A stretch of 53,288 nt of DNA. It comes from an uncultured Verrucomicrobiota bacterium (lineage in GTDB: Bacteria > Auribacterota > JABMQX01 > JAFGEW01). The DNA lies in NCBI GenBank assembly GCA_964449605.1, contig CAYUZG010000002.1:1-53288 (forward strand). Direction: 5' to 3'. Positions 1 through 53,288 of this stretch are shown here, one piece after another (position 1 is the first letter of the stretch; every line of letters starts with the position of its first letter). Position numbers and translations under genes: made by a program. The notes beneath the pieces were generated by a model. It did no database searches. It had not been told where the DNA came from and worked only from the letters and a program-made list of their open reading frames with translations.

Positions 1-148
1 CCATGTCGAGCACGATGTGGGCATACCCCTCGTTCTGGAGCTGCGTGCAGAGCTCCTTGAGCGCGTCCAGCTCCTCCTGTTCACCCCGGGACAGCGCTGG
101 GTCAACCGTAACAACGGCGACGTCTCCGCGCTTCTTAACCCCGTGCAT
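1..148 (-). CDS. STAS-domain anti-sigma-factor antagonist-like protein, N-terminal fragment (gene runs off the left edge)
   Basis: My own minus-strand translation from ATG 148-146 gives MHGVKKRGDVAVVTVDPALSRGEQEELDALKELCTQLQNEGYAHIVLDM. This fits the K-x-GDV-x-VV ... IVLD pattern of SpoIIAA/RsbV-type proteins. AGGAGG lies 6 nt upstream (160-155). An in-frame ATG at 178 is an alternative start. Confidence 0.45.
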   Translation of the reverse strand, partial: MHGVKKRGDVAVVTVDPALSRGEQEELDALKELCTQLQNEGYAHIVLDM

Positions 149-566
149 TCGATTCCTCCTGCTCTGTGCGTCTTCCATGTCCACAAGCACAACCGTCGTC
201 TGCGTCAGGCTCCCGGCCGGCTGCGCGAACTGCGCCCCATGGCCCCCAGCGGCGTTCCGCGGCATGCTGGAGACGGCCGAAGCACGTCGAGCAGGTGCAA
301 GTTTGTTGCCAACTTCGAGCTGATGCCGGCGTCGAGAGCGGGCCTAGACCTTTCGAGGTCAGGCAGCCTGGCCGGGCCTCGATCACCACGCGCCGCGCTG
401 CTTGGTATGGCGCTCGCCGAACCGACCGGCAGTTTCTGCCGACGCGCGTCGCGATCGGGTTGCGGCCGGCACCCGAAACGCCTACCATCGGCACGGACGC
501 GGCCGGCCGACCGACACGTCGGCCAGGGCGCGACCGTGCGAACCCGAGACATGCAAGGGGCAAGCG

Positions 567-1295
567 ATGAAGACGGGAAACGGCGGCAGCGAGCGAGCGG
601 CGGCCATCGTGGCGGCAGCCGGGACCGGAGCCCGTTTCGGTGCGGCTTCGGGCGGCTCGCCGAAGCAGTTCCTCGATCTCGGCGGCGAGCCGATCCTCAT
701 CCGCTCGATCCGGGTCGTGCTCGCCTGCCGAGGGGTCGAGCTTGTCGCCTGCCCCGTGCCCGCCGACTGGCGCGCGCACGCCGAAGAGCTCGTCGCGGCC
801 GCGAGGCTGCCGGCGCGCGTTGTCCTGCTCGATGGAGGGGCCACGCGGCAGGAATCGGTCGCGCGGTCGCTGGAGGCGCTGGCCGGCCCCGACGAGCCGG
901 ACCTCGTCGTGATCCACGATGCCGTGCGCCCGTTGGCCACGGCCGAGCTGGCCCAAGCCGCTCTCGACGCAGCCAGGCAGCACGGCGCCGCCGTCGTGGC
1001 AACACCCAGCGTCGACACCATCGCCGTCCGAAGCGGCGAGCGGATCGAGGCCGTGCTGGAGCGATCGACGCTCCTGAACATCCAGACCCCCCAGGCGTTC
1101 CGCTACCGGCTGATTTGCGAGGCCCACGCCCGCGCAGCCGCCGACGGGGTCGCGGACGCCTCGGACGACGCCACGCTCGTGCTCCGGCTTGGGCATCGCG
1201 TGGCCGTCGTGCCGGGCCCTGCCACGAACATCAAGATTACCTCATCGGTCGATCTCGAGCTCGCCCGACTCCTGTTCGCCGGCGCGACGTCGTAG
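567..1295 (+). CDS. ispD: 2-C-methyl-D-erythritol 4-phosphate cytidylyltransferase
   Basis: Within ORF 402..1295. From ATG 567 the protein reads MKTGNG..AAIVAAAGTGARFG...PKQFLDLGGEPIL...VVIHDAVRP...QTPQAF...TNIKITSSVDLELA, the typical IspD motif order. The upstream Arg-rich part of the ORF is rejected. Confidence 0.85.
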   Translation: MKTGNGGSERAAAIVAAAGTGARFGAASGGSPKQFLDLGGEPILIRSIRVVLACRGVELVACPVPADWRAHAEELVAAARLPARVVLLDGGATRQESVARSLEALAGPDEPDLVVIHDAVRPLATAELAQAALDAARQHGAAVVATPSVDTIAVRSGERIEAVLERSTLLNIQTPQAFRYRLICEAHARAAADGVADASDDATLVLRLGHRVAVVPGPATNIKITSSVDLELARLLFAGATS

Positions 1296-1377
1296 GAGAC
1301 CGCCGATTCCCCACGGGTCGGCACGAAACTTGATCTCTGTCGCACTGTATTCCCTTGCCTACTCGAGGTCAGGCGCC

Positions 1378-2232
1378 GTGGAAAAGCCTCCCGAGAGAAC
1401 AGACAAGCACGTGGCCGTGGTCGACACGCCCGGCGACGAGCGCTCGGCCTGGCACGCCGCCCTGAGCGCCGCGGGCTGGACCGTGACCTGCTGCGACACG
1501 GCCGATGCCGCCACCGACCAGCTCGAACGGGCCGCGCCCGACGTGGTCGTCGCCGAGATCGGCCTTCAGCCCACGGGGGGTCTCGAACTGCTCAAGGTGA
1601 TCAAGGCACGGCGGCTTCGCACGCGAGTCATCTGCACCACGCGCGAGCACGAGTTGGGCAATGTGCTCGAATGCCTGCGCGGGGGTGCAGCCGACTACTT
1701 GAGGCGCCCGTTCGAGCCATCCGAGCTCGTGCGCGCCGTCGACGACGCAGCCGCCGCCACGCCCGACGACGAGTCGATCGAGATCGACATTGGCGAGATG
1801 GGCTGGATCGAGCTGCAGATGCCGTCGTCGGTGCGCTGCATGAGGCGGCTCGATAAGTTTTTCCGGTTGCTGTACGAGTCGGAGGTCGTGCCCGACACGC
1901 TCGAAGAGATCAGCCTGTGCTTCACCGAGATCGTCAAGAACGCGATCGAGTGGGGCCACCGCTTCGACGCGAGCAAGCGTATCCTGCTCAGCCACATGCT
2001 GTTTCAGGACGAGATCGTCTTCAAGGTCCAGGACACCGGCGCCGGATTCGACATCGGCCAGATGCTCGACGAGCACGAGGACCTGATCGCCATGGAGACC
2101 GAGCGCGAAGCGGCCGGCAAACGCCCGGGCGGCCTCGGAATCACACTGGTGGCGGGGTTGATGGACTCGGTGATCTACAACGCGACGGGCAACATGATCA
2201 TCATGTCGAAGAAGATCTATGACGCGGGCTGA
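1378..2232 (+). CDS. Atypical receiver domain fused to a GHKL ATPase / RsbW-SpoIIAB-like serine kinase domain
   Basis: Within ORF 1189..2232; GTG 1378 has GAGG upstream. The N-terminal REC-like fold reads VAVVDTPGDE ... DVVVAEIGLQPTGG ... VICTT ... RRPF. The C-terminus has an N-box EIVKNAIEWG, G1 DTGAGF and G2 GGLGITLV. Confidence 0.7.
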   Translation: MEKPPERTDKHVAVVDTPGDERSAWHAALSAAGWTVTCCDTADAATDQLERAAPDVVVAEIGLQPTGGLELLKVIKARRLRTRVICTTREHELGNVLECLRGGAADYLRRPFEPSELVRAVDDAAAATPDDESIEIDIGEMGWIELQMPSSVRCMRRLDKFFRLLYESEVVPDTLEEISLCFTEIVKNAIEWGHRFDASKRILLSHMLFQDEIVFKVQDTGAGFDIGQMLDEHEDLIAMETEREAAGKRPGGLGITLVAGLMDSVIYNATGNMIIMSKKIYDAG

Positions 2233-3145
2233 GCAGCTTGTCCACGACGAGCCGGGGCTCGGGCGGATCATCGAGTCGATCGAGCAGATCGGGTCGCTGC
2301 CGACCATCCCCGCGGCCGCGCACCGGGCGATGGTGGTTGCCCGCAAGGAGACCTCGTCGATGCGCGAGATCGCCGAGGTGATCTCCCAGGACCAGGCGCT
2401 CGCGGCCACCGTCCTGCGGGTGGTCAACTCCGCCTACTACGGGCTGCGCCAGCGGATCGGCACGCTGCCGCTTGCGCTCACCGTGCTCGGAGTGCGCGAG
2501 ATCATCAACCTCGTGCTCGGCGTCTCGCTTCTGTCGGTGTTTCCGGCCTCGTCGGACAGCGAGCTGTTCAGCCGCGAGGCGCTCTGGCGCGCGAGCGCCC
2601 AGTGCGCCTACACGGCCAAGAGGCTCGCGCACAGCGTCGGGCTCGGCCGCTTGGCCAGCGAGGCGTTTCTCGGCGGGCTCGTGCACGATATCGGCCTCAT
2701 CATCCTGGACGAATACCGGCACGACGAGTTCATCGAGACGCTGCGCAGCGCGCGGCAGACAGGTCTCGAATCGATCGCCGCTGAGATGGACCGGCTCGGC
2801 ACGACGCACGCGAGCATCGGGGCGTGGCTGGCCGAGAGGTGGGCGTTCCCGGAGCCGCTCGTCGAGGCGATCGCCTGCCACCATGATCCCACGAAGAGCT
2901 CGTGGCAGCCGCCGCTGACGCCCCTTGTCCACCTGGCCGAGCTGATCGTCGCGTTGCAGCAGCAGGCCGGCACTGTCGAAGAAGCCGCCGCAGCACTTGA
3001 AGCAGATCCGACGTGGGGGAGACTGCTCTCGCTCGGGCCGCCGGTGCGGCAACCACCGTCGACCATCGGCATGCTCGAGCAAGTGTGCGAGGAAATCGAG
3101 AGCGCGGCGCTCATCCTGGGCGTTGCGAGTTCCTCGCGGCGCTGA
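2219..3145 (+). CDS. HDOD domain signalling protein
   Basis: Motifs LPTIPAAAHRAMVV...VISQDQALAATVLRVVNSAYYGL...TVLGVREI...FLGGLVHDIGLIIL...HASIGAWLAERWAFPEPLVEAIACHH. The start overlaps the upstream stop by 14 nt. Confidence 0.8.
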   Translation: MTRAEQLVHDEPGLGRIIESIEQIGSLPTIPAAAHRAMVVARKETSSMREIAEVISQDQALAATVLRVVNSAYYGLRQRIGTLPLALTVLGVREIINLVLGVSLLSVFPASSDSELFSREALWRASAQCAYTAKRLAHSVGLGRLASEAFLGGLVHDIGLIILDEYRHDEFIETLRSARQTGLESIAAEMDRLGTTHASIGAWLAERWAFPEPLVEAIACHHDPTKSSWQPPLTPLVHLAELIVALQQQAGTVEEAAAALEADPTWGRLLSLGPPVRQPPSTIGMLEQVCEEIESAALILGVASSSRR

Positions 3146-4670
3146 ACGCAGCCACACCCGCATCATCCATACCCAGCCGGTCGAGGATCGCCCGTTTGAG
3201 CCGTTCGGCATTTGCGGGCGGCGCGGCAGCCCAGCGCTTGTCGAGGTGCGTCGGCACAAGCTCATCGACCTGCTCGACGAGCTGGACGTCGCGCACGCCC
3301 CGGATGGCCGCGCCGCGCGAGAAGAAGTTGTAGAACTCGCATTCGGGGCACGCCTGGACGATCCGTTCGAGCTCTCGCAGGTAGCTGTACAGGCTCTGGT
3401 GCGTTGGGATCGGCGCGCCGTAGCGGTCGGTCACGTGCACGATCTTGGCGAGCATCGCCACGAGGCGGTGGCGCACCTCGAGCGAGCTGAACCGATCGGC
3501 CTCGCCGAGCCAGCCACGGTTGCGCGCCAGGTTGGCCGAGTAGACCTTCCAATCGGGGAACGCGCAATCCTGGCCGACGAAAAACAGCTTGCTCACGCCG
3601 TAGCGTACGGCGAGGTCGAGCGCGACGCACGCGGCCGAGCCGCCGCTGGCCGTCACCCCTTTCGCCGCGATCAGATCCTCGACGGCCGAGACGATCGAAT
3701 GGCCCGTTTGCGCGGCGACTACCTTGCGTCCCGGGAAGCGCGCGACCACCTCGCGCGCCGTCGTCGGCAGGAAGATCAGCGTGCCGCCTGGTCGCGCATC
3801 GAGCGGGAAATGCTCCGTGCTCGTCGGCTGCGGATCGACGCTCACCACGAAGTCGGGCTCGATGCCCGCGCGGCACAGTGTGTCGCAGGCAGTGTCAACC
3901 GTGATGATCCACGCTCGGTCCTGGAACTCGGCCAGGTACGGCATCGCCTCATCGAGCGACGGGCCGGCGCTCACAAGGAACACCGGCCGGCCGGCCAGCG
4001 CCGGGAGCACCTCGGCCACGCCGGGACTCGCCACGACGGCGTCGAGGTTCGCCAGCAGATTCGTCATCGAGTTGCCCCGATGGACGACCGCGGCCGAGCG
4101 CTCGAGCTGGATGACCTCGAGCGCGTTGACGATCCGCTCGTAGCCGTCGGGCACCACCGAGAGCAGCGGCGTGTGGATCAGCACGCGTGACCGCTCCGGC
4201 GGCACGTTGGCGAACACGCCCGAAAGGTAGTCGTGCAGAACAACCGCGCCCTCGTGTTCCGACCCGGCCGTCACCAGCCACACGTTCGGCCGGTGGAGCA
4301 CGTCGCCGAGATCGCGCAGGTGGAAGGCCGCCGATAGGACGGCCCGGTTCAGCTCGAGGACGACGAGCTGCCCGGCGTCGCCAACGAGCTCGGCGACCGC
4401 CTCGGCGTGATACCCGAGGCCAAAACCGTAAAGCAGCACGTAGTCGCCGGCGCCGACGCCAGAGCGCTCGGCGAAGCGGCGCGCTTCCTGTCGAGGATCG
4501 TAGCGGCTGTGGAGCAACACGCCCCGGTACGAGATCGTCGGCTCGCCGGTGCGCGCCTCGTCGGTCTCGAGCTCAGGCGGCAGCTCGGCCAGGAGCAGCG
4601 GGACGAGCGCGCGCGCCCTCGGCCCGAGCGCGGCCAGGTTTGCGTCGAGATGCGACGCGGCCGGGTTCAT
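3111..4670 (-). CDS. Motility accessory factor (Maf / DUF115) putative flagellin glycosyltransferase, paralog 1
   Basis: DUF115 core reads RPVFLVSAGPSLDEAMPYL...AWIITVDTACDTLCRAGIEPDFVVSVD...GGSAACVALDLAVRYG...FFVGQDCAF. ATG 4670 overlaps the upstream stop by 4 nt. Confidence 0.8.
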   Translation of the reverse strand: MNPAASHLDANLAALGPRARALVPLLLAELPPELETDEARTGEPTISYRGVLLHSRYDPRQEARRFAERSGVGAGDYVLLYGFGLGYHAEAVAELVGDAGQLVVLELNRAVLSAAFHLRDLGDVLHRPNVWLVTAGSEHEGAVVLHDYLSGVFANVPPERSRVLIHTPLLSVVPDGYERIVNALEVIQLERSAAVVHRGNSMTNLLANLDAVVASPGVAEVLPALAGRPVFLVSAGPSLDEAMPYLAEFQDRAWIITVDTACDTLCRAGIEPDFVVSVDPQPTSTEHFPLDARPGGTLIFLPTTAREVVARFPGRKVVAAQTGHSIVSAVEDLIAAKGVTASGGSAACVALDLAVRYGVSKLFFVGQDCAFPDWKVYSANLARNRGWLGEADRFSSLEVRHRLVAMLAKIVHVTDRYGAPIPTHQSLYSYLRELERIVQACPECEFYNFFSRGAAIRGVRDVQLVEQVDELVPTHLDKRWAAAPPANAERLKRAILDRLGMDDAGVAAFSAARNSQRPG

Positions 4671-5680
4671 GGCTCCGCGCCTCCGGCAGGTTCGAACGCG
4701 AGGTCATAGCAGACGAGCCGGTGGCGCCACCCATCGAGGCACCACAGCGTGGAATCGCTGCCGCGCGCGCACGCGGTCACGTGCTCAATGCCGGGCAGGT
4801 TGAAGAACGCGAACGCGTTCCCGCCGTCGAAGAGCACGGCGGTGTGTCCCACGTCGGCGACCGCCATGAACAAGCCATCGCCTACGCCGGCCACGTTCGT
4901 CGGCACGAACCGAACGCCGTGCCGGGCGATGACCGGCTCGATCGTCTCATCTCCCGGCGTGCACGCCAGCACGGCGCCGACGCCAGGATCGGCGACGAGC
5001 ACGCGGCCATCCTCGGTTGTCGCAACGCCCTGCGGGTACTCGAGGCTCCCGAGCGCATACCCCTGCTCGCGGAAAAGCGTTTCGTGCGAGACGAACCGGT
5101 TCGAAAGCCCGCTCCACCACTGGAAGACGAAGCCGCGCTTGAACCCGGCCCCTTCGTAATACGCGCGGTCGTAGCCGCCGCGGCCGAGCGCGCCGAGCAC
5201 GGTGCCGTCCTGTGCGAAAAGCTGGACGCGGTGGTTCGAGCGATCGGCCACAACAAGGACGCCGTCATCGCACACGGCGATGCCCCACGGCTCGTTGAAC
5301 TCGCCCGGCTCCGGACCGTACCGGCCGACCATGCCAAGCACGTTCCCGGCGGCATCCAGGTGCTGCACGCGGTGGTTCCACCGGTCGGTGACCCAGAAGC
5401 CGCCCGCACCGTCCGAGACCGCGTGCGTCGGGTATCGGAACATGCCCGGCCCAGAGCCTTCCAGCCCGATGCGCCGCACGAGCGCGCCGCGATCGTCAAG
5501 CAGCGCGAGGCTGTGCTGACACTCGTCGACGACGAGCATGAGCCCGTCGTCCAGCGGGGTGACACAGCTCGGCCCAAGGAAGGTGCCGTCACCCACGTGC
5601 CAGCGCTCGGTCAGGACCGGGCGGGGAATCGGCGGCGTGCTGACGCGCGCGGTTGCCTCGATGGTAGCTGACATGCTCAC
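4667..5680 (-). CDS. NHL-repeat beta-propeller protein
   Basis: Repeated NHL blades: GPGMFRYPTHAVSDGAGGFWVTDRWNHRVQHLDAAGN, EPGEFNEPWGIAVCDDGVLVVADRSNHRVQLFAQDG, YPQGVATTEDGRVLVADPG. Start is GTG 5680 or ATG 5674. Confidence 0.7.
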   Translation of the reverse strand: MSMSATIEATARVSTPPIPRPVLTERWHVGDGTFLGPSCVTPLDDGLMLVVDECQHSLALLDDRGALVRRIGLEGSGPGMFRYPTHAVSDGAGGFWVTDRWNHRVQHLDAAGNVLGMVGRYGPEPGEFNEPWGIAVCDDGVLVVADRSNHRVQLFAQDGTVLGALGRGGYDRAYYEGAGFKRGFVFQWWSGLSNRFVSHETLFREQGYALGSLEYPQGVATTEDGRVLVADPGVGAVLACTPGDETIEPVIARHGVRFVPTNVAGVGDGLFMAVADVGHTAVLFDGGNAFAFFNLPGIEHVTACARGSDSTLWCLDGWRHRLVCYDLAFEPAGGAEP

Positions 5681-7008
5681 TTCGCATTCACGTGCGGGTC
5701 GGCCGCCAGGACGCCCGCGCGCTCCTCGCGCTCGAGCCGCACGATGTATTCTTCCTGGACGAGGAACTCTTCGGACGAGAACAGGCTGTCGAGCCCAACG
5801 AGCTTGCGCAGCATGTCGCGGATCACGAATCCCGGTGGCGGGCAGCCCGGCACATACAGATGGCCGTCACGCTTGGCTCGTTGGCACCGGCCGACGCAGA
5901 CCCACTTCTCGTCGCCGCCGTTGCGGTTCGCGAAATCATCGTTCTGCCCCAGCGAGATGTTCAGGTTCGAGAACCGGCTGCGCAGCAGGTCGAGGCTCCC
6001 GTCCTCATCCATGCGTTTGAGGGCCATCATGAGCCCGCCGAGGCAGTCGCTGCACGCGTCGCGGCATAGGATGTTCACGCCCTCATAACGGCCGCCCGCC
6101 AGCGCGTCGAACGGCGACTCGAAGTCGGTGCGCACGTCGGCGATCCGCTCGCCGACTACCTCAATGCGGCCCGGCTCGATCTCGCCGAGGCCGTGTTCCG
6201 ACGCCGCCCTAATGTGTCGGATGTCGTACGGCTCGAACCCCATCACGCGCGTAGCCACGGCGTCGACCGTCGCGCGCCGCGTCCCTGCGAGCACGAGATC
6301 CATCGGTTTCGCGGTGCCGCTCTGCGGCCCAAGCCCCTCGTGTCCCATGATGCCATCGACAACGATCAAGTCCACGGGGACGTGGCGGTTCACGTCGATG
6401 ATGGCGCCTTCGAGCCCGACGAGGTGCGACTTGCGCTTCGTGCGCGGCGAGATCACGCCTTTCATGTTCTTGAGGCTGATCGAGACAGTCGTGTGCACGT
6501 GCGTCTTGAGCAGCGGCACGTTGATGATCACGTCGCTCGTGAGCACCTCGCGCGCGACCTGGATGTTGCGCAGCGACTCGGGCTCGATAATATCGATCCG
6601 CTCGGTCGTGTCCTCATTCAGATCGACGAGACGCGCACCGCATCGGCGCGCCATCACGTCGTAGCCGGTCACCTGGAAAACCCGAGTGGTCGAGAGGCCC
6701 ACAGTCGTGCCATCGGCCACGACAATGTCGCCTGCGCCGGCCTCGCGTGCGATGTGGACCAGTGCCTCGACGACGGCCGGGTTCGTCGTCGCGCCCGAGC
6801 GCCAGTCCTTGTCGATGCACAGGTTCGGCTTGATCAGGACTTTCGCGCCGGGCCTGACGAAGCGCCGGACGCCTCCGACGAGGCCGACGGCTTGCGCGAC
6901 GGCATCTCGGATCCCGTTTGTTCTTTTGACTATGGCCACACGGTCCATTGGCTTCTCATCCGGTGCCGAGTACCGTGCCTCGGCCGCCCATACGGGCATG
7001 GTCACCAT
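5677..7008 (-). CDS. DUF362-family protein with a Cys-rich (probable Fe-S) C-terminal extension
   Basis: DUF362 core reads VAIVKR...GAKVLIKPNL...NPAVVEALVHIAREAGAGDIVVADG...DVIINVPLLKTH...SLKNMKG...LIVVDGIMGHEGLGP..G...TRRATVDAVATRVMGFEP. The C-terminus has CRDACSDC (CX3CX2C) plus CVGRC...GCPP. ATG 6948 (MDRVAIV) is an alternative start. Confidence 0.7.
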   Translation of the reverse strand: MVTMPVWAAEARYSAPDEKPMDRVAIVKRTNGIRDAVAQAVGLVGGVRRFVRPGAKVLIKPNLCIDKDWRSGATTNPAVVEALVHIAREAGAGDIVVADGTTVGLSTTRVFQVTGYDVMARRCGARLVDLNEDTTERIDIIEPESLRNIQVAREVLTSDVIINVPLLKTHVHTTVSISLKNMKGVISPRTKRKSHLVGLEGAIIDVNRHVPVDLIVVDGIMGHEGLGPQSGTAKPMDLVLAGTRRATVDAVATRVMGFEPYDIRHIRAASEHGLGEIEPGRIEVVGERIADVRTDFESPFDALAGGRYEGVNILCRDACSDCLGGLMMALKRMDEDGSLDLLRSRFSNLNISLGQNDDFANRNGGDEKWVCVGRCQRAKRDGHLYVPGCPPPGFVIRDMLRKLVGLDSLFSSEEFLVQEEYIVRLEREERAGVLAADPHVNAK

Positions 7009-7073
7009 CCACCACTTCGCTGCGTACAGGGCCGTTGTCTCGTTCGACCGAGGGCCGATCGCGATGAGACGAG

Positions 7074-7688
7074 CTAAATCGCGCGCACCTCGACACGATC
7101 CGAAATCGATCCCACTCGCTGCCGGATCTGGTTCTGGTAGCCGAACGAGGAGATGACGACGACCTCGGGGTGTAGTGCTGAAATAACCTCGGGCGGCTCG
7201 ACGAGAAGGCCGTTGATCGACCGGCCGTGCTTGCGCGGATCGCTATCGACGATCCCGGCAACGTCGAACCCGATTTCGTGGCCGACCGCGACGGCGATCT
7301 CGCCTGTCTCGGCCGCGCCATAGAAGACGACCCGCCGGAACCCCTCGTCGTAGATGACCTGAAGCTGGCGGCGGATCTCGTCCTTTGCGTGGATATACAG
7401 TCCCACAGTCTCATTGAGGTACTTGCGAAACAGCTCGGAGAGCCGCGCGTCACCCGCTTCGGTCAGGTGATAGCTCATGTTGCGGTTTGTCCGGCCTCGA
7501 ACGGCGACGTGACCGGCCTTGACGAACCCCTTGATGTAGTTGTTCACCATCGCCGGAACGATGCCGGCCAGCTTGGCCAGCCGCGACTGCGTCGTGTTGG
7601 ACTGCTGGTGGATGCCGTACAGCAGCACGAGCTCGCGGAACGCCGCGCTCGGCCGGAAGAACCGCAACTGCTTGTCACCAATCCTCAT
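7074..7688 (-). CDS. Winged-helix DNA-binding protein with a C-terminal Rossmann/CoA-binding-like domain (putative regulator)
   Basis: Within ORF 7074..7832, from ATG 7688. wHTH-like segment: TQSRLAKLAGIVPAMVNNYIKGFVKAGHVAVRG. Then RRVVFYGAAETGEIAVAVGHEIGFDVAGIVDSDPRKHG..INGLLV, reminiscent of Rex/NeuD-type nucleotide-binding folds. Confidence 0.5.
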   Translation of the reverse strand: MRIGDKQLRFFRPSAAFRELVLLYGIHQQSNTTQSRLAKLAGIVPAMVNNYIKGFVKAGHVAVRGRTNRNMSYHLTEAGDARLSELFRKYLNETVGLYIHAKDEIRRQLQVIYDEGFRRVVFYGAAETGEIAVAVGHEIGFDVAGIVDSDPRKHGRSINGLLVEPPEVISALHPEVVVISSFGYQNQIRQRVGSISDRVEVRAI

Positions 7689-7698
7689 TGTCCCGTCG

Positions 7699-9621
7699 CT
7701 ACCTATTCTGCCCCGTAACGCCCAATCCCTCGCTCGCGGACGACCCGGCCACAACGGCGCCTTCACGCGCCGCGATGCCCGCGGTGACCTCCCGCAGCAG
7801 GCCGATCCAGAATTCGGCTGCCTCGATGACATCGTCCACCACCGTCACAAACTGTCTCACCGCCTCCGCCTGCCCCTGGACATCGAGCCGCCCAACCATC
7901 GATGGGCTCGCGAGACGCCGATCGCGCATGATCGTCATGGCGCGCGTGAGCGCGTCGGCCAGCAGCTCGAACGCCTCCGTGTGGGACTCGAGCGCGGCGG
8001 CCTCACGTGCGTATCGCGTTTGCAGGCGCCGGATGCGCGCCGCGTCGCAGCGGCCCTTGCCGACCTCGTTGAGGATCGTCCGCAGCGTCGAGCGGCAGGC
8101 CGTCGCGTCTCGCACGACCGCTCTGAGCTCGCGCCGCATCGACTCGACCCGGCCCAGCGCGTGCTTGCCGCTCGTCGGTGTGGCGGCCGATGCGGCCGCA
8201 TCGAGAACGCCGTCGATATCGACGTGCCGCACGCACGTGCGCGCGATGAATTCCTTAAGCGTCATCGGCCGCGTGCCGGCGATTCGCGCGCCGCCCTCGG
8301 TCGCGTCGATGCAGCCGTCAGGCAGGCGGGCCGCCCGATCGTGCAACAGCTCCTCGAAATGCTTGAGGAAGACGACCATCGAGGCATGGCTGTTGACCGG
8401 CCGCCCGAAGATGTCGGGCACGACGATCACGTTGCCGGTGTCGGTGCCGCCCGCCTCGACGCGGCTCATCGCCGCGCCTTTGACGTGCGACATGTCGCCC
8501 GTGTAGGCAAGGTCCTGCCCGACGAGCGCCACGGGCCGGCAGCCCATCTCGAGCGCCAGCAGAAACGCCGTGTGCGCCACCGACAGGCCCTTGTCGAAGC
8601 CGCCGCGCGCGCCCACCGTCTGCGAGAACCAGCGCGAGGCCGACTTGTTCGTGATCTCGGCGTAGAAGCGCGTGCCTTCGAACGCGTCGAGGATGGGCGG
8701 GTAGATCTCCGAGTCGACCACGAGCCGCAGCGCCATCGTGTCGATCCCGCCGAAGTAGCGCATGTTGTTCGACGAGAAGTCGATGCTCACCACCAGGTCG
8801 GGCGCCACGCCGTGGTCGAGCAGCACGTGGATCGCCGTGTCGACGGCGATGATGACCGCCCGGCCCTTGGCGTGGGCGAGCTCGCGCACGTTCTTGCCGA
8901 GCGATGGCCCGGCCGACACAACGATGGCCGGCACACCGTCGAACGCACCGAACAAGCCGTTGACGCCCGGCAGGCCCATGGCGGCCGGCACGTTGCGCGC
9001 CATGTTGCGCGCGTAGTGGCGCCAGCTCTTGTCACGCGAGTTGTTGTTCACCAGCGCGTAGGTGATGGCATCCTGGAGACGCTGGATCAGCTCGTGGTAG
9101 TACACCGGGTCAAGCGCGATCGACGGCGGGTGTTTGATGGCCTTCAGCCCGTTGCGCACAAGCGAGCACTCCTCGGCGCGGACCATCTTGAACACGTCGA
9201 GCGGCGCGAGGCCCGCGGCGAAGAAGATGTTGTGCGCCTCGATCGCCGTCGAGAAATCGACCTGCTCGAGGCAGCAGCGGAAGCGCTCGAGGTCGGGCTC
9301 GACGACGAGCATGAAGTCGCGGTCGTGGTCCCGCTTGAGGTACTCGAGCACGTGGTAGCCCAGCCCCAGGCCGAGCGCGACGACGTTCTCGGTTCTGGCC
9401 TCGTCGTACTTGGCGGCCAGCCGCCGGGCTTCCTCAACCGGGTCCTGGGCGCTGTGGAGCAGCCTGGGGCCCTGGCCAGGCACGACAACGGCCAGCGTCG
9501 GCGGCCCGCTCTTCGATTCGCGCACGACGAGCGACGGCCCGACCGAGCACGCGCTCACGCGCTCGGCCAGCTCGGGCTGGCGTCGCCGAAGCACGTCGAT
9601 GTTTCGCTCGAAGATACCCAC
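7699..9621 (-). CDS. Motility accessory factor (Maf / DUF115) putative flagellin glycosylTransferase, paralog 2
   Basis: GTG start 9621. The N-terminus MGIFERNIDVLRRRQPELAERV is typical of Maf proteins. Core motifs: VPAIVVSAGPSLGKNV...AVIIAVDTAIHVLLDHGVAPDLVVSID...VAHTAFLLALEMGC..VALVGQDLAY. Confidence 0.8.
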   Translation of the reverse strand: MGIFERNIDVLRRRQPELAERVSACSVGPSLVVRESKSGPPTLAVVVPGQGPRLLHSAQDPVEEARRLAAKYDEARTENVVALGLGLGYHVLEYLKRDHDRDFMLVVEPDLERFRCCLEQVDFSTAIEAHNIFFAAGLAPLDVFKMVRAEECSLVRNGLKAIKHPPSIALDPVYYHELIQRLQDAITYALVNNNSRDKSWRHYARNMARNVPAAMGLPGVNGLFGAFDGVPAIVVSAGPSLGKNVRELAHAKGRAVIIAVDTAIHVLLDHGVAPDLVVSIDFSSNNMRYFGGIDTMALRLVVDSEIYPPILDAFEGTRFYAEITNKSASRWFSQTVGARGGFDKGLSVAHTAFLLALEMGCRPVALVGQDLAYTGDMSHVKGAAMSRVEAGGTDTGNVIVVPDIFGRPVNSHASMVVFLKHFEELLHDRAARLPDGCIDATEGGARIAGTRPMTLKEFIARTCVRHVDIDGVLDAAASAATPTSGKHALGRVESMRRELRAVVRDATACRSTLRTILNEVGKGRCDAARIRRLQTRYAREAAALESHTEAFELLADALTRAMTIMRDRRLASPSMVGRLDVQGQAEAVRQFVTVVDDVIEAAEFWIGLLREVTAGIAAREGAVVAGSSASEGLGVTGQNR

Positions 9622-9652
9622 GTTGCCCGCTCCCGCGGGTGGACAGGATGGC

Positions 9653-10264
9653 TCAGGGCACCATGCCGATGAGTTGCTCGAGGAGTGCTCGCTCCTCGCG
9701 CAGCTTGGCGATCAACTCGTATTCGAGCAGATCGCTCAGTGCGACGAGATCGCCCTGCTCCATGGCTCGCTTGGTCTCCTGGAGGGCGGTGAGCAGATCC
9801 TCGTTGATGTTCCTGATCGTGCGGCCCTCGACCTCGACCTCTCCGGGGTCGTAGCCAAGGCACGCCTGCGTTGCCTGGAGCAGATGAATCACCTGGCGCC
9901 AATGCGTCAGGCACTCGCCGAACAGCGAGAACGCCTCCTGGCGCGCGCCGCACTGGAGCGCCGTGGCGACCTTGCCCAGCTTCTCCTCGAGGGCAGGCAG
10001 GCCGTCGCGCGTCTGCTCGAGCGCGGCGGTCAGCACCGCCGACGCGTCCTGCACCTGGAAGTCGATCACGTCGTCCGGCATCAGCTCGCGCTCGCGCTGC
10101 GACGCTTCTTGCTCCGGGCCGATCCGTTGGCCGTTCAGCACAAGGCCGACTGCGATCTCGTTTCGTTCTGACGCGGCACCCTGGACCGCGTCGATCAGCT
10201 CGCCGAGCGTGCGAACGCCGGACGAGGAGAGATCGACCTCAACACCGCCGATAGTTACCTGCAT
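9653..10264 (-). CDS. Hypothetical protein with a beta-grasp-like N-terminus and helical C-terminus
   Basis: ATG 10264 has AAGGA upstream. MQVTIGGVEVDL..VRTLGELIDAV....IAVGLVLNGQRI......LMPDDVIDFQV resembles the ThiS/MoaD sequence pattern. The rest is helical (LLEYELIAKLREERALLEQL). No family recognised. Confidence 0.5.
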   Translation of the reverse strand: MQVTIGGVEVDLSSSGVRTLGELIDAVQGAASERNEIAVGLVLNGQRIGPEQEASQRERELMPDDVIDFQVQDASAVLTAALEQTRDGLPALEEKLGKVATALQCGARQEAFSLFGECLTHWRQVIHLLQATQACLGYDPGEVEVEGRTIRNINEDLLTALQETKRAMEQGDLVALSDLLEYELIAKLREERALLEQLIGMVP

Positions 10265-10440
10265 GGCTGTTCCTTTCGAGCGACACTACTCCCTGCGGCA
10301 AGCGACGATACAGATTCTGTGCCAACCACGCGCCGCCCGTTTATTCAGAGAATGAGCGGTCGGAAGGGGGGGAGAATCACCACACACTGTGCCGCTCTCC
10401 CACAGACAATCGGCAGAATCTGCCGCACGAGAGGGGACGA

Positions 10441-10866
10441 TCAGGCAAGCAGGTCGACGCCCATGGCCAAGCTAATGGGTTCGCCCGTTGCCGAGCGAAG
10501 GGGTGGGCCTGGCACCGAGCTAGGCAATGCACCGTTGGACTGGTCCTGGTACATGCGCAAGGCGCATCTCTCAGACTCGTCAGCCCCGTCCGGCGGCGGG
10601 GCGGGCGAGGTCGTCGCCCGGGCGGGCGAGGTCGTCGCCCGGGCGGGCGAGGTCGTCGCCCGGGCGGCCTGCTCGGTGGAACGCGGCGCGATCAGGCTCA
10701 GGTCGACGAGCAGCTTCGGGCCGGGATCTTCGTCAACGGCACCGGCCTGCTTCGCGGTGCTCGTCCGGTCTTGACGAACGGGTGTGACGGGCGCCGTCGT
10801 CGGCCGACGATGAACGAGCCCGATGGGCAGGTACGATTGCGGTTGTGAGACGGCGGAAACGTCCAC
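10441..10866 (-). CDS. Hypothetical protein containing three perfect ARATTSP heptad repeats
   Basis: GTG 10866 has GGAG 6 nt upstream. Third-codon positions are mostly G/C in this frame. No family recognised, and the competing plus-strand ORF 10319..10774 cannot be excluded. Confidence 0.35.
   Translation of the reverse strand: MDVSAVSQPQSYLPIGLVHRRPTTAPVTPVRQDRTSTAKQAGAVDEDPGPKLLVDLSLIAPRSTEQAARATTSPARATTSPARATTSPAPPPDGADESERCALRMYQDQSNGALPSSVPGPPLRSATGEPISLAMGVDLLA
10601..10663. repeat. Perfect 21-bp tandem repeat x3 (gcgggcgaggtcgtcgcccgg) plus a partial 4th copy
   Basis: Read directly: copies at 10601-10621, 10622-10642 and 10643-10663. The unit is in frame (7 codons). Confidence 0.95.
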
Positions 10867-10893
10867 GGCAACTCCGACCGCGGCCCGGGCCGA

Positions 10894-11109
10894 TCAGGCT
10901 TTCACGTCGATGCGGGGCTCGACGACGTGGAGCCGGCGCCTCATCTGCTCGGGGAGGAACTCCGATTGCGCGCGCTGTTCATGCGCAGTCGCTTCATGCG
11001 CAGTCGCTTCCTGCGCCCGGCGCGCCGAGACAAGGCGCCGCCACTCGTCGGGGCAGCGGTACATGTTCTTGGCGTATTCCCCCTGAGGCTGGACACGGAT
11101 GGAAGCCAT
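10894..11109 (-). CDS. Hypothetical small protein (71 aa) downstream of fliS
   Basis: ATG 11109 is preceded by AGGAGG with a 6-nt spacer. The protein contains the EATAH-EATAH repeat. No family recognised. Confidence 0.45.
   Translation of the reverse strand: MASIRVQPQGEYAKNMYRCPDEWRRLVSARRAQEATAHEATAHEQRAQSEFLPEQMRRRLHVVEPRIDVKA
10978..11016. repeat. 15-bp tandem repeat (ttcatgcgcagtcgc), 2 perfect copies plus a partial imperfect third
   Basis: Copies at 10978-10992 and 10993-11007, then ttcCtgcgc. The unit is in frame (5 codons). Confidence 0.9.
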
Positions 11110-11242
11110 CCCCTACCTCCTCGCTGGCCGGGCCGCAGCGGGCGCCGCAGGCCCAACCGACGCTGTGCACAGCGTCGTCTATACAGCGGGATGGCGCGGC
11201 CGGTCAAGCCTCAAAATCGTGCCTCCAAAAGGGTGCAAGCCA

Positions 11243-11704
11243 CTAGGTGATAATGCTTACGTAGTTGTCCGACGGCGAGGAGGGATGGAGCCGCTCCTGC
11301 GGTTGGCCGCCCCGGAGCGCCTGCTCACCGCCGCCTTTCTCGAGCGCCTCGATCCAGGTTTGCTTTAGCTCGGTGAGGATCCGGATCGCCTCGTCGATGT
11401 GCTCCCGCTTACGCTGCACGTTGGCTTCGACAAGGCGCTGGATGACGTAGCTGTAGAGCCGGTAGAGGCCCTGGGCGATGTCGCCGCGCGACATGTCGAG
11501 CGAGTTCCTGAGCTCGCGCACCATGTTCTGCGCGCGGATCAGCGCCGCGCACGTCTCGTTCCGGCGGCCGGGCCCGAACAGCTCGCGGGCCTTGGCGCAG
11601 CCGGCGATCGCGCTCTCGTAGAGGATAAGGACCAGTTCCATCGGCGAGGCGTTCAGGATCTTGTTCCGCAGGTACGCCTTGGCCGGTTCGTGGGTGTCAA
11701 CCAT
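11243..11704 (-). CDS. fliS: Flagellar export chaperone FliS
   Basis: AYLRNKILNASPMELVLILYESAI...LIRAQNMVRELRNSLDM..GDIAQGLYRLYSYVIQRLVEAN matches the FliS pattern. GGGAGGG RBS. Confidence 0.85.
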   Translation of the reverse strand: MVDTHEPAKAYLRNKILNASPMELVLILYESAIAGCAKARELFGPGRRNETCAALIRAQNMVRELRNSLDMSRGDIAQGLYRLYSYVIQRLVEANVQRKREHIDEAIRILTELKQTWIEALEKGGGEQALRGGQPQERLHPSSPSDNYVSIIT

Positions 11705-11743
11705 CCGTTCCCTCCCGCAGGTGCCTGGTCTGTTCCTCCAGGG

Positions 11744-13489
11744 CTACAACAGCGCCGAGGCGCTCGTGTTGTTGGCGCTCATGCTTTGCGTCAAGATAGC
11801 GTAGATACTTGTGCTCTGCGTCTGCAGTTGCTGGAACACGGCGAACAGCTGTTCGTACTCCTTGGTCAGCTGCTCCTCGCGGCGCGCGAGGGCATCTTCC
11901 TTGCGGCTGATCTTCTTCTCGACGCTGTCGATCCGATCCTCGATGTGCTCCTTGTGCTCGGTGATGTAGCCGCTGTACTGCTTCGTGTAGTCCTGGAGGT
12001 AATCGTACACCTCGTCCGCGAAGCCGCCGTCGTCGTAGAGCCCATCGCTGTCGGTGTTATAGGCGAAGAGCTGGAACACGTCGTTCGCGCTCTCCTCGAG
12101 CGCGTCCTTCAGCTCGTCGGGATCGAACGTGATCGTCTTGGCCTTCGTGTCGTGCTCGACCACGAGGCCAACCTCCGAGAGATACGAGAGGGCGCCCGGG
12201 TTATCGACGCCGGAGTAGACGAGCGAGCGCAGCCGGCGGCGCAGCGACTTGACCTTCATGTCGCCCTTGAGCGGGGAGTTCGCATCCGTCTCCTTCGAGT
12301 AGAGCAGGTCGACGGTCTTGTTGTACTGCGTGACGAACGCCTCAACCGCCTCGACCGCCGTGTCGGTGTCCTTGGCGACGGTGATCGACGCCGTGCCACT
12401 GCCGCGCAGGGTGAACGTCGTGCCGTTGATCGTGAAGGTGTTCGAATCGCGCGTCAGCGCCTGGCCGTTGAGCGTGAACGTCGCGTCGGTGCCTTCGTGT
12501 GTGCCCGTGGCGATCTGGAGCTCGGAGAACAAGCCCGCCGTGTCGTTCGACAGCTCGATCTCCTGCCCCGATTCGGTCGAGGTCAGCGTGATCTTGTCGT
12601 CGACGCTGTCGTAGAAGGCGAGCACGCCGGCGGCCGAGGCGTTGATCTCGTTGACCAGGTCGCTCAGGCTGTCCTCGGACACGTCGACGGCGAACGTGAT
12701 CCCGTTGATCGTGAAGTAGCCGTCGGTGACCGCCAGCGCCGTGTCCTCGATGTCCTTGTCATAGTCGGCGTAGTCGCCCGTCGTCTCGTCCGGGTCGGGG
12801 TTGCCGTTGCCCGAGGCGAGCTTCATCGCGTCGAAAAACCCGGTCGTGTCGTCCTCGAGGTTGATGAAGTAGTTCGGCCCGACCGTGTCCTGGGTGATCG
12901 TGACCTTGTCGCCGCTGATCGTGGCGGCGACCCCGGCGCCCGAGGCGTTGATCTTGCCGAGGATCGTCATGATCGTATCGCTGGCGGTCACCGTGATGAG
13001 CTTGGAGTTCACGTAGAACGTGCCGGACACAATCGACTTGTCGGAATCGAGGTCGACGTTGCCGCTGTCGATCCGCTCGTTGAAGTCGGCGTCGCTCCCC
13101 TCGGTGTTGATCTCCTCCCCGCTCGTGATCGACCTGTAGACGCCTTGGCCAAGGCCGAGCGCGCCGGACGATTGCGCCGTCGCGGCGGTGGCAAGGGTGA
13201 TGTCCGAAAAGGTGTAGGTGGTTTCCGACGCGTTCGTGCCCGCCTCTGCGGTGACGACTTCGGCATCGGAGCTTGTGGCCGTTTTCGACAGGAAGGTCGA
13301 CGCATCCCTCAGCGCGTCCAGCGCCGTCTGGAGTGCCTTGAGGCTGGTGCGGATCCCATCCCAGGCGTCGATCTGGTTCTCGTAGGTCTTCTTCTTGGTC
13401 TCGAGCGCTTGCAGGGGGCGGCTCTCGAGTGCCATGAGCTGTGCGACGAGATCTTGGATATCGTAGGTGTTGGTGACTGGCTGGAACAT
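11744..13489 (-). CDS. fliD: Flagellar filament capping protein FliD (HAP2)
   Basis: From ATG 13489 the protein reads MFQPVTNTYDIQDLVAQLMALESRPLQALETKKKTYENQIDAWDGIRTSL. The C-terminus has ...ITEHKEHIEDRIDSVEKKISRKEDALARREEQLTKEYEQLFAVFQQLQTQ, which is typical of FliD. Confidence 0.85.
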   Translation of the reverse strand: MFQPVTNTYDIQDLVAQLMALESRPLQALETKKKTYENQIDAWDGIRTSLKALQTALDALRDASTFLSKTATSSDAEVVTAEAGTNASETTYTFSDITLATAATAQSSGALGLGQGVYRSITSGEEINTEGSDADFNERIDSGNVDLDSDKSIVSGTFYVNSKLITVTASDTIMTILGKINASGAGVAATISGDKVTITQDTVGPNYFINLEDDTTGFFDAMKLASGNGNPDPDETTGDYADYDKDIEDTALAVTDGYFTINGITFAVDVSEDSLSDLVNEINASAAGVLAFYDSVDDKITLTSTESGQEIELSNDTAGLFSELQIATGTHEGTDATFTLNGQALTRDSNTFTINGTTFTLRGSGTASITVAKDTDTAVEAVEAFVTQYNKTVDLLYSKETDANSPLKGDMKVKSLRRRLRSLVYSGVDNPGALSYLSEVGLVVEHDTKAKTITFDPDELKDALEESANDVFQLFAYNTDSDGLYDDGGFADEVYDYLQDYTKQYSGYITEHKEHIEDRIDSVEKKISRKEDALARREEQLTKEYEQLFAVFQQLQTQSTSIYAILTQSMSANNTSASALL

Positions 13490-13550
13490 CGCCTGTCGTC
13501 GCTCCCGTCTGCCGCGGCGCAGTCGCACACCGCAGGCCGTCTCCGTCTAG

Positions 13551-13577
13551 GTATCGGCCAGAGGGCCGTTCGCTATA
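13551..13577 (-). promoter_or_regulatory. Candidate sigma28 (FliA) promoter upstream of fliD
   Basis: Minus strand reads TATA-N15-GCCGATAC against the consensus TAAA-N15-GCCGATAA. It lies about 60 nt upstream of the fliD ATG. Confidence 0.35.
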
Positions 13578-13610
13578 GCGAAAACGCGCAGCCGCGGGCA
13601 ACGGGGTGCT

Positions 13611-13641
13611 GGCACCCCCGGCGCTGGAAGCCGGGGGCGCC
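13611..13641 (-). terminator. GC-rich hairpin downstream of flagellin 1 (possible terminator without a U-tract)
   Basis: ggcacccccggc / gccgggggcgcc pair at 11 of 12 positions around a 7-nt loop. The hairpin lies 35 nt after the flagellin stop, and no U-run follows it. Confidence 0.35.
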
Positions 13642-13675
13642 AGCTATGGCATACTCAGCGTTGCGCGCCGAACCC

Positions 13676-14503
13676 TTAGCCTCCGAACAGGCTCAGGATC
13701 GAGTACGGCGCCGTGTTCGCCTGGGTCAGCATCGCCAAGGCCGTCTGCTGCAGAATCTGGTACTTGGTGACCGCCATCTGCTCCTGGGCGATGTCGGCAT
13801 CGGCGATTGTGCTCAAGCTCGCCTGCAGGTTGACCAGCTCGGTGTCGCTGACGTCTTTCTCGAACTCGAGACGCATGATCCAGGACCCGATCTGCTCCTG
13901 GTCCTGCACGAGGCGGTTGATCGCGCCCGAGATGTTGGTCAGCGTGGTCTCGATCTTCGTCGTCACCGAGCTGCTCGACGGGCTGCCGGTCACGTCGATG
14001 TCCGCCGCCTCGACACTGAGGTTGGCCGCCGTCGGCACGGCGCTGCCGCTCAGCGACACGTTCGACAGGTTGCCGAGCGTGAACCCGCTGTAGAGGCTCG
14101 GCGAGACACCGCTGTTGAGCACGTCGACGATCTCCAGGCGCAGCTCGTTGAGCTGCATCTGGAGGCCGACTCGCTCGGCGCTGGTGACACCACCGGCCTT
14201 CGCCTGCGAAGCGAGGTCGCTCATCTGGATGAGCATGTCGACCACGTTCGACAGCTTGCTGTCGTTCGTCTGGAGCCAGTTGACGCCACGCTCCAGGTTC
14301 TCATTGAACCGCTTCTTGCCCGCGATGTCCCGTTCGAACAGGCGCTTGACGTAGTAGCCCGACGGGCTGTCGGACGCGCGATTGATCCTCAAGCCGGTGG
14401 AAATCCGCTCGGCTGCCTTCACAATCGCGTCGTTGATCTTCGAGACCGTCAGATACGCGCGGAGAGCGGCGACGTTGGTGTTGATGCGTGCAAGGTCACC
14501 CAT
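13676..14503 (-). CDS. fliC: Flagellin (short, divergent), paralog 1
   Basis: From ATG 14503 (GGAGGA RBS): MGDLARINTNVAALRAY...ERISTGLRINRASDSPSGYYV...LQTNDSKLS...C-terminal IAQEQMAVTKYQILQQTALAMLTQAN. The upstream part of ORF 13676..14563 is rejected. Confidence 0.9.
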   Translation of the reverse strand: MGDLARINTNVAALRAYLTVSKINDAIVKAAERISTGLRINRASDSPSGYYVKRLFERDIAGKKRFNENLERGVNWLQTNDSKLSNVVDMLIQMSDLASQAKAGGVTSAERVGLQMQLNELRLEIVDVLNSGVSPSLYSGFTLGNLSNVSLSGSAVPTAANLSVEAADIDVTGSPSSSSVTTKIETTLTNISGAINRLVQDQEQIGSWIMRLEFEKDVSDTELVNLQASLSTIADADIAQEQMAVTKYQILQQTALAMLTQANTAPYSILSLFGG

Positions 14504-14510
14504 TAGTTGA

Positions 14511-14547
14511 TCCTCCCTGATTCTTCTCCCGGACGTCCTTGCCCGGG
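14511..14547 (-). promoter_or_regulatory. Candidate CsrA binding sites in the flagellin 1 leader (SD AGGGAGGA plus a hairpin-loop AAGGA)
   Basis: Minus strand reads cccgg-GCAAGGACGT-ccggg (14528-14547), then the SD tcAGGGAGGA (14511-14520). This places GGA in a hairpin loop and GGA in the SD. Confidence 0.4.
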
Positions 14548-14765
14548 TGAGTTCTTCAGGCACGCACTGTATGTGGGGCCTGATCTGTTTGCGACGACTG
14601 CGCGAGCTTGCGCTCGCGTGTCAGAAGAGGTCCCGTCTTCCTTCGTCGCATCCGCCGTCGTGGGCGGTCATCCGCTCCCAAGGCCCGCTCGCTGCTGCGC
14701 TATCACGCTCCTTTCTGTGGTCGGGGTCGTGTCAGAGTTCCGCTATCATTGCTTACTCGCGTCGA

Positions 14766-14792
14766 CTATCGGCGGGTGTCGCGTCGGCTTTA
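14766..14792 (-). promoter_or_regulatory. Sigma28 (FliA) promoter for flagellin 1
   Basis: Minus strand reads TAAA-gccgacgcgacaccc-GCCGATAG, i.e. consensus TAAA-N15-GCCGATAA with one mismatch. It lies 32 nt after the csrA stop and implies a leader of about 250 nt. Confidence 0.6.
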
Positions 14793-14823
14793 GCCCTGTT
14801 TGCGCCCCATGCCGCCAGCTATC

Positions 14824-15048
14824 CTAGATCTGGAGAAGGCTCCGGACCTGATCGAGGTCGAACGGCTGGCTCTCGGCCGCCCGGATGTTCTGCGACCGGA
14901 TGAGCTCGTAGATCTCCTTGCGGTGCACGGGCACGCAGCGTGGAGCCTGGACGCCGATCTTGACGTGGTCACCGCGCACCTCGGTGACCACCACCTCGAT
15001 GTTGCCGATCATGATGCTCTGGTTGACTCTGCGATCGAGCACTAGCAT
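14824..15048 (-). CDS. csrA: Carbon storage regulator CsrA
   Basis: MLVLDRRVNQSIMIGNIEVVVTEVRGDHVKIGVQAPRCVPVHRKEIYELI is the canonical CsrA sequence. Confidence 0.9.
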   Translation of the reverse strand: MLVLDRRVNQSIMIGNIEVVVTEVRGDHVKIGVQAPRCVPVHRKEIYELIRSQNIRAAESQPFDLDQVRSLLQI

Positions 15049-15518
15049 CGAGGCTCACCCCCTTCCGCGTCCCCTCTCGGGGCGCCGGCTGGTGCCGGCT
15101 GGACGAGTCGGTGGGCGGGCGAGTAGCCGCTGTTGTGCAGGATCACCTGCTTGCCGACTCGCCCGTGGGGGTTGATCACGAGCGGGCCCAACAGGTTGGC
15201 CGTGATCTCGTTCGGGTCGCCGGGTACGACGAGCATCACGTGCAGCTCCGCCTCGTCGGTCGAGCCAAGTCCGAGCTCGGCCAGGTCGGCCTGTGCGATC
15301 GTCGGCCGGTACTGCGGCGCGACCGAGGCGGGATCGGTCAAGATGAAGGCCACCTCGGGCACGTCGAGCGACTGTAGCCACCAGACCGGGCGGTCCGCGC
15401 GCCGGTCAACGATCGCGTAGCGGGTGCAGCTCTCGAAGCCGATGAGCCCCTCCGGGAAGACGATGACCTCATCCTCGGCAACGTCCAGTTGGCCAAAACG
15501 CGTTGTGTCGACCTTCAT
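15042..15518 (-). CDS. fliW: Flagellar assembly factor FliW
   Basis: TRFGQLDVAEDEVIVFPEGLIGFE......WWLQSLD.PEVAFILTDP...PQY.P...LGPLVINPHGRVGKQVIL. Overlaps the csrA start by 7 nt. Confidence 0.9.
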   Translation of the reverse strand: MKVDTTRFGQLDVAEDEVIVFPEGLIGFESCTRYAIVDRRADRPVWWLQSLDVPEVAFILTDPASVAPQYRPTIAQADLAELGLGSTDEAELHVMLVVPGDPNEITANLLGPLVINPHGRVGKQVILHNSGYSPAHRLVQPAPAGAPRGDAEGGEPRC

Positions 15519-15556
15519 GACTTTCCCCTTCGTATCCTAAGCCGGTCTCCGACCGG

Positions 15557-16480
15557 CTAGATGAAATTGGCAAGCGAGAACTGAAGAATGCGCGCCGTGC
15601 TCGCCAGCGCCGCCTGGTAGATGCTCTCGGCCGTGTTGTATTCGACGATCGCTTCGGTGAGGTCGGCGTCCTCGAGTTCCGAGCGCTGCGCCTCGTACGA
15701 GAGGACGACGGCATCGAGGTTCTCACCGATCGATTCGAGATGGTTGACCCGGTTGCCGACGCCCGCGTTGACGTCGGCGACATGCAGAATCGCCTCGCGC
15801 AGCCGCTCCTCCTGCGTCTCAAGCGCCGTGAAGTCGTTATTCTCGTGCGCGGCACGCAGCTCGGTCAGGATGACGAACACGTCGTCGGTCGCTCCCTCTC
15901 CGTTCGGCTGGAACACCTTGCTGCCCGGCGTGTTGATCGTCACCGTGTCGACGTCGCTCACCAGGTAGCCCCACAGGCCGTCGATGCCGTTCGGGTTCGC
16001 CGTCACGCCCGTGACAAGCGTGCCCGCGGCGTCGTAGTCCGCCGTGAACGGCGCCGTCAGTGTCTCATCGCCGCCGAAGATGTACTTGTCCTTGAACTTG
16101 CGGTTCGCCAGCATCACCAGCTCCTCGAGGAGCTGGTTGATGTTGCCGGCGGCTTGGGCGCGCTCGGCACTTGTCGCGGAGCCGTCCGAGACCGCCTGTG
16201 AAATGCTGAGGATGTCGCTCAACAGCTCCTCGACCTGCGTGAGCGCCGAGCTGGTCATCTCGTTCCAGGCTAGGCCGCTGTCGATCGCGCGCCGATACTG
16301 CTCGCTCTCGGTGATCCGGCTCGAGTAGTGCAGGATCTGGGTCGCAGCGATCGGGTTGTCGGATGGCAGCGTGTAGTTCTTGCCCGTCGCGATCTTCTGC
16401 TGCGCAGCCTGGAGCTGCTCGAGGTCGCGCATCAGGTACATGGTCGTTGTGCCTGTCACCATCGACTGCGTGACCCGCAT
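15557..16480 (-). CDS. flgL: Flagellar hook-associated protein FlgL (HAP3)
   Basis: MRVTQSM...LQAAQQKIATGKNYTLPSDNPIAA...YIFGG. The C-terminus EADLTEAIVEYNTAESIYQAALASTARILQFSLANFI is typical of FlgL. Confidence 0.85.
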   Translation of the reverse strand: MRVTQSMVTGTTTMYLMRDLEQLQAAQQKIATGKNYTLPSDNPIAATQILHYSSRITESEQYRRAIDSGLAWNEMTSSALTQVEELLSDILSISQAVSDGSATSAERAQAAGNINQLLEELVMLANRKFKDKYIFGGDETLTAPFTADYDAAGTLVTGVTANPNGIDGLWGYLVSDVDTVTINTPGSKVFQPNGEGATDDVFVILTELRAAHENNDFTALETQEERLREAILHVADVNAGVGNRVNHLESIGENLDAVVLSYEAQRSELEDADLTEAIVEYNTAESIYQAALASTARILQFSLANFI

Positions 16481-16497
16481 GGAACGGCCTCCCTTCG

Positions 16498-18231
16498 TTA
16501 GGCGATGCTCAGTAGCTCGTCGAGCATCCCGTCGATCGTCGTGATGTAGCGTGCTGCGGCCGTGTAGGCATGCTCGACGCTGATGAGCTGCGCGAGCTCC
16601 TCATCCAGGTTCACCCCGGAGTACGATTGCCGCTGTTGCTCGAACGCCTCGACCACGTTCTGCTGGTTCGTCAGCAGGCTCCCCTCACGCGCGCTCTCGG
16701 TGCCGAGCGTCGAGATCGTCATCTCGTGGTAGGTGTCGAAGGTGCGCGCGTCGGGATCAGTGCCGATCACGAACGTGTCGTTGCGCAAGTTGCCGATCGC
16801 GAGCGCGATCGTGTTGTCGCCCGGCGCCGTCGAGCTGGCCGTCGCCACCAGACTCGGGTTGTTTTGGATCACAGACGAGACGTCGATCGTGTCAGCATCC
16901 TCGCCGGTGAAGAACGTGTTCAGCTCCAGTGCGAGCAGCAGCCCGCTCGTATCGCCCGTGCCGTCACTCTTGACGAACGAAAACGTCGCGCCCGCCGGCG
17001 CGCCGGTGTCGAGCGCGATGCTGATCTCGCCGTAGCTCACGTTCGCGTGCAAATAGCCGTTGGCGGAAAAATCGGTGTTGATCTCGGCCCCCACCGTTCT
17101 GAGCGTCGAGACACCGGCCGTGACTGAGATTTGCTGCTCCTCGAGCAAGGTGCCATCGGCGTCGTAGACGGCGAGCCAGAAGCTGCCCGTCGAGATCTCG
17201 TCCTCGAAAGGAAGGCCCGCCGCCGAGCTGAGCACGGCATCCGGGTCGCTCACGGCCTGGCCGCTCGTCACCGTTGTGTATAGGTCCAGCCCGTTGCCCT
17301 GGCTGTGGAGCCGGTTAACCTCCTTGATGATCTGCGTCGCGAGCGCATCGACCCGGCTGATATAGCTCGGGATGGTCGTGTCGCGCGCGTCGAGCAGGCC
17401 TTTCAGCTCGCCGGCGCCCAGGTCGGCCGCGGCCCCCGTGTCGCTCCACTGGACGTCGTAGAGCCCGTCGGCGTTGACGGCGGTCTCCAGGGTCCGCACC
17501 GTGTTGCCCGAGACGAGCATTTGGCCGTTCATGAAAACGACCATCTCGCCATCGCCGAAGTCGCGCGTCGTTACCCCGGCCAGCTGGCTGAGCTGGTCGA
17601 TGATCACGTCGCGCTGGTCGCGCAGATCATTCGCCATGTGCGGCTCGTTCTCCGAGGTGATGATCTGCGCGTTCAGCTCCTGGAGCTGGGCGGCCAGCGT
17701 GTTGATCTCCTCGACCGTCGTCGAGACGGCCGTGTTCATATCGATGCGCAAGCCGTGGAGCCGGTCGCGCATGTACTGGAACGTGCTGGCGAGCGACGCG
17801 CCGTTGCTCACGACGGCTTGGCGCATCGCGGGGCTTTCGGGCTCGGTCGACAGAGTCTGCCACGCGTTCCAGAACTCGGCCATCATGCCGCTCAGGCTGC
17901 GGCCCTGATCGCTCAGCTCATTGAAGACCGCCTCGAGCTGCTTGTAGGCCGCGTTCGACTTGTCGAGCGTGCCGAGCGTGCCGAGTTCGTTGCGCAGATA
18001 GACGTCGAGAAACGTGTCGCGCACGCGCTCGACGTCATCAACCTTCACCCCCGTGCCAAAGAACATGCCGGAGCCGAACTCGACCGATGGCGTGGGCGAC
18101 ATGATGACGCGGCGCCGCGTGTAGCCCTCGGTGTTCACGTTGGCGATGTTGTTGCCCAGCACGTGCATCGCGTACTGCTGGGCAAGCAAGCCGAGCCGCC
18201 CAACGTTGAGGCTGCTGAAGATCGTGCCCAT
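16498..18231 (-). CDS. flgK: Flagellar hook-associated protein FlgK (HAP1)
   Basis: N-terminus MGTIFSSLNVGRLGLLAQQYAMHVLGNNIANVNTEGYTRRR. C-terminus SGVNLDEELAQLISVEHAYTAAARYITTIDGMLDELLSI. Confidence 0.9.
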   Translation of the reverse strand: MGTIFSSLNVGRLGLLAQQYAMHVLGNNIANVNTEGYTRRRVIMSPTPSVEFGSGMFFGTGVKVDDVERVRDTFLDVYLRNELGTLGTLDKSNAAYKQLEAVFNELSDQGRSLSGMMAEFWNAWQTLSTEPESPAMRQAVVSNGASLASTFQYMRDRLHGLRIDMNTAVSTTVEEINTLAAQLQELNAQIITSENEPHMANDLRDQRDVIIDQLSQLAGVTTRDFGDGEMVVFMNGQMLVSGNTVRTLETAVNADGLYDVQWSDTGAAADLGAGELKGLLDARDTTIPSYISRVDALATQIIKEVNRLHSQGNGLDLYTTVTSGQAVSDPDAVLSSAAGLPFEDEISTGSFWLAVYDADGTLLEEQQISVTAGVSTLRTVGAEINTDFSANGYLHANVSYGEISIALDTGAPAGATFSFVKSDGTGDTSGLLLALELNTFFTGEDADTIDVSSVIQNNPSLVATASSTAPGDNTIALAIGNLRNDTFVIGTDPDARTFDTYHEMTISTLGTESAREGSLLTNQQNVVEAFEQQRQSYSGVNLDEELAQLISVEHAYTAAARYITTIDGMLDELLSIA

Positions 18232-18240
18232 GGCGCTCTC

Positions 18241-18741
18241 CTAGCCCAGGCGGTCCACCAGCGCCCGGCTCGGGGCGGGGGTCTCCGTGCTGCCCTCGGC
18301 GCTGTACGTCGGCTTGTCGACGCGCGGTTGGAGCAGCACCCACATCGTCTGGTTGATGAAGTCGATCGAGCTGCTGATGAGCTGCGCGTTGCCGGCGTTG
18401 AGCCGGTCGAGCTCCCGGACCACGGCCCGCACGCGGTCGCGTAGCGCACCGATGCGGCCCTCGGCGTCGTCGTGGCCGAGCTCGATCAGGCGGGTGAGCG
18501 TCACCTCCTGGTCGGACACGCCGAGCCGCTCGGCAAGCGTGCGGCCGATCTGGCGGCGGGTCCCCTCAAGCGCCTTCGTGCTCGAGATGAGCAGTTCCTG
18601 CGCCTCAATCGACAGCTTGAGCTCCTCGAGCTTGCCGCGGATGAGCGCCTGCTGCTCGGCCCGCGCCGACTGGATCAGCTCCTCGTAGCAGCCGATCTCG
18701 CGTTCGAGCACCGCCGAGAGCTCGTTGAGTAATTCGTTCAT
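18241..18741 (-). CDS. flgN: FlgN-family flagellar export chaperone
   Basis: Helical protein LNELSAVLEREIGCYEELIQSARAEQQALIRGKLEEL.. located immediately upstream of flgK. The call rests on pattern plus position. Confidence 0.6.
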   Translation of the reverse strand: MNELLNELSAVLEREIGCYEELIQSARAEQQALIRGKLEELKLSIEAQELLISSTKALEGTRRQIGRTLAERLGVSDQEVTLTRLIELGHDDAEGRIGALRDRVRAVVRELDRLNAGNAQLISSSIDFINQTMWVLLQPRVDKPTYSAEGSTETPAPSRALVDRLG

Positions 18742-19184
18742 GGAGACACCCTCTCAGACGTTGTCTGTGTCGTCGCGTCGTCCGCCGCCTCCATGACACG
18801 AGCTGGTCCGGTGTCCGTTCCGTCCCGGGATGTGTTCTCCGCACGGGTTTTCTGCGCCAGCGCGACGGCCTCGAGCTGGCCATAGAGCATCTCGGCGATG
18901 CCCGTCGTGCCGGTCGTGGCCATCTCGCTCGCGAGCTGGTCGTCGAGCATCTCGCGGTAGATGCCCTCGGCCATGCCGCCGCCGAACAGCTTGTCCTTCG
19001 ACTCGCCCTGGCGCATGACGCGAAAGAGCTGCGACATGAACACCGACTCGAAGCACTGGCACACGGCCATCAGCTTCGGGTAGCGCGAGCCGGCCGCCTG
19101 CGGGTTGCTCGCCAACTCGTCGAGCACCCCACGGTTCAGCGTCGGCGTGAACGCGATGGGCGAAGCTGGCACTGCGTTGGTCAC
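18738..19184 (-). CDS. flgJ: Rod-binding protein (FlgJ N-terminal-domain type, no hydrolase domain)
   Basis: GTG start. FESVFMSQLFRVMRQ....LFGGGMAEGIYREMLDDQLASEMA...GIAEMLY is the rod-binding domain motif. At only 148 aa there is no muramidase part. Confidence 0.7.
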   Translation of the reverse strand: MTNAVPASPIAFTPTLNRGVLDELASNPQAAGSRYPKLMAVCQCFESVFMSQLFRVMRQGESKDKLFGGGMAEGIYREMLDDQLASEMATTGTTGIAEMLYGQLEAVALAQKTRAENTSRDGTDTGPARVMEAADDATTQTTSERVSP

Positions 19185-19194
19185 TCGTGCGCTC

Positions 19195-20310
19195 CTAAAG
19201 GATCTCTAGTTGGGCCTGGATCTTGCCCGCTTCCTTGAGCGACTGAAGGATCATGATGATGTCACGCGGCGGCACGCCCATCTCGTTGAGCACCCGGACG
19301 ATGTCGCCGACCTTCGCGCCGTCCTCGAGCCGCAGGCTCGCGCCCTGCTCCTCCTCGACCTTCGTGAAGAGCTTCTGGAAAAAGACGGTGACCGCGTTCG
19401 TGAACGGCGCCTCCGGCTGCGAAACCTGGGGGGCCGAGTCGACCGTCACGGTGATCGAGCCGTGCGTGATGTCGGCGGCGGCGACGGTCGCCTCGTCGCC
19501 CGCGATGATCGTGCCCGTGCGCTCGCACACGATGATGACAGCGGCGTGATCGGGCTCGAGCGTCTGCCGCTCGACGAGGGACATGAACTCGATGTGCCTG
19601 CTCGCGTCGCGGTACTGCTTCGGGATCGTGACCTTGACCGTCGCCCCGTCGATCGGATGCGCCACGCCCTTGAACTTGGCGTTGACGGCCTCGGCGAGCC
19701 GCTGGGCGTTCGTCAAGTCGGGCCGCCGCAGCGTCAGGTACAGATGACGGCCATCGGTGAACTCGCTCGGGATCTCGTCCTCGATCGTCACGCCGTTCGG
19801 CATCCGGCCCGACGCGGTGTGGCCCTTTGTCACCGTGCTGCCGCCAACGCCCCCGCGCCCGGCATAGAAGCCGCCGACCGACACCGGGCCCTGGGCCACC
19901 GCGTACGCCTCGCCGTCGATGCCGTTCAGCGTCGTCATGATAAGCGAGCCGCCCTCGACGCTGGTCGCGTCGCCGAGCGCGTGCACCGACGCGTCGACGC
20001 GCATCCCGGGCTTGGCGAACGGCGGGACGGTCGCCATGACCACGACGAGCGCGCTGTTCTTCACTTTGAGCTGCTCGCGCGGCAGCGTGAGGTTGTAGGT
20101 GCGCAAGAAATTCTCGACCGCCTGCGTGGTGAACTTCGTGCTGTTCTTGTCGCCCGTGCCCTGGAGACCGACGACGAGACCAATGCCAACAAGCTGGTTG
20201 TCGCGCACGCCGTTGAAGTCGGCGAAGTCCTTGACGCGCACTTCGATCGCCGACGCGAGCGCCGGCGCCAGCAGCGCAGCCACCACCACAGCCATGACGA
20301 TGCGTTTCAT
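19195..20310 (-). CDS. flgI: Flagellar P-ring protein FlgI
   Basis: Signal peptide, then VRVKDFADFNGVRDNQLVGIGLVVGLQGTGD ... VLNEMGVPPRDIIMILQSLKEAGKIQAQLEIL. Confidence 0.95.
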   Translation of the reverse strand: MKRIVMAVVVAALLAPALASAIEVRVKDFADFNGVRDNQLVGIGLVVGLQGTGDKNSTKFTTQAVENFLRTYNLTLPREQLKVKNSALVVVMATVPPFAKPGMRVDASVHALGDATSVEGGSLIMTTLNGIDGEAYAVAQGPVSVGGFYAGRGGVGGSTVTKGHTASGRMPNGVTIEDEIPSEFTDGRHLYLTLRRPDLTNAQRLAEAVNAKFKGVAHPIDGATVKVTIPKQYRDASRHIEFMSLVERQTLEPDHAAVIIVCERTGTIIAGDEATVAAADITHGSITVTVDSAPQVSQPEAPFTNAVTVFFQKLFTKVEEEQGASLRLEDGAKVGDIVRVLNEMGVPPRDIIMILQSLKEAGKIQAQLEIL

Positions 20311-20357
20311 CTCACGATCCTCCCACGCTCACCCGCGCCTCGGCAGGGCCGGCGCAG

Positions 20358-20993
20358 CTAGAAGATGTTGAAGAAGTCCATCAAGCGTTCGAGCAGGCCG
20401 CGCCTCATGACCTCCATCATTGGCCCTTCGTACGTGATCTTCGCGTCGGCGATGTAAGTCGACTCGACGGTGTTATCGGCCGAGATGTCGTCGGGCCGCA
20501 CGAGGCCGGTCAGGACGATCTTGAGCGTCGAGCCGCCGATCTCGATCTCGCGCGTCGCCTCGATGAGCAGGTTGCCGTTCGGCTGCACGTCGATCACGCG
20601 CGCGGTCACCTTCGTCTCGATCTCGGCGGCGCTATCGCTCTTGCCCTCGCCGCTCGACTCGCGCTTGCTCGACCACTTGAACGCCGGCTTCTGGCCGTCT
20701 TTCACCAGGTGCTTGTCACTCGGGTAGAAGAACGTCTTGATCGACGCATCCGTGCTCGATTCTTTCTTCCGTTCGACCGATGTGTCCTGCTTCGCCGAGC
20801 TCGATTCCTTGATGATGATCGTCAGCAGGTCGCCGACGGCGCGCGCTTTGCTGTCCGTGATCAGCGAGTCTTTCTTGCGGCGCTCGAACAGGCTCGTCGC
20901 CTCGGCACGGCTCGCGAGCCCCAGCACAAACGCAGCGGCCGCAACCGTCATCAGCACTCGCGCCAGTCTCGTTTGGGCTCGTGTTCGCTTCAT
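20358..20993 (-). CDS. flgH: Flagellar L-ring protein FlgH (no lipobox cysteine)
   Basis: SLF....DSLITDSKARAVGDLLTIIIKES...NGNLLIEATREI.IGGSTLKIVLTGLVRPDDISADNTV.STYIADAKI.YEG. The protein contains no Cys at all. Confidence 0.9.
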   Translation of the reverse strand: MKRTRAQTRLARVLMTVAAAAFVLGLASRAEATSLFERRKKDSLITDSKARAVGDLLTIIIKESSSAKQDTSVERKKESSTDASIKTFFYPSDKHLVKDGQKPAFKWSSKRESSGEGKSDSAAEIETKVTARVIDVQPNGNLLIEATREIEIGGSTLKIVLTGLVRPDDISADNTVESTYIADAKITYEGPMMEVMRRGLLERLMDFFNIF

Positions 20994-21033
20994 GGTTCGT
21001 GCTCCTTGGGCGTGCTCTTTGCCTCGTCGGCGC

Positions 21034-22005
21034 CTAGAGCTCGATCTGGACGAGGCTCGGCGCCACGACGCGCGCCCGGATAATCTTCTTCGAGTCCTTG
21101 TTCATCACGTCGACGCTCTCGCCGACGCACGCGTCCTTCAGGGCAATGCACTTGGTCCGGACCGTCACGGCCCCGTACCGCGCACGCAGGGTGACGTAGT
21201 CGTTGCGGCGCACGGCGAGCGGCTCGCCGACCATCACGTCCGTGAGCAGCACACCCGCGCTCACCGAGCGCATGGCCCGCTTGCCGGCGGCGTCGGCCGT
21301 GCGGGTGAAGTAGTTGCCGATGGAGTTGGTGACCTCGCGCCGCTCGAGCTTGATCTGCTCGTCCTCGATAACCTCGTCGCGCCCGATGCGTCGCTGCGTC
21401 ACCACGACGGAGCGGAACAGGCGGATCTTGACCGAGACGCGCTTCGTAGCCACGTCGATGCCGTCGATGCGCACGCAGACCGAGAACGCCTGGTAGCCCG
21501 CGTAGCGCTTGTTCGAAAGCGGGACGACCGTGTAGGTCACCTCGCCGGTCGGGATGGCGAACGCGGTGGGGACTTGCACGAAGTCGCAGATGACGTCCTC
21601 GACCGACAGGCCGGTCTGCTCGAGCACGTGATCGCGAACGGCACTGCTCAGCTCCGCCGGCCCGATGCGCTGGCCGGAACGGGTCACGCTCACGTGCTCG
21701 GCACCGCCGATCGCGACGCGCTCCATGTCGAGCGGCAACGTCGCGAGCGCCGCGCGCACCTCGTCGGCCGTCACGACCTTTGTCGCGTTCACCTCGGGCG
21801 CCTCGGCGACGACGAGGTCCGAGATCATGCGCCCGAGCTCGGGCACGGCTGTCTCCACGCGGGCCACATGGCCGACCGTGATCGTGTCGCCCTTGACCTC
21901 GGCGAGGTCGTTGAGCGTCACGCTCAGCGGCGCCTGCGCCGCGGCGGCCTGAACGCCGGCCAGAACCAAGGCGGCCGCGATCGCTCCCAGGCTGAGCCGG
22001 TTCAT
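21034..22005 (-). CDS. flgA: Flagellar P-ring assembly chaperone FlgA
   Basis: Signal peptide. C-terminal SAF-like motif LLTDVMVGEPLAVRRNDYVTLRARYGAVTVRTKCIALKDACVGESVDVMN..SKKIIRARVV. Sits between flgG and flgH. Confidence 0.75.
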   Translation of the reverse strand: MNRLSLGAIAAALVLAGVQAAAAQAPLSVTLNDLAEVKGDTITVGHVARVETAVPELGRMISDLVVAEAPEVNATKVVTADEVRAALATLPLDMERVAIGGAEHVSVTRSGQRIGPAELSSAVRDHVLEQTGLSVEDVICDFVQVPTAFAIPTGEVTYTVVPLSNKRYAGYQAFSVCVRIDGIDVATKRVSVKIRLFRSVVVTQRRIGRDEVIEDEQIKLERREVTNSIGNYFTRTADAAGKRAMRSVSAGVLLTDVMVGEPLAVRRNDYVTLRARYGAVTVRTKCIALKDACVGESVDVMNKDSKKIIRARVVAPSLVQIEL

Positions 22006-22020
22006 CGTCTTCGCTCCTCG

Positions 22021-22815
22021 TTACCGCTTCAGGTTGTTTGCGAGCCCGAGCATCTCGTCGCTGGTCTGAATCGACTTCGAGTTCACGTCGTAGGCACGCT
22101 GGGCCGTGATCAGGTCGACCATCTCGTCGATGACGGCCACGTTCGACATCTCGAGCTCGCGCTGCTCCAGGCTGCCCCGGCCCTCGGCATTCGCGTTGCC
22201 GACGTTCGCCTCGCCGGAGGCGGGCGACTGCTTGTAGATGTTGCCGCCGATCGCGGTGAGGCCGGCCGGATTGACGAACGTGGCGACCGTGATCTGGGTC
22301 AGGTCGGTGACCGTGTCCTCGCCGGCGGCTTTGACCTGGACGGTGCCGTCCTTGGCGATCGTGATGTTCTCGAACGGCACGTTATCGGGGATCGTGACCG
22401 CGGGCTCGAGCAGGTAGCCGTCGCTGGTGACGATGCGGCGCTGGTCGTCGAGCTTGAACGCGCCGTCGCGCGTGTAGCCCATCTCGCCGTCCGGGAGCGT
22501 GATCTGGAAGAAGCCGTCGCCGGCGATCCGCACGTCGAGCGGGTTGCCCGTCGGCTTCGGCAGGCCGGGTGTAAACATCTTCTGCGTTGCCGCCGGCCGC
22601 ACGCCGAGACCGATGTTGATGCCGGTCGGCACCTGGGTCGAGTCCGACGACGAGGCGCCCGCCATCCGGATCTGCTGGTAGAGCAGATCCTGGAAGTCGA
22701 CGCGCGACTTCTTGAACCCGGCCGTGTTGACGTTCGCCAGGTTGTTGGCGATCGTGTCGACGTTCATCTGCTGGGCGCCCATCCCGGTGGCGGCCGTGTA
22801 GAGTGCTCGCATCAT
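22021..22815 (-). CDS. flgG: Flagellar distal rod protein FlgG
   Basis: MMRALYTAATGMGAQQMNVDTIANNLANVNTAGFKKSRVDFQDLLYQ ... LEMSNVAVIDEMVDLITAQRAYDVNSKSIQTSDEML. Confidence 0.95.
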   Translation of the reverse strand: MMRALYTAATGMGAQQMNVDTIANNLANVNTAGFKKSRVDFQDLLYQQIRMAGASSSDSTQVPTGINIGLGVRPAATQKMFTPGLPKPTGNPLDVRIAGDGFFQITLPDGEMGYTRDGAFKLDDQRRIVTSDGYLLEPAVTIPDNVPFENITIAKDGTVQVKAAGEDTVTDLTQITVATFVNPAGLTAIGGNIYKQSPASGEANVGNANAEGRGSLEQRELEMSNVAVIDEMVDLITAQRAYDVNSKSIQTSDEMLGLANNLKR

Positions 22816-22833
22816 GGTTCAGGTCCTCCCTCG

Positions 22834-23595
22834 TTACCTCGTGGCGCCGACCGTGTTGATCGCCTGATCCAGTGTCTGGTCCTGCAGCCTGGCTATCTTC
22901 TGCGCCATCTCGTAATTGCGGTAGTTGGTGATGAGTGCCACCATCTCCTCGACGACGTTTACGTTCGACATCTCGACCGCGTGCTGCGTGATCGGGCTCG
23001 TCGAGGTCAGCTCCACCGCCTCCTCGCTCGTCGGCTCGAACAGGTTGTGGCCGACCTTGCGCAGCGGATACGGCTTGTCGAAGTCGGCCAGCGTGATCCG
23101 GCCCGACTGCACGCCGCTCACGGTGATCGTGCCGTCTTGGGCTACGAGCACGTCGCTGCCCTCCGCGGTGTTGATCACGACCGGCGCGTTGCCGTCGCCG
23201 AGCACCGGGTAGCCGTCGGCGGTCACGAGCTGCCCGGTCGAGTCGAGCTGGAACGACCCGTCGCGCGTGTACCGCACCCCGGCCGGGGTGCGCACCTTGA
23301 AGAACCCGTCGCCGTTGATGGCGAGGTCGAACTTGCCGCCGTTGAGCCTGAACGCCCCCTGCGTGTAGACCGTGATCGCCTCGTCGCGCAGCCGGCCCAG
23401 CGGGGACTGGACGAGGCTCTCCTCGCCGCCCACCGGCTGCGTGACGCGCGCGAAGAGCACGTCGAACGGCTCGACGTAGACGCTCTCCTTCTTGAAGCCG
23501 GGAGTGGCGACGTTCGCGAGGTTGTTGGCGATGATGTCGTTGCGCTCCGCATAGACGCGCATTGCACCACCGGCCGCATAGAATCCGGAAATCAT
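22834..23595 (-). CDS. flgF: Flagellar proximal rod protein FlgF
   Basis: IIANNLANVATPGFKKE...GDGFFKV.....RYTRDGSFQLD..GQLVTADGYPVL...VEMSNVNVVEEMVALITNYRNYEMAQK. GGAGG RBS. Confidence 0.85.
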   Translation of the reverse strand: MISGFYAAGGAMRVYAERNDIIANNLANVATPGFKKESVYVEPFDVLFARVTQPVGGEESLVQSPLGRLRDEAITVYTQGAFRLNGGKFDLAINGDGFFKVRTPAGVRYTRDGSFQLDSTGQLVTADGYPVLGDGNAPVVINTAEGSDVLVAQDGTITVSGVQSGRITLADFDKPYPLRKVGHNLFEPTSEEAVELTSTSPITQHAVEMSNVNVVEEMVALITNYRNYEMAQKIARLQDQTLDQAINTVGATR

Positions 23596-23652
23596 CCTTG
23601 ACCTCCGAGTCGTGTAGTTGTCACGAACTCCGGTGCACCGCCCCCCAGTTGA

Positions 23653-23667
23653 GCAACGGGGGTGCCA
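23653..23667 (-). promoter_or_regulatory. Sigma54 promoter (exact -24/-12 consensus) for the flgF-led operon
   Basis: Minus strand reads TGGCAC-CCCCG-TTGC. It lies 58-72 nt upstream of the flgF ATG (23595). Confidence 0.7.
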
Positions 23668-23764
23668 CGACAGAAGCTTTCGGCGGAGTGCGGTCGTAAC
23701 AGCCTCGTAAGACGTGTGTTCGAACCTTCAACCCGCGTGCGAGCCGCACGCCTACCCCGGGTCG

Positions 23765-23779
23765 TGGCACTATTGTTGC
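23765..23779 (+). promoter_or_regulatory. Orphan sigma54 promoter-like element (exact consensus) facing the 3' end of the flagellin genes
   Basis: Plus strand reads TGGCAC-TATTG-TTGC. No plus-strand gene lies downstream, only the antisense of flagellins 2 and 3. Confidence 0.5.
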
Positions 23780-23805
23780 CGGGTCACCGGGCGTTTGTTG
23801 CCGGA

Positions 23806-23838
23806 CAAGAAAACGGCCCGGGTTGAGACGCCCGGGCC
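23806..23838 (-). terminator. Rho-independent terminator of flagellin 2
   Basis: Minus strand reads ggcccggg-cgtctcaa-cccgggcc (8-bp GC stem) followed by GTTTTCTTG. It starts 30 nt after the stop codon. Confidence 0.6.
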
Positions 23839-23867
23839 GGTGCGTGGCAACTTGTCAGGCGGCGGCG

Positions 23868-24695
23868 TTACCCGCCCGTGCCGCCGAGCAGGGCCAGGAG
23901 CGAGGCCGGCGCGATGTTTGCCTGCGTGAGCATCGCGAGCGCCGTCTGCTGCAGGATCTGCAGCTTGGTCAGCTCGAGCTGCTCGAACGCGAGGTCGGCG
24001 TCCTCGATCGTGCTCAGGTTGGCGCGGGTGGTCACCTCGTTGAGGGCCGCTTGCTCGGCCTGGAACTCGAGCCGGTGGATCCAGGTGCCGATCACCTCTT
24101 CGTGCTTGAGGATCTCGGACAGCGCGTCGCTGATCGCCGTGATCGAGGCCTTGATGTTGTCGCGGGTGGCCTGGAGCGTTGTGTCGCCGGTGAGCACGAG
24201 GCTGTCGAGCCCGAGCGAGGAGAGCGTCGGGATGCTGCCGGTGAGCGCGACGTTCTCGAGCTCGCCGAGCGTGAAGCCGGTGTAGAGGATGGGGCTCACA
24301 CCGCTCTCGAGGATGTTCTGGATCTCCTCGATGAACCCGTTCAGGCCGATCTGCAGCCCGATGCGCTCGGCCGAGGTCACCCCGCCGCTGTCGGCCTGGT
24401 AGGCGATGTCGGACATCTCGGTCAGCAGGTCGACGATCTGCGAGAGGCGGCTGTCGTTGGTCTGCAGCCAGTTGGTGCCGCGCTCGATGTTGTGCGCCTG
24501 GTTCTGGTACTTCGAGATGTCGAGCCGCATCGTGCGGGCGATGTACCAGCCGCTCGGCGAGTCGGCGGCGCTGTTGAGCACGCGTCCCGTCGAGAGCCGT
24601 TCCGAGGACTGGAGAATCAGCTGGTTGAGGTCGGACAAGGTCTTGTACGCGCGCAGCGCAGTGATGTTGGTGCGAACTCGTGCTAGATCACTCAT
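23868..24695 (-). CDS. fliC: Flagellin (short, divergent), paralog 2
   Basis: MSDLARVRTNITALRAY...ERLSTGRVLNSAADSPSGWYI...LQTNDSRLS...LELTKLQILQQTALAMLTQAN. Confidence 0.9.
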   Translation of the reverse strand: MSDLARVRTNITALRAYKTLSDLNQLILQSSERLSTGRVLNSAADSPSGWYIARTMRLDISKYQNQAHNIERGTNWLQTNDSRLSQIVDLLTEMSDIAYQADSGGVTSAERIGLQIGLNGFIEEIQNILESGVSPILYTGFTLGELENVALTGSIPTLSSLGLDSLVLTGDTTLQATRDNIKASITAISDALSEILKHEEVIGTWIHRLEFQAEQAALNEVTTRANLSTIEDADLAFEQLELTKLQILQQTALAMLTQANIAPASLLALLGGTGG

Positions 24696-24702
24696 GGCTC
24701 AC

Positions 24703-24801
24703 GCCTCCTTGGCCTCTGGCTGCTCGATCTCTCGCCTGTCTGGCCAGTTGCCTCCTTGGCTCTGTTTTCTCGTGCAGCGCACTGTTCGTGCCTCCGGCAC
24801 G
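24703..24801 (-). promoter_or_regulatory. Flagellin 2 leader: duplicated GCCAAGGAGGC box plus a GGA-loop hairpin (candidate CsrA sites)
   Basis: The 11-nt direct repeat gcctccttggc (plus strand) occurs at 24703-24713, overlapping the SD, and at 24750-24760. The hairpin cgtgcc-GGA-ggcacg (minus strand) lies at 24787-24801. Confidence 0.4.
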
Positions 24802-24812
24802 CGGGCCGGGCC

Positions 24813-25634
24813 CTACGTGCCGATCATGCTCAAGATCGATCCTGGGAACGTGTTGCTCTGGGCCAGCATGGCGAGCGCCGTCTGCTGCAGGATCTGCAGC
24901 TTGGTCAGCTCGACCTGTTCGGCCGCCAGGTCGGCGTCCTGAATCGTGCTGAGGCTCGCCCGCTGATTCACCTCGTCGATGGCCGCCTCGGCCTGCTGGA
25001 ACTCGAGGCGGTGGATCCACGAGCCGATATTCTCCTCGTCCTTGAGGATGCGCGTCATCGCCGCCTCGATCGCGGCGAGCGCTGCGGTTGCGTTCTGGAT
25101 CGTGGTCGGGTCCGCCGAGCTCCCCGTCAGCGTCAAGCTCGTGATGCCGAGATCGCTCGTCGTCGGCACGCTCGAGCCGCTCAGTGAAACGGTGTCGAGG
25201 TTGCCGAGGCTGAAACCGGAGTAGAGAGCCGTGTCCACACCGCTCTGGAGAATCGTGTCGATCTCCTCGACGAAACCGTCCAGATCGATCTGGAGCGCGA
25301 CGCGCTCGTTCGACGTGATGCCGCCGGTGGCCGCCTGCGACGAGACCGCGTACATCTCCTCGAGCAGGTCGAGCACCTGCGACAGGCGCGAATCGTTCGT
25401 CTGAAGCCAGGTGATCCCGCGCTCGAGGTTCGCCTGCATCTCCTTGAGGCGCAAGATGTCGAGCTGCGTGGTCCGGGCGATGAAGTAGCCGCTCGGCGAG
25501 TCCGATGCCCGGTTGATCCGCTTGCCGCTCGATATGCGCTCGGCGACCGTCAGGATCCGCTTATTAATGTCGCTCAGAATGTGATAGGCCCGCAGCGACT
25601 GGATGTTCGTGCGGACTTTGAACAAGCTCGACAT
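24813..25634 (-). CDS. fliC: Flagellin (short, divergent), paralog 3
   Basis: From ATG 25634 (GGAGG RBS): MSSLFKVRTNIQSLRAY...ERISSGKRINRASDSPSGYFI...LQTNDSRLS...VELTKLQILQQTALAMLAQSN. The upstream part of ORF 24813..25736 is rejected. Confidence 0.9.
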   Translation of the reverse strand: MSSLFKVRTNIQSLRAYHILSDINKRILTVAERISSGKRINRASDSPSGYFIARTTQLDILRLKEMQANLERGITWLQTNDSRLSQVLDLLEEMYAVSSQAATGGITSNERVALQIDLDGFVEEIDTILQSGVDTALYSGFSLGNLDTVSLSGSSVPTTSDLGITSLTLTGSSADPTTIQNATAALAAIEAAMTRILKDEENIGSWIHRLEFQQAEAAIDEVNQRASLSTIQDADLAAEQVELTKLQILQQTALAMLAQSNTFPGSILSMIGT

Positions 25635-25706
25635 GACGCGCTCGGAGCCTCCGCTGCCGTCCACGCCCACCTGCACTGTGTGGGCTTTGCGCCGCGTCCG
25701 GACTGA

Positions 25707-25721
25707 GCAATGGGTGTGCCA
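25707..25721 (-). promoter_or_regulatory. Sigma54 promoter (exact consensus) for flagellin 3
   Basis: Minus strand reads TGGCAC-ACCCA-TTGC. It lies 73-87 nt upstream of the ATG at 25634. Confidence 0.7.
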
Positions 25722-25951
25722 GCAAGCGGGTGGCAAGGGATGCCGAGTGTGTAACTGCTTCGTGTAGCGGGTGTTATTGGTGTTGCTGTTTATGCACGGC
25801 CCGCGGTCTCACCCTGCGCATACGTGGAAGCTTCTGCCGATGGGTCGGCCCGCCGCGACCTTCTTTCCCTGCGCGCGGTGGCGCGCATACGACCGGTTTG
25901 GCCGCTTCGGCGACACAGGCGGGGTGTCCGGCATCAACTCGGGGGGTTCGG

Positions 25952-25990
25952 AAGAGAAAACGGCGGCACGGGATCGGGTCCCGTGCCGCC
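25952..25990 (-). terminator. Rho-independent terminator after flgM
   Basis: Minus strand reads ggcggcacggga-cccga-tcccgtgccgcc (perfect 12-bp stem) followed by GTTTTCTCTTCC. Confidence 0.7.
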
Positions 25991-26026
25991 ATCAGTTATC
26001 GTCTTCCTTGGAAGAAGGGCAGGCTG

Positions 26027-26335
26027 CTATTCATCGAGCATCCTGCGGGCGATCTCGTCGGCCACCTCGGAACCGTCATATTCGCCGGCGGCGAGCTTGC
26101 GCTTTGCCTCGGCCACCTTGTCGGGCCGGGCATCTGGCAACTCATTGACGATCCGGACGTAGCGAGCGATCTTGGCCTTCTCCTGAGCTTCGTCGGAGAT
26201 GGCGAGCGAGTCGCTGCCGGCCGCTGTGTCGGCTTTGGCGGCGTTCGGCGACGCCTTGCTCTCGGGCTTCTGCCCCTTCACCGACTTGAGGTGCTCGGTG
26301 AGCTGGACAGAGTCGCTGACCTTCTCGACATCCAT
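26027..26335 (-). CDS. flgM: Anti-sigma-28 factor FlgM
   Basis: C-terminal ...ISDEAQEKAKIARYVRIVNELPDARPDKVAEAKRKLAAGEYDGSEVADEIARRML is the classic FlgM sigma28-binding region. Confidence 0.8.
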   Translation of the reverse strand: MDVEKVSDSVQLTEHLKSVKGQKPESKASPNAAKADTAAGSDSLAISDEAQEKAKIARYVRIVNELPDARPDKVAEAKRKLAAGEYDGSEVADEIARRMLDE

Positions 26336-26362
26336 GCTATCCCCCTAATGCAAGAACAGTGC

Positions 26363-27298
26363 CTACTTGCCACCCTGTACATCGGCACTTTCTGCCGGTT
26401 GCTTTACTTGATTCTCCGACCGAACTTCTCCCGGACGGCCCTCTCCGGCTCGGAGCACGCCAAGCACGTAGGCCGACACCTGGTTGAACTCGGCCACGAT
26501 CGCCTCCATGAGCGCCTCGATCTCGCCCGGCTCGATTCGGAGCATCTCGTAGGTCGGCTGCGGGATCGCAGCGACGCGGTCGTCGCCGCTCGAGCCGAGG
26601 CTCATCGCCTTGGCGAGCGTGTCGGCCGCGCCCACAATGCGGGTTTCCAGCGCATGGCGCTCGGTGAGGTCCGGCTCGTGATGGTACGCCATGGCGTCCA
26701 CCACGAGGTCGGGCAACTCCCAGCGCAGGGCGATTTGCTCGCCGAGCCGGCAGTGGGTGAAGCCGATCGTGGCCCGTTCGGCCTCATAGAGCGAGGTGCG
26801 AAACCGCCACGCCCGGTCGAGCGCCCGGCCAAGCTGGTCGGCCATGTACTGCGCCATGAGCAGGCGGCCGATGTCGTGCAGCAAGCCGGCGACGAAGACG
26901 GCCTCCTCGTGGCGGTGGCGCACGCGGCGCGCCAGGATGCGCGCCCCGGCGGCGACGGCGACCGAATGCTGCCAGAACGCGGTGAAGTCGAGCGGGCCGG
27001 CGCCTTCGGTGGGCTCCTTGAGCGCGCGGCGAGCGTGGCCCAGGATCTGGTGGGAGATCGTGTCGAACCCGAGCAGCAGCACGGCCTGCGAGACGGTGCC
27101 GATCTGGTGCCGCAGCCCATACATGGCCGAGTTGACGAGCCGGAGCACCTGGGCCGTGAGAGACGGATCCTCGGAGATCGCCTCGCTCAGCTCCTGCGCC
27201 GAGACGTCCGCGTTCTGCATCATGCGCACAAGGCGCGCGTGCACGGGCGACATCACCGGCGCCTGGTCGATTCGCTCCAGAACCTGCTCGATCTGCAT
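26363..27298 (-). CDS. HDOD domain signalling protein (second paralog)
   Basis: SPVHARLVRMMQNADVSAQELSEAISEDPSLTAQVLRLVNSAMYGL...LLLGFDTI...FVAGLLHDIGRLLM...HCRLGEQIALRWELPDLVVDAMAYHH. Confidence 0.8.
   Translation of the reverse strand: MQIEQVLERIDQAPVMSPVHARLVRMMQNADVSAQELSEAISEDPSLTAQVLRLVNSAMYGLRHQIGTVSQAVLLLGFDTISHQILGHARRALKEPTEGAGPLDFTAFWQHSVAVAAGARILARRVRHRHEEAVFVAGLLHDIGRLLMAQYMADQLGRALDRAWRFRTSLYEAERATIGFTHCRLGEQIALRWELPDLVVDAMAYHHEPDLTERHALETRIVGAADTLAKAMSLGSSGDDRVAAIPQPTYEMLRIEPGEIEALMEAIVAEFNQVSAYVLGVLRAGEGRPGEVRSENQVKQPAESADVQGGK
26379..26406 (-). promoter_or_regulatory. Candidate sigma28 promoter for flgM inside the HDOD 3' end
   Basis: Minus strand reads TAAA-N16-GCCGATGT (spacer one longer than consensus). 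It lies 44-71 nt upstream of the flgM ATG. Confidence 0.3.
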
Positions 27299-28117
27299 CT
27301 ACTTACCCGACAAGAGCCATTCGTGGTTCGGGTCGGTCCTCGGATAGAGCTTGCGGCCGCGGCCTGCCAGGAACCATAGGTAGTACAACCGGTATCCGGG
27401 ACCCGCGACGACGGGGTGGTATCCCTCGGGGATAGCGACCGCGTCGCCGTCCTGTATCGTGTAGGCCACGTCGAACGTTGCGCCGTCATAAAGCCGCTGC
27501 ATGCCGAAGCCCTGGCTCGGGTCCACCTTGAAGTAGTAGATCTCCTCCATGTCCGCCTCGTGCGGCGGCTCGTGCGCGTCGTGCTTGTGCGGCGGCGCGC
27601 TCGACCAGTTGCCGGGCGGGTTCATCGTCTCGCCGAGCACCAAGTATCGCGCATCCACGTTCTCGTAGAAGATGTCGTCGACCGTCCGGCTCCAGTTGTC
27701 CCGGCCGACGGCCTTCTGGCGCACGCCCGACGGCTCGACCAGGGCCGGCGCGCCCGGTGTGTCTGCCTCGTCAACCCGGCACCAGCACAGGGCCGCCTGG
27801 ACGTCGCTCAGCGCCGCTACCTTGAAGCCGCACCGGGGCGGCAGGTAGACGGCGTGCGCCTTGCCGGAGAACACGTTCTGCCTCGCGCCGACCTCGGCAA
27901 AGGCGGTCTTACCGGCCTCGACGCGGCAACGGCCTCCGAGCACAACAAGGCCTGCCTCTCTGTCACCTGTTTCGGCAGCATAATCTGTGCCTTCCGCCAG
28001 GCTGAGCAGCCCCAGACTGAGGCGTTTCAGGCCGGCGAATCCCGGCGGGACGACCTCTATGTACCCCTGCTTCAACGGCTTACGAACGTGAAAGCGCGGG
28101 CTCATCTCTTGCTGCAT
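27299..28117 (-). CDS. iolB: 5-deoxy-glucuronate isomerase-like cupin (IolB/KduI family)
   Basis: GNWSSAPPHKHDAHEPPHEADMEEIYYFKVDPSQGFGMQRLY...IPEGYHPVVAGPGYRLYYLWFLAG...DPNHEWLL closely follows the B. subtilis IolB pattern. ATG 28117 with a GGAGG RBS is preferred over the TTG at 28135. Confidence 0.8.
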   Translation of the reverse strand: MQQEMSPRFHVRKPLKQGYIEVVPPGFAGLKRLSLGLLSLAEGTDYAAETGDREAGLVVLGGRCRVEAGKTAFAEVGARQNVFSGKAHAVYLPPRCGFKVAALSDVQAALCWCRVDEADTPGAPALVEPSGVRQKAVGRDNWSRTVDDIFYENVDARYLVLGETMNPPGNWSSAPPHKHDAHEPPHEADMEEIYYFKVDPSQGFGMQRLYDGATFDVAYTIQDGDAVAIPEGYHPVVAGPGYRLYYLWFLAGRGRKLYPRTDPNHEWLLSGK

Positions 28118-28183
28118 CGACACGCCTCCAATCAACTGAATGTGCGTGGCCGCACCCAGGGTTCCCGCTGGCCGGCGCTCGCG

Positions 28184-29806
28184 CTAGCTGGCGCCCGCCA
28201 GCCCCTCGGCCAGGGCGTCGAGGTGCCTGCGGAAGTGCTTCTCGAGCGCGGCGTAGTAGTCCTCTTCGTGCGCTGCCAGGACCGCGCAGAGCCGGGCGCG
28301 GAAGTCGTGCTCCGGGCCCGACGTGAGCACCGACCCAAACGCGACGTGCAGCACCTGGCGCCACCCATCGTCGTCAAGGAGCGACTCGTACTGGTCGGGC
28401 GCGATCGCTGCCGGCTTGGGCATCCGGGTCGGGTCGGCCGAGACATGGTAGGTGCGCTTGTCCTCGGCATAGCGGCCGTGGGAGAACTCCAGGATCTCGC
28501 CGAATAGGCCGGCATCGCGCCGCGCAAGGACCCGCAACGCCTCAAGATACGTCGTGCCCGCCGTCTTGACGTGGAGCTTGTCGCCGGCGTGCTTCGTCAT
28601 GATCGGGTAGACGCTGAACTTGTCGCTGCCCGAGTGGATGCTCAGCCGATAGGCGTTGAACGTGTCTCGGATTGCCGCGTGGATCGCGAAGTCGCGCTCG
28701 AACGCGGCGAGGTCGCCCCTGTAGTCGATGCCCTTCTCGAACGCGCCCGGGAAGCGGAGCGCCAGGCTGTCGACGCGCATCTCGAGGCGGCGGAACTCGG
28801 AGGCAATGAACAGGTGCTCGAGCGGCGAGGTCGGCCAGTCGGTCTCGTCGAAGGAAACCTCCAGGTCGAAGCGGTCGCTGCGCTTCTCATCGAGCAGCGC
28901 CGCGAGCCCGGCGCACCGCGCGATGCCGGCCGAGTACTTGACGGCGCAGCGAACGATGCTCTCCTCGTCGAACGCCAGCTTCGCCGTATGCTGGCCGTGG
29001 CGATCGGTGACCGTCTCGCTCGAGCCTGTGTACTCGGCGAGCAGCTCTTCGGGCGAGGACCGGAGCGCCTCCCACGGCAGCGCCCGGAACGCCGCGCGCA
29101 GCGCCTCGTCGCTCAGCGTCTCCGGGTCTGTGATCACGTCGGACGGATCGAGCGTGAACATCGTGTACGGGAACGGCGAGACGCGCTCGATATCGTCGCG
29201 GGTCTTCAGATGGTCGGCGTCGGCGCCCCACAGGCCGGAGTAGCCCTCCTCGAGGATGCCCCAGACGGCGGTCGCCATCACGTCTTCCGGCGTGCGCGCC
29301 GTCCTGTCCATCTCGCGGATCGACTGCTGCGCGAACAGCGGGAAGTAGGCCGAGCCGGCAAGCGCGCGCACGTGGCCGGGCGTCGAGAGGCCGATGCGGT
29401 CGCCCGCGCCGAAACCGGCCTGGCCCGGGTTGGCCGACGGCCGGAGATGCGCAACCTCGCGCTGGAGGTAAGTAGCGTTCGCGTTCGAGCACGGACATAT
29501 ATGAAGCGTCAGGCTGCCGTCGCCGGCGCCGACGGTCTGGGTCACCTCGGGAGGGAGCCCGGAAACCGACCCGACCTGCGCGGCGACGACGAGCACCTTC
29601 TCCGACCCGTCGCGTACCAGAAAAAGCAGGCGCCCCGACTGGAGCAACGGCGAGCGGCTGTACAGGAGGAGGCCGGCGGCCGCGCACCGCTCGGCGATCG
29701 CCGATACCTTTGCCTGAGCTGCCTCGTCCCCTTCCCGTCCGAGGAAGTCGAGAAGCTCCTCGGAGCATCGAGCGAGCGCGTCCGTTCCTTCTCTGTTCTC
29801 AGACAC
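28184..29806 (-). CDS. Tagaturonate/fructuronate epimerase (UxaE) family protein
   Basis: Within ORF 28184..30289. GTG 29806 has a GGAAGGA RBS just after the SDR stop. Motifs recalled for the UxaE family: GFGAGDRIGLSTPGHVRAL...FAQQSIREM.RT.RT...GADADHLKT...SIHSGSDKFS.YP...HVKTAGTTYLEA. Confidence 0.6.
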   Translation of the reverse strand: MSENREGTDALARCSEELLDFLGREGDEAAQAKVSAIAERCAAAGLLLYSRSPLLQSGRLLFLVRDGSEKVLVVAAQVGSVSGLPPEVTQTVGAGDGSLTLHICPCSNANATYLQREVAHLRPSANPGQAGFGAGDRIGLSTPGHVRALAGSAYFPLFAQQSIREMDRTARTPEDVMATAVWGILEEGYSGLWGADADHLKTRDDIERVSPFPYTMFTLDPSDVITDPETLSDEALRAAFRALPWEALRSSPEELLAEYTGSSETVTDRHGQHTAKLAFDEESIVRCAVKYSAGIARCAGLAALLDEKRSDRFDLEVSFDETDWPTSPLEHLFIASEFRRLEMRVDSLALRFPGAFEKGIDYRGDLAAFERDFAIHAAIRDTFNAYRLSIHSGSDKFSVYPIMTKHAGDKLHVKTAGTTYLEALRVLARRDAGLFGEILEFSHGRYAEDKRTYHVSADPTRMPKPAAIAPDQYESLLDDDGWRQVLHVAFGSVLTSGPEHDFRARLCAVLAAHEEDYYAALEKHFRRHLDALAEGLAGAS

Positions 29807-29853
29807 GAGAGGAGTCCTTCCCTTAGCTTCCGACAATACGCCCGGCCGAGAGT

Positions 29854-30705
29854 CTATACACCGGCGAACGCACTGAACCCGCCGTCGACCGGGATGACCG
29901 CTCCGGTGACGAACGCCGCCGAGTCGGACGCGAGCCAGATGGCCACACCGACCAGGTCTTCGGGCTTGCCGAACACGCCCTGGGGCGTCGCGCCGATGAT
30001 CGTCTTGCCCCGGTCCGTGAGAACCTCCTTGCCGCCCTTCTCGGCGAACAGGAGGAAGTGGTTCTGCGCAGTGTCGAAGAACCCCGGCGCGATCGCGTTG
30101 ATGCGGATCTTCGGCGAGGCGTTCTGGGCCATGTCGACGGCCAACCACTGCGTGAAGTTGATGACGGCGGCCTTCGCAGCCGAATAGGCCGGGATCCGGG
30201 TGAGCGGCGTCATGCCTGCCATCGAGGCGATGTTGACGATGCAGCCCGCGCCCTGCTCGGCCATCGCCTTGCCAAACACCTGGCTGCACAGGACGGTTCC
30301 CATCAGGTTCAGATCGAAGACGCGCCGGAAGGCGTCCTCGGGCAGATCGGCGAACGTGACGCCCTCGGCCGGGTTCGTCGTCGCCTTCGGGTGGTTGCCG
30401 CCGGCGCCGTTGACGAGGATGTCGACGCGGCCCGCGCGCTCGACGATCTCCCCGAGAGCCGCCTCGATGCTGGCCCGGTCGAGGACGTCGCAGCGCAGCG
30501 GCGTGATGTTCTCGCTGCCGGCCTCAGCGCGGAGCCGTTCGGCCTGCTGGCGCGTTCGCTCTTCATCGATATCAAGCAGGAACACGCTGGCGCCGGCCCG
30601 GGCGTACCCGGCAGCGATCGCGCCGCACAGCACGCCTCCGCCACCCGTCAGGGCGGCCGCTTTGCCCGCCAGCGAAAACGTATCGGTACCGCGTTTCGGC
30701 ATCAT
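29854..30705 (-). CDS. Short-chain dehydrogenase/reductase (mannonate/fructuronate-reductase-like SDR)
   Basis: TGGGGVLCGAIA (TGxxxGxG), NGAGG, S-x12-YSAAKAA catalytic triad, PGFF..., C-terminal FVTGAVIPVDGGFSA. Confidence 0.85.
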   Translation of the reverse strand: MMPKRGTDTFSLAGKAAALTGGGGVLCGAIAAGYARAGASVFLLDIDEERTRQQAERLRAEAGSENITPLRCDVLDRASIEAALGEIVERAGRVDILVNGAGGNHPKATTNPAEGVTFADLPEDAFRRVFDLNLMGTVLCSQVFGKAMAEQGAGCIVNIASMAGMTPLTRIPAYSAAKAAVINFTQWLAVDMAQNASPKIRINAIAPGFFDTAQNHFLLFAEKGGKEVLTDRGKTIIGATPQGVFGKPEDLVGVAIWLASDSAAFVTGAVIPVDGGFSAFAGV

Positions 30706-30764
30706 CGCGCCTCGTCTCTCTCTGTCCGTGTGTTGCCGCGTCAGGGGTCCCCGTGGCTGCTCCC

Positions 30765-30792
30765 TTTATACCACAAAGCACGGCATTGTCGC
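30765..30792 (-). promoter_or_regulatory. Candidate sigma70-type promoter upstream of the SDR gene
   Basis: Minus strand reads GCGACA-N16-(TGg)TATAAA. This is the only AT-rich patch in the 147-nt gap between the NeuB-like stop and the SDR start. Confidence 0.3.
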
Positions 30793-30852
30793 ATGGGGTG
30801 ACGCGAGCACCGGAGAAAGGGGTAGGACCTGCCCAGCGCAGGGCTGGGGCCG

Positions 30853-31917
30853 TCAGACGTCGTCCCAGCGAATGGGGGCCATACGCGGGATGGCGCGTTT
30901 GGCGGTGCGGCCGAGGACTTCCCCGAGGGACTTCGGCGCGATCCCCTTGGCGGGCTTGAGGATGCGGATCGCCTCCTCGGTCAGCGCCTCGCCCGCCGCG
31001 ATGTCGCGCGCGGCAAAGAGGCCGCGCCGGCTGTCGACGAGGATCGAGCGTTCCGAGGCGGTCGGCGCTTTCTCCGCCGTGCCGCGGGCCTGCTCGACCC
31101 GGCGCACGGCGCTGACGAGGCGGGCAAGCTCGGCGGGATCGAGCGAGAGCTGCTGGTCCGGGCCGGGCATCTCTTTGTCGAGGGTGAAATGCTTCTCGAC
31201 GATGCAGGCGCCCATCGCGACGGCGGCGATCGCGACCTCGACGCCGAGCGTGTGGTCCGAGAAGCCGACGGGCACATCGAAGGCGTCGCGGAGCGTCGCC
31301 ATCGCGTTCAGGTTCACCTCGTCGTCCGCAGGCGGGTAGACGCTCGTGCACTGGAGCAGGATGATGTCGTCGTTGCCCGCGTCGCGGCAGCACGCGACCG
31401 CCTCGCCGACCTCGTCGATGGTCGACAGGCCCGTCGAGATGATGACCGGCAAGCCGGTCGCAGCCGCGCAGCGGATCAGCGGCAGGTGCGTCACGTCGCT
31501 GGAGGAGATCTTGAACGCCGGGGTGCCGAGCGACTGCAGGGGACCGACCATCCCGAGGTCGAATACCGAGGTGAAGAGCGTCATGCCCACGTCGCGGGCC
31601 GCGGCGAAGAGCCGCCCGTGCGCCTCGGGCGACAGCTCGAGGCTCTTGTACATCTCGTACGACGACTTCGTGCCGCCGGTGACGCCCTCGACCGCTTTCG
31701 TCTCGACGAGCTCGGTATCGCACATCTCGGCGGCCTGGAACGACTGGAACTTGATCGCGTCGGCGCCGGCCAGACGGGCCACCTCGATCATGCGAACGGC
31801 CGTGGCCAGGTCACCGTTGTGATTCACGCCGGCTTCGGCGACGAGGTAGGTCGGCTCGTCTGGCCCGATCGTGCGTCCGGCGATCGTCACGGCATGCACG
31901 GCGCAGTCTCCTGCCAC
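30853..31917 (-). CDS. Nonulosonic acid synthase (NeuB/PseI/LegI family)
   Basis: IGPDEPTYLVAEAGVNHNGDLATAVRMIEVARLAGADAIKFQ...PAFKISSSDVTHLPLI...PVIISTG...LLQCTSVYP...VGFSDHTLG...VEKHFTLD, plus a C-terminal SAF-like segment. The start is uncertain: GTG at 31917, 31899 or 31890. Confidence 0.85.
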   Translation of the reverse strand: MAGDCAVHAVTIAGRTIGPDEPTYLVAEAGVNHNGDLATAVRMIEVARLAGADAIKFQSFQAAEMCDTELVETKAVEGVTGGTKSSYEMYKSLELSPEAHGRLFAAARDVGMTLFTSVFDLGMVGPLQSLGTPAFKISSSDVTHLPLIRCAAATGLPVIISTGLSTIDEVGEAVACCRDAGNDDIILLQCTSVYPPADDEVNLNAMATLRDAFDVPVGFSDHTLGVEVAIAAVAMGACIVEKHFTLDKEMPGPDQQLSLDPAELARLVSAVRRVEQARGTAEKAPTASERSILVDSRRGLFAARDIAAGEALTEEAIRILKPAKGIAPKSLGEVLGRTAKRAIPRMAPIRWDDV

Positions 31918-31974
31918 GTCAGCGTCCTGGTTGGGGAACGAGCTTGATCGCGGGGATCTCGTCGAGATCGCACA

Positions 31975-33174
31975 TCAGGACGTGCTGGGCTCCGCGGGTT
32001 CTTCGGGCGTGCCGGGCTTGTCCGCGTCGGCCGACTGCCCCTCCGGCTCGTCAGGCTGTGCGTCGGCCTCATCGTCGGAGGCGGCGGTCTCGGCGGGCGC
32101 GAATAGCTCGTCAAGGGCCGATGTATCAACAGGCTTCTTCGCCGGTTTCTTCTGAGCCTTGGCGAGCACGTCGTCGAGCGACGGCGCCTGTTCCTTCCGC
32201 TTGGCTTCCTCTTCCTCCTTGGTGAGCGCATTCGCCATGAGCGCGTCGAGCTTGTCGTTCTCAGGTGGCGTGTGCACCACGGGTTTAGGCACGACTCGTG
32301 GCGGGGGCGGGGGCGCGACCGGTTCCACAGCCGCCGTCTCTTCCTCGACGGGTGGCTCGGCAACCGGCGGCTCCGTTTCCTCGGCGGCCGGGGCCTCTTC
32401 GAGCTCGTCCGTCTCGGCAAGTCCGCTCGTCTCGGCCAGTTCGCTGCTGGTCGCCGGCTTCTGGAACACGTCCTTATTGAGGCCGACCCACTCGGGGTTC
32501 TTCTTGAGCAGCTCGACGGTCCTGCCCAGCGAGACGATGCGGTCCGGACGGTGGAGACGCCGGTAGATCCGGCGCACGAGCTTCATGTCGTCCTTGGTGT
32601 CGACGGTGAGCCGGACCCCCTCGGGCATCCGGAAGCGTTCCTCGGCCTTGACGGTGACGATCTTGAACTCGTCCGGGTGCTCCATGATGTAGGGGTTGAC
32701 GTGCTCGCGCTGATGCGGCTGCGTGGCGAGTGCGTCCTGCTTGCGGAGCGCCTCGAGTGTGACCGCTTCGACGCCGGTGCCCAGGATGCAGCCCTCGACG
32801 TAGCAGTAGTCGGCCTTCTCCTCGCGCAGCTTTTCGACGCAGGCGTCAATGAAGCTCGGCTCGAACAGCGGGTTGTCCCCCGTGATGCGGACCACGTGCG
32901 TGGCGTCGACGAGGTTGGCGGCCGCGACGTACCGTTTCAGCACGTCGTGCTCGGAGCCGGCGAACCCGACGACCTGCCACTCGCGTGCCCGTTTGAGCAG
33001 GATGCGGTCGTCGGCGCTCGTGGTCGTTGCGATGACAATGGCATCGACCCGGTGCGCGTACCGCGTGCGCTCGACGATGTGGTACAGCATCGCGATGCCG
33101 GCAATGTCGTCGAGCACCTTGCTGGGATAGCGGGTGCTCCCCATGCGTGCTTGGATGATGGCGGCGGTTTTCAC
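31975..33174 (-). CDS. Cytidylyltransferase (SpsF/NeuA-type CMP-sugar synthetase) with a ~170-aa low-complexity C-terminal tail
   Basis: GTG start. KTAAIIQARMGSTRYPSKVL...VVRITGDNPLFEP...REHVNPYI...RLTVDTKDDMKLV. The same frame then continues through acidic, Pro- and Lys-rich sequence to the stop at 31975. Confidence 0.7.
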   Translation of the reverse strand: MKTAAIIQARMGSTRYPSKVLDDIAGIAMLYHIVERTRYAHRVDAIVIATTTSADDRILLKRAREWQVVGFAGSEHDVLKRYVAAANLVDATHVVRITGDNPLFEPSFIDACVEKLREEKADYCYVEGCILGTGVEAVTLEALRKQDALATQPHQREHVNPYIMEHPDEFKIVTVKAEERFRMPEGVRLTVDTKDDMKLVRRIYRRLHRPDRIVSLGRTVELLKKNPEWVGLNKDVFQKPATSSELAETSGLAETDELEEAPAAEETEPPVAEPPVEEETAAVEPVAPPPPPRVVPKPVVHTPPENDKLDALMANALTKEEEEAKRKEQAPSLDDVLAKAQKKPAKKPVDTSALDELFAPAETAASDDEADAQPDEPEGQSADADKPGTPEEPAEPSTS

Positions 33175-33204
33175 GGGGGGATTCCGTCCTGTGTTACGGG
33201 CACG

Positions 33205-34191
33205 CTAGTAGGCCCGGCAGTATACGTCCACGCACTCGGCGCAGCCCGGCAGCTCGTCGGCCCGGCCCGCCAGGTGCATCGCCCGCATGTGCTCGATCCG
33301 TTCGCCGGTCCAGATCGACGCGAGCGACTCCTCGTACACGTTGCCGACCGCCGCGCGCGCGTCGATGTCCACGCAGCACGGCACCACGTCGCCCGAGCAG
33401 AGCACAATCAACTGCTGCCACAGGTGGCGACATGGCACGCGCGCTATCGCCGCGCCGCGCGCGTGGTCAAACATCTCGTTGCCTTCGCCGTACGAGGCGA
33501 TCTCGCCGACGCTCACATGATCGGCAACGCTGCTCCACTCGGCCCGGAACGCCTCGACCTCGCTGTCCGTGACGCCCGGCGCTCGGAGTGCGTGTATCCG
33601 GAGAAACGGTTTCGCGACGCCGTAGGCCTTCCGCAACTGTGCGAACCGAAGGATGTTGTCCCGGACCCGATCGTAGTACTTGCCTACCCCGCGGAGCAGC
33701 GCGTACGCATCCCGCGTGACGCCATCGAAGGACACGACGAGCGTATCAAGCCGCACCTCGATGAGCGCGCGCGATGCGGTTTCGTCGAGAAGGACCCCGT
33801 TCGTCGTCAGGTTGACAACAGGGACACCACGGGTCTTGGCCGCGTGGATCATCTCCGGGAGCCGCTCGTTCATGAGCGGCTCGCCGTGTTGATGCATCGA
33901 GAGATGGTATAGACCACCCTCGGCCGCTTCGTCAATCACCTTTTCGAACAGCTCGAAGGGCATGTCGGCCTTCGGCCGGCTCATCCGGTCGCGCGGGCAC
34001 ATCAAGCAGTTCAGCATGCAGCGGCTTGACGACTCGAGCATGATCTTGAGCGGGAAGTGCCGGACCACCTTGAGGTTGTAGCACGCCTCCATCGCGGCCA
34101 GGTATTCCTCGCGGGTTCGGATCGGCCGGTCGGCCAGATCGACAAACTCCGCCCCGGGAATCTGCTCGTCGTAGAAGTAGCGCTTGCGCAT
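33205..34191 (-). CDS. Radical SAM / SPASM-domain enzyme 1
   Basis: From ATG 34191 (AGGAG RBS). Radical SAM motif SSSRCMLNCLMCP (CX3CX2C), then GEPLMN. The C-terminal Cys-rich part reads CRHLWQQLIVLCSGDVVPCCVD....GNV...IW.......LPGCAECVDVYC. Confidence 0.8.
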   Translation of the reverse strand: MRKRYFYDEQIPGAEFVDLADRPIRTREEYLAAMEACYNLKVVRHFPLKIMLESSSRCMLNCLMCPRDRMSRPKADMPFELFEKVIDEAAEGGLYHLSMHQHGEPLMNERLPEMIHAAKTRGVPVVNLTTNGVLLDETASRALIEVRLDTLVVSFDGVTRDAYALLRGVGKYYDRVRDNILRFAQLRKAYGVAKPFLRIHALRAPGVTDSEVEAFRAEWSSVADHVSVGEIASYGEGNEMFDHARGAAIARVPCRHLWQQLIVLCSGDVVPCCVDIDARAAVGNVYEESLASIWTGERIEHMRAMHLAGRADELPGCAECVDVYCRAY

Positions 34192-34222
34192 CTCGCCCTG
34201 CTCCTGCCTGCGGTGTGCGCGG

Positions 34223-34984
34223 CTACTTGAGCGCGCCCTGCCGGCGCAGCTCAAAGATTGCCTCGCGCACGTTGTCAACTTGCCCCTGCTTCTCGGCTGT
34301 GTAGTCCGGGTAGTCCTCGTCGCGCTGGAAGTGGACCGACAGCCGGTTGAATATCACCAGGCATTGCTTGCCCAGCACGTCGCGGACCGTCATCGCCATC
34401 GACGGGTCCCAGCCACCGAGCGACTGGCCGAAGTCGGTCAGGTGCGGCATGATGCGCCGCCACCACGACTCGGTCGTCATCTCGAAGCCGGGCACGATGT
34501 AGCTGAGGAACCCGACGTATGGGCCCGCGACGATCGGCGTGAGGTTTTCGCGCCGGCGGCTGACCCACTCGAGGCCGCTGAAGTAGTCGTCGAGGCCCTG
34601 CCGCTTGAAGCCGACGACGATGCCACCCGCCTGCTCGAAGCGGTCCCAGTAGTCGCATGGGCCCATCCAGTCATCGGGCAGCAGCTCGTCGTCGTCGTTC
34701 TTCGCGATGAAATCGAAGCCCTGACCGAAGACGCAATGCTCGAGCAGGTACTGAGTCGCCCTTGTCACGCCGATGTTCTCGTCGCCGAGCACGACGGTGA
34801 GCTTCTCGTGTTTGGCGGCGGCCTTGCGCAGGTAGTCGGGCGTCGAATCACTGCTCGCGTTGTCGTAGACGAACAGGTGCAGGTCGTGCTCCGCGTCGTC
34901 GAGCTGCTCGAGGAGCGGTGTCAGCGTCCGCTCAGTGTACGGCCGACGATTGTACGAGACGATGCACAGCGCGATCCGATGCAT
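34223..34984 (-). CDS. Family 2 glycosyltransferase
   Basis: IALCIVSYNRRPYTERTL......LFVYDNASSDST..YL is the GT-A N-terminal signature. Confidence 0.7.
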   Translation of the reverse strand: MHRIALCIVSYNRRPYTERTLTPLLEQLDDAEHDLHLFVYDNASSDSTPDYLRKAAAKHEKLTVVLGDENIGVTRATQYLLEHCVFGQGFDFIAKNDDDELLPDDWMGPCDYWDRFEQAGGIVVGFKRQGLDDYFSGLEWVSRRRENLTPIVAGPYVGFLSYIVPGFEMTTESWWRRIMPHLTDFGQSLGGWDPSMAMTVRDVLGKQCLVIFNRLSVHFQRDEDYPDYTAEKQGQVDNVREAIFELRRQGALK

Positions 34985-36107
34985 GCTGCTTCTCCATCAG
35001 TGAGTGTTCGAGCTGATCCTCAAAGGCGTGCACGATGGCGTCCCACGAGCGCTGCCGGCTCCGCTCGACGCGTGCTTGCCGGCTCGCGTGGTCGTCCTGG
35101 CCGAGGGCGACGTCGATGGCGGCGACAAACTCGTCGGTGTCGTGCGCGAGCGCCACGTAGCGGTCGAGCTGGACAAGGTCCTCGAGCGGCGTGGCCACGA
35201 CTGGCTTGCCGGCACTCAGGTACTCGAAGACCTTCGTCGGGTTCGCCGACGCCGTGAACGCGTTCCGCTTGTAGGCGAGCACGCAGACGTCCATCGCCCG
35301 CACGTACGCCGGCAGCGCCTCGTACGGGCGCGCGCCCAGGAAACGGGCGTGCTGCTGCAGCCGCGGGTACTTGGCGAGATCGACGTCCGACATCACCGGG
35401 CCGACAAAGACAAACGACCACTCGGGCCGCTGCGCCGCGACGGCCTCGAGTATGTCGAGGTCGTCCTTGGTGGCATTGATCGAGCCGACCGAGCCGATCA
35501 CGGGCCAGGTGAGCCCGCGCATCTCGTCGGGCAGCTCGCCCGGCCGGCCCGCCGGCGCGAAGTGCTCGACATCGACGCCGGAGGGCAGGAGCGTGGTCCG
35601 GGCATTGAGCCGTCCGAGCCGGGTGAACAGCCCACGGCTCGTGGCGAAGACCAGGTCGGCCCGCCGCACCAACTGCTCCTCCTGCTGCCGCAGGAAGCTC
35701 GACGGCAGTTTCGGGATCGAAGCCCAGTCGTCGTTGCAGTCGTAGACGACAACGCGCTCTGACAATGAACCGGCAATTTGTGCTGCAAAAGGCGTGCCGA
35801 CCACGGTGATCACGTCGCGGAAGTTGTTGCGGCGCATCACACGCCGGATCCGGCGGCGCACAAGCGTCTCGTTAAGCCTGCGGACCGCGTGGCTCCATCG
35901 GAGACCGGGCAGCACGATCGGCTCGAGCACGAGCACGCCTTCCTCGCGCCTGAGCCGGCCCCAGCGCCAGGGCCGGCGCCATTTGCGCGCCCGCGTCGGC
36001 TCGACGTACAGCACCCGGTGCCGGCGCGCGAGCCGGGTCGTCAGGTGCTGAGGTCGGAACCGGACGAAGCCCCGGAAGTCGTAGCCCGACAGGTAGACGA
36101 TGTCCAT
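34932..36107 (-). CDS. GT-B glycosyltransferase (family 1/4 type), paralog b
   Basis: From ATG 36107 (MDIVYLSGYDF). Motifs RPQHLTTRLARRHRVLYVEP, ...FVGP..., NPTKVFEYLSAGKPVVATP (EX7E-like). Clear paralog of 37030..38175. Overlaps neighbours by 67 nt (5') and 53 nt (3'). Confidence 0.7.
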   Translation of the reverse strand: MDIVYLSGYDFRGFVRFRPQHLTTRLARRHRVLYVEPTRARKWRRPWRWGRLRREEGVLVLEPIVLPGLRWSHAVRRLNETLVRRRIRRVMRRNNFRDVITVVGTPFAAQIAGSLSERVVVYDCNDDWASIPKLPSSFLRQQEEQLVRRADLVFATSRGLFTRLGRLNARTTLLPSGVDVEHFAPAGRPGELPDEMRGLTWPVIGSVGSINATKDDLDILEAVAAQRPEWSFVFVGPVMSDVDLAKYPRLQQHARFLGARPYEALPAYVRAMDVCVLAYKRNAFTASANPTKVFEYLSAGKPVVATPLEDLVQLDRYVALAHDTDEFVAAIDVALGQDDHASRQARVERSRQRSWDAIVHAFEDQLEHSLMEKQHASDRAVHRLVQSSAVH

Positions 36108-37033
36108 GTTCCCTCGCCGTCTGCGGTGTACATCGTACAGGTGCGACACGCCGCGGGCGGGCGGCCCGCGGCAAGCTCGTCACGGAATCTGCGATAGGCG
36201 TCGCTGTTCCAGATCGTCTCGAACGGCTGCTCGAGCACGTTGCCGAAGTTGATCGCGCGCGGATCGGGCCGTTGGCAGCACGGCGTGACGAAGCCCTGCC
36301 ACGTGACGTACACGCCGCCGCGATGCCACGGGCAGTTGGCGTACCCCGCCGTCGGCCCAAACACGCCGGCCGCCAGGTTCCACCGCCGCGACAGCGCGTT
36401 GACCTCGGCCTGCATCATCTCGATCTCACTCGCCGTGAGGCCACGGGGATTGCTCGGCGACGGCTGCTCGCGCCCGCCGACGTCCCAGAACTGCACCACG
36501 TTCAGGTTGAGCCGGTCGAGGCCGAGGCGACTCACCAGCTCGAACAGCGCGCTGAGCGCGGCGCGGTCGGCGCTCGCCACAACGGCGTTGGCGCTCAGCT
36601 CGAGCAAGTGGCCTCGGCGGTTGCGCGCCTCGACGAGCACGCGGACCCGCTCGACGACGTCGTCGAGCCGGGCCCCGCCGCGGATGGCCGCGAACTGCTC
36701 GGCATCGGCGCTATCGAGCGACAGCTCGAGCCGGTCGGCCACCGAGGCGAGCGCCTCGGCGTTCTGCGCGTTGATCTTCGTCACGTTCAGGGCCGAGTAC
36801 GCGCGGATCCCACGGGCCCGCAGCGCCCGCATCATGTCGAGGAAGTCCGGGTTGAGCATCGGCTCGCCGAGCCCCTGGAGCTTGACGGCGCGCAGCCCGT
36901 CGAGCTCGTCGAGGATGTGCGCGAACTGGCCGAGCGTCATGTGCCCCACGGTGTCGAGCCGGTCGCGCTCGCACATGGCGCAGCGCAGGTTGCAGACCGT
37001 CGTCGGCTCGATCTGCGCAAACGGCACGCTCAT
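36041..37033 (-). CDS. Radical SAM / SPASM-domain enzyme 2
   Basis: From ATG 37033 (ATGA overlap with the upstream stop). Radical SAM motif EPTTVCNLRCAMCER (CX3CX2C), then GLGEPMLNP. C-terminal CPWHRGGVYVTWQGFVTPCCQRP...FGNV...IW......ACRTC. Confidence 0.8.
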   Translation of the reverse strand: MSVPFAQIEPTTVCNLRCAMCERDRLDTVGHMTLGQFAHILDELDGLRAVKLQGLGEPMLNPDFLDMMRALRARGIRAYSALNVTKINAQNAEALASVADRLELSLDSADAEQFAAIRGGARLDDVVERVRVLVEARNRRGHLLELSANAVVASADRAALSALFELVSRLGLDRLNLNVVQFWDVGGREQPSPSNPRGLTASEIEMMQAEVNALSRRWNLAAGVFGPTAGYANCPWHRGGVYVTWQGFVTPCCQRPDPRAINFGNVLEQPFETIWNSDAYRRFRDELAAGRPPAACRTCTMYTADGEGTWTSSTCRATTSGASSGSDLST

Positions 37034-38175
37034 AGGCGGGCCTCCACGAGCTCGAGCATCTCGCCGGCCACGCTCTCCCACGAGCGCTCGGCGGCCAGCC
37101 GCTGGTTCTCGTCGAGCGGGAGCGTTGCCTCACCCGCGAGCACTCGCTCGACACAGCGGATGAAGTCGGCCCGGTCGCGAGCGATCGCCAGCCGGTCGAG
37201 GTAATAGGCCTTCACCTCGTCGAGTGCGCTCGAGACGACCGGCTTGCCCGCCGCCATGTATTCGAGCAGCTTCGTCGGGTTGACGTGGTGCGTCGCCGCG
37301 TTCACCTTGTAGGGGACTATTGCCACGTCGAACGCGGCCACGTAACGCGGCAGCTCCTGGTACGGCTTGAGCCCGAGGAAACGGATGTTCGGGTAGCGAA
37401 GCGTGCGCAGCAGCACGTCGTCCTGGACCGGCCCGACAAGCACGATCGACCATTCCGGGTGGGCGCGCGCCATCTGCTCGAGGAGCTCGCAGTCGAGCCG
37501 TGCCTCGTCGATCAGGCCCGTGTAGCCAATGATCGGGCGCGGAATGCCCGCGATGTCCTCGGGCGGCTCGGGCGGCGGGCCGGCGAAGTGCTCGTAGTCG
37601 ACGCCGCACGTGAAAACGTGGCAGTTGGCGTTCCACTCGCGGCGCGTCTCGTAGACCTTGCCCGTGCCGGCGAACAACACGTCCGCCTGCGACGCGAGCA
37701 CCCGGTCGCGGACGATGGTTGACCGCGGCGTCTTGTCGAACAGCTCCCAGGCGTCGGTGCAGTCGTAGACGACGGCCGCCTCACCAAGGCGCCCGACGAG
37801 GTACTGCGACATCGGCGCATAGAACCAGAGCACGAACTGCTCGAAACCGAGCCGGCGGATCGTGCGTCGAACGAGGCGTCGGATTCGGCGCTCATTGAGC
37901 CACTGCACGCCGGGCAGCGTTCGCCCGAACGGCAGCACGAGCGGCGAGTAGACCCACAGATTGCTGTCCACCCAGCGGAACGGCCTCCAGTGGCGCTCGC
38001 TCGGCTTGCTGAGCACGTGGGCAATCGAGATCGGCCGGACAAACAGCACGCGGTGGTTCCGGCCGAACCGCGTCATCAGCTGCTGAGGTCGTGCCCAGAC
38101 GCCGCTCCACGAGCTCTGGGCTATGCACACGATGTCGTATGAGGTCACCCGGCGCCTCCCGTGTCGCTCGAACAT
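37030..38175 (-). CDS. GT-B glycosyltransferase (family 1/4 type), paralog a
   Basis: RPQQLMTRFGRNHRVLFVRP, IIGYTGLIDE, LVGPV, NPTKLLEYMAAGKPVVSSA. Confidence 0.75.
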   Translation of the reverse strand: MFERHGRRRVTSYDIVCIAQSSWSGVWARPQQLMTRFGRNHRVLFVRPISIAHVLSKPSERHWRPFRWVDSNLWVYSPLVLPFGRTLPGVQWLNERRIRRLVRRTIRRLGFEQFVLWFYAPMSQYLVGRLGEAAVVYDCTDAWELFDKTPRSTIVRDRVLASQADVLFAGTGKVYETRREWNANCHVFTCGVDYEHFAGPPPEPPEDIAGIPRPIIGYTGLIDEARLDCELLEQMARAHPEWSIVLVGPVQDDVLLRTLRYPNIRFLGLKPYQELPRYVAAFDVAIVPYKVNAATHHVNPTKLLEYMAAGKPVVSSALDEVKAYYLDRLAIARDRADFIRCVERVLAGEATLPLDENQRLAAERSWESVAGEMLELVEARL

Positions 38176-38294
38176 TCGGTTTGACTCGCTGCCGCCGCTG
38201 TGCTAGCTGTAGCGGCAGCGTGCTTTTCTCGTCGAGAACCCTGGTCGTCGCACGCATCGATCACCGGCTGTGTCCGATACACGGCACCGCGTCG

Positions 38295-40214
38295 ATGAGG
38301 ATCAGACCGATGAACTACCCGACCGTCATTGCCGCGGCTGTCGCGGCCGTGCTGTCCTTCCCCACGCTCGTGCTCGGGCCGGCGGCGAACGCGGCCACCG
38401 ACGGCTCCGTCGAGCTGTACGAGCAGGCCTTCGAGCACTTCAAGGCCGACGAGTACGCCGACGCGATCGACGTGCTCGACGCGCTCGTCGAGGCCGAGCC
38501 GGAGAACGCCGAGGCGTTGGTGCTCCTGACGCGCTCGCACATCGAGCAGTACCTGGTCGAGGAGAAGGCGGCCGACCTGTTCAAGGCGAAGCGCCTGATC
38601 GAACGGCTCGACGCGCTCATCGACGGCACCGCGGACCAGGCCTACCTCGAGGGCAAGCTGGCGTACGCCAGCGGCGAGACGGCCGTCGCGGCTGATGACT
38701 ACCGTGCCGCGCTCGAGATCGACCCGGGCCATTCGCTCTCGGCCAACAGCCTAGCCATCGTGCTCAACGCGCAGGAGCACCGGCCCGAGGCGGTTGATCT
38801 CCTCGAGGCATTCCTCGCACGCCACCCGCACGATGCGGTGGCGCTCTACAACCTCGGCTGCTTGCTCGCGCTCGACGGCAAGACCGAGGAGGCGGCGCTG
38901 CGCTACCGGCAGGCCATCGACGAACGGCCGTGGTTCGCCTCGCCGTACAACAACCTCGGCTGCCTCGCCTTCCAGAACGACAGGCTCGACGAGGCCGCAC
39001 GCGCGTTTGCGAAAGTCACCACGCTGCGGCCGAACTCGCCGCTCGGCTGGCACAACCTCGGCTGCGTCCGAGAGGCGCAGAAGCGGTACGCCGAAGCGAT
39101 CGACGCGTTCGGCAAGGTCGTGGAACTCCGGCCCAACGCGACGTTCGGCTACTCGCGCCTCGGCCACGTCTGCGAGCTCGCCGGCGCCTACGATCAGGCG
39201 ATCGAGGCGCTCGAGCGCCTCGCCTCGCTGCGGCCCGAGGCCGCCGACATCCGGTTCCGCATCGGCTACCTGCACGAGCAGCTCGACCAGCTCGACGAGG
39301 CCCAGGCGGCCTACGAGCAGGTGCTCATGATGCGGCCCGACTCGGCGACGGCCTACACGAACCTCGGCAACGTGTACCTGAAGCGGGGCGACGCCGAGAC
39401 CGCCATCGAGAAGTACCGGCAGGCGATCGAGGTCAACCCGCTCTACGCCGGCGCCCACTACAACCTCGGCACGGCGCTGCTCGCAGCAGGCCACTACGAC
39501 GAAGCGCTCGAGCAGCTCACCGAGGCACTCAAGCACAAGTCCGACGACGCACGCGCCCACAACAACCTGGGCAACGTGCACTTCATGCAGGGCCGGCTCG
39601 CCGACGCGATCGAGGAGTACACACGCGCGATCGCGCTTGACGCCGAGGACGCGCTGTTTCGCTCGAACCTGGCCACGGCCTACTACCACGCCAACAAGTA
39701 CGATACGGCCGCTACGGTCTTCGAGTCGGCGATCGCGAAGGACCCGGCGCTCTACGACGCCCGCTACAACTATGGCCTGCTCTGCTACGAGCAGGGCCGC
39801 TACCACGATGCGGCGACGCAGCTCGCCGAGGCGGTCAAGATCACCGAGACCGAGGCGGCACGCAACAGCCTGGGCAACGCGCTGCTGATGGCCGGCCAAA
39901 GCGACGCGGCAATAACGTCGTATCAAAGAGCCATCGAGCTCAATCCTCGATACCTGCCCGCCTGGAAGAACCTCGGCACGGCGTACATGGCCGCGCACGA
40001 GTATCGGCGCGCGATCGAGGCCTTCGCCGAAGCGATCGAGCTCGAGCCTGACAACCCGGACAACTACTACCGCCGCGGCATCGCCTACGACCGAGCGGCC
40101 ATCCATGGCGAAGCCAGGGCGGACTACTCAAACTACCTGCGGATCGCGCCCGACGGCCCGCACGCCGAGGCCGTCAGGGAGCGCCTGCGCCAGCTCCGGC
40201 CTCGCCCCCAGTAG
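38295..40214 (+). CDS. Secreted tetratricopeptide-repeat (TPR) protein
   Basis: Within ORF 38091..40214; ATG at 38295 or 38310. Signal peptide MNYPTVIAAAVAAVLSFPTLVLGPAANA. Then more than a dozen 34-aa TPR units (AxxxYxxAlxxxPxxxxAxxNLGxxxxxxG). Confidence 0.85.
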   Translation: MRIRPMNYPTVIAAAVAAVLSFPTLVLGPAANAATDGSVELYEQAFEHFKADEYADAIDVLDALVEAEPENAEALVLLTRSHIEQYLVEEKAADLFKAKRLIERLDALIDGTADQAYLEGKLAYASGETAVAADDYRAALEIDPGHSLSANSLAIVLNAQEHRPEAVDLLEAFLARHPHDAVALYNLGCLLALDGKTEEAALRYRQAIDERPWFASPYNNLGCLAFQNDRLDEAARAFAKVTTLRPNSPLGWHNLGCVREAQKRYAEAIDAFGKVVELRPNATFGYSRLGHVCELAGAYDQAIEALERLASLRPEAADIRFRIGYLHEQLDQLDEAQAAYEQVLMMRPDSATAYTNLGNVYLKRGDAETAIEKYRQAIEVNPLYAGAHYNLGTALLAAGHYDEALEQLTEALKHKSDDARAHNNLGNVHFMQGRLADAIEEYTRAIALDAEDALFRSNLATAYYHANKYDTAATVFESAIAKDPALYDARYNYGLLCYEQGRYHDAATQLAEAVKITETEAARNSLGNALLMAGQSDAAITSYQRAIELNPRYLPAWKNLGTAYMAAHEYRRAIEAFAEAIELEPDNPDNYYRRGIAYDRAAIHGEARADYSNYLRIAPDGPHAEAVRERLRQLRPRPQ

Positions 40215-40881
40215 CGGTCGCTTCGGCCGACAGCGGCCGGTCGAGCGTCCTGACGAAGTGGTAGCAAATGCAGCGCGCGAACGAGTGCATGCTCAGCAGC
40301 ACGCGCTCGTCGAGAAACGGGGACGCAGCCGGATCGACCACGTCGTAGTAGTACGCGCGTGCCAGGTTCGCCACCGCCAGCTCGTTCGTGTCGAGCATCT
40401 CGTCGACGCTCCACACGACCCGCCCGCTTCGAGCGTCGATCATAACGACGCGCAGGCCGATCGCGATCGGTCTGTACGGCTCGTACTCGTTGATCTCGCC
40501 CAAAAGGATGGCGTCGACGTTCAGCGTCTCGCCCAGCATCCGCGACTCGACCGCGTCGAACCGCGAGCGCGACGTGGCGAAGCGCGCCAGCGGCTCGTCG
40601 CACCTGACGCTGAGCAAGTCGAACCTTCTCGTCTTGCGCAGCTCAAGCGTGAACGCGTCGGTGAGCTGTTTCGACGCTCCGCCGTAGCGGCTCCGGTTCA
40701 CGAACGGCATGACGGCCACGCGCCGGATGCCGAGCTGCTCGAACCGCGCGTCACGCGACCAGTTCGCGATCGTGGCCTGGGGCGAGAAATGCAGGGCGGC
40801 GCGCTTGCGATGCCGGTCGACACAGCCGGTCTGCACGCACACCAGGGCGATCAGGACGATCCACAACACCTTCGCTTTCAT
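40174..40881 (-). CDS. Probable lipoprotein with an LpoB/CsgG/FlgO-like sequence pattern
   Basis: Within ORF 40174..41460, from ATG 40881 (GGAGGA RBS). MKAKVLWIVLIALVCVQTGC, then RRVAVMPFVNRS.....SKQLTDAFTLELRKTRRFDLL ... VDAILLGEINEY. The 3' end overlaps the convergent TPR gene by 41 nt. Confidence 0.55.
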   Translation of the reverse strand: MKAKVLWIVLIALVCVQTGCVDRHRKRAALHFSPQATIANWSRDARFEQLGIRRVAVMPFVNRSRYGGASKQLTDAFTLELRKTRRFDLLSVRCDEPLARFATSRSRFDAVESRMLGETLNVDAILLGEINEYEPYRPIAIGLRVVMIDARSGRVVWSVDEMLDTNELAVANLARAYYYDVVDPAASPFLDERVLLSMHSFARCICYHFVRTLDRPLSAEATATGGEAGAGAGAP

Positions 40882-40918
40882 CCGGCTTCCTCCCAGCCGC
40901 GTCGGCGCCCGCCGGCGC

Positions 40919-41239
40919 CTAAGCGGTGATGTCGATGTGATGATCTGGATCGTCCGTGACCTCGTCGGCTTCGGCCTCCTCGGCCGGGCCCTCGCCGTGC
41001 TCGCCGGGCGCTCTGCCTTCCCCGCGATCCTTTTTCTTCTGCTCTTCCTCGCGCACCTTGACGCCTTCCTGATCCTGCTCCGTCTGCTGGACCTGTTTCT
41101 GGCGCGTCTTCTCGAGCTTCTGCAGCTCGTTGGCGAACGCCTGTTCGTCGGTGACGTGTTGCTGCTTCGCCGTGTCCTGCATCTGCTCGGCGATCTGCGT
41201 GCGAGCGAGCGAGTGCTGGTAGTTGACCGGTTCAACCAT
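40919..41239 (-). CDS. Hypothetical acidic/coiled-coil small protein downstream of fliA
   Basis: ATG 41239 has a GAGGGGG RBS. The sequence is Gln/Glu/Lys-rich. No family recognised. Confidence 0.5.
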   Translation of the reverse strand: MVEPVNYQHSLARTQIAEQMQDTAKQQHVTDEQAFANELQKLEKTRQKQVQQTEQDQEGVKVREEEQKKKDRGEGRAPGEHGEGPAEEAEADEVTDDPDHHIDITA

Positions 41240-41281
41240 GTCGGCCCCCTCGCGTCGCGGCCGGCGGCGTGCCTTTTGGGG

Positions 41282-42091
41282 CTAGTCCTCGTTCGGCCGG
41301 CCGACCCGTGCGAGCGTGCGCACCGGTGAGTCGCAGCGCCGCAGCTTGCCGCCGAGCCGCGTGAGCGCCTTCGTGTGAATCTGCGAGACGCGCGACTCGG
41401 AGATCCCGAGCACCGCGCCGATCTCTTTGAGCATGAGCTGCTCGTAGTAATAGAGGGCAATAACGATCCGTTCCTGTTCGGGCAGCTCTTGGATTGCCTG
41501 CGCCAGGATCCGTCGCTTCTCCTTCGTATCGAACACCGCGAACGGTGATGGCTGGCTCTCGTCGTGGACCGAGTCGATCAGACTCACCGCCTTCCGATCG
41601 CCGTCGTCGGGGTTCAGCAGCTCGTTGAGCGACAAGAAGGCGACCGAGCGCTCCTCGTTCATCAACGCATCGAGCTCGTCGACGCTCACTTGGAGCTTCT
41701 CGGCCACCTCGTCGTCGCGCGCAGGCCGGCCAAGCCGCTGCTCGAGGTCGGCGTGCGCGCGCTGGAGGGCGACGAACTTCTCGCGCATCGAGCGCGGCAC
41801 CCAGTCGAGCGCGCGGAGCTCGTCGAGCATGGCGCCGCGGATGCGGATGATGGCGTATGTCTCGAACTTGGTCTTGAACTTCGGCTCGAAGTGCTCGAGC
41901 GCGTTGACCAGCCCGATCACGCCGGACCCGATCAGATCGTTGATGTCGACGTGCGACGGGAGCGTGATCGCGAGCCGCCCGGCCACGTATTTCACGAGCG
42001 GCAGGTAGTTCAGCGTGAGCCCGTCCTTGGCGATCGCGTCGTCGCGGTTCGACAGGTACCGCTTCCACAGTGTCTCGATGCTGTCTTTCAT
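41282..42091 (-). CDS. fliA: Flagellar sigma factor FliA (sigma28)
   Basis: NYLPLVKYVAGRL...DLIGSGVIGLVNALEHFEP....FETYAIIRIRGAMLDELRALDWVPRS...LPEQERIVIALYYYEQLMLKEIGAVLGISESRVSQIHTKAL. Confidence 0.9.
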   Translation of the reverse strand: MKDSIETLWKRYLSNRDDAIAKDGLTLNYLPLVKYVAGRLAITLPSHVDINDLIGSGVIGLVNALEHFEPKFKTKFETYAIIRIRGAMLDELRALDWVPRSMREKFVALQRAHADLEQRLGRPARDDEVAEKLQVSVDELDALMNEERSVAFLSLNELLNPDDGDRKAVSLIDSVHDESQPSPFAVFDTKEKRRILAQAIQELPEQERIVIALYYYEQLMLKEIGAVLGISESRVSQIHTKALTRLGGKLRRCDSPVRTLARVGRPNED

Positions 42092-42134
42092 CTAGATGGC
42101 GTCCTGTGCCTCGCAGGGGTGCTCTGGGTGCGTC

Positions 42135-42380
42135 TCATTCGGGAAACGGCAGCCCTTCGTTCTTGTGCTGTTCCGGATTCTCCTTGGTTTCCTTGCGGCG
42201 CTTTTCCTCGGCCTGCTTGGCCAACTCGCTGATCACCCCGTAGACAACCCCGCGCAGCGCGACGAGGCCGAACACCCCGAACGCCACGAACGCGACGACG
42301 CCGCGCGAGATGGTGCTCGTCGACGACGCCCCCGCCAGAGACGACGAGACCGCCACGACGATGAACGCCACCGCGCCCAT
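42135..42380 (-). CDS. Hypothetical small two-TM membrane protein between flhG and fliA
   Basis: MGAVAFIVVAVSSSLAG....GVVAFVAFGVFGLVALRGVV, then a Lys/Glu-rich tail. GTG 42413 is an alternative start. The upstream Arg-rich part of ORF 42135..42572 is rejected. Confidence 0.4.
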   Translation of the reverse strand: MGAVAFIVVAVSSSLAGASSTSTISRGVVAFVAFGVFGLVALRGVVYGVISELAKQAEEKRRKETKENPEQHKNEGLPFPE

Positions 42381-42393
42381 GCCGAGCGCCAGT

Positions 42394-43293
42394 CTATGGA
42401 GAATCGCTGTCACCGGTGATGATCGCCAACGCGTCCCGGGCGAACGTTTCGATGCCGCCCGAGGCCGCCGTGCCCTCGTTGTTGACCCACTTGAGCGCGA
42501 TCGACCGGAGCGCCGATACGAGCGGCGAGTCCGGGTGCGCGATCGCGATCGGTTTCTGACGCCGCACCGCATCGGCCACGAGCGGATCGCGCGGCGCGTG
42601 TCCGATAAACTCGAGCTTCAGGTCGAGAAACTGCTCGGCCACCCACGACAGGCCACGGAACATCGAGCGGGCCTCGCGCTCGTCGGACTGGTTCACCAGC
42701 ACTCCGATCCCGTCCCGGCGACCACGCCTCGCGAGCACCTTCACCAGCGCGTAGGCGTCGGTGAGCGCCGTCGGCTCCGGCACAGTGACGAGCACGACTC
42801 GGTCGCTTGGCTCAAGCAGCGCCGTGACCGTCAGCGAGATGCCGGCCGGCGTGTCGAACAGAACGTAGTCCATCCGCGCGTAGAGGGCGCGAAGCGCCGA
42901 CAGCAGCTCGTCGAGCTGGGTCGCCGTCAGATGCGCCAGCTCCTGCAACCCCGAGCCGGCCGGCAGGATCGACAGCCCGGCCGGACCCTCCAGGAGCGCC
43001 TCCTCGATCCGGCGCCCGTCGCGCACCACGTGCTGGAGCGTCAGCCTCGGCTTGAGGCCGAACAGCACGTCGATGTTGGCCAGCGCCAGGTCGCCGTCCA
43101 CCAGCAGGACGCGCTTGCCGCACTGGGCGAGCAAGACGGCCATCGCGGCGGCGATGTTGCTTTTGCCCACGCCGCCCTTGCCGCTTGTAAAGGAGATGGC
43201 CGTTGCCGGGCGCCGTGCGGCGCCCAGCCGCGTGCGCGCAGCGGCGGCGAGCGTCTCTCCCGCCGCCTTACCCGAGCGCGCTGTCTGGTGCAT
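42394..43293 (-). CDS. flhG: Flagellar number regulator FlhG (MinD/ParA-type ATPase)
   Basis: From ATG 43293 (GGGAG RBS). ISFTSGKGGVGKSNIAAAMAVLLAQCGKRVLLVDGDLALANIDVL...VLFDTPAGIS. ATG 43389 is possible but less likely. Confidence 0.85.
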   Translation of the reverse strand: MHQTARSGKAAGETLAAAARTRLGAARRPATAISFTSGKGGVGKSNIAAAMAVLLAQCGKRVLLVDGDLALANIDVLFGLKPRLTLQHVVRDGRRIEEALLEGPAGLSILPAGSGLQELAHLTATQLDELLSALRALYARMDYVLFDTPAGISLTVTALLEPSDRVVLVTVPEPTALTDAYALVKVLARRGRRDGIGVLVNQSDEREARSMFRGLSWVAEQFLDLKLEFIGHAPRDPLVADAVRRQKPIAIAHPDSPLVSALRSIALKWVNNEGTAASGGIETFARDALAIITGDSDSP

Positions 43294-44512
43294 ATTGCTC
43301 AACTCCCACTTCCTGGCCGTTGCGTTGCCGCGCACGGAGGTGCTCTTGCGCACCTCCGCGCTCCTGCGCACGTCCGCGCTCCTGCGCACGTCCGCGCTTC
43401 TGCCCGACCTCGGTGCGTAGAATCATTCGTGCCAACTTCGCCGACGAGGCCGGCTCGATCTGTTCCGGGATGCTTTGGCCCGTCGTGAGGTACGAAACGG
43501 GCCGCTTCGACTTGACCGCCAGCGTCAGCAAAGAGCCGTAGTCGCGTGTCTCGTCGAGCTTCGTGAAGAGCAGGCTGTCGATCTCCATCGGGGAGAACCG
43601 CTCGACCACGGCCAGGTTCTCCTTGCAGCGCGTGGTGGCGCTGAGGACGAGGTGGGTCTCGGCCCTGTCGAGCTCCTTCAGAAACGTCGCCAGCTCAAGC
43701 ACTTGCATCCAGTCATACTGGCTGCGGCCGCCCGTGTCGACCAGCACAAGGTCCTTGTCGGCGTGGGCGGCGATCGTGCCCCTCAGGTCGGTCGGGGTCA
43801 GCACCACCTCGATCGGCACCTTGAGCAGCTTGGCGTAGACGCGCATCTGTTCGACCGCAGCGACCCGGTAGACGTCCACGGTGATAATGGCCACCTTCTT
43901 GCGCTCGAAGGCCGAGAAGTGGGCGGCGAGCTTGGCGACCGTGGTCGTTTTGCCGACGCCCGTCGGCCCGACGAACGCGGCGATCTTCGCCTCGCCGGGC
44001 ACGCACTTGATCGGGCCGGTCACGCGGATGAAGCGCTCGATGCGCTTCTCGATGTATTCCTTGATGAGCCCTTCGTTCTCGGTCGTGCGCAAGTCCTCGA
44101 CCGCCGAGCGCAGGAGCGCCTGGGCCAGGAGCTCGTCGACGTCGTTGCCCACGAGCTGGCGGCGGATGCTTTCCACGACTCCGCTCGGTCTCGCGATCGG
44201 CTCGACGGCCGTCTCGTCGAGACGGCTCGCATCCGGCTGCGCCGACGCAAGGTAGGCCGCGAGCCGATGATCGGCGCTCTCTTGATCCTGCTGCCGATCG
44301 CGCCCCGCGCGGGGTGTGCCGGCCTCGCGTCGTGGGGGCGCGTCGCCGTCGATGGCGGCGGTGACCTCGATCACGGGTTTGCCAAGCAGGTTGAGCACAC
44401 CGCCCCGGGTCACCTTGCGCGAGTGCAAGATGACTGCGTTCGGCCCGAGCTCGTGGCGGATCTGGTCGATCGCCTCTTGCATCGTGGCCGCCGTGTATCG
44501 TCTGACTTTCAC
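43268..44512 (-). CDS. flhF: Flagellar biosynthesis GTPase FlhF (SRP-type)
   Basis: MKVRRYTAATMQEAIDQIRHELGPNAVIL...IAAFVGPTGVGKTTTVAKLAA...VDTGGRS...FTKLDET..YGSLL...PVSYLTTGQSIPEQI. The C-terminal tail carries (RGRAQE)x3. Confidence 0.9.
   Translation of the reverse strand: MKVRRYTAATMQEAIDQIRHELGPNAVILHSRKVTRGGVLNLLGKPVIEVTAAIDGDAPPRREAGTPRAGRDRQQDQESADHRLAAYLASAQPDASRLDETAVEPIARPSGVVESIRRQLVGNDVDELLAQALLRSAVEDLRTTENEGLIKEYIEKRIERFIRVTGPIKCVPGEAKIAAFVGPTGVGKTTTVAKLAAHFSAFERKKVAIITVDVYRVAAVEQMRVYAKLLKVPIEVVLTPTDLRGTIAAHADKDLVLVDTGGRSQYDWMQVLELATFLKELDRAETHLVLSATTRCKENLAVVERFSPMEIDSLLFTKLDETRDYGSLLTLAVKSKRPVSYLTTGQSIPEQIEPASSAKLARMILRTEVGQKRGRAQERGRAQERGGAQEHLRARQRNGQEVGVEQYAPDSALG
43345..43398. 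repeat. 18-bp tandem repeat x3 (cctgcgcacgtccgcgct; two perfect copies, one with 2 mismatches)
   Basis: Copies at 43345-43362 (imperfect), 43363-43380 and 43381-43398. The repeat is in frame and lies in the flhF 3' tail. Confidence 0.9.
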
Positions 44513-44558
44513 GCCACCTGCCCTTTCGTGCTGCGTTGCTGTCTACGCGCCCTTTCCC

Positions 44559-46658
44559 CTACACCCCGACCGGCTCGCGTTCCGCCTGCGGCTCGAGCCG
44601 CACGAGCCCAACCGACTGCACGTCCGCGTCGGACGCGATGTCGCTGAACGAGAGCACGGCGAGCTTCGGCAGCTCGCGCCCGATGAACCGCTTGAGCGCA
44701 AGCCGCAGCGTTGGCGAGCAGATCACCACGGGGTTCGACGCGACGGCCGACGCCTGCTGGACGCTCCTGCCGATCGCCTCGGTGAGCTGGCGCCCCGTCT
44801 GCGGGTCGAGCACAAGCGCCGAGCCTCGCGCGGTTTTCTGGATCGAGTTGACAAGCTGCGGCTCCAGTTGCGGATCGATCAGCACGGCGTTGACCTTGCC
44901 CTCGGCGTCGACGTAGTGCGCCGTGATCGAGCGCGCGAGCGCGTTGCGCACGTACTCGCCGAGCACATCGACGTCCTTGGTGATCGCGCCGTAGTCGGAC
45001 AGCGTCTCGAGGATCGTCGGCAACTGCCGGATGCTCACCCGCTCGGCGAGCAGGTTCTGGAGCACGCGCTGGACCTGGCTGACCGCGAGCACGTTCGGCA
45101 CCAGCTCGTCGACGAGCACCGGGTAGTCCTTCTTGACCGCGTCGAGCAACCCCTGCACGGCCTGGCGGCTCAGCAGCCCGGCCGCGTGCTGGCGGACCGT
45201 TTCGGATAGGTGCGTTGCGAGCACGCTCGATGTGTCGACAACCGTGTAGCCGAGCGCCTCGGCCCGTTCCTTCTGCGCGTCGCCGATCCAGATCGCCGGC
45301 AGGCCGAACGACGGCTCGGTCGTCGGGATGCCCTGCAGCTCGTCGCTTTTCGCGGCGGTATTGAGCGCCATGTACATGCCGACCATGAGCTCGCCGGCGG
45401 CGACGCGCGTGCCCTCGATCTTGATCGCGTAGCTGTTCGGCTCGAGCTGCAGGTTGTCGCGAATGCGGATCGGCGGCACGACGAGCCCGAGCTCGGTGGC
45501 GAACTCGCGGCGCAGCATGGTGATCCGGTCGAGGATGTCGCCGCCCTGCGAGGCGTCAACGAGCGGGATGAGCCCATAGCCGATCTCGAGCTCCATCGGG
45601 TCGACGTGCAGCAAGCGTTTGACCCGTTCGGGTTCTGGCACCTCGACGCGCTGCGCCTCCTCGGCCTCGGCCGTCCTCGCCTTCAGTTTCGTGGCGTGCT
45701 GGGTCAGATACCCGAGGCCGCCCGTGATTCCGGCCAGCAGCAGAAACGGCAGCGTCGGGAGCCCCGGCATGATGCCGAAGAAGCCAAGCACGCCGGCCGT
45801 CAAGAACAAGGCGCGCGGCTTTCGCAGCAGTTGCGAGGTGATGTCCTCGCCGATGCTCTTCTCGGTCGAGCCGGCACGGCTCACGAGCACGCCGGCCCCG
45901 GTGGCAACGATGAGCGACGGAATCTGCGCCACGAGCCCGTCGCCGATCGTCAGCAGCGTGTAGTGCTGGGCCGCCAGGCCGACCGGCATGCCGCGCTGGA
46001 GCACGCCGATCGCCAGGCCGCCGACGACGTTGACGAACGTGATCAGGAGCCCGGCGACTGCGTCGCCGCGGACGAACTTCGACGCGCCGTCCATCGCGCC
46101 GTAGAAGTCGGCCTCGCGTGCGATCAGCTGGCGCCGCTCGCGCGCCTGGTCCTCGGTGATGAGGCCGCTGTTCAGGTCGGCGTCGATGGCCATCTGCTTG
46201 CCGGGCATCGCGTCCAACGTGAAACGCGCCGTCACCTCGGCGATGCGGGTCGCGCCCTTGGTGATGACGACGAACTGGATGATGATCAGGATCATGAAGA
46301 TCACGGCGCCGACGACGAAGTTGCCGCCGACGACGAAGTTGCCGAACGCCTCGATCACGCGGCCCGCCTCGCCGTCGAGCAGGATGCGCCGCGTGGTCGC
46401 CACGTTGAGCGAGAGCCGAAACAGCGTGGCGAACAACAGCAGCGACGGGAAGATGGCCAGGTCGAGGCTGCGCTCGGTGTAGATCACCACGAGCAGTACG
46501 AGCACCGAGAAGGTGATGTTCACCGTCAGCAGCACGTCGAGGATGCTGCTCGGCAGCGGGATAATGATGGCGATCAGCACGCCGACGATCGCCACGGCAA
46601 GCCCGATGTTGCCAAACCGGGCGAGCTTCGTCTCTCGTACCGTCTTCAACATCACCAC
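44559..46658 (-). CDS. flhA: Flagellar export apparatus protein FlhA
   Basis: LAVAIVGVLIAIIIPLP...FPSLLLFATLFRLSLNVATTRRILL...FVVGG..VGAVIF.ILIIIQFVVITKGATRIAEV.ARFTLDAMPGKQMAIDADL. The start is probably ATG 46652, after GTG-GTG. Confidence 0.95.
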   Translation of the reverse strand: MVMLKTVRETKLARFGNIGLAVAIVGVLIAIIIPLPSSILDVLLTVNITFSVLVLLVVIYTERSLDLAIFPSLLLFATLFRLSLNVATTRRILLDGEAGRVIEAFGNFVVGGNFVVGAVIFMILIIIQFVVITKGATRIAEVTARFTLDAMPGKQMAIDADLNSGLITEDQARERRQLIAREADFYGAMDGASKFVRGDAVAGLLITFVNVVGGLAIGVLQRGMPVGLAAQHYTLLTIGDGLVAQIPSLIVATGAGVLVSRAGSTEKSIGEDITSQLLRKPRALFLTAGVLGFFGIMPGLPTLPFLLLAGITGGLGYLTQHATKLKARTAEAEEAQRVEVPEPERVKRLLHVDPMELEIGYGLIPLVDASQGGDILDRITMLRREFATELGLVVPPIRIRDNLQLEPNSYAIKIEGTRVAAGELMVGMYMALNTAAKSDELQGIPTTEPSFGLPAIWIGDAQKERAEALGYTVVDTSSVLATHLSETVRQHAAGLLSRQAVQGLLDAVKKDYPVLVDELVPNVLAVSQVQRVLQNLLAERVSIRQLPTILETLSDYGAITKDVDVLGEYVRNALARSITAHYVDAEGKVNAVLIDPQLEPQLVNSIQKTARGSALVLDPQTGRQLTEAIGRSVQQASAVASNPVVICSPTLRLALKRFIGRELPKLAVLSFSDIASDADVQSVGLVRLEPQAEREPVGV

Positions 46659-46697
46659 GCCTCACCGCGTACGGCCAACCGCACGGCCTTGCTTGAA

Positions 46698-46917
46698 GCC
46701 CGCGCAGCGGGCGGCATCTTGTAGCCTCGGGCGTCAGCCCGTGGACCATGCGCGAGCAAGAGGCTCAAGCCCCCGCAGGGGGCGACAGATGGAACGCACG
46801 ACTCATTCCTGAACGAGACAAGAGCAGATGTCGCCCCCTGCGGGGGCTTTGGGCCCGTCACGCTCGCATTCCACAGGCTTACGCCTGTGGCTACAACATG
46901 CCGTCCCCTGCGGGGAC
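46698..46917. repeat. Cluster of GC-rich palindromes, including a 21-bp inverted repeat, in the flhB-flhA spacer
   Basis: Hairpins at 46698-46712 (gcccgc-gca-gcgggc), 46871-46890 (ccacaggc-ttac-gcctgtgg) and 46903-46917 (gtcccc-tgc-ggggac). Inverted repeat aagcccccgcagggggcgaca (46767-46787) / tgtcgccccctgcgggggctt (46829-46849). Confidence 0.85.
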
Positions 46918-46953
46918 TTCGCTGACCCGTTCTCATCGGTCTCACACAGCACG

Positions 46954-48045
46954 TCACGTTGATGCGCCCGCCGAGGCGCGCTGCCGCGCGCGGCCGAGTG
47001 CGAACACGTAGGCGAGCACCTCGGCCACGGCATGGTAAAAGGCGATCGGGATGAAGCCGCCGACCTCGACGGCCTTGTAGAGCGCCTGCGCGAGCGGCTG
47101 GTTCTGGACGATGGGCACGTGGTGCATCTTGGCCAGCTCGATGATCCGCTCGGCCAGCAGGCGGGCGCCCTTGGCAATCACCTTGGGCGCCGGCATTGTC
47201 TCGGGCTCGTATCGGAGCGCGATCGCGTAGTGCGTCGGGTTGGTGATGACCACGTCCGCCTTCGGCACGTCCTGCATCATGCGCTGCATGCTCACCTTGA
47301 GCTGCATGCCGCGGATGTGGCCTTTGATCAACGGGTCGCCCTCGACGTTCTTGCGCTCGTCTTTGACCTGCTGCTTGGTCATCCGCATTTTCTCTTCGTA
47401 CCGGTGCCGCTTCCACACGTAGTCGAGGAAGGCGAGCACGATGAGCAGCACGATGATCCGGAGCGTGATCCGCAGCGAGATCCCGACGGTGAAGTCGGCG
47501 ATCTGCGACACCGTCTTGTCCATTAGCGGCAGCAGCTGCGGCACGTACGCCTTGAGCGACAAGTAGGCGACGAGCGAGATCAGGCTGATCTTGCTGACGG
47601 CGACGGCCAGGTCGACCAGCTTGTCCTTGCTCACCAGGTTGAGCCGGCTCAGCTGCGGCTTGATTTGGCTCAGCTTCGGCTTGAGCGCCTGCGGCGACCA
47701 GAGGAAACCGAACTGCATCACGGACGCCGCGAACGAGGCGAGCACGAGCACGAGCATGATCGGCGCGATCATCACGGCGACCCGGCCGACCGTGTCGATC
47801 AGAAGCTGCTGCGCGCTCGACGGCGTGATCTCGACGCTCGTGTAGGTCTGGAAGGTCATTCGCATCAAGTCCCGAAGCCGGCCGCTGATGAACGAGCCGG
47901 CGAACCAGACGATCATCAGGCCGAGGAACAACACGACCACGGAGCTCACCTCGGGGCTCTGCGCGACGCTGCCCTTCTCGCGCGTCTCGCGGCGACGTTT
48001 CGGCGTCGCTCTCTCCGTGCGTGCCTCTTTGTCCTCTTCCGCCAT
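46954..48045 (-). CDS. flhB: Flagellar export apparatus protein FlhB
   Basis: MAEEDKEARTERATPKRRRETREKGSVAQS.E...KMRMTKQQVKDERKN.EGDPLIKG.IR......VPKADVVITNPTHYAIAL.Y (NPTH autocleavage site). Confidence 0.95.
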   Translation of the reverse strand: MAEEDKEARTERATPKRRRETREKGSVAQSPEVSSVVVLFLGLMIVWFAGSFISGRLRDLMRMTFQTYTSVEITPSSAQQLLIDTVGRVAVMIAPIMLVLVLASFAASVMQFGFLWSPQALKPKLSQIKPQLSRLNLVSKDKLVDLAVAVSKISLISLVAYLSLKAYVPQLLPLMDKTVSQIADFTVGISLRITLRIIVLLIVLAFLDYVWKRHRYEEKMRMTKQQVKDERKNVEGDPLIKGHIRGMQLKVSMQRMMQDVPKADVVITNPTHYAIALRYEPETMPAPKVIAKGARLLAERIIELAKMHHVPIVQNQPLAQALYKAVEVGGFIPIAFYHAVAEVLAYVFALGRARQRASAGAST

Positions 48046-48060
48046 GGGTGGCCCTGCGCG

Positions 48061-48840
48061 CTAATGCATGTGGTCGAGCATCGTGTAGATGTCGCCGGTG
48101 GTTACTCGCAGCATTTTCTCGAAGACGTAGGCGAACATCGGCACACAGGCCGCCAGCCCGACGATCCCCACGGCGATCTTGAGCGGCAGCCCGACGATCA
48201 GCACGTTCATCTGCGGCACGAAGCGCGCCACGAGCCCGATCACCACGGTCGTCACGATGAGGATGACGAACGCCGGGGCCGTGATCTTGATCGCGATCGG
48301 GAACAGGCGTCCCGTGATCCGAACGATATCGAGCGCCATGTCGGCCTGGCACCGCACGGCGCCGAGCGGCACAACCTCGAAGCTGTCGCACATGGCCAGC
48401 ACGAGCAGGTGATGGCCGCTGATCGCCAGGAACAGCATGAGCGCCACCATGCTCTCGAACTGCGCGACGACTGAGGTTTGGCCCCCCATGTTCGGGTCGA
48501 TCATCCGGGCCAGGCCGAGCCCCATGTGCCGGCCAAGGACCTCGCCCGACAGGTGCGTGGCCGCGAAGATCAGGCTCGAGACGAGCCCGATGATGAACCC
48601 CACGGAGCATTCCTTGAGAATCAGCAGCGGCAAGTCCGACCACGCGAGCACGGCCGGCCGGTGCACGCGCATCAGCAGTGGCATCAGCATGATGGCCAAG
48701 ATGAATCCGAGCCCGACTTTGAGCCGGGCCTGGACGGCCTTGTTGCCGAAGATCGGCGCAACCATGCACAGGCTCAGCACCCTGAAGAAGATCAGGGCAA
48801 ACATCTGGATGTGCGCTATGAACCAGCCGTCCAGCTTCAT
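48061..48840 (-). CDS. fliR: Flagellar export apparatus protein FliR
   Basis: Polytopic membrane protein: FALIFFRVLSLCMVAPIFG...GFIIGLV..LIFAA...GE..G..MGL. Sits between fliQ and flhB. Confidence 0.9.
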   Translation of the reverse strand: MKLDGWFIAHIQMFALIFFRVLSLCMVAPIFGNKAVQARLKVGLGFILAIMLMPLLMRVHRPAVLAWSDLPLLILKECSVGFIIGLVSSLIFAATHLSGEVLGRHMGLGLARMIDPNMGGQTSVVAQFESMVALMLFLAISGHHLLVLAMCDSFEVVPLGAVRCQADMALDIVRITGRLFPIAIKITAPAFVILIVTTVVIGLVARFVPQMNVLIVGLPLKIAVGIVGLAACVPMFAYVFEKMLRVTTGDIYTMLDHMH

Positions 48841-48879
48841 CCATAACCGCCCGCGCGAGGTGCGTTGCCCCGGCCGCGC

Positions 48880-49158
48880 CTACTGCACGAACCGCGGCAG
48901 GTGGTGGAAAATGCTCATGGTGAAATCGATGAGCGAGGACGCCATCCACGGCGCGAAGATCGCCAGCGTGATCATCACGCCGATGATCTTCGGGACGAAC
49001 GTCAGGCTCATCTCGCGGATCTGCGTCACGGTCTGGAAGACGCTGACCAGGATGCCGATGATGAGGCCGGCGGCGAGCAGCGGGCCGGCAACTATCAGCA
49101 CCGTATAGAGCGTCTGCTTCATGAGCGTGACTGTCAGCTCAGGCGTCATCGGTGTCAC
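48880..49158 (-). CDS. fliQ: Flagellar export apparatus protein FliQ
   Basis: AGPLLAAGLIIGILVSVFQTVTQIREMSLTFVPKIIGVMITL. About 89 aa if the start is the second ATG. Confidence 0.9.
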   Translation of the reverse strand: MTPMTPELTVTLMKQTLYTVLIVAGPLLAAGLIIGILVSVFQTVTQIREMSLTFVPKIIGVMITLAIFAPWMASSLIDFTMSIFHHLPRFVQ

Positions 49159-49187
49159 TCGCCTCCGTGCGTGTGCGGGCCGGGCCG

Positions 49188-49952
49188 CTATCCGGTGCCG
49201 AAGCTCGCGACGAGCGAGCGCATCATCAAGTACCAGCCGTCCACCATGATGAAGAGCAGGATCTTGAATGGGAGCGAGACCATCACGGGCGGCAACATCA
49301 TCATGCCCATCGACAGCAGCACGCTCGCCACGACCATGTCGATCACCAGAAACGGCAGGAACAGCACGAACCCCATCGTGAACGCCGTGCGCAGCTCACT
49401 GAGCACGAACGCCGGGATGAGTACGTGCGTCGGCACATCGTCGATCGTCTCGGGCCGTTCCATCTTCGAGACGTAGACGAACAGCGCCAGGTCCTTCTCG
49501 CGCGTCTGGCTCCACATGAAATCGCGAAGCGGCTTGAGTCCCTTGGCGAGCGCTTCCTTCGGCCCGATCTTCTCTTCCATGTACGGCTTGAGACCTTCGG
49601 CGTGCATCCGCTGCCAGACGGGGGCCATGATGAAAAACGTCAGGAACAACGCGAGGCTTACGAGCACCTGCGCCGACGGCTGTGAGCCCGTGGCGAGCGC
49701 CCGCTTGAGAAACGAGAGCACGATCACGATGCGCGTAAACGAGGTGAGCAGCACGAGCAGCGCGGGCGCGATCGACAGCACCGTGAGCAGGGCCACGAGT
49801 TGAAGCCCGGTGCTCACCTGCTGCCGGTCCCCGCCGCCCAGATCGATGTTCACCTCGATGGGCGAGGCCGCACGGGCCGGCGCGGCCGCACACGCGGCGG
49901 CCACCACGGCGAACGCAGTGAGCACTATCGCGGCGATTTCCCTCATCGGCAT
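49188..49952 (-). CDS. fliP: Flagellar export apparatus protein FliP
   Basis: LLTVLSIAPALLVLLTSFTRIVIVLSFLKRALATG..PS.QVLVSLALFLTFFIMAP...IPAFVLSELRTAF.MGF.LFLPFLVIDMVVASVLLSMGMMMLPP. Confidence 0.95.
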   Translation of the reverse strand: MPMREIAAIVLTAFAVVAAACAAAPARAASPIEVNIDLGGGDRQQVSTGLQLVALLTVLSIAPALLVLLTSFTRIVIVLSFLKRALATGSQPSAQVLVSLALFLTFFIMAPVWQRMHAEGLKPYMEEKIGPKEALAKGLKPLRDFMWSQTREKDLALFVYVSKMERPETIDDVPTHVLIPAFVLSELRTAFTMGFVLFLPFLVIDMVVASVLLSMGMMMLPPVMVSLPFKILLFIMVDGWYLMMRSLVASFGTG

Positions 49953-49955
49953 GCC

Positions 49956-50504
49956 CTAGCTCTGGCGGCCGGCCAGCCGGCCAAACAACGACTGCAGGTG
50001 ACCGCTGAACTCGGTCTCCTGGACATTCTCGACGACGCTCTCGTCCTCGATCTGCGCCAGCGTGCGGATCTCGCTCGTGCCGACGCCGACGACGAGCAGC
50101 CGATCGCACACCTTCACGAGGTAGATGGCCCGTTTCGCGTCGAGCGCGGTCCGGTCGACGACGCGCACGAGGCGCTCGGATTTCGGGGCCGCCTTCACCT
50201 TGCGGGTCAGGAGCTTTACGAGCATCAGGCCGCCGTAGATGATGCCGAGGATGATGACCATCGACAGCAGCAGCCGCAGCATGAGGCTCCCGAAGCTCCG
50301 GCGGGCATGGGGCACCGGCTCCTCGTAGGACAGGAAGCCGCCGACATCCTCGGCCCCGACCTCGTCTGACTGCCCGGCAGGCGCGGTCCCGGTCAGTTCG
50401 GTGGTGGCCGCGCCCGGGTCCGCCTCCTCGCCGGCGGCCGCCGACACAAGCGAGGCCGACACGGCGAGCAACACGACCAGTACGCCTGTCAACGTGCGCG
50501 ACAT
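49956..50504 (-). CDS. fliO: FliO/FliZ-like flagellar export protein
   Basis: From ATG 50504 (GGAGG RBS). TM segments, then RLVRVVDRTALDAKRAIYLVKVCDRLLVVGVGTSEIRTLAQI. Sits directly upstream of fliP. Confidence 0.65.
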   Translation of the reverse strand: MSRTLTGVLVVLLAVSASLVSAAAGEEADPGAATTELTGTAPAGQSDEVGAEDVGGFLSYEEPVPHARRSFGSLMLRLLLSMVIILGIIYGGLMLVKLLTRKVKAAPKSERLVRVVDRTALDAKRAIYLVKVCDRLLVVGVGTSEIRTLAQIEDESVVENVQETEFSGHLQSLFGRLAGRQS

Positions 50505-50564
50505 CGTCGCCTCCTTCCAGCCGGAACGGCACGGACCTTTTTGCCCCCTGGCCGGCACAAGTGA

Positions 50565-50579
50565 GCAAGTCCTGTACCA
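50565..50579 (-). promoter_or_regulatory. Near-consensus sigma54 promoter upstream of fliO
   Basis: Minus strand reads TGGTAC-AGGAC-TTGC (one mismatch; GG and GC retained at correct spacing). It lies 61-75 nt upstream of the fliO ATG. Confidence 0.45.
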
Positions 50580-50629
50580 ACGGGATGGCGACTCCAGGGA
50601 ATGGAAGCAAGAGAAGGGACGGGAAGATT

Positions 50630-50687
50630 TTGCCGTCGTGAAACGCGATAGCGCGGGGCGCTCTGTCGCGTTTCACGACGACGGCAA
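50630..50687 (-). terminator. Long imperfect hairpin immediately after fliN (terminator/attenuator or RNA-processing element)
   Basis: Arms ttgccgtcgtgaaacgcga / tcgcgtttcacga(cga)cggcaa plus an inner agcgc-ggg-gcgct stem. It starts 7 nt after the fliN stop. On the mRNA it is followed by a C/U-rich tract rather than a pure U tract. Confidence 0.4.
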
Positions 50688-50694
50688 GACCGGG

Positions 50695-51216
50695 CTACCG
50701 CAAGTAGCGCAGCCGTTCCTCGGGCGAGACGATGTCGATGACCTTGACGCCGAAGTTCTCGTTGACGACGACCACCTCGGCGCGCGCGACCAGCTTGTTG
50801 TTGATGAGCACGTCGACCGGCTCGCCCGCGAGCTTGTTCAGCTCGACCACCGAGCCGCCGCCAAGGCTGAGCGCGTCGCGAATCACCATGGAGGTGCGGC
50901 CGAGCTCGACGGTGACGGTCACCGGCACGTCGAGCAGGAAGTCGATCTTGCGCGCCTCACCCGGCTCGGCCCGGCTCGTCAGTTGCGAGAACTCGACCGG
51001 CTGGGCGTCCACCTGTTCCGGCTCGGCCGGCTCGGTCATGACGCCAACGGCCGCGCCCGCTGACGGCTGCGCCTGAGCGGCCACATCGGGCCCAGCAGCC
51101 GGTGCCGCCTCGTCAGCCGGAGCAGGCTGGTCGGCCTGGGCCGTGCCGTCGGGTGTCTCGCCGGACTCGCCCATCAGCGAATCGACATCTTCCTGCGACA
51201 GTTCTTTCTCGCTCAT
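50695..51216 (-). CDS. fliN: Flagellar motor switch protein FliN
   Basis: C-terminal IDFLLDVPVTVTVELGRTSMVIRDALSLGGGSVVELNKLAGEPVDVLINNKLVARAEVVVVNENFGVKVIDIV. Confidence 0.9.
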   Translation of the reverse strand: MSEKELSQEDVDSLMGESGETPDGTAQADQPAPADEAAPAAGPDVAAQAQPSAGAAVGVMTEPAEPEQVDAQPVEFSQLTSRAEPGEARKIDFLLDVPVTVTVELGRTSMVIRDALSLGGGSVVELNKLAGEPVDVLINNKLVARAEVVVVNENFGVKVIDIVSPEERLRYLR

Positions 51217-51222
51217 GATCGG

Positions 51223-52230
51223 TTATCCTGCTTCTACGGTGTCTTCGATCTGGTCCTCAATCGCCCCCAGGATCTGCACGCCGCGACGGCCGGCAGACAG
51301 CCCCGGCTTGGCCTGGAACTTCGCGGCGCCCTCGACGTTCAGCACGACCTCGTCCTCGGCGTGCGTGCCGAGCACGACGATGTCGCTGGGCCGGAGGTTG
51401 ATCAGCTCGTTGATCGTCATCTCGGCCGTCCCGAGGACGGCCTGGAGCTCGACGTTGGTCTCCTCCAAGAACCGGGTGCACTGGCCGGCCACGCCGGCGT
51501 CCCGCTGCTGCCCGCCCGACGAGATCCACTTCTGGGCGCTCAGGTAGCCGAGCACGGGCGCGAGCGTGGCGATCGGCACGCACAAGCTGACCATCCCCGT
51601 GTTCTCGGCGATTTCGACGTTCAGCGTGATCAGCAGCACATTGTCCGTGAGCGACGTGATCTGGGCGAACTGCGGGTTTGATTCGCGCCCCTCGAGCACG
51701 CACCGCACTTGGGTGACGTGCTTCCAGGTCTCCTGGAACTTCTCGAGGGCCATGTTGACCACGGTCAAGATGATCTGGTTCTCGATCTCGGTCAGCTCGC
51801 GGATCTCCTTCGGCGGCTGACCGCCGCCACCGAGCAAGCGATCGACGATGACGAACACGAGCACCGGGTTGATCTCGAGGATCGCCAGCCCCTCGAGCGG
51901 CTGCATGCTGAAAACCGACATGCACGTCGGGTTCGGCAAGCTCATGATGAACTCGCCGTACGTGAACTGCTCGACGAGCGCGAGGTTCGCATTGACGATC
52001 GTGCGCAAGTAGAGCGACAGCGTGTTCGCGAAGCCCTTGGCGAACGTGTCGTGGAGCATATGTAGGGTGCGCATCTGATCTTTGCTGATCAGCTTGGGCC
52101 GGCGGAAGTCGTAGGCGGTCACCGTCGCGGGTTTGCCCGTGGCACCCGCCTTCTCTTCGACCTCGACCTCGCCCGAGGCGACGGCCCCGAGCAGCGCATC
52201 GATCTCTTCCTGCGAAAGGATGTCCGACAC
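51223..52230 (-). CDS. fliM: Flagellar motor switch protein FliM
   Basis: MSDILSQEEIDALL (the LSQxEIDALL CheY-binding motif), YDFRRP..IS.DQMRTL..LHD.FA..F...LS.YLR. Confidence 0.95.
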   Translation of the reverse strand: MSDILSQEEIDALLGAVASGEVEVEEKAGATGKPATVTAYDFRRPKLISKDQMRTLHMLHDTFAKGFANTLSLYLRTIVNANLALVEQFTYGEFIMSLPNPTCMSVFSMQPLEGLAILEINPVLVFVIVDRLLGGGGQPPKEIRELTEIENQIILTVVNMALEKFQETWKHVTQVRCVLEGRESNPQFAQITSLTDNVLLITLNVEIAENTGMVSLCVPIATLAPVLGYLSAQKWISSGGQQRDAGVAGQCTRFLEETNVELQAVLGTAEMTINELINLRPSDIVVLGTHAEDEVVLNVEGAAKFQAKPGLSAGRRGVQILGAIEDQIEDTVEAG

Positions 52231-52254
52231 GTTCGTCTTGCCTCTGGCTCGCCG

Positions 52255-52785
52255 CTAGTGAATCAGAAACTCCTTGAAGTACACCTCGACGACGCTGCCA
52301 TTGACCATCATCCGGTTGAGCCGATCCCGGATCTCGCGTTTGAGCGCCTCGTCGCCCGGGTACTCGAGATCTTCGAGTGTCTTCGAGCGCAGGATGCCCA
52401 GGATCTCGTCACGAAAGACGAGGTCGCGCAGCTTGAGCTCGTCGAGCGCCTTGGCGTTTTCAACCTCGACGTGCAGCACGCAGCCCAGCACGCGCGTCGA
52501 CTGCTTGCCCCGAATGTTGACGATCAGGTCAGGGAACTCCCATGTGAGCGGGGCGACCACTTTCTTTTCCTTGGGCTTCTTCTCGCCGCCGCCCCCGCCG
52601 AGCATCTTGGCCACACCGATCCCGCCGCCGGCGAGCACGAGGCCGGCAACGAGGATCACGATCAGCTTCTTGCTGAACAGGCCGCCGCTCTTGGACGATC
52701 CCTTGTCACCGTCCTTGGCCGCGCCCGGCGCCGCGGCGCCGGCGTCGTCCTCGTCTTCTTTGTTGCCGTCTGCCGACTTCCACAT
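52255..52785 (-). CDS. fliL: Flagellar basal-body-associated protein FliL
   Basis: Single TM (KKLIVILVAGLVLAGGGIGVA), then FPDLIVNI....STRVLGCVLHVEV......ELKLRDLVFRDEILGILRSKT.EDL......LKREIRDRLN......VVEVYFKEFLI. Confidence 0.85.
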   Translation of the reverse strand: MWKSADGNKEDEDDAGAAAPGAAKDGDKGSSKSGGLFSKKLIVILVAGLVLAGGGIGVAKMLGGGGGEKKPKEKKVVAPLTWEFPDLIVNIRGKQSTRVLGCVLHVEVENAKALDELKLRDLVFRDEILGILRSKTLEDLEYPGDEALKREIRDRLNRMMVNGSVVEVYFKEFLIH

Positions 52786-53288
52786 CAGTCCGACCTGTAA
52801 TGGAACCGCGTGAAGTATACGTTCGTTACATGGGCCTCGTCGGAGCGCAGCCGCTGGGCGACCGCATCGGCGAGCTCGCGCTTGAGCCGGTTCCGCTCGA
52901 GTTCCGTGTCGAGCTCGTCCACCACCTTGGTGCTGATCACCGCAATGGCGACATCGGCCAACTGGGCCGTCCGTTGCCGCAGCAGCGCGGCAAACTCGGG
53001 CGAGGACGCCTCGAACGTGATCTGCACCTCGAGGCTCGTGCCGGGCTGCGCGAGGTTGACCGTCTGCGGCCCCAGTTGGGCCAACAGGTTCTCGGCCGGA
53101 GACAGGCCCGTCCTCGGCCGCCCCAACGGCACGGTGAGCAAGAAGTGTGCTAGGATACCGATGGCCAGCCCGACGCCGATGCCCGCAGGGAACCTCAGTC
53201 GCCTGAACAGGCCCCGTCCACGACCGGTGTCGAGAACCGCCTCATCGCGCGGCGTTGCCTCGGCCTCGGACGCCTCGTCGTTCTCGGT
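52785..53288 (-). CDS. FliL-like paralog (5' end outside the window)
   Basis: Extending ORF 52785..53141 upstream keeps the frame open to the window edge: ...LFRRLRFPAGIGVGLAIGILAHFLLTV (TM), then LEVQITFEAS....RTAQLADVAIAVISTKVVDEL....RNRLKRELADAV.....VTNVYFTRF. TGATG overlap with the fliL start. Confidence 0.6.
   Translation of the reverse strand, partial: TENDEASEAEATPRDEAVLDTGRGRGLFRRLRFPAGIGVGLAIGILAHFLLTVPLGRPRTGLSPAENLLAQLGPQTVNLAQPGTSLEVQITFEASSPEFAALLRQRTAQLADVAIAVISTKVVDELDTELERNRLKRELADAVAQRLRSDEAHVTNVYFTRFHYRSD

Follow-up and report, generated by a model that had tools for sequence, protein, structure and literature searches.

DUF362, NHL-propeller and Rex-like regulator genes linked to Maf glycosyltransferase genes in uncultured bacteria: probable accessory parts of flagellin glycosylation

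The window (53,288 nucleotides of contig CAYUZG010000002.1, from an uncultured Verrucomicrobiota bacterium) encodes two Maf-type glycosyltransferases separated by three genes on the same strand, which raises the question of what a winged helix-turn-helix (wHTH) protein with a Rossmann-like domain, a DUF362 protein and an NHL-repeat propeller contribute to Maf function. A first-pass annotation of the sequence had proposed that the cassette is an accessory module of Maf-dependent flagellin modification; conserved linkage in other assemblies, every one of them an uncultured MAG or a metagenome contig, supports this proposal for a few uncultured lineages, with biochemical roles that we infer. The five genes are likely to close a late flagellar operon at its 3' end and to specify a single cytoplasmic module that O-glycosylates flagellin, using a CMP-activated nonulosonic sugar. 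The three inner genes stay linked to Maf in several distant lineages and so probably encode new accessory components of flagellin glycosylation. The literature searched ties neither DUF362, NHL nor Rex-like regulators to Maf flagellin glycosylation, in agreement with the earlier statement that no such role was known for DUF362 or NHL proteins.

A flagellar operon containing fliD and fliS ends with the genes for Maf2, the wHTH+Rossmann protein, the DUF362 protein, the NHL propeller and Maf1, all on one strand (Table 1). An ORF check of the window found the five minus-strand genes where the first-pass annotation had placed them, HMM searches agreed with the Pfam families that it had named, and the motifs that it had listed are all there (SAGPSL, VDTA and PD(L/F)VVS(I/V)D of the Maf proteins; CRDACSDC and CVGRC...GCPP of the DUF362 protein). 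Of the two 4-nt overlaps claimed earlier, that of the NHL gene with maf1 stands (ATGA), and the junction of the DUF362 and NHL genes is either a GTGA overlap or, alternatively, TGA-gc-ATG; in the orthologous locus L001, each of the two junctions is a 4-nt overlap. The gap from maf2 to the wHTH gene is 10 nt; the wHTH ORF as listed extends to 7832, and the start at 7688 is backed by 24/24 aligned homologues. The DUF362 protein probably starts at M21 (6948), matching the position where its orthologues begin.

Table 1. Features of the Maf locus and related genes in the window.
Feature	Position	Strand	Length (aa)	Domains and remarks
fliD	11744-13528	-		Pfam FliD_N, FliD_C; upstream part of flagellar cluster
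fliS	11243-11704	-		Pfam FliS; upstream part of flagellar cluster
Conserved 203-aa protein	9653-10264	-	203	Directly 5' of maf2
Maf2-type glycosyltransferase	7699-9621	-	640	PF01973 and Maf_flag10_N
Rex-like regulator	7074-7688	-	204	N-terminal winged helix-turn-helix; C-terminal Rossmann-like nucleotide-binding domain
Long-form DUF362 protein	5677-7008	-	443	PF04015
NHL-repeat beta-propeller	4667-5680	-	337	PF01436
Maf1-type glycosyltransferase	3111-4670	-	519	PF01973; last gene of the operon
HDOD gene	2219-3145			Convergent with maf1; overlaps the 3' end of maf1
Glycosylation island	27299-38175	-		Pfam

Both Maf proteins match the MptE-like/DUF115 family (PF01973; 7.8e-35 and 120.6 bits for Maf1, 7.5e-38 and 130.4 bits for Maf2, cut-off 34.6) and are just 24% identical to each other. 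Maf2 also possesses a Maf_flag10_N domain (PF20157, 1.3e-8, 35.1 bits versus a cut-off of 23.5), a PseD domain (NCBIfam, 3.7e-24) and, compared with Maf1, a C-terminal extension of about 120 residues; Pfam finds no PF20157 match in Maf1, and the Maf1 orthologue of L096 matches this N-terminal domain weakly. Orthologues of Maf2 (91-40% identity) are present in L008, L001, L002, L004, L171, L170 and L173, and those of Maf1 (92-37% identity) in L008, L166, L001, L002, L004, L171 and L096. According to Pfam, the window encodes three flagellins, FliD, FliS, FliW, NeuB and a CMP-sugar cytidylyltransferase (CTP_transf_3); since it has the flagellins, NeuB and the cytidylyltransferase, a Maf-type nonulosonate pathway is present. 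The glycosylation island, which contains genes for KduI, a UxaE-like protein, NeuB, the cytidylyltransferase, two radical-SAM/SPASM proteins, one GT2 and two GT1 glycosyltransferases, probably supplies the donor sugar. From its position 20 kb away, it would make a CMP-activated nonulosonic (sialic-acid-like) sugar, and Maf2 and Maf1 would be the two transferases that O-glycosylate flagellin in the cytoplasm.

The fliD/fliS order of the window is found also in L001, L002, L004 and L171. The conserved 203-aa protein has orthologues preceding Maf2 in L001-L004, L008 and L171, and weaker homologues upstream of Maf genes in L121, L122, L140 and L154, and is a possible partner of Maf2 beyond the coordinates given in the first-pass annotation; it has no Pfam match of its own, and its orthologues match DUF8042/TP0873_N. 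It looks helical, but an HH comparison shows no similarity to FliS, and it was rejected as a FliS/GlfM-like factor.

Genomic contexts in public assemblies were read for DUF362 proteins at least 55% identical to that of the window, which comprise the window clade, L004/L171 and L170/L173; all adjoin an orthologous NHL gene and a Maf gene, in three gene orders. Co-occurrence of the DUF362-NHL pair with maf in related genomes, on which the first-pass annotation had staked its proposal, is thus observed. Within the window clade (L001, L002/L009, L003, L008, L091-L094 and L166), the order Maf2-(wHTH)-DUF362-NHL-Maf1 is found in L001, L002, L003, L008, L091 and L166, and in part also in L092-L094. 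L004 and L171 keep the order of the window without the wHTH gene (DUF362 55-57% identical, Maf proteins 40-43% identical). L170 and L173 are rearranged (Maf2-CxxCxxCC-wHTH-GT2/TPR-DUF362-NHL) and possess no Maf1-type gene; thus, a strict partnership of NHL with Maf1 is not universal. Among DUF362-NHL loci, the NHL gene is directly 3' of the DUF362 gene and, where Maf1 occurs, directly 5' of Maf1. A lineage of 35% G+C (L096) has the NHL-Maf1 pair alone, with DUF362 not immediately upstream, and in L095 a Maf1 43% identical to that of the window has no NHL gene upstream. Divergent NHL orthologues adjoin Maf genes in L004, L171, L170, L173 and L096; full-length NHL orthologues are limited to the close clade, and beyond it only generic NHL matches are found.

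The gene set recurs across contigs of 50-69% G+C, with Maf identity falling to about 40%, and the five-gene arrangement is beyond chance. In a neighbour-joining tree, a single clade unites the Maf-linked DUF362 proteins. All 78 of the more distant DUF362 loci are devoid of a Maf gene within 10 kb and of an NHL orthologue, the latter being found solely beside Maf genes; conversely, 73 of 80 Maf loci from metagenomes show neither DUF362 nor NHL, and the other seven belong to the window clade and L096. Only a few uncultured lineages carry the module; Maf systems in general do not have it. The flanks read of L170 (about 9 kb upstream and 3.6 kb downstream) and the contig flanks of L173 show no flagellar genes, so in these two the acceptor may be flagellin but need not be.

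It is very unlikely that the three inner genes are passengers unrelated to glycosylation (a hydroxy-acid pair with a redox regulator, for example) that were inserted once and vertically inherited. Such a history would suit the restriction of the association to a few related uncultured lineages, and redox metabolism would suit a Rex-like regulator, but the association outlasts rearrangement into three gene orders and loss or gain of the regulator, holds at the Maf identity and G+C range given above (down to 35% with L096) and includes start and stop codons coupled to maf1. Distant long-form DUF362 genes do occur in ordinary sugar and hydroxy-acid metabolism contexts; distant homologues of the regulator, however, stand first in NeuB or glycosyltransferase (sugar or nonulosonate) operons, not beside redox genes, and the inner genes of the window bear no compositional signs of insertion.

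The DUF362 protein matches almost the entire PF04015 profile (residues 57-253, profile positions 1-199 of 200, 1.4e-48, 166.1 bits versus a cut-off of 24). Its AF2 model (pLDDT 88.5) has the two-domain fold of LarA, the nickel-pincer lactate racemase, a feature that had not been part of the first-pass annotation: the top 19 Foldseek matches in the PDB are all LarA or LarA-like (E 5e-8 to 2e-5, probability 1.00), with global TM-scores against LarA chains of just 0.33-0.39, which differing domain orientation may explain. DUF362 and the DUF2088 domain of LarA belong to one Pfam clan (CL0471; PMC11770544); the DUF362 protein has no Pfam match to Lar_N/DUF2088, and neither phmmer nor a PDB profile search retrieved LarA chains with it. 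The residues invariant among 40 family members are K60, N62, K168, K180, N181, K191, H195, D218, D249, C319, C322, C375 and C389. H170 (at least 90% conserved) and the invariant K180 pair, in two weak hhalign runs (E=0.01, and E=4.4e-4 with a probability of 34%), with H174 and K184 of LarA, of which His174 is catalytic and Lys184 tethers the cofactor (PMC11770544). At the columns of H108, the second catalytic histidine of LarA, and of its phosphate-binding R75, the hhalign alignment, likewise weak, shows no conserved His or Arg in the DUF362 family, and therefore both look absent; on the same footing the invariant H195, 15 residues past K180, does not align with the nickel ligand His200. LarB, LarC and LarE are not among the Pfam matches of the scanned ORFs of the window.

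The C-terminal four-cysteine domain, which has no Pfam match, probably binds a [4Fe-4S] cluster, judging from its sequence pattern. The first-pass annotation had suggested an Fe-S site built on six cysteines; the idea is retained for four, since C319, C322, C375 and C389 are invariant among the 40 family members and C315 and C371 vary. The resulting pattern (CxxC...GxC...PGCPP) resembles the [4Fe-4S] site of NuoB and hydrogenases, and seven of the ten best PDB profile matches are NuoB/NdhK or hydrogenase small subunits, at weak E values (0.7-2.4) and with printed alignments that cover PGCPP. With putative equivalents of H174 and K184 in a LarA-like fold and the four-cysteine domain, the DUF362 protein might catalyse a redox or epimerisation reaction whose substrate is the sugar acid donor or a precursor of it. 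In keeping with this proposal, the genes that recur beside distant DUF362 genes resemble, on reading of their sequences by eye, those for polyol or 2-hydroxyacid dehydrogenases and TRAP transporters.

The genomic contexts of related DUF362 genes bear on this proposal and also on a rather unlikely alternative, namely that the DUF362 and NHL proteins both serve as enzymes that make or tailor nonulosonates or sugar acids, that neither touches Maf or flagellin, and that they sit between the Maf genes because their product is the Maf donor. A sister-clade DUF362 gene (L007) is flanked by orthologues of the window genes for KduI (45% identical) and CTP_transf_3 (40% identical) in a Maf-free KduI/CTP_transf_3/radical-SAM/GT cluster, and L016 has the similar arrangement CTP_transf_3-ATP-grasp-DUF362. 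The retention of DUF362-NHL in L170 and L173 without a Maf1-type gene speaks for the alternative. L096, where NHL accompanies Maf1 without DUF362 immediately upstream, argues against it, as does the occurrence of NHL orthologues beside Maf genes and at none of the 78 distant DUF362 loci.

The NHL protein itself (PF01436, 1.3e-21, 75.9 bits versus a cut-off of 20, two repeats called individually) has the repeat motifs DRWNHR and DRSNHR conserved in its alignment. Its matches to the ScyF, Vgb lyase and SMP-30/gluconolactonase models would suit a lactonase or lyase of the donor pathway, but all are far below the cut-offs, its invariant residues mostly coincide with the generic NHL-repeat consensus, and, short of a systematic search, no catalytic residues stood out. 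Between the two roles offered by the first-pass annotation, lactonase-like enzyme and adaptor, we favour the latter, mainly by analogy with GlfM, the protein that Maf-2 of Shewanella requires; the lone NHL-Maf1 pair of L096 also suggests a GlfM-like role. As a protein-protein adaptor, the propeller would present flagellin, or the product of the DUF362 protein, to the short Maf1.

Binding of proteins or peptides is common among NHL propellers. This general habit would also fit a DUF362-NHL pair whose direct target is not a sugar but the flagellin polypeptide or Maf itself, with the pair making a non-glycan modification or serving as a redox-gated checkpoint. Both proteins appear to be cytoplasmic, their N-termini having no obvious signal peptide on reading, as is Maf glycosylation, which precedes export (PMC4065374). 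Nevertheless, such a role is highly improbable: the LarA fold suggests that the substrate is a small molecule, either a hydroxy acid or a sugar acid, as do the genes next to related DUF362 genes, and the closest DUF362 relative without Maf lies in a CMP-sugar cluster.

The wHTH and Rossmann-like domains of the regulator, as first annotated, hold, and the assignment can be refined to a Rex-like architecture: Foldseek matches its AF2 model (pLDDT 88.3) best to Rex-family repressors, which fill the top 20 places (E from 8e-7, about 220 aligned columns), and gives further matches of the Rossmann half to UDP-QuiNAc 4-dehydrogenase and KijD1. In sequence, it has weak Pfam matches to the MarR wHTH (1.4e-4) and, in the C-terminal domain, to Methyltransf_14 (3.9e-5), and weak NCBIfam matches to NeuD and Rex. 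Membership in the Rex sequence family was rejected on scores far under the NCBIfam cut-offs (19.1 and 16.8 bits versus 226 and 217), and no Rex-family Pfam model is among its matches. The glycine motif is G124-A-A-E-T-G129 (G-A-A-x-T-G), accompanied by an invariant D148. Homologues of 43-52% identity are located within sugar clusters (L088, L089, L170 and L173). The protein may be a ligand-sensing transcription factor that reads a nucleotide or nucleotide-sugar and tunes expression of the module; the intergenic region yielded no conserved operator, and for the regulator no conserved promoter was found either.

A more specific reading is put forward tentatively, as a doubtful one: DUF362 and NHL would constitute a new two-protein Maf unit, in which an enzyme of the LarA fold, equipped with a [4Fe-4S] cluster and a cofactor tethered to lysine, yields a novel epimerised or redox-tailored CMP-nonulosonate, the propeller delivers either this donor or the flagellin acceptor to Maf1 as the adaptor counterpart of GlfM, and a repressor of Rex architecture senses a nucleotide-sugar, not NADH. 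If true, it would be the first function assigned to DUF362, a large orphan family.

Compared with known systems, the window resembles the classical Maf islands of Campylobacter, Helicobacter, Aeromonas caviae, Magnetospirillum and Clostridium botulinum, which, as described in PMC3426422, PMC4065374 and PMC11339370, have several PF01973 Maf paralogs in a flagellar locus with a NeuB-type synthase and a CMP-transferase; the window has all of these. The DUF362 protein is similar to LarA in its two-domain fold, in the sugar and hydroxy-acid contexts of related genes and, on the weak hhalign pairing, in its His...Lys spacing, and differs from it by having no Lar_N match, no equivalents of His108 and Arg75 on a weak alignment, and a four-cysteine domain that is lacking in the L. 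plantarum LarA sequence compared. Rex proteins (PDB 1XCB, 3IKT, 3WG9 and 2VT2) are the best full-length structural matches of the regulator and share its size of about 205 aa and its wHTH and Rossmann domains, but the regulator has GAAxTG instead of GxGxxG, a Rossmann half resembling nucleotide-sugar-binding domains (3NKL, KijD1), and sugar and glycosylation genes as genomic partners.

The tripartite flagellin sialylation system of Shewanella oneidensis (GlfM-Maf-2; Unay, Kint and Viollier, bioRxiv 10.1101/2023.12.03.569772) likewise has two Maf paralogs around glycosylation genes within a flagellar island. Its Maf-2 has no flagellin-binding extension of its own and needs the small, cis-encoded GlfM, an 89-residue, FliS/FliT-like four-helix bundle usually encoded downstream of Maf-2 (bioRxiv 10.1101/2023.12.03.569772). 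Here, the short Maf1 is similarly accompanied by a coupled, co-conserved and non-enzyme-like protein, but the candidate adaptor is a 337-residue NHL propeller encoded 5' of Maf1; homology with the bundle of about 90 residues was rejected, and the proposed analogy is functional only. The Shewanella system has neither a DUF362 enzyme nor a regulator, both of which are present here.

Maf glycosyltransferases are the standard route by which flagellins are decorated with sialic-acid-like sugars. The five cassette genes exist with the identities assigned to them in the first-pass annotation, Pfam and reading of the ORFs being in agreement, and every sequence motif quoted there was found: PF01973 (Maf/DUF115) is present in both outer genes, with the Maf N-terminal domain additionally in maf2, and the inner genes encode a wHTH+Rossmann-like protein (204 aa), a DUF362 protein (443 aa) and an NHL-repeat protein (337 aa). 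Maf1 and Maf2 are only 24% identical and therefore represent two Maf subtypes; Maf2 has a C-terminal extension of ~120 residues. Of the two 4-nt overlaps originally described, that of NHL with maf1 (ATGA) stands, and at the DUF362/NHL junction there is either an overlap (GTGA) or a spacer of 2 nt. Between maf2 and wHTH lie 10 nt, and between wHTH and DUF362 65-125 nt, according to which start codon is taken; the DUF362 start is probably M21. The earlier reading of the cassette as an accessory module of Maf-dependent modification is supported by comparative genomics, with its details corrected and the functions unproven: the cassette is likely to be functionally part of Maf-dependent glycosylation, and the role of each single protein is considerably less certain.

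Features of the window discussed in the text
Feature	Position (nt)	Strand	Remarks
IspD-like cytidylyltransferase, response-regulator/HATPase_c_2 and HDOD genes	402-3145	+	convergent block
maf1	3111-4670	-	
NHL	4667-5680	-	
DUF362	5677-7008	-	
wHTH+Rossmann	7074-7688	-	
maf2	7699-9621	-	
orf203	9653-10264	-	203 aa, directly upstream of maf2
FliS	11243-11704	-	
FliD	11744-13528	-	
Flagellin	13676-14563	-	
Flagellin-family protein	15557-16480	-	probably FlgL, from its position beside FlgK
Flagellin	23868-24695	-	
Flagellin	24813-25736	-	
FlgK, FliW, FlgI/H/A/G/F		-	flagellar cluster
Glycosylation island			right of flagellar cluster: KduI, UxaE-like protein, NeuB, cytidylyltransferase, two radical-SAM/SPASM, one GT2, two GT1
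KduI and UxaE-like tagaturonate epimerase (701 aa)	27299-30289	-	adjoin NeuB and CMP-transferase
NeuB	30853-31917		
CMP-sugar cytidylyltransferase	31975-33174		399 aa
Radical-SAM/SPASM genes interleaved with GT2 and GT1 genes	33205-37081	-	
TPR protein	38091-40214	+	707 aa, opposite glycosyltransferase genes
Acido-Lenti-1 sRNA match	46871-46918	+	amid flagellar export genes
FliA-like sigma factor, FlhA, FliP, FliM genes			right of glycosylation island

The left half of the window (~67% G+C) is a minus-strand flagellar cluster, in which maf1 is the final operon gene, convergent with an HDOD gene. Inspection by eye of upstream regions for a sigma-28 motif gave no clear result, and translation of the flagellin genes probably starts further downstream than at the mechanically assigned start codons. 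Scans of 2-12 kb for sigma-70 promoters and terminators gave background level only, and Rfam found neither a riboswitch nor a leader over the cassette. Elsewhere, the Rfam match to the sRNA Acido-Lenti-1 scores 39.6 bits (gathering score 37); the family name suggests carriers among Acidobacteria and Lentisphaerae, which would be consistent with the nearest MAGs being labelled Verrucomicrobiota.

In the glycosylation island, the UxaE-like protein has an extra N-terminal region of ~210 aa. It is unusual to find uronate enzymes of the KduI/UxaE type alongside a nonulosonate pathway, and a KduI orthologue also adjoins the DUF362 gene of a sister clade (L007). The interleaved radical-SAM/SPASM genes suggest further unusual glycan tailoring; similar genes occur in the sugar clusters of L007 and of L088, a locus with a wHTH homologue. 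The 707-aa protein has a large C-terminal TPR array (residues ~314-700) and an unassigned N-terminal region of 300 aa; FlmG and Shewanella Maf-1 bind flagellin through their TPR domains.

The genomic contexts of 12 relatives of the DUF362 protein were read, and one genome per GTDB species was scanned. The close relatives (L001, L002/L009, L003, L008; DUF362 75-94% identical) all have the order FliD-FliS-(small ORFs)-DUF8042-like-Maf2-wHTH-DUF362-NHL-Maf1 and an HDOD gene in convergent orientation. Two divergent carriers (L004, L171; DUF362 55-57% and Mafs 40-43% identical, 50-53% G+C) retain Maf2-DUF362-NHL-Maf1 without the wHTH gene, and two others (L170, L173; DUF362 56-59% identical, 52-55% G+C) are rearranged to Maf2-type, CxxCxxCC protein, wHTH (50-52% identical to that of the window), GT2/TPR, DUF362 and NHL, with no Maf1-type gene and no flagellar genes in the flanks read. 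The CxxCxxCC (PF03692) protein and the GT2-TPR fusion lie between Maf2 and DUF362 (L170 6471-9004; L173 1663-4180), and the fusion is 36% identical to a GT2-TPR two genes 3' of the L088 wHTH homologue. At DUF362 identities of 48% or less the link to Maf is lost: L005, L006 and L172 have metabolic contexts, and within 10 kb of 78 further DUF362 loci, taken from species-representative genomes, neither a Maf gene nor the NHL orthologue occurs, so that the DUF362 family in general is not Maf-associated. The Maf-linked DUF362 proteins form one clade in a neighbour-joining tree.

From the Maf side, among 80 Maf loci of a metagenome scan, DUF362 and/or NHL occur only where Maf1 is at least 70% identical, whenever the upstream flank is present (L091-L094, L166), with L096 as the sole exception: on this contig of 35% G+C a Maf1-type gene (37% identical) is directly preceded by an orthologous NHL, and no DUF362 was seen in the 877 nt upstream. 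The other 73 Maf loci showed neither gene, and many of them have NeuB, CMP-transferase, FliS or FliD. A lack of co-occurrence of the DUF362-NHL pair with maf in related genomes, named in the first-pass annotation as grounds for abandoning its reading, is thus not what was found, since the pair and Maf stay together across three gene orders and despite wide divergence in sequence and base composition. This persistence through rearrangement argues against the inner genes being passengers, which is very unlikely. The module is lineage-restricted and no general feature of Maf systems; its carriers are uncultured and its phylogenetic range is narrow.

The block beside the cassette with IspD-like, response-regulator and HDOD genes is also kept in L001, L003, L004 and L171 (L171 14081-18447), and in L004 and L171 it additionally includes STAS, zinc-type alcohol dehydrogenase and CDP-alcohol phosphotransferase genes. 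The CDP-alcohol phosphotransferases beside the L171 cassette are fused to the Rossmann domain type of the wHTH protein (C2185-like/Methyltransf_14). The block may represent a second, CDP-alcohol-based modification pathway.

An AlphaFold2 model of the DUF362 protein built from 40 homologues was confident (pLDDT 88.5), and its best 19 fold matches in the PDB are all lactate/malate racemases or LarA-like nickel-pincer enzymes (E 5e-8 to 2e-5). This agrees with the placement of DUF362 in Pfam clan CL0471 together with the DUF2088 domain of LarA, to which DUF362 serves as outgroup (PMC11770544). The relationship to LarA came from the fold search only: PDB sequence searches with the protein and a 40-sequence profile returned no LarA chain, giving only a chance match to a phage-tail-like protein (E=0.07) and motif matches at E ~1. 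In profile alignments to L. plantarum LarA (reference sequence checked against 5HUQ; hhalign in local mode, the global-mode alignment being meaningless), both statistically weak, near-invariant H170 aligns to His174, a catalytic base of LarA, and invariant K180 to Lys184, its cofactor tether (PMC11770544); His108 and Arg75 are without counterpart in the weak profile alignment, and the invariant H195, 15 residues beyond K180, was not aligned with His200. A metal site formed by all six cysteines listed earlier is rejected because only four of them (C319, C322, C375, C389) are invariant in the 40-member alignment. These are ordered CxxC...GxC...PGCPP in the C-terminal domain. Most of the best matches in the PDB profile search (E ~1) were NuoB/NdhK and [NiFe]-hydrogenase small subunits, the printed alignments falling on PGCPP. 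In those proteins the PGCPP motif ligates a [4Fe-4S] cluster. Pfam gave no match to the isolated cysteine domain, orf203 or three other unassigned ORFs.

Recurrent neighbours of distant long-form DUF362 genes, judged from reading their sequences, resemble Zn-dependent polyol dehydrogenases, D-2-hydroxyacid dehydrogenases, TRAP transporters, GFO/IDH oxidoreductases and a TsaA/YaeB-like protein. The last, a ~140-aa TsaA/YaeB (TrmO)-like protein by the same kind of look, is the commonest (10/78 loci, L010-L087). True LarA homologues (motifs D-x-T/S-R-P, H...G-G-G-K and N-H) lie ~0.5-7 kb from long-form DUF362 on two archaeal MAG contigs (L012 1879-3201; L025 8191-9450), which hints that both clan members may act in related pathways. 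The closest non-Maf relative (L007) is flanked by orthologues of two sugar-island genes of the window, KduI (45% identical) and the CMP-sugar cytidylyltransferase (40% identical), and L016 has the order cytidylyltransferase-ATP-grasp-DUF362. Together, the fold, cysteine domain, neighbours and these two contexts point to a CMP-sugar pathway and to a small molecule, either a sugar acid or a hydroxy acid, as the substrate. L007 and L016 would also suit DUF362 and NHL both being donor-pathway enzymes only, which is rather unlikely given that L096 pairs NHL with Maf1. That the pair acts on the flagellin protein itself is the least probable reading of all, in view of the LarA fold and the relatives in sugar clusters.

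Full-length NHL orthologues are found only in Maf-linked lineages, the remaining matches being generic NHL similarity. The invariant residues are largely those of the NHL-repeat consensus, together with one distinctive conserved insert (GGYDRxYYEGxGFKxGY...W); models of lyases, lactonases and ScyF were matched at scores well under threshold, and no obvious signal peptide was seen when the N-terminus was read by eye. Orthologues of orf203 match DUF8042/TP0873_N and hold the position directly upstream of maf2 in every cassette locus with flagellar flanks, and weaker homologues (27-30% identical) lie just upstream of Maf genes at unrelated metagenome loci (L121, L122, L140, L154). Thus orf203 may be a partner of Maf2; it cannot be called GlfM-like because hhalign found no similarity to FliS.

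The AlphaFold2 model of the wHTH protein (pLDDT 88.3) has Rex-family repressors as its best full-length structural matches, with nucleotide-sugar-binding domains (3NKL, KijD1) as further matches to the Rossmann half; by sequence it is not a member of Rex. Homologues (43-47% identical) head sugar operons, in the order wHTH-hypothetical-NeuB-ATP-grasp-epimerase-NTP transferase-CMP transferase-FlbD-MotAB (L089) or wHTH-GT1-ATP-grasp-GT2/TPR-GH57 (L088). The Rossmann matches, these operons and the L171 phosphotransferase fusions make a nucleotide or nucleotide sugar a plausible ligand, and a family of Rex-like regulators has been identified that accompanies sugar clusters, not redox genes. Promoter and terminator scans and comparison of orthologous intergenic regions revealed no operator, and none can be proposed because the wHTH-DUF362 intergenic region is conserved in neither length (~26-125 nt) nor sequence.

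In the preferred reading, Maf2 and Maf1 would glycosylate the flagellins in the cytoplasm prior to export, as in the established Maf paradigm (PMC3426422, PMC4065374, PMC11339370). DUF362, judging by its fold, residues and neighbours, would carry out a redox or epimerisation step on a sugar-acid donor or its precursor; NHL, from its fixed adjacency and the GlfM precedent, may serve the short Maf1 as an adaptor, act with DUF362 as its partner, or do both; and the Rex-like protein would control these genes upon sensing a nucleotide-type ligand. The DUF362 family is very widespread and uncharacterised; the literature searched mentions it solely as outgroup to the LarA nickel-pincer enzymes, and, as first stated, no link of DUF362 or NHL to flagellin glycosylation was found there. 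With one DUF362 clade now assigned to a particular pathway and partner protein, its cofactor and chemistry become approachable by experiment, and the cassette, though restricted to uncultured lineages, offers a testable way into both the chemistry of DUF362 and the accessory factors of Maf.

Among known systems, GlfM-Maf-2, LarA, Rex and the classical Maf islands come closest; by sequence, the cassette proteins do not belong to the LarA, Rex or GlfM families. Recent work indicates that some Mafs need cis-encoded helpers: Shewanella Maf-2, which has no flagellin-binding extension, needs the 89-aa helper GlfM, whereas Maf-1 relies on its own TPR domain (bioRxiv 10.1101/2023.12.03.569772). The cassette, rated here as a Maf system for flagellin glycosylation whose accessory factors are encoded in cis, points to a different, larger helper set and provides a concrete, reconstitutable hypothesis for it.

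Follow-up and report, generated by a model that had tools for sequence, protein, structure and literature searches.

What are three enzymes of hexuronate and inositol type doing in a flagellar region, between the gene for a NeuB-family synthase and flgM? The question is raised by a contig of an uncultured Verrucomicrobiota bacterium, of which we analysed a stretch of 53,288 nt (the window). The original prediction, made from this DNA, was that the enzymes have been recruited to the flagellar regulon, where they either supply a precursor to the synthase or link a sugar-acid signal to flagellar control.

Gene layout and enzyme identities

Profile searches and the sequence itself bear out the predicted layout of five genes on the minus strand, with intergenic gaps of 47, 66, 0 and 27 nt from SDR through UxaE, cupin and HDOD to flgM. 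As had been claimed, the cupin stop codon directly abuts the HDOD start (junction TAG-ATG). The UxaE and cupin genes are each preceded by a Shine-Dalgarno sequence. The features of the island are the following:

31975 to 33174, minus strand: cytidylyltransferase (CTP_transf_3; PF02348, 107 bits) with a long C-terminal extension
30853 to 31917, minus strand: NeuB-family (PEP plus aldose) ulosonate synthase with SAF domain (PF03102, 282.8 bits)
30706 to 30852, minus strand: spacer of 147 nt between NeuB and SDR, with an AT-rich patch
29854 to 30705, minus strand: SDR oxidoreductase of the D-mannonate oxidoreductase (UxuB-type) subfamily (NF006132)
28184 to 29806, minus strand: UxaE-family (class II aldolase-like) keto-uronate epimerase (PF16257)
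27299 to 28117, minus strand: IolB/KduI-family bicupin isomerase (PF04962, TIGR04378)
26363 to 27298, minus strand: HDOD/HD-domain protein (PF08668, 192.8 bits)
26380 to 26406, minus strand: sigma28 (FliA)-type promoter for flgM within the 3' coding end of HDOD (TAAAG-N15/16-GCCGAT(G/A))
26350 to 26365, minus strand: invariant 16-mer T-AGGCAC-TGTTC-TTGC, overlapping the HDOD stop codon
26027 to 26335, minus strand: flgM, anti-sigma-28 factor (PF04316, 36.9 bits)
25959 to 25993, minus strand: intrinsic terminator 3' of flgM (15-pair stem with 10 G-C pairs, then a T-run)

The rest of the scanned window is flagellar (FlhA, FlhB, FlhF, FliA, FlgK, FliD and flagellins). Kinase, aldolase and transporter genes are missing from the scanned parts, in agreement with the original prediction, and no regulator or dehydratase gene was seen near the three enzyme genes. 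The synthase, the cytidylyltransferase (presumed to activate an ulosonic acid with CMP) and the transferases, three glycosyltransferases (GTs) among them, cluster with flagellin genes, which marks the region as a nonulosonate glycosylation island. The island holds no gene for an ATP-grasp ligase, an aminotransferase or a HAD phosphatase.

The cupin, the epimerase and the SDR all look active, judging from conserved residues and from the subfamily cut-off that was passed. The cupin scores 254 bits with PF04962 and 237.5 bits with the iolB model TIGR04378 (cut-off 205), and its best structure match is the IolB-like PDB 2QJV (E = 4e-32). The flagellar clade keeps residues H177, H179, E187/E191/E192, H234, R79, R144 and R208 without exception; in 77 outgroups these metal ligands and active-site residues are conserved to at least 80%, and the alignment with the outgroups revealed no clade-specific fixed substitutions. 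IolB converts 5-deoxy-D-glucuronate, made by IolD and IolE alongside IolC in the myo-inositol pathway, to 2-deoxy-5-keto-D-gluconate, while KduI and KduD are a 5-keto-4-deoxyuronate isomerase and an SDR reductase. The cupin described here shares the bicupin family and the His/Glu/Arg core of these isomerases and, with the SDR, resembles the KduI/KduD pairing, but it is coupled to a NeuB-type synthase. Annotation pipelines label this "IolB-like" subfamily 5-deoxy-glucuronate isomerase.

The epimerase matches PF16257 over its full length (458 bits, model positions 3 to 475 of 475) and PDB 9LHU (E = 6.5e-104), with E165 and D198 aligned to the catalytic Glu126 and Asp159 of the C. laeviribosi enzyme, which works by a retro-aldol mechanism. 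With 333.9 bits, the SDR exceeds the cut-off of 281 for D-mannonate oxidoreductase (NF006132). The synthase remains under both equivalog cut-offs (NeuB, 356.7 versus 399.65; PseI, 311.1 versus 340.25), its best PDB matches being SpsE (1VLI) and PseI (8H2C).

Gene order in relatives

Comparison with related genomes, which the original prediction had proposed, showed the enzymes to be syntenic with neuB and flgM in all family members examined. The arrangement recurs at UxaE identities of 66-93% and is therefore not due to chance. Even at 66-71% identity the order GT-rSAM-GT-GT2-rSAM-CMP-transferase-NeuB-SDR-(ADH)-UxaE-cupin-HDOD-FlgM-flagellins is kept. Homologues below approximately 52% identity reside in ordinary loci for the catabolism of sugars or sugar acids; the nearest UxaE outgroups (48% identity) lie in LacI/Zn-ADH/GFO_IDH/ABC loci, and the nearest cupin outgroups in non-canonical loci with two AP_endonuc_2 genes, a cupin and a 2-hydroxyacid dehydrogenase.

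The three enzymes do not always travel together, however. Five contigs, which belong to two lineages (G004, L022, L024, L025 and L142), have NeuB and the cupin abutting or overlapping, by 4 nt in L142; the SDR, present in G000 to G003 and L005, is missing from all five. UxaE is confined to family f1 among 40 relatives. In some genera only, an SDR-(Zn-ADH)-UxaE cassette sits between NeuB and the cupin. The cytidylyltransferase is kept upstream of NeuB in four contigs (L001, L003, L022 and L024), and the NeuB-linked cupins form one clade in the tree (support 99/95). The conserved unit is NeuB-type synthase plus cupin, not the SDR-UxaE-cupin trio, and SDR-(ADH)-UxaE is a variable insertion. Recruitment to a flagellar context stands in that the enzymes belong to an operon for flagellar glycosylation and not to a catabolic locus, but the trio is not what was recruited as a unit.

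These gene orders bear on the simplest account of the enzymes, namely that they are an ordinary hexuronate/inositol-type module, in which a uronate is turned into a keto-uronate, then its epimer and finally an aldonate, the cupin standing in for UxaC, and that this module came to lie in the flagellar region by chance. All three proteins do score above catabolic family or subfamily cut-offs, the cupin active site carries no changes peculiar to the clade, and outgroup catabolic loci pair the cupin with an SDR (five loci) or with UxaE (three loci). Yet the link between NeuB and cupin persists without SDR and UxaE in two lineages, the cassette interrupts an operon between genes that are otherwise translationally coupled, and the neighbourhood offers no transporter, kinase, dehydratase or regulator. 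We consider chance residence of a catabolic module improbable.

Around 157 outgroup cupin loci provide a further comparison, and none adjoins NeuB or FlgM with the exception of L048. This locus is an independent nonulosonate cluster in which NeuB, a CMP-transferase, WbqC, PIG-L, two ATP-grasp ligases, an SDR and the cupin are tightly spaced on the same strand.

HDOD is found in all f1 loci, where its tight spacing to the cupin is kept throughout the family, but it is missing in the second lineage (L024 and L142), in which flgM directly follows the cupin. The original prediction had offered, as its second option, that the enzymes turn a sugar acid into a ligand for HDOD, which in turn adjusts how FlgM and FliA control the late flagellar genes. 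The abutting cupin stop and HDOD start, and flgM immediately downstream, would suit such sensory coupling. That the NeuB-cupin link survives where HDOD is lost speaks against it, as does the promoter that flgM has of its own (see below), and we found no publication tying HDOD to FlgM mechanistically. We regard this option as highly improbable.

Transcription signals

The original prediction derived one transcript from a single promoter at 30765-30792, in the spacer between NeuB and SDR. The AT-rich patch exists there (TGCGAC-N17-TATAAA with a TG extension), but it did not pass a sigma70 consensus scan, which returned no sites, and relatives conserve it only in part. A motif in the same spacer, CTTTGTG-NN-ATAAAG (approximately 30779-30765), is shared with L001/G003 and not with L003/G002. 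With patch and motif, the spacer is a candidate for a promoter or operator that serves the inserted cassette from within the operon.

The single-transcript model is not supported at flgM. The core of the sigma28-type promoter in the 3' end of HDOD is invariant in six relatives while the flanking codons vary, and a search of the window with a relaxed pattern gave just two matches, this one and another that precedes a flagellin gene. L024 and L142 have equivalent sites before flgM. With this conserved promoter of sigma28 type to itself, flgM would not depend on read-through alone. In the sister genera, neuB and the cupin are predicted to share one transcript. A hairpin scan agrees with the claim that the only strong terminator follows flgM: the 15-pair stem at 25993-25959 is the strongest terminator-like hairpin within 23-39 kb.

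The invariant 16-mer at the HDOD stop codon fits the sigma54 -24/-12 consensus with one mismatch. A predicted sigma54-type start at this position would give a leader of 3 nt, skipping the invariant GGGGGA Shine-Dalgarno sequence.

Pathway partners and proposed role

To obtain information on the substrates, we searched five family genomes for the usual partners of these enzymes. All are MAGs (86-98% complete; 87% for the window's own genome), so that "not found" does not equal "absent". NeuC (best 91 bits versus a cut-off of 235.9) and PseB (69.6 versus 407.75) were not found in the five genomes, and no LegB-type dehydratase exceeded its cut-off there; the synthase is therefore left without its usual substrate route. 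Two candidates were rejected: the only Epimerase_2 protein in the window's own genome is WecB, and a DegT gene on another contig adjoins a sugar-1-P nucleotidyltransferase and no Pse set. On the catabolic side, the five genomes gave no mannonate dehydratase of the UxuA type above cut-off and, of the two inositol enzymes looked for, neither IolD (best 336 bits versus 715) nor IolE (78 versus 290), and UxaC was not found in the window's own genome, so the enzymes lack their usual catabolic partners, a further point against residence by chance. In hexuronate catabolism UxaE comes with UxaC upstream and UxuB, UxuA, KdgK and KdgA downstream, a context not seen here, and the cupin has NeuB and HDOD/FlgM as neighbours in place of a myo-inositol pathway.

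Canonical CMP-nonulosonate routes are NeuC-NeuB-NeuA for Neu5Ac, PseBCHGIF for Pse, the Leg route, and Kdn formation via Man-6-P. The island shares with them a NeuB-family synthase and a cytidylyltransferase, with flagellins adjoining, but differs in the sugar-acid isomerase beside the synthase and in that neither NeuC nor a PseB/LegB-type enzyme was found in the five genomes. The Thermotoga-type hexuronate pathway consists of UxaC, the tagaturonate/fructuronate epimerase UxaE, UxuB and UxuA (Rodionova et al. 2012, as cited in PMC3750489). The intact catalytic Glu/Asp of UxaE and the UxuB-type SDR resemble that pathway, and the two enzymes would be expected to convert mannonate, fructuronate and tagaturonate into one another; here, however, the isomerase is a cupin and not UxaC, and the genes lie inside a flagellin-glycosylation operon.

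We tentatively propose, at a little short of an even chance, that the cupin, here together with SDR and UxaE, supplies or tailors a sugar-acid precursor for an atypical flagellin nonulosonate, as part of a flagellin-glycan operon and not of catabolism. The original suggestion of precursor supply to NeuB is compatible with the missing NeuC and PseB. Using the active site shared with its sugar-acid-isomerase relatives, the cupin would convert a keto sugar acid to its aldehyde (uronate-type) isomer, which the synthase would condense irreversibly with PEP. In the genus of the window, the SDR would first oxidise a D-mannonate-type aldonate to a 5-keto acid of the fructuronate type, and the UxaE-like enzyme would then epimerise the carbon beside the keto group, towards the tagaturonate type, altering the stereoisomer that arrives at cupin and synthase. 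The product would be an atypical non-aminated ulosonic acid. The neighbouring cytidylyltransferase would activate it with CMP, the radical SAM enzymes would edit it, and the GT proteins would transfer it onto the flagellins encoded directly downstream. HDOD would be on the same transcript in family f1, with flgM additionally under its FliA-type promoter. Flux direction and step order in this scheme follow family chemistry only. A more specific version, in which the synthase takes an aldehydo-hexuronate (or deoxy-uronate) from the IolB-type isomerase instead of an N-acetyl-hexosamine or mannose, yielding a nine-carbon dicarboxylic ulosonic ("nonulosaric") acid whose stereochemistry SDR and UxaE set from an aldonate and which would be a hitherto undescribed class of flagellin sugar, appears doubtful to us.

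Two observations may argue against precursor supply. The lineages that have only the cupin would require another source of keto acid, and the cupin and SDR alongside ATP-grasp ligases in L048 seem to fit a side-chain role better. In such a role, the cupin (with SDR and UxaE) would not feed NeuB but make a sugar-acid substituent or a second sugar for the nonulosonate or glycan, attached by glycosyltransferases or, in other organisms, by ATP-grasp ligases. The combination of genes in L048 suits this role, and the three GTs of the island may point to more than one sugar. Acyl-type tailoring also has a precedent in sfmABCDE of Shewanella oneidensis, where a NeuB-domain gene precedes genes encoding a TPP enzyme and an SDR similar to FabG; the cluster is under FliA control, neighbours Maf genes in a flagellar region, and is needed both for modifying the flagellins and for motility (Bubendorfer et al. 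2013, PMC3765264). Both systems place enzymes reminiscent of catabolism or central metabolism beside a NeuB-domain gene, and in this respect sfm is an experimental precedent for the proposed operon function as well. However, besides the TPP enzyme sfm encodes a methyltransferase and an ATP-grasp ligase, and PseB/PseC are encoded at another place of that genome, whereas the island has a KduI/IolB cupin, UxaE, radical SAM enzymes and GTs, without PseB/C or a ligase. Lacking both an ATP-grasp ligase and an aminotransferase, the island offers no amine for acylation. Moreover, the five genomes yielded no other source of NeuB substrate, and the cupin is coupled to NeuB, by overlapping reading frames, and not to a GT. 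On this evidence, a side-branch role is less probable than precursor supply.

To our knowledge, the well-studied cases of sialic-acid-like glycosylation of flagellins are confined to the Pse, Leg and Neu routes, whose starting compounds are UDP- or GDP-GlcNAc, and we found no publication describing sugar-acid enzymes of this kind in a flagellin sugar operon. The coupling of an IolB-like isomerase to the synthase across distant lineages points to what may be a pathway for a flagellar sugar that has not been described. If the isomerase does feed the synthase, a nine-carbon acid sugar, possibly of a new class, would be reached by a novel and compact pathway, and a large and poorly characterised subfamily would gain its first physiological role outside catabolic metabolism. 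The automatic names IolB and tagaturonate epimerase would misdirect the metabolic reconstruction of these MAGs.

Operon structure and promoters around flgM

Flagellar genes in the scanned parts of the window (G+C approximately 67%) encode FlhB, FlhA, FlhF, FliA, a glycosylation block, FlgM, flagellins, rod and ring proteins, FlgK and FliD. The five genes that the original prediction had assigned to a single operon are all present, together with 2 putative promoter elements:

26027-26335, minus strand: FlgM
26363-27298, minus strand: HDOD/HD protein
27299-28117, minus strand: KduI/IolB bicupin, above the NCBI iolB equivalog cut-off
28184-29806, minus strand: UxaE-family protein, full-length
29854-30705, minus strand: SDR, above the D-mannonate oxidoreductase subfamily cut-off
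within 26350-26406, minus strand: sigma28-type promoter TAAAG-N15/16-GCCGAT(G/A) (TAAAG-N16-GCCGATG in the window), inside the HDOD coding end and before flgM
within 26350-26406, minus strand: AGGCAC-N5-TTGC, invariant, one mismatch to the sigma54 consensus, overlapping the HDOD stop and lying between the sigma28-type promoter and the flgM start

The gaps between the five genes (47, 66, 0 and 27 nt) are as predicted, the cupin stop and HDOD start form the junction TAGATG, good Shine-Dalgarno sequences precede both UxaE and the cupin, and the best terminator within 23-39 kb does follow flgM. Located 5' of the trio of SDR, UxaE and cupin, on the same strand, are genes for a NeuB-family synthase, a cytidylyltransferase, 2 radical SAM/SPASM proteins and 3 glycosyltransferases, most of which overlap. 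Since these glycosylation genes lie directly upstream, the trio is inside a long glycosylation operon and not at the operon head. In the leftmost part of the flagellar region, long minus-strand ORFs at 135-3265 and 9653-10264 (353, 352, 354 and 203 aa) gave no Pfam match at E<=1e-4.

The sigma70-like promoter proposed upstream of the SDR gene exists as a sequence and remains a candidate, but it fails the consensus scan, which returned no sigma70 site in 23-39 kb. An Rfam scan of the same interval gave no RNA family, and hence no riboswitch in the spacer between NeuB and SDR. The spacers of the window's genome and of one relative (G003) share an imperfect inverted repeat, CTTTGTG-NN-ATAAAG (window 30765-30779; approximately 7960-7975 in the relative's locus L001), that is not present in a further relative, G002; it may serve an inserted cassette as operator or promoter. 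The sigma28-type core is invariant in 6 relatives while neighbouring codons vary, and a relaxed sigma28 pattern finds only 2 sites in the 53-kb window, the second being the flagellin promoter at 14767-14792. By its sequence, the site in the HDOD end is a predicted classical FliA-dependent flgM promoter, and flgM would then not simply be the tail of the transcript. The sigma54-like 16-mer was set aside as a working flgM promoter, because its predicted start would leave a 3-nt leader and skip the invariant Shine-Dalgarno sequence.

Conservation of NeuB and cupin beside flgM

The window's own genome is a 2.8-Mb MAG, 87% complete. Its relatives are titled Verrucomicrobiota by NCBI, and the GTDB phylum searched comprises just 79 species genomes, so that the lineage probably represents a small phylum-level group of its own. 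The full order GT-rSAM-GT-GT2-rSAM-cytidylyltransferase-NeuB-SDR-UxaE-cupin-HDOD-FlgM-flagellins is retained in relatives whose UxaE is 66-71% identical, with an additional Zn-ADH between SDR and UxaE in one of them and in contig L005. The synteny of the trio with neuB and flgM holds in these genomes. Among 40 relatives, UxaE is restricted to the window's family. In a fourth genus of the family (G004) and in metagenomic contig L022, the cupin is directly 3' of NeuB, followed by HDOD, FlgM and flagellins, and neither SDR nor UxaE was found between NeuB and cupin. A second lineage (contigs L024, L025 and L142; 53-56% G+C versus 65-68%; cupin 54-56% identical) likewise has no SDR or UxaE in its order, FlhF-FlhG-FliA ... 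GT-rSAM-GT-cytidylyltransferase-GT-NeuB-cupin-FlgM. Here, the reading frame of NeuB runs into that of the cupin (by 4 nt in L142), and equivalent sigma28-type sites are present in the cupin-flgM spacer. These gene orders demonstrate that the conserved unit is NeuB plus cupin beside flgM, with SDR-(ADH)-UxaE an insertion between them. HDOD was not found in the second-lineage loci and is family-specific; the original suggestion that a sugar-acid signal is relayed to HDOD/FlgM is poorly supported and in our estimate very improbable. In contig L005 (251-2776), the SDR-ADH-UxaE-cupin block is preceded by opposite-strand HNH endonuclease and DNA methyltransferase genes and not by NeuB, an arrangement that may reflect a mobile insertion at the edge of the cassette.

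In a maximum-likelihood tree of 87 cupins, all flagellar cupins form one clade (ultrafast bootstrap 99, SH-aLRT 95). Outgroups were screened with the window's proteins, covering 77 genome and 80 metagenome loci, and with a single exception (L048), neither NeuB nor FlgM lies beside the cupin in any of them. The 80 metagenome loci, obtained by cupin alignment, include no new NeuB-linked case; all are outgroup sequences with at most approximately 51% identity, apart from a 54% fragment without informative neighbours. The exception, L048:545-12729, is a tight same-strand cluster on the 1.77-Mb chromosome (48% G+C) of an unrelated bacterium, encoding an NAD-epimerase/dehydratase, cytidylyltransferase, NeuB, WbqC, PIG-L deacetylase, ATP-grasp, SDR, a second ATP-grasp, the cupin and a GH57-like protein. 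Here, a cupin of this family has become associated with nonulosonate genes independently.

Origin and chemistry of the three enzymes

UxaE homologues with approximately 48% identity are found in LacI/UxaE/Zn-ADH/GFO_IDH/ABC-transporter loci, one of which additionally includes genes for a creatininase-family protein and AP_endonuc_2. We take these loci to resemble the Thermotoga-type inositol route, which reportedly ends in tagaturonate (attributed to Rodionova et al. 2013). Cupin homologues with 49-50% identity occur in modules with 2 AP_endonuc_2 genes and a 2-hydroxyacid dehydrogenase, and others in TRAP-transporter/cupin/SDR/kinase/LarA-like or cupin/kinase/UxaE modules. Judging from these catabolic settings, all three enzymes derive from sugar-acid catabolism, where they do cooperate. 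IolO has been described as a 5-keto-L-gluconate 4-epimerase (PMC12632266).

Two of the homologous modules deserve separate mention. A Latescibacteria-labelled contig (L123:8312-11851) and an unclassified MAG (L124:8344-11995) share a conserved four-gene module, in which an IolB-like cupin and a D-2-hydroxyacid dehydrogenase accompany two AP_endonuc_2 genes; because IolC and IolD are missing from it, these cupins too are probably misnamed by the automatic annotation "5-deoxy-glucuronate isomerase". In Clostridia and Chloroflexota (L041:683-10140, with a TRAP transporter, and L069:9854-14115), cupin, SDR (53-58% identical to that of the window), sugar kinase and a LarA-like (Lar_N) protein occur together in an uncharacterised sugar-acid catabolic module.

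The flagellar clade and outgroups have 46 cupin positions in common, among them the metal-binding His/Glu residues and three arginines, and the Glu/Asp pair on which the retro-aldol mechanism depends is intact in UxaE. Such conservation suggests that the chemistry, i.e., isomerisation, epimerisation and oxidoreduction of keto/aldehydo sugar acids, was probably carried over unchanged. Neofunctionalisation of the cupin was considered and rejected, as no residue that is invariant among the flagellar cupins departs from one conserved in the outgroups. The idea that UxaE and Zn-ADH were transferred together from inositol loci of the Thermotoga type was also dismissed, since the island Zn-ADH (L001 and L005) is only approximately 25% identical to the Zn-ADH adjoining outgroup UxaE.

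A candidate precursor module for flagellin glycosylation

NeuC and PseB gave no match at cut-off in the five family genomes (MAGs, 86-98% complete). In the window's own genome, the Epimerase_2 protein is a non-hydrolysing WecB, and the best DegT aminotransferase adjoins a sugar-1-phosphate nucleotidyltransferase and a generic dehydratase. UxaC was not found in this MAG, and UxuA, IolD and IolE were not above cut-off in any of the five. There is therefore a synthase for which no canonical substrate supplier was found, accompanied by "catabolic" enzymes without source or sink, a pattern seen in 5/5 genomes; these being MAGs, the genes are reported as "not found". Plain catabolism, the role of the homologues elsewhere, is accordingly poorly supported and unlikely here.

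The proposed recruitment of the enzymes to flagellar glycan synthesis is supported by their position inside the glycosylation operon and by NeuB-cupin coupling in two lineages. Overall, we consider it likely that SDR, UxaE and cupin belong to flagellin-glycan synthesis. As to their role there, we tentatively favour substrate supply to NeuB, at a little below even chances, because the coupling is specifically to NeuB, no other supplier was found, and the island is without amine-forming or ligase genes. The cupin would convert a keto sugar acid to an aldehyde, to be trapped by NeuB with PEP, and SDR plus UxaE would extend the pathway upstream from an aldonate and set stereochemistry. The main rival, a side-branch making either a second sugar or a substituent derived from a sugar acid, is suggested by clusters with ATP-grasp such as L048; given the ligase-free island, we regard it as rather unlikely.

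The nearest experimentally studied system is Shewanella sfmABCDE, in which a NeuB-domain gene is followed by genes for a TPP enzyme, SDR, methyltransferase and ATP-grasp ligase, all required for flagellin modification (PMC3765264). Our literature search returned no paper tying enzymes of the KduI/IolB family or of the UxaE family to nonulosonates or to flagellin glycosylation, and none joining flagellin glycosylation with tagaturonate, or nonulosonic with IolB or KduI; 5-deoxy-glucuronate isomerase was mentioned together with flagella, and HDOD together with flgM, only in passing. We read the locus as a nonulosonate island for flagellin, its non-canonical precursor module being built from sugar-acid enzymes.

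Follow-up and report, generated by a model that had tools for sequence, protein, structure and literature searches.

BtrN, the 2-deoxy-scyllo-inosamine dehydrogenase of the butirosin pathway (PDB 4M7T), is a radical SAM (rSAM) enzyme whose substrate is a carbohydrate-like small molecule and whose step precedes transamination. BlsE, the cytosylglucuronate decarboxylase of blasticidin S (PDB 7VOB), works after a glycosyltransferase and on the latter's product, in the order BlsD/BlsE. The SPASM maturases (PqqE, AlbA, MftC, anSME, SuiB, and CteB) share a radical SAM core and a Cys-rich C-terminal domain, while SkfB is an example of a twitch domain used for peptide chemistry. On the flagellar side, Maf proteins are the canonical transferases of nonulosonate to flagellin. 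Here, we describe a block of glycosyltransferase and rSAM genes that is probably an accessory glycan-tailoring block on the flagellar nonulosonic-acid glycosylation locus of an uncultured Verrucomicrobiota lineage.

The whole stretch of DNA that was analyzed (53,288 nucleotides, hereafter the window) encodes a complete flagellar supercluster with FlhB, FlhA, FlhF, FlhG, FliA, and FlgM, together with FlgF/G/A/H/I/K/L, FliD/S/W, three flagellins, and two Maf genes. The features of interest are the following.

37030..38175, minus strand: GT1a, a GT-B, TuaH-like glycosyltransferase, first gene of the block (Pfam Glyco_trans_1_4, Glyco_trans_1_2, Glycos_transf_1)
36041..37033, minus strand: rSAM2, a radical SAM protein with a twitch-type C-terminal domain (Pfam Radical_SAM and SPASM, above gathering score)
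34932..36107, minus strand: GT1b, a paralog of GT1a (Pfam Glyco_trans_1_4 / Glycos_transf_1; NCBIfam as GT1a)
34223..34984, minus strand: GT2, an accessory GT-A family 2 glycosyltransferase (Pfam Glycos_transf_2)
33205..34191, minus strand: rSAM1, an accessory, BtrN-like twitch radical SAM protein (Pfam Radical_SAM and SPASM, above gathering score)
31975..33174, minus strand: cytidylyltransferase, putative CMP-sugar synthetase (Pfam CTP_transf_3, 1.4e-30)
30853..31917, minus strand: NeuB-family nonulosonate synthase with SAF domain (Pfam NeuB, 2.8e-84, and SAF)
29854..30705, minus strand: SDR oxidoreductase, D-mannonate-oxidoreductase-like (NCBIfam NF006132, 334 bits, above the cut-off of 281)
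28184..29806, minus strand: UxaE-like tagaturonate/fructuronate epimerase (Pfam UxaE, 2.6e-137)
27299..28117, minus strand: IolB/KduI-family isomerase (Pfam KduI; NCBIfam IolB equivalog, 237.5 bits, above the cut-off of 205)
23868..25736, minus strand: two tandem short flagellin genes, presumed glycosylation targets (Pfam Flagellin_N, Flagellin_C)
13676-14563: third flagellin gene (Pfam Flagellin_N, Flagellin_C)
7699..9621, minus strand: candidate Maf-type flagellin nonulosonate transferase (Pfam MptE-like, 7.5e-38, and Maf_flag10_N)
3111..4670, minus strand: second Maf/MptE-like protein (Pfam MptE-like, 7.8e-35)

The gene organization of the block is as the sequence-only reading had described it, with five ORFs on the minus strand in the order GT1a, rSAM2, GT1b, GT2, and rSAM1, on which ORFs, Pfam domains, and GC3 (0.85-0.90 for each gene, a coding-type value) agree. 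The reported overlaps are real, since there is a GGAGG-like ribosome-binding site at every proposed start and independent gene calls in a relative that is 70-76% identical (L001) reproduce them identically: the start of rSAM2 lies on the stop of GT1a (ATGA, 4 nt), the end of rSAM2 overlaps the start of GT1b by 67 nt, and GT1b overlaps GT2 by 53 nt. rSAM2 is translationally coupled to both flanking GT1 genes. Purifying selection acts on each of the five, and their dN/dS values of 0.13-0.36 are similar to that of NeuB and somewhat higher than that of FliA. As also proposed, the block runs straight into the cytidylyltransferase and the NeuB-family synthase, identified by Pfam and the only such genes in the window. 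A search upstream of GT1a found neither a sigma-28 nor a sigma-70 consensus. The divergently transcribed neighbor of GT1a encodes a periplasmic-looking TPR protein.

The locus resembles Maf/NeuB/CMP-synthetase islands of the Campylobacter, Helicobacter, Aeromonas, and Caulobacter type in encoding a NeuB-family synthase, a CTP_transf_3 protein, and two Maf/MptE-like proteins in the same flagellar cluster as short Ser/Thr-rich flagellins, which in mature form have no Cys and have a center rich in Ser/Thr. Unlike these islands, the window lacks precursor genes for Pse, Leg, or Neu. It also goes beyond them with its TuaH-like GT1 pair, GT2, two twitch rSAMs, IolB, UxaE, and SDR, none of which, to our knowledge, is part of a described flagellin-glycosylation pathway, and a literature search agrees. 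The synthase scores 357 bits against NCBIfam NeuB_NnaB and 311 bits against PseI, both below the cut-offs, so the sugar cannot be assigned, while the Maf-type candidate at 7699..9621 weakly matches a PseD domain model. The cytidylyltransferase carries an Ala/Glu/Pro-rich tail of ~170 residues, and the UxaE-like gene starts with a GTG at 29806 that is preceded by a ribosome-binding site.

The two GT1 proteins, taken early on as paralogs, are indeed 37% identical, far beyond chance (E 2e-65). Both motif pairs quoted for them are present, RPQQLMTRF..NHRVLFVRP / RPQHLTTRL..RHRVLYVEP and NPTKLLEYMAAGKPVV / NPTKVFEYLSAGKPVV. The best NCBIfam match of GT1a is TuaH (113 bits, far below the cut-off), and the TuaH-like family to which both belong is broad and occurs in many non-flagellar settings. 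Orthologs of GT1a (46-92% identity) occupy the same slot after fliA, and those of GT1b (42-92%) always follow rSAM2 or, in L014, come directly after GT1a.

Comparison of relatives reveals a modular series. In the same flagellar slot, L014 has GT1-GT1-CTase-NeuB, where CTase is the cytidylyltransferase, without any rSAM. L004, L015, and L027 have GT1-rSAM2-GT1-CTase, followed in the longer contigs (L004 and L015) by a CgeB-like glycosyltransferase, NeuB, and IolB. The full set, GT1a-rSAM2-GT1b plus GT2-rSAM1, is found in the window, L001, L010, L012, L019, and L024, which are also the only compared loci with GT2. The latter is missing from L004, L014, and L015, and from three loci in which rSAM1 is either reduced to a remnant (92 residues in L011, a partial match of ~50-55% identity in L018) or missing too (L021). 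rSAM2 lies between GT1 genes in 17/17 contigs carrying an ortholog (at least 41% identity), this and the other co-occurrence counts being drawn from few, phylogenetically related contigs. GT2 and rSAM1 are both accessory. The conserved core, composed of GT1a, GT1b, the cytidylyltransferase, and NeuB, comes right after fliA and before flgM and the flagellins, a place that it keeps down to 42-58% identity. The two twitch-type rSAMs joined this core as separate modules, the second of which, GT2 + rSAM1, is gained and lost as a pair. The nearby sugar genes vary as well: SDR is present in L001, L012, and L021 and missing from L018, L004, and L015; the UxaE-like gene is found only where the locus also has GT2 and rSAM1; and IolB is in every rSAM2-bearing locus whose contig covers the region downstream of NeuB, overlaps NeuB in L015, and is missing from the rSAM-free L014.

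The duplicated GT+rSAM unit put forward in the sequence-only reading is not supported, since the GT1 pair exists without an rSAM in L014. Moreover, rSAM1 and rSAM2 are only 24% identical (E 6e-14), which is superfamily-level similarity, and each is nearer to a different outside family (39-41% identity for rSAM1, 29-35% for rSAM2). GT1a and GT1b are old paralogs, the same pair being present in that rSAM-free relative, the two rSAMs are members of different subfamilies, and the true units are GT1a-rSAM2-GT1b and GT2-rSAM1.

This series also bears on whether the block makes another glycoconjugate (a glycan or glycolipid of the cell envelope, or a glycan attached elsewhere on the flagellum) and is merely encoded in or co-regulated with the flagellar cluster, Maf proteins alone glycosylating flagellin. 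The two Maf genes elsewhere in the window, the many non-flagellar TuaH-like GT1s, the divergent periplasmic-looking TPR protein, and an rSAM2 sister family in GT2/GT9/carbamoyltransferase clusters resembling envelope-glycan loci are compatible with this scenario. However, the GT1 pair, cytidylyltransferase, and NeuB stay between fliA and flgM/flagellins at 42-58% identity, the block is unbroken with the only NeuB and cytidylyltransferase genes of the window, and the window encodes no initiating phosphoglycosyltransferase, flippase, polymerase, or exporter, which makes this scenario unlikely.

As for rSAM1, the best solved relative of its family by profile and fold is BtrN, with a profile match of 1e-34 (7e-19 for the next) and the first rank in Foldseek. 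A CX3CX2C motif is common to both proteins, and so are four C-terminal Cys positions (C..PC..CxxC); in BtrN, these four bind one auxiliary cluster in the twitch domain. In rSAM1, C58, C62, C65, C254, C272, C317, and C320 are invariant, and C273 almost so. In contrast, identity to BtrN is only about 17%, rSAM1 is ~80 residues longer with an extra N-terminal helical extension, and it is found in a flagellar nonulosonate locus, beside a cytidylyltransferase, rather than in an aminoglycoside cluster. The rSAM1 family is not flagellum-specific, since outside flagella it occurs in polysaccharide, nonulosonate, and CDP-alcohol clusters, where its members repeatedly adjoin or fuse with cytidylyltransferases. 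For example, L009 has the order CTase-rSAM-aminotransferase-epimerase, while L097 and L098 have the gene beside NTP_transferase/CDP-alcohol transferase genes, L097 with an additional aminotransferase fusion. Adjoining aminotransferases, a BtrN-like trait, are thus seen in L009 and L097, whereas rSAM1 in the window has none. A similar association is captured by TIGR04321 ("spiro-SPASM"), the C-terminal half of which (positions 222-506) matches rSAM1 (3e-23, 82 bits) and the N-terminal half (positions 21-231) the adjacent cytidylyltransferase (3.6e-7, 29 bits), both scores being far below the cut-off of 250. TIGR04321 is one protein, whereas here there are two separate genes in reverse order, rSAM first. 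Likewise, P0161 is a fused cytidylyltransferase-like, radical SAM, and SPASM/twitch protein, from a polysaccharide cluster that also has NeuB, NeuC-like, and CTP_transf_3 genes. Our literature search found no paper mentioning TIGR04321.

For rSAM2, which has invariant C14, C18, C21, C234, C252, C253, C296, and C299, an AF2 model (pLDDT 80.5) has BlsE as its top structural match (E 4.4e-14, TM 0.66-0.67), with SuiB and DesII next and nearly equal by fold. BlsE is also among the top profile matches (3e-14), slightly outscored by PqqE and also behind BtrN, but identity is 15% and the BlsE NCBIfam model is absent from the top 25 families of rSAM2. That BlsE acts after a glycosyltransferase parallels the GT1a-rSAM2-GT1b order, and the uronate-type enzymes UxaE, SDR, and IolB near rSAM2 extend the parallel. 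The rSAM2 sister family (68 loci) lies amid GT2, GT9, methyltransferase, and carbamoyltransferase genes.

Both rSAMs had been assigned to the SPASM type. The quoted motifs are present (CMLNCLMC and CNLRCAMC at the N terminus, GDVVPCC / GFVTPCC and CAEC / CRTC at the C terminus), and Pfam sees a SPASM domain, yet the full SPASM Cys set is absent and both keep just the BtrN-type set C..CC..CxxC, with four to five conserved C-terminal Cys that align with the single-cluster twitch domain of BtrN. This set implies one auxiliary cluster for each protein, unlike SPASM maturases, in which a 7-Cys motif serves two. The idea that the two rSAMs mature a cofactor or metalloenzyme for a neighboring enzyme stems from their best NCBIfam matches, TIGR04317 and TIGR04311 (about 95-106 bits), a tungsten-cofactor oxidoreductase maturase and a Geobacter metalloenzyme maturase family. 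Since these scores are far below the cut-offs of 380-400, every member of the broad rSAM1 family gives these same weak matches in any context, and no tungsten/molybdenum oxidoreductase or other plausible client is encoded nearby, we consider it highly improbable.

Of the two roles originally proposed, sugar tailoring fits the evidence, while modification of the flagellin polypeptide is weakened. In the latter, one or both rSAMs would behave like SPASM/twitch maturases toward flagellin or a different protein of the flagellum, with epimerization, cross-linking, or oxidation of side chains as possible reactions, either preceding or following glycosylation. This would be consistent with the Pfam SPASM domains, the proximity of the flagellin genes, PqqE as best PDB match of the rSAM2 profile, and the presence of SuiB, CteB, SkfB, and anSME among the top structural matches. 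In Foldseek, these four peptide enzymes come within one to three E-value orders of the sugar-acting matches for both rSAMs, and maturases in general are comparable to sugar-acting enzymes in fold similarity, so structure alone cannot settle the substrate class. However, unlike SPASM maturases, neither rSAM has an RRE domain, a PqqD-like domain or partner ORF, or a precursor peptide gene, for which the contiguous or overlapping genes of the block leave no space, and only the single-cluster twitch set is kept. The Cys-free mature flagellins exclude thioether or formylglycine-from-Cys chemistry on these proteins. Relatives of both rSAMs are in sugar, nucleotidyl, and glycosyltransferase clusters, with fusions of rSAM1-family members to cytidylyltransferases in non-flagellar sugar clusters and a fused GT2-rSAM-SPASM protein in L013. 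Finally, close relatives lose rSAM1 yet keep their flagellins, and the L014 locus does without any rSAM. A polypeptide substrate is therefore quite improbable.

The twitch Cys set, the lack of RRE and precursor, the Cys-free flagellins, and the sugar-cluster relatives together favor sugar or glycan tailoring, and most likely both rSAMs edit sugar rather than flagellin protein. NeuB and the cytidylyltransferase would produce a CMP-activated nine-carbon sugar, and the flagellin O-glycan would be built in the cytoplasm by Maf and/or the GT1 and GT2 enzymes. In each rSAM, a 5'-deoxyadenosyl radical would take a hydrogen off a sugar carbon, and the single auxiliary [4Fe-4S] cluster would accept the second electron. 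The BtrN-like rSAM1 would most likely act on a cytidylyl-activated sugar, oxidizing one of its secondary alcohols to a ketone that could pass to a neighboring epimerase, reductase, or isomerase. rSAM2 would most likely edit the sugar set by one GT1 before the other acts, possibly by oxidation, epimerization, dehydration, or BlsE-like decarboxylation. As the sequence-only reading had anticipated, our literature search found no paper tying radical SAM enzymes to flagellin or nonulosonate glycosylation. Sugar editing by these rSAMs, if true, would add an as yet undescribed chemistry to flagella.

All five genes of the block are found on the minus strand exactly where the sequence-only reading had placed them, and every motif that it quoted is present in the ORFs.

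Genes of the block

37030-38175, minus strand: GT1a, group-1 (GT-B) glycosyltransferase (Pfam)
36041-37033, minus strand: rSAM2, Radical_SAM + SPASM (Pfam)
34932-36107, minus strand: GT1b, group-1 (GT-B) glycosyltransferase (Pfam)
34223-34984, minus strand: GT2, family 2 glycosyltransferase (Pfam)
33205-34191, minus strand: rSAM1, Radical_SAM + SPASM (Pfam)

Gene overlaps of 4 nt (ATGA), 67 nt, and 53 nt were confirmed as well, and they recur unchanged in independent gene calls from a 70-76%-identical relative. Since neighboring genes either overlap or are separated by 31 nt at most, there is no space for a small ORF between them. All proposed starts have a GGAGG-like ribosome-binding site in front of them, and third-codon-position G+C in the five genes (0.85-0.90) matches that of the surrounding genes, in a window that has a G+C content of ~67% and carries almost all its genes on the minus strand. 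When compared with four relatives, the five genes display dN/dS values of 0.13-0.36, that is, purifying selection, comparable to NeuB and somewhat higher than FliA. GT1a and GT1b are distant TuaH relatives only, with 113.5 and 103.5 bits, respectively, against the ≥550 bits that the TuaH equivalog model (NF047676) requires, and a single-sequence search of the PDB with GT1a returned zero matches. The last ~28 residues of rSAM2 (TADGEGTWTSSTCRATTSGASSGSDLST, window 36041-36125, minus strand) are modeled with a pLDDT <50 and mostly encoded by the 67 nt overlapping the start of GT1b; this tail, which is shorter and different in orthologs with 41-43% identity, may exist solely as a consequence of the gene overlap.

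Downstream of rSAM1 and in the same orientation, we find a CTP_transf_3 cytidylyltransferase (CTase, Pfam 1.4e-30) and a NeuB+SAF synthase (NeuB, Pfam 2.8e-84), followed by an SDR, a UxaE-like epimerase, an IolB-equivalog isomerase, an HDOD protein, FlgM, and two flagellins. The flagellins are 5-7 kb downstream on the same strand, an arrangement kept in relatives. Elsewhere, the window carries the genes of FliP, FliR, FlhB, FlhA, FlhF, FlhG, FliA, FlgF/G/A/H/I, a rod-binding protein, FlgN, FlgK, FlgL, FliW, a third flagellin, FliD, and FliS. Beyond fliS, a second modification region (window 3111-9621, minus strand) has a Maf/MptE-like gene at each end.

Genes of the second modification region

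7699-9621, minus strand: Maf/MptE-like (PF01973 + PF20157)
7074-7832, minus strand: small protein with a C-methyltransferase C-terminal-like match, between the Maf genes
5677-7008, minus strand: DUF362 protein, between the Maf genes
4667-5680, minus strand: NHL-repeat protein, between the Maf genes
3111-4670, minus strand: Maf/MptE-like (PF01973)

Because one flagellar window thus holds a NeuB-family synthase, a CMP-sugar-synthetase-type gene, flagellins, and Maf transferase genes, it was fair to describe the block as lying inside a flagellin-glycosylation island, and the locus is, judging by gene content, a recognizable flagellar nonulosonate glycosylation island. In contrast to described islands, the genes scanned with Pfam in the 53-kb window include none of the precursor genes (PseB/C/H/G, LegB/C/H/G, and NeuC), NeuB reaches neither the NeuB nor the PseI equivalog cut-off, and the window adds a TuaH-like GT1 pair, a GT2, uronate/inositol-type enzymes, and two twitch radical SAM enzymes. 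The precursor pathway genes may lie elsewhere in the genome of this organism, which is known from metagenome-assembled genomes (MAGs) only.

Several other features of the window deserve mention. Divergently from GT1a, a 639-residue protein consisting almost entirely of TPR repeats, with a signal-peptide-like N terminus, is encoded at 38295-40214 (plus strand); it is kept in the window's clade (64-93% identity) and missing in the lineages of L004, L015, and L014, three loci of relatives. Two HDOD proteins, one encoded divergently at the left end (1189-3145 region, plus strand) next to a response-regulator/HATPase_c_2 fusion, the other between IolB and flgM (26363-27298, minus strand), may be motility regulators. 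The σ28 consensus (TAAA-N14-16-CCGATAW) is not found anywhere in the window. A near-consensus promoter (TAAA-N15-GCCGATGT, window ~26375-26410, minus strand) lies ~50 nt upstream of flgM, within the 3' end of the HDOD gene, and this is the sole case: upstream of GT1a, neither a comparable site nor a σ70-like site was found.

Both rSAM1 and rSAM2 belong to the radical SAM superfamily. Their PF04055 scores exceed the cut-off, their CX3CX2C motifs (CMLNCLMC, that is, C58/C62/C65 in rSAM1, and CNLRCAMC, that is, C14/C18/C21 in rSAM2) are invariant in family alignments, and their AF2 models display alternating β/α core elements. The SPASM-type C terminus in the sequence-only reading has to be revised. 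While both proteins score above the PF13186 (SPASM) cut-off, neither exhibits the seven-Cys motif of a full SPASM domain with two auxiliary clusters (CX9-15GX4C ... CX2CX5CX3C ... C). In the C-terminal part of rSAM1, C254, C272, C317, and C320 are invariant and C273 nearly so, the invariant residues in rSAM2 are C234, C252, C253, C296, and C299, and neither family alignment shows a conserved Cys beyond the CX2C; the terminal C325 of rSAM1 is conserved in close relatives only. This corresponds to a twitch pattern, defined by four Cys (C ... β-hairpin C ... CX2C) that match, in alignment, the residues binding the auxiliary cluster in BtrN from the butirosin pathway. A residue-level alignment of rSAM1 with BtrN pairs PCRH with SCM, PCC with PCF, and CAEC with CKNC, and the Cys spacing is the same in rSAM2. 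Because the conserved Cys coincide with the four residues that ligate the one auxiliary cluster in BtrN, the two proteins are predicted to be twitch-type (truncated SPASM) enzymes.

Comparison with solved structures identifies their nearest folds. For rSAM1, the family profile matches BtrN best (1e-34), followed by MoaA (7e-19) and DesII (1e-17), and BtrN is also the top Foldseek match of its AF2 model (pLDDT 86). The placement of rSAM2 is less decisive. Its profile, which was required since a single-sequence PDB search gave no match, finds PqqE (2e-21), then BtrN (5e-19) and BlsE from the blasticidin S pathway (3e-14), while its AF2 model (pLDDT 80.5) matches BlsE first in Foldseek, with SuiB and DesII close behind. 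Structure-based classification therefore names the closest folds and leaves sugar- and peptide-acting relatives unseparated, their top E-values being about one order apart. rSAM1 has an N-terminal extension of ~45 residues with two helices, and in neither protein did Pfam or the AF2 models reveal an RRE or any other extra domain. None of the curated NCBIfam models is passed. The best matches, at 80-106 bits against cut-offs of 250-400, are to a tungsten-cofactor maturase, a Geobacter metalloenzyme maturase, and spiro-SPASM. Since these fall so far under the cut-offs, we dropped the candidate role of cofactor maturase that two of the names evoke, and we regard it as extremely improbable.

The sequence-only reading had also proposed a duplicated GT+rSAM unit. 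GT1a and GT1b are indeed paralogs (37% identity, E 2e-65). rSAM1 and rSAM2 share only 24% identity (E 6e-14), and each has nearer relatives in a family outside the locus, namely stand-alone proteins of other lineages for rSAM1 (39-41% identity) and a large soil-metagenome family for rSAM2 (29-35% identity). We compared among relatives the slot that follows fliA, a 106-residue protein, and a lipoprotein-like gene. L014, in which GT1a is 46% identical, reads GT1-GT1-CTase-NeuB-FlgM, both rSAM and IolB being missing. Five loci with a 41-43%-identical rSAM2 (L004, L015, L026, L027, and L028) have GT1-rSAM2-GT1 in common, followed, in the only two whose contigs reach far enough (L004 and L015), by CTase, a CgeB-like GT, NeuB, and IolB. 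Within the window's own clade (70-92% identity), the full set is present in the window, L001, L010, L012, L019, and L024. In L011, GT2 is lost and rSAM1 is reduced to a 92-residue remnant (residues 76-167) without either Cys motif; L018 has no GT2 and only a partial rSAM1 match (~50-55% identity); L021 lacks both genes. Wherever its flanks are visible, rSAM2 is bordered by GT1 genes (17/17 contigs with an ortholog of at least 41% identity), the preceding GT1 always matching GT1a best and the following one GT1b. A recent tandem duplication of a GT+rSAM unit is ruled out by the identity values and the rSAM-free L014. From the slot comparison and the GT1 flanking of rSAM2, we conclude that GT1 was duplicated long ago and independently of the rSAMs, that the actual units are GT1a-rSAM2-GT1b and GT2-rSAM1, and that both rSAMs were added onto a GT1/GT1/CTase/NeuB core that is itself conserved. 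The locus works otherwise than initially framed.

Between NeuB and the flagellins, three genes (window 27299-30705, minus strand) are of the uronate/inositol-catabolism type; genes of this type also occur in L004, L015, L018, and L021. One encodes an IolB equivalog (237.5 bits, cut-off 205), and the SDR passes the D-mannonate oxidoreductase model. IolB, which is missing from the rSAM-free L014, occurs in every rSAM2-bearing locus whose contig covers the region downstream of NeuB, and it overlaps the NeuB stop in L015, while the UxaE-like epimerase is found only in loci with GT2 and rSAM1. It may be that the three enzymes provide NeuB with an unusual substrate, uronate-derived or keto, or remodel such a substrate for it.

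The relatives of rSAM1 provide information on what such an enzyme might act upon. Membership of TIGR04321 (spiro-SPASM) entails ≥250 bits over the whole protein and a fused N-terminal cytidylyltransferase-like domain. rSAM1 is not a member, aligning at 82 bits with the C-terminal half only, and the adjacent CTase aligns at 29 bits with the N-terminal half. Hence, in contrast to the single fused spiro-SPASM protein, the homologous halves are split into two genes in the window, which is a domain-fusion ("Rosetta-stone") pointer to sugars. P0161, a 524-residue rSAM1 relative, likewise has a fused cytidylyltransferase-rSAM architecture. It belongs to a non-flagellar polysaccharide cluster with an initiating phosphoglycosyltransferase, a GT2, WbqC, a second rSAM, an epimerase, a PIG-L deacetylase, an FdtA-like cupin, a stand-alone CTP_transf_3, a NeuC-like epimerase, and NeuB. 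In locus L009, the rSAM1-family context consists of HAD, CTP_transf_3, rSAM, aminotransferase, and epimerase/dehydratase genes. The BtrN-like rSAM1 family is large (739 representative clusters at E<1e-30), uncharacterized, and repeatedly linked to cytidylyltransferases; two diverse alignments of it lack a conserved stretch of 7-10 columns.

Relatives of rSAM1 occur in other settings as well. The nearest outgroup (39-41% identity), in L097 (839-7811) and L098 (10001-12400), adjoins NTP_transferase and CDP-alcohol phosphatidyltransferase genes, fused in L098, and these loci resemble a pathway for a CDP-activated polyol or cyclitol head group. L097 also has an NTP_transf_3-aminotransferase fusion, a methyltransferase, and two tandem rSAM copies, and L098 a DUF362 gene with ferredoxin-like motifs near the rSAM1 relative. 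On L008, a phage-like contig with many small ORFs and a NUMOD3 protein, an rSAM1-family gene, a CTP_transf_3-GT2 fusion, and a DAHP_synth_1/KdsA-like gene (3866-12402) suggest that a virus encodes a keto-deoxy-sugar pathway that includes a radical SAM reaction. Nothing relevant surrounds the distant homologs P0020 (lipid/MMPL), P0054 (next to PhyH), and P0062 (Sphingosinicella, next to an M19 peptidase). In the window, the CTase has a C-terminal tail of ~170 residues (31975-32480, minus strand) that is Ala/Glu/Pro-rich and of low complexity (AEETEPPVAEPPVEEE...); the tail is missing in the 261-aa ortholog in L014.

As for rSAM2, its orthologs are restricted to uncultured Verrucomicrobiota MAGs and related metagenome contigs, and a genome scan picked up three Verrucomicrobiota MAGs and, beyond these, just a single distant locus in Omnitrophota. 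Its sister family (29-35% identity) is found in 68 soil-metagenome loci (L029-L096), with GT2 (37 loci), GT9 (29), methyltransferase (25), a second GT2 (23), and carbamoyltransferase (20) as neighbors. The conserved set, which comprises two GT2, a GT9 heptosyltransferase-like protein, a SAM methyltransferase, and a carbamoyltransferase, appears to be an undescribed and widespread gene cluster. On the Omnitrophota MAG contig L013, a single 655-residue protein is a GT2-radical SAM-SPASM fusion (5053-7020, minus strand). Beside it, a polysaccharide pyruvyl transferase, a B12-binding radical SAM protein, and two more rSAM/SPASM genes (7216-12277, plus strand) make this a glycan cluster unusually rich in radical enzymes.

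Two roles had been envisaged for the rSAMs, tailoring of the sugar or modification of the flagellin polypeptide. Besides the split CTase-rSAM1 pair, the first is backed by the rSAM1-family contexts and the GT-rSAM linkage seen in the L013 fusion and the GT2/GT9 neighbors of the sister family, and also by the patchy occurrence of rSAMs on the constant GT1/GT1/CTase/NeuB core, a pattern typical of tailoring enzymes. The second could draw on the existence of peptide maturases among twitch and SPASM enzymes, on PqqE being the best profile match of rSAM2, and on structural scores that fail to discriminate substrate class. The hallmarks of a RiPP or protein maturase are a peptide-recognition element (RRE/PqqD-like, as a domain or as a partner) and a neighboring gene for a precursor or client protein. 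Here Pfam detects Radical_SAM and SPASM only, there is no precursor peptide gene, and the mature flagellins, which have Ser/Thr-rich centers, contain zero Cys; we thus see no sign of peptide-directed chemistry, and polypeptide modification is quite improbable. With the PqqE match and the non-discriminating structures weighed against the sugar lines, we consider it probable, and not more than that, that the rSAMs perform sugar or glycan tailoring. That the block makes a non-flagellin glycoconjugate is rather unlikely.

How such tailoring could proceed can be outlined. NeuB would condense PEP with a six-carbon aldehyde, CTase would activate the product with CTP, and Maf proteins and/or GT1a, GT1b, and GT2 would assemble the flagellin O-glycan in the cytoplasm. 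The BtrN-like rSAM1 would abstract a hydrogen at a carbinol carbon of the cytidylyl-activated sugar to generate a ketone, its auxiliary cluster taking the second electron. The keto-sugar could be processed by the UxaE-like epimerase, the SDR, and the IolB-like isomerase, and could be transferred or extended by GT2. rSAM2, translationally coupled to both GT1s, would edit the sugar added by one GT1 before the other acts; the glycosyltransferase BlsD reportedly precedes BlsE, a precedent for this order. We offer only tentatively, as a scheme that may well prove wrong, that a CMP-activated or flagellin-linked nine-carbon sugar is edited in this way, by rSAM2 between two GT steps and by rSAM1, which with IolB/UxaE/SDR would reshape a nonulosonate or a uronate-derived analog.

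A full-text search with partial coverage of the literature found nothing that connects flagellin or nonulosonate glycosylation with radical SAM enzymes and no mention of spiro-SPASM. The locus is a good, testable lead for new sugar enzymology rather than a new category of system, and since one slot occurs in nature with zero, one, or two rSAM modules, it offers a ready comparative experiment. Sialic-acid-like glycosylation of flagellin affects filament assembly, motility, and immune recognition, and to our knowledge the described pathways use conventional two-electron enzymes throughout. A conserved, selected rSAM pair in such a locus points to sugar chemistry beyond ordinary enzymes, candidates being oxidation, epimerization, deoxygenation, or decarboxylation at unactivated carbons. 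If rSAM sugar editing is true, it would represent a class of radical-tailored flagellar glycan not described so far, and the BtrN-like family adjoining or fused to cytidylyltransferases would constitute a general, uncharacterized anaerobic route for tailoring nucleotide-activated sugars. One solved member of the rSAM1 family could annotate many polysaccharide and nonulosonate clusters, including those of the spirochaete spiro-SPASM proteins.
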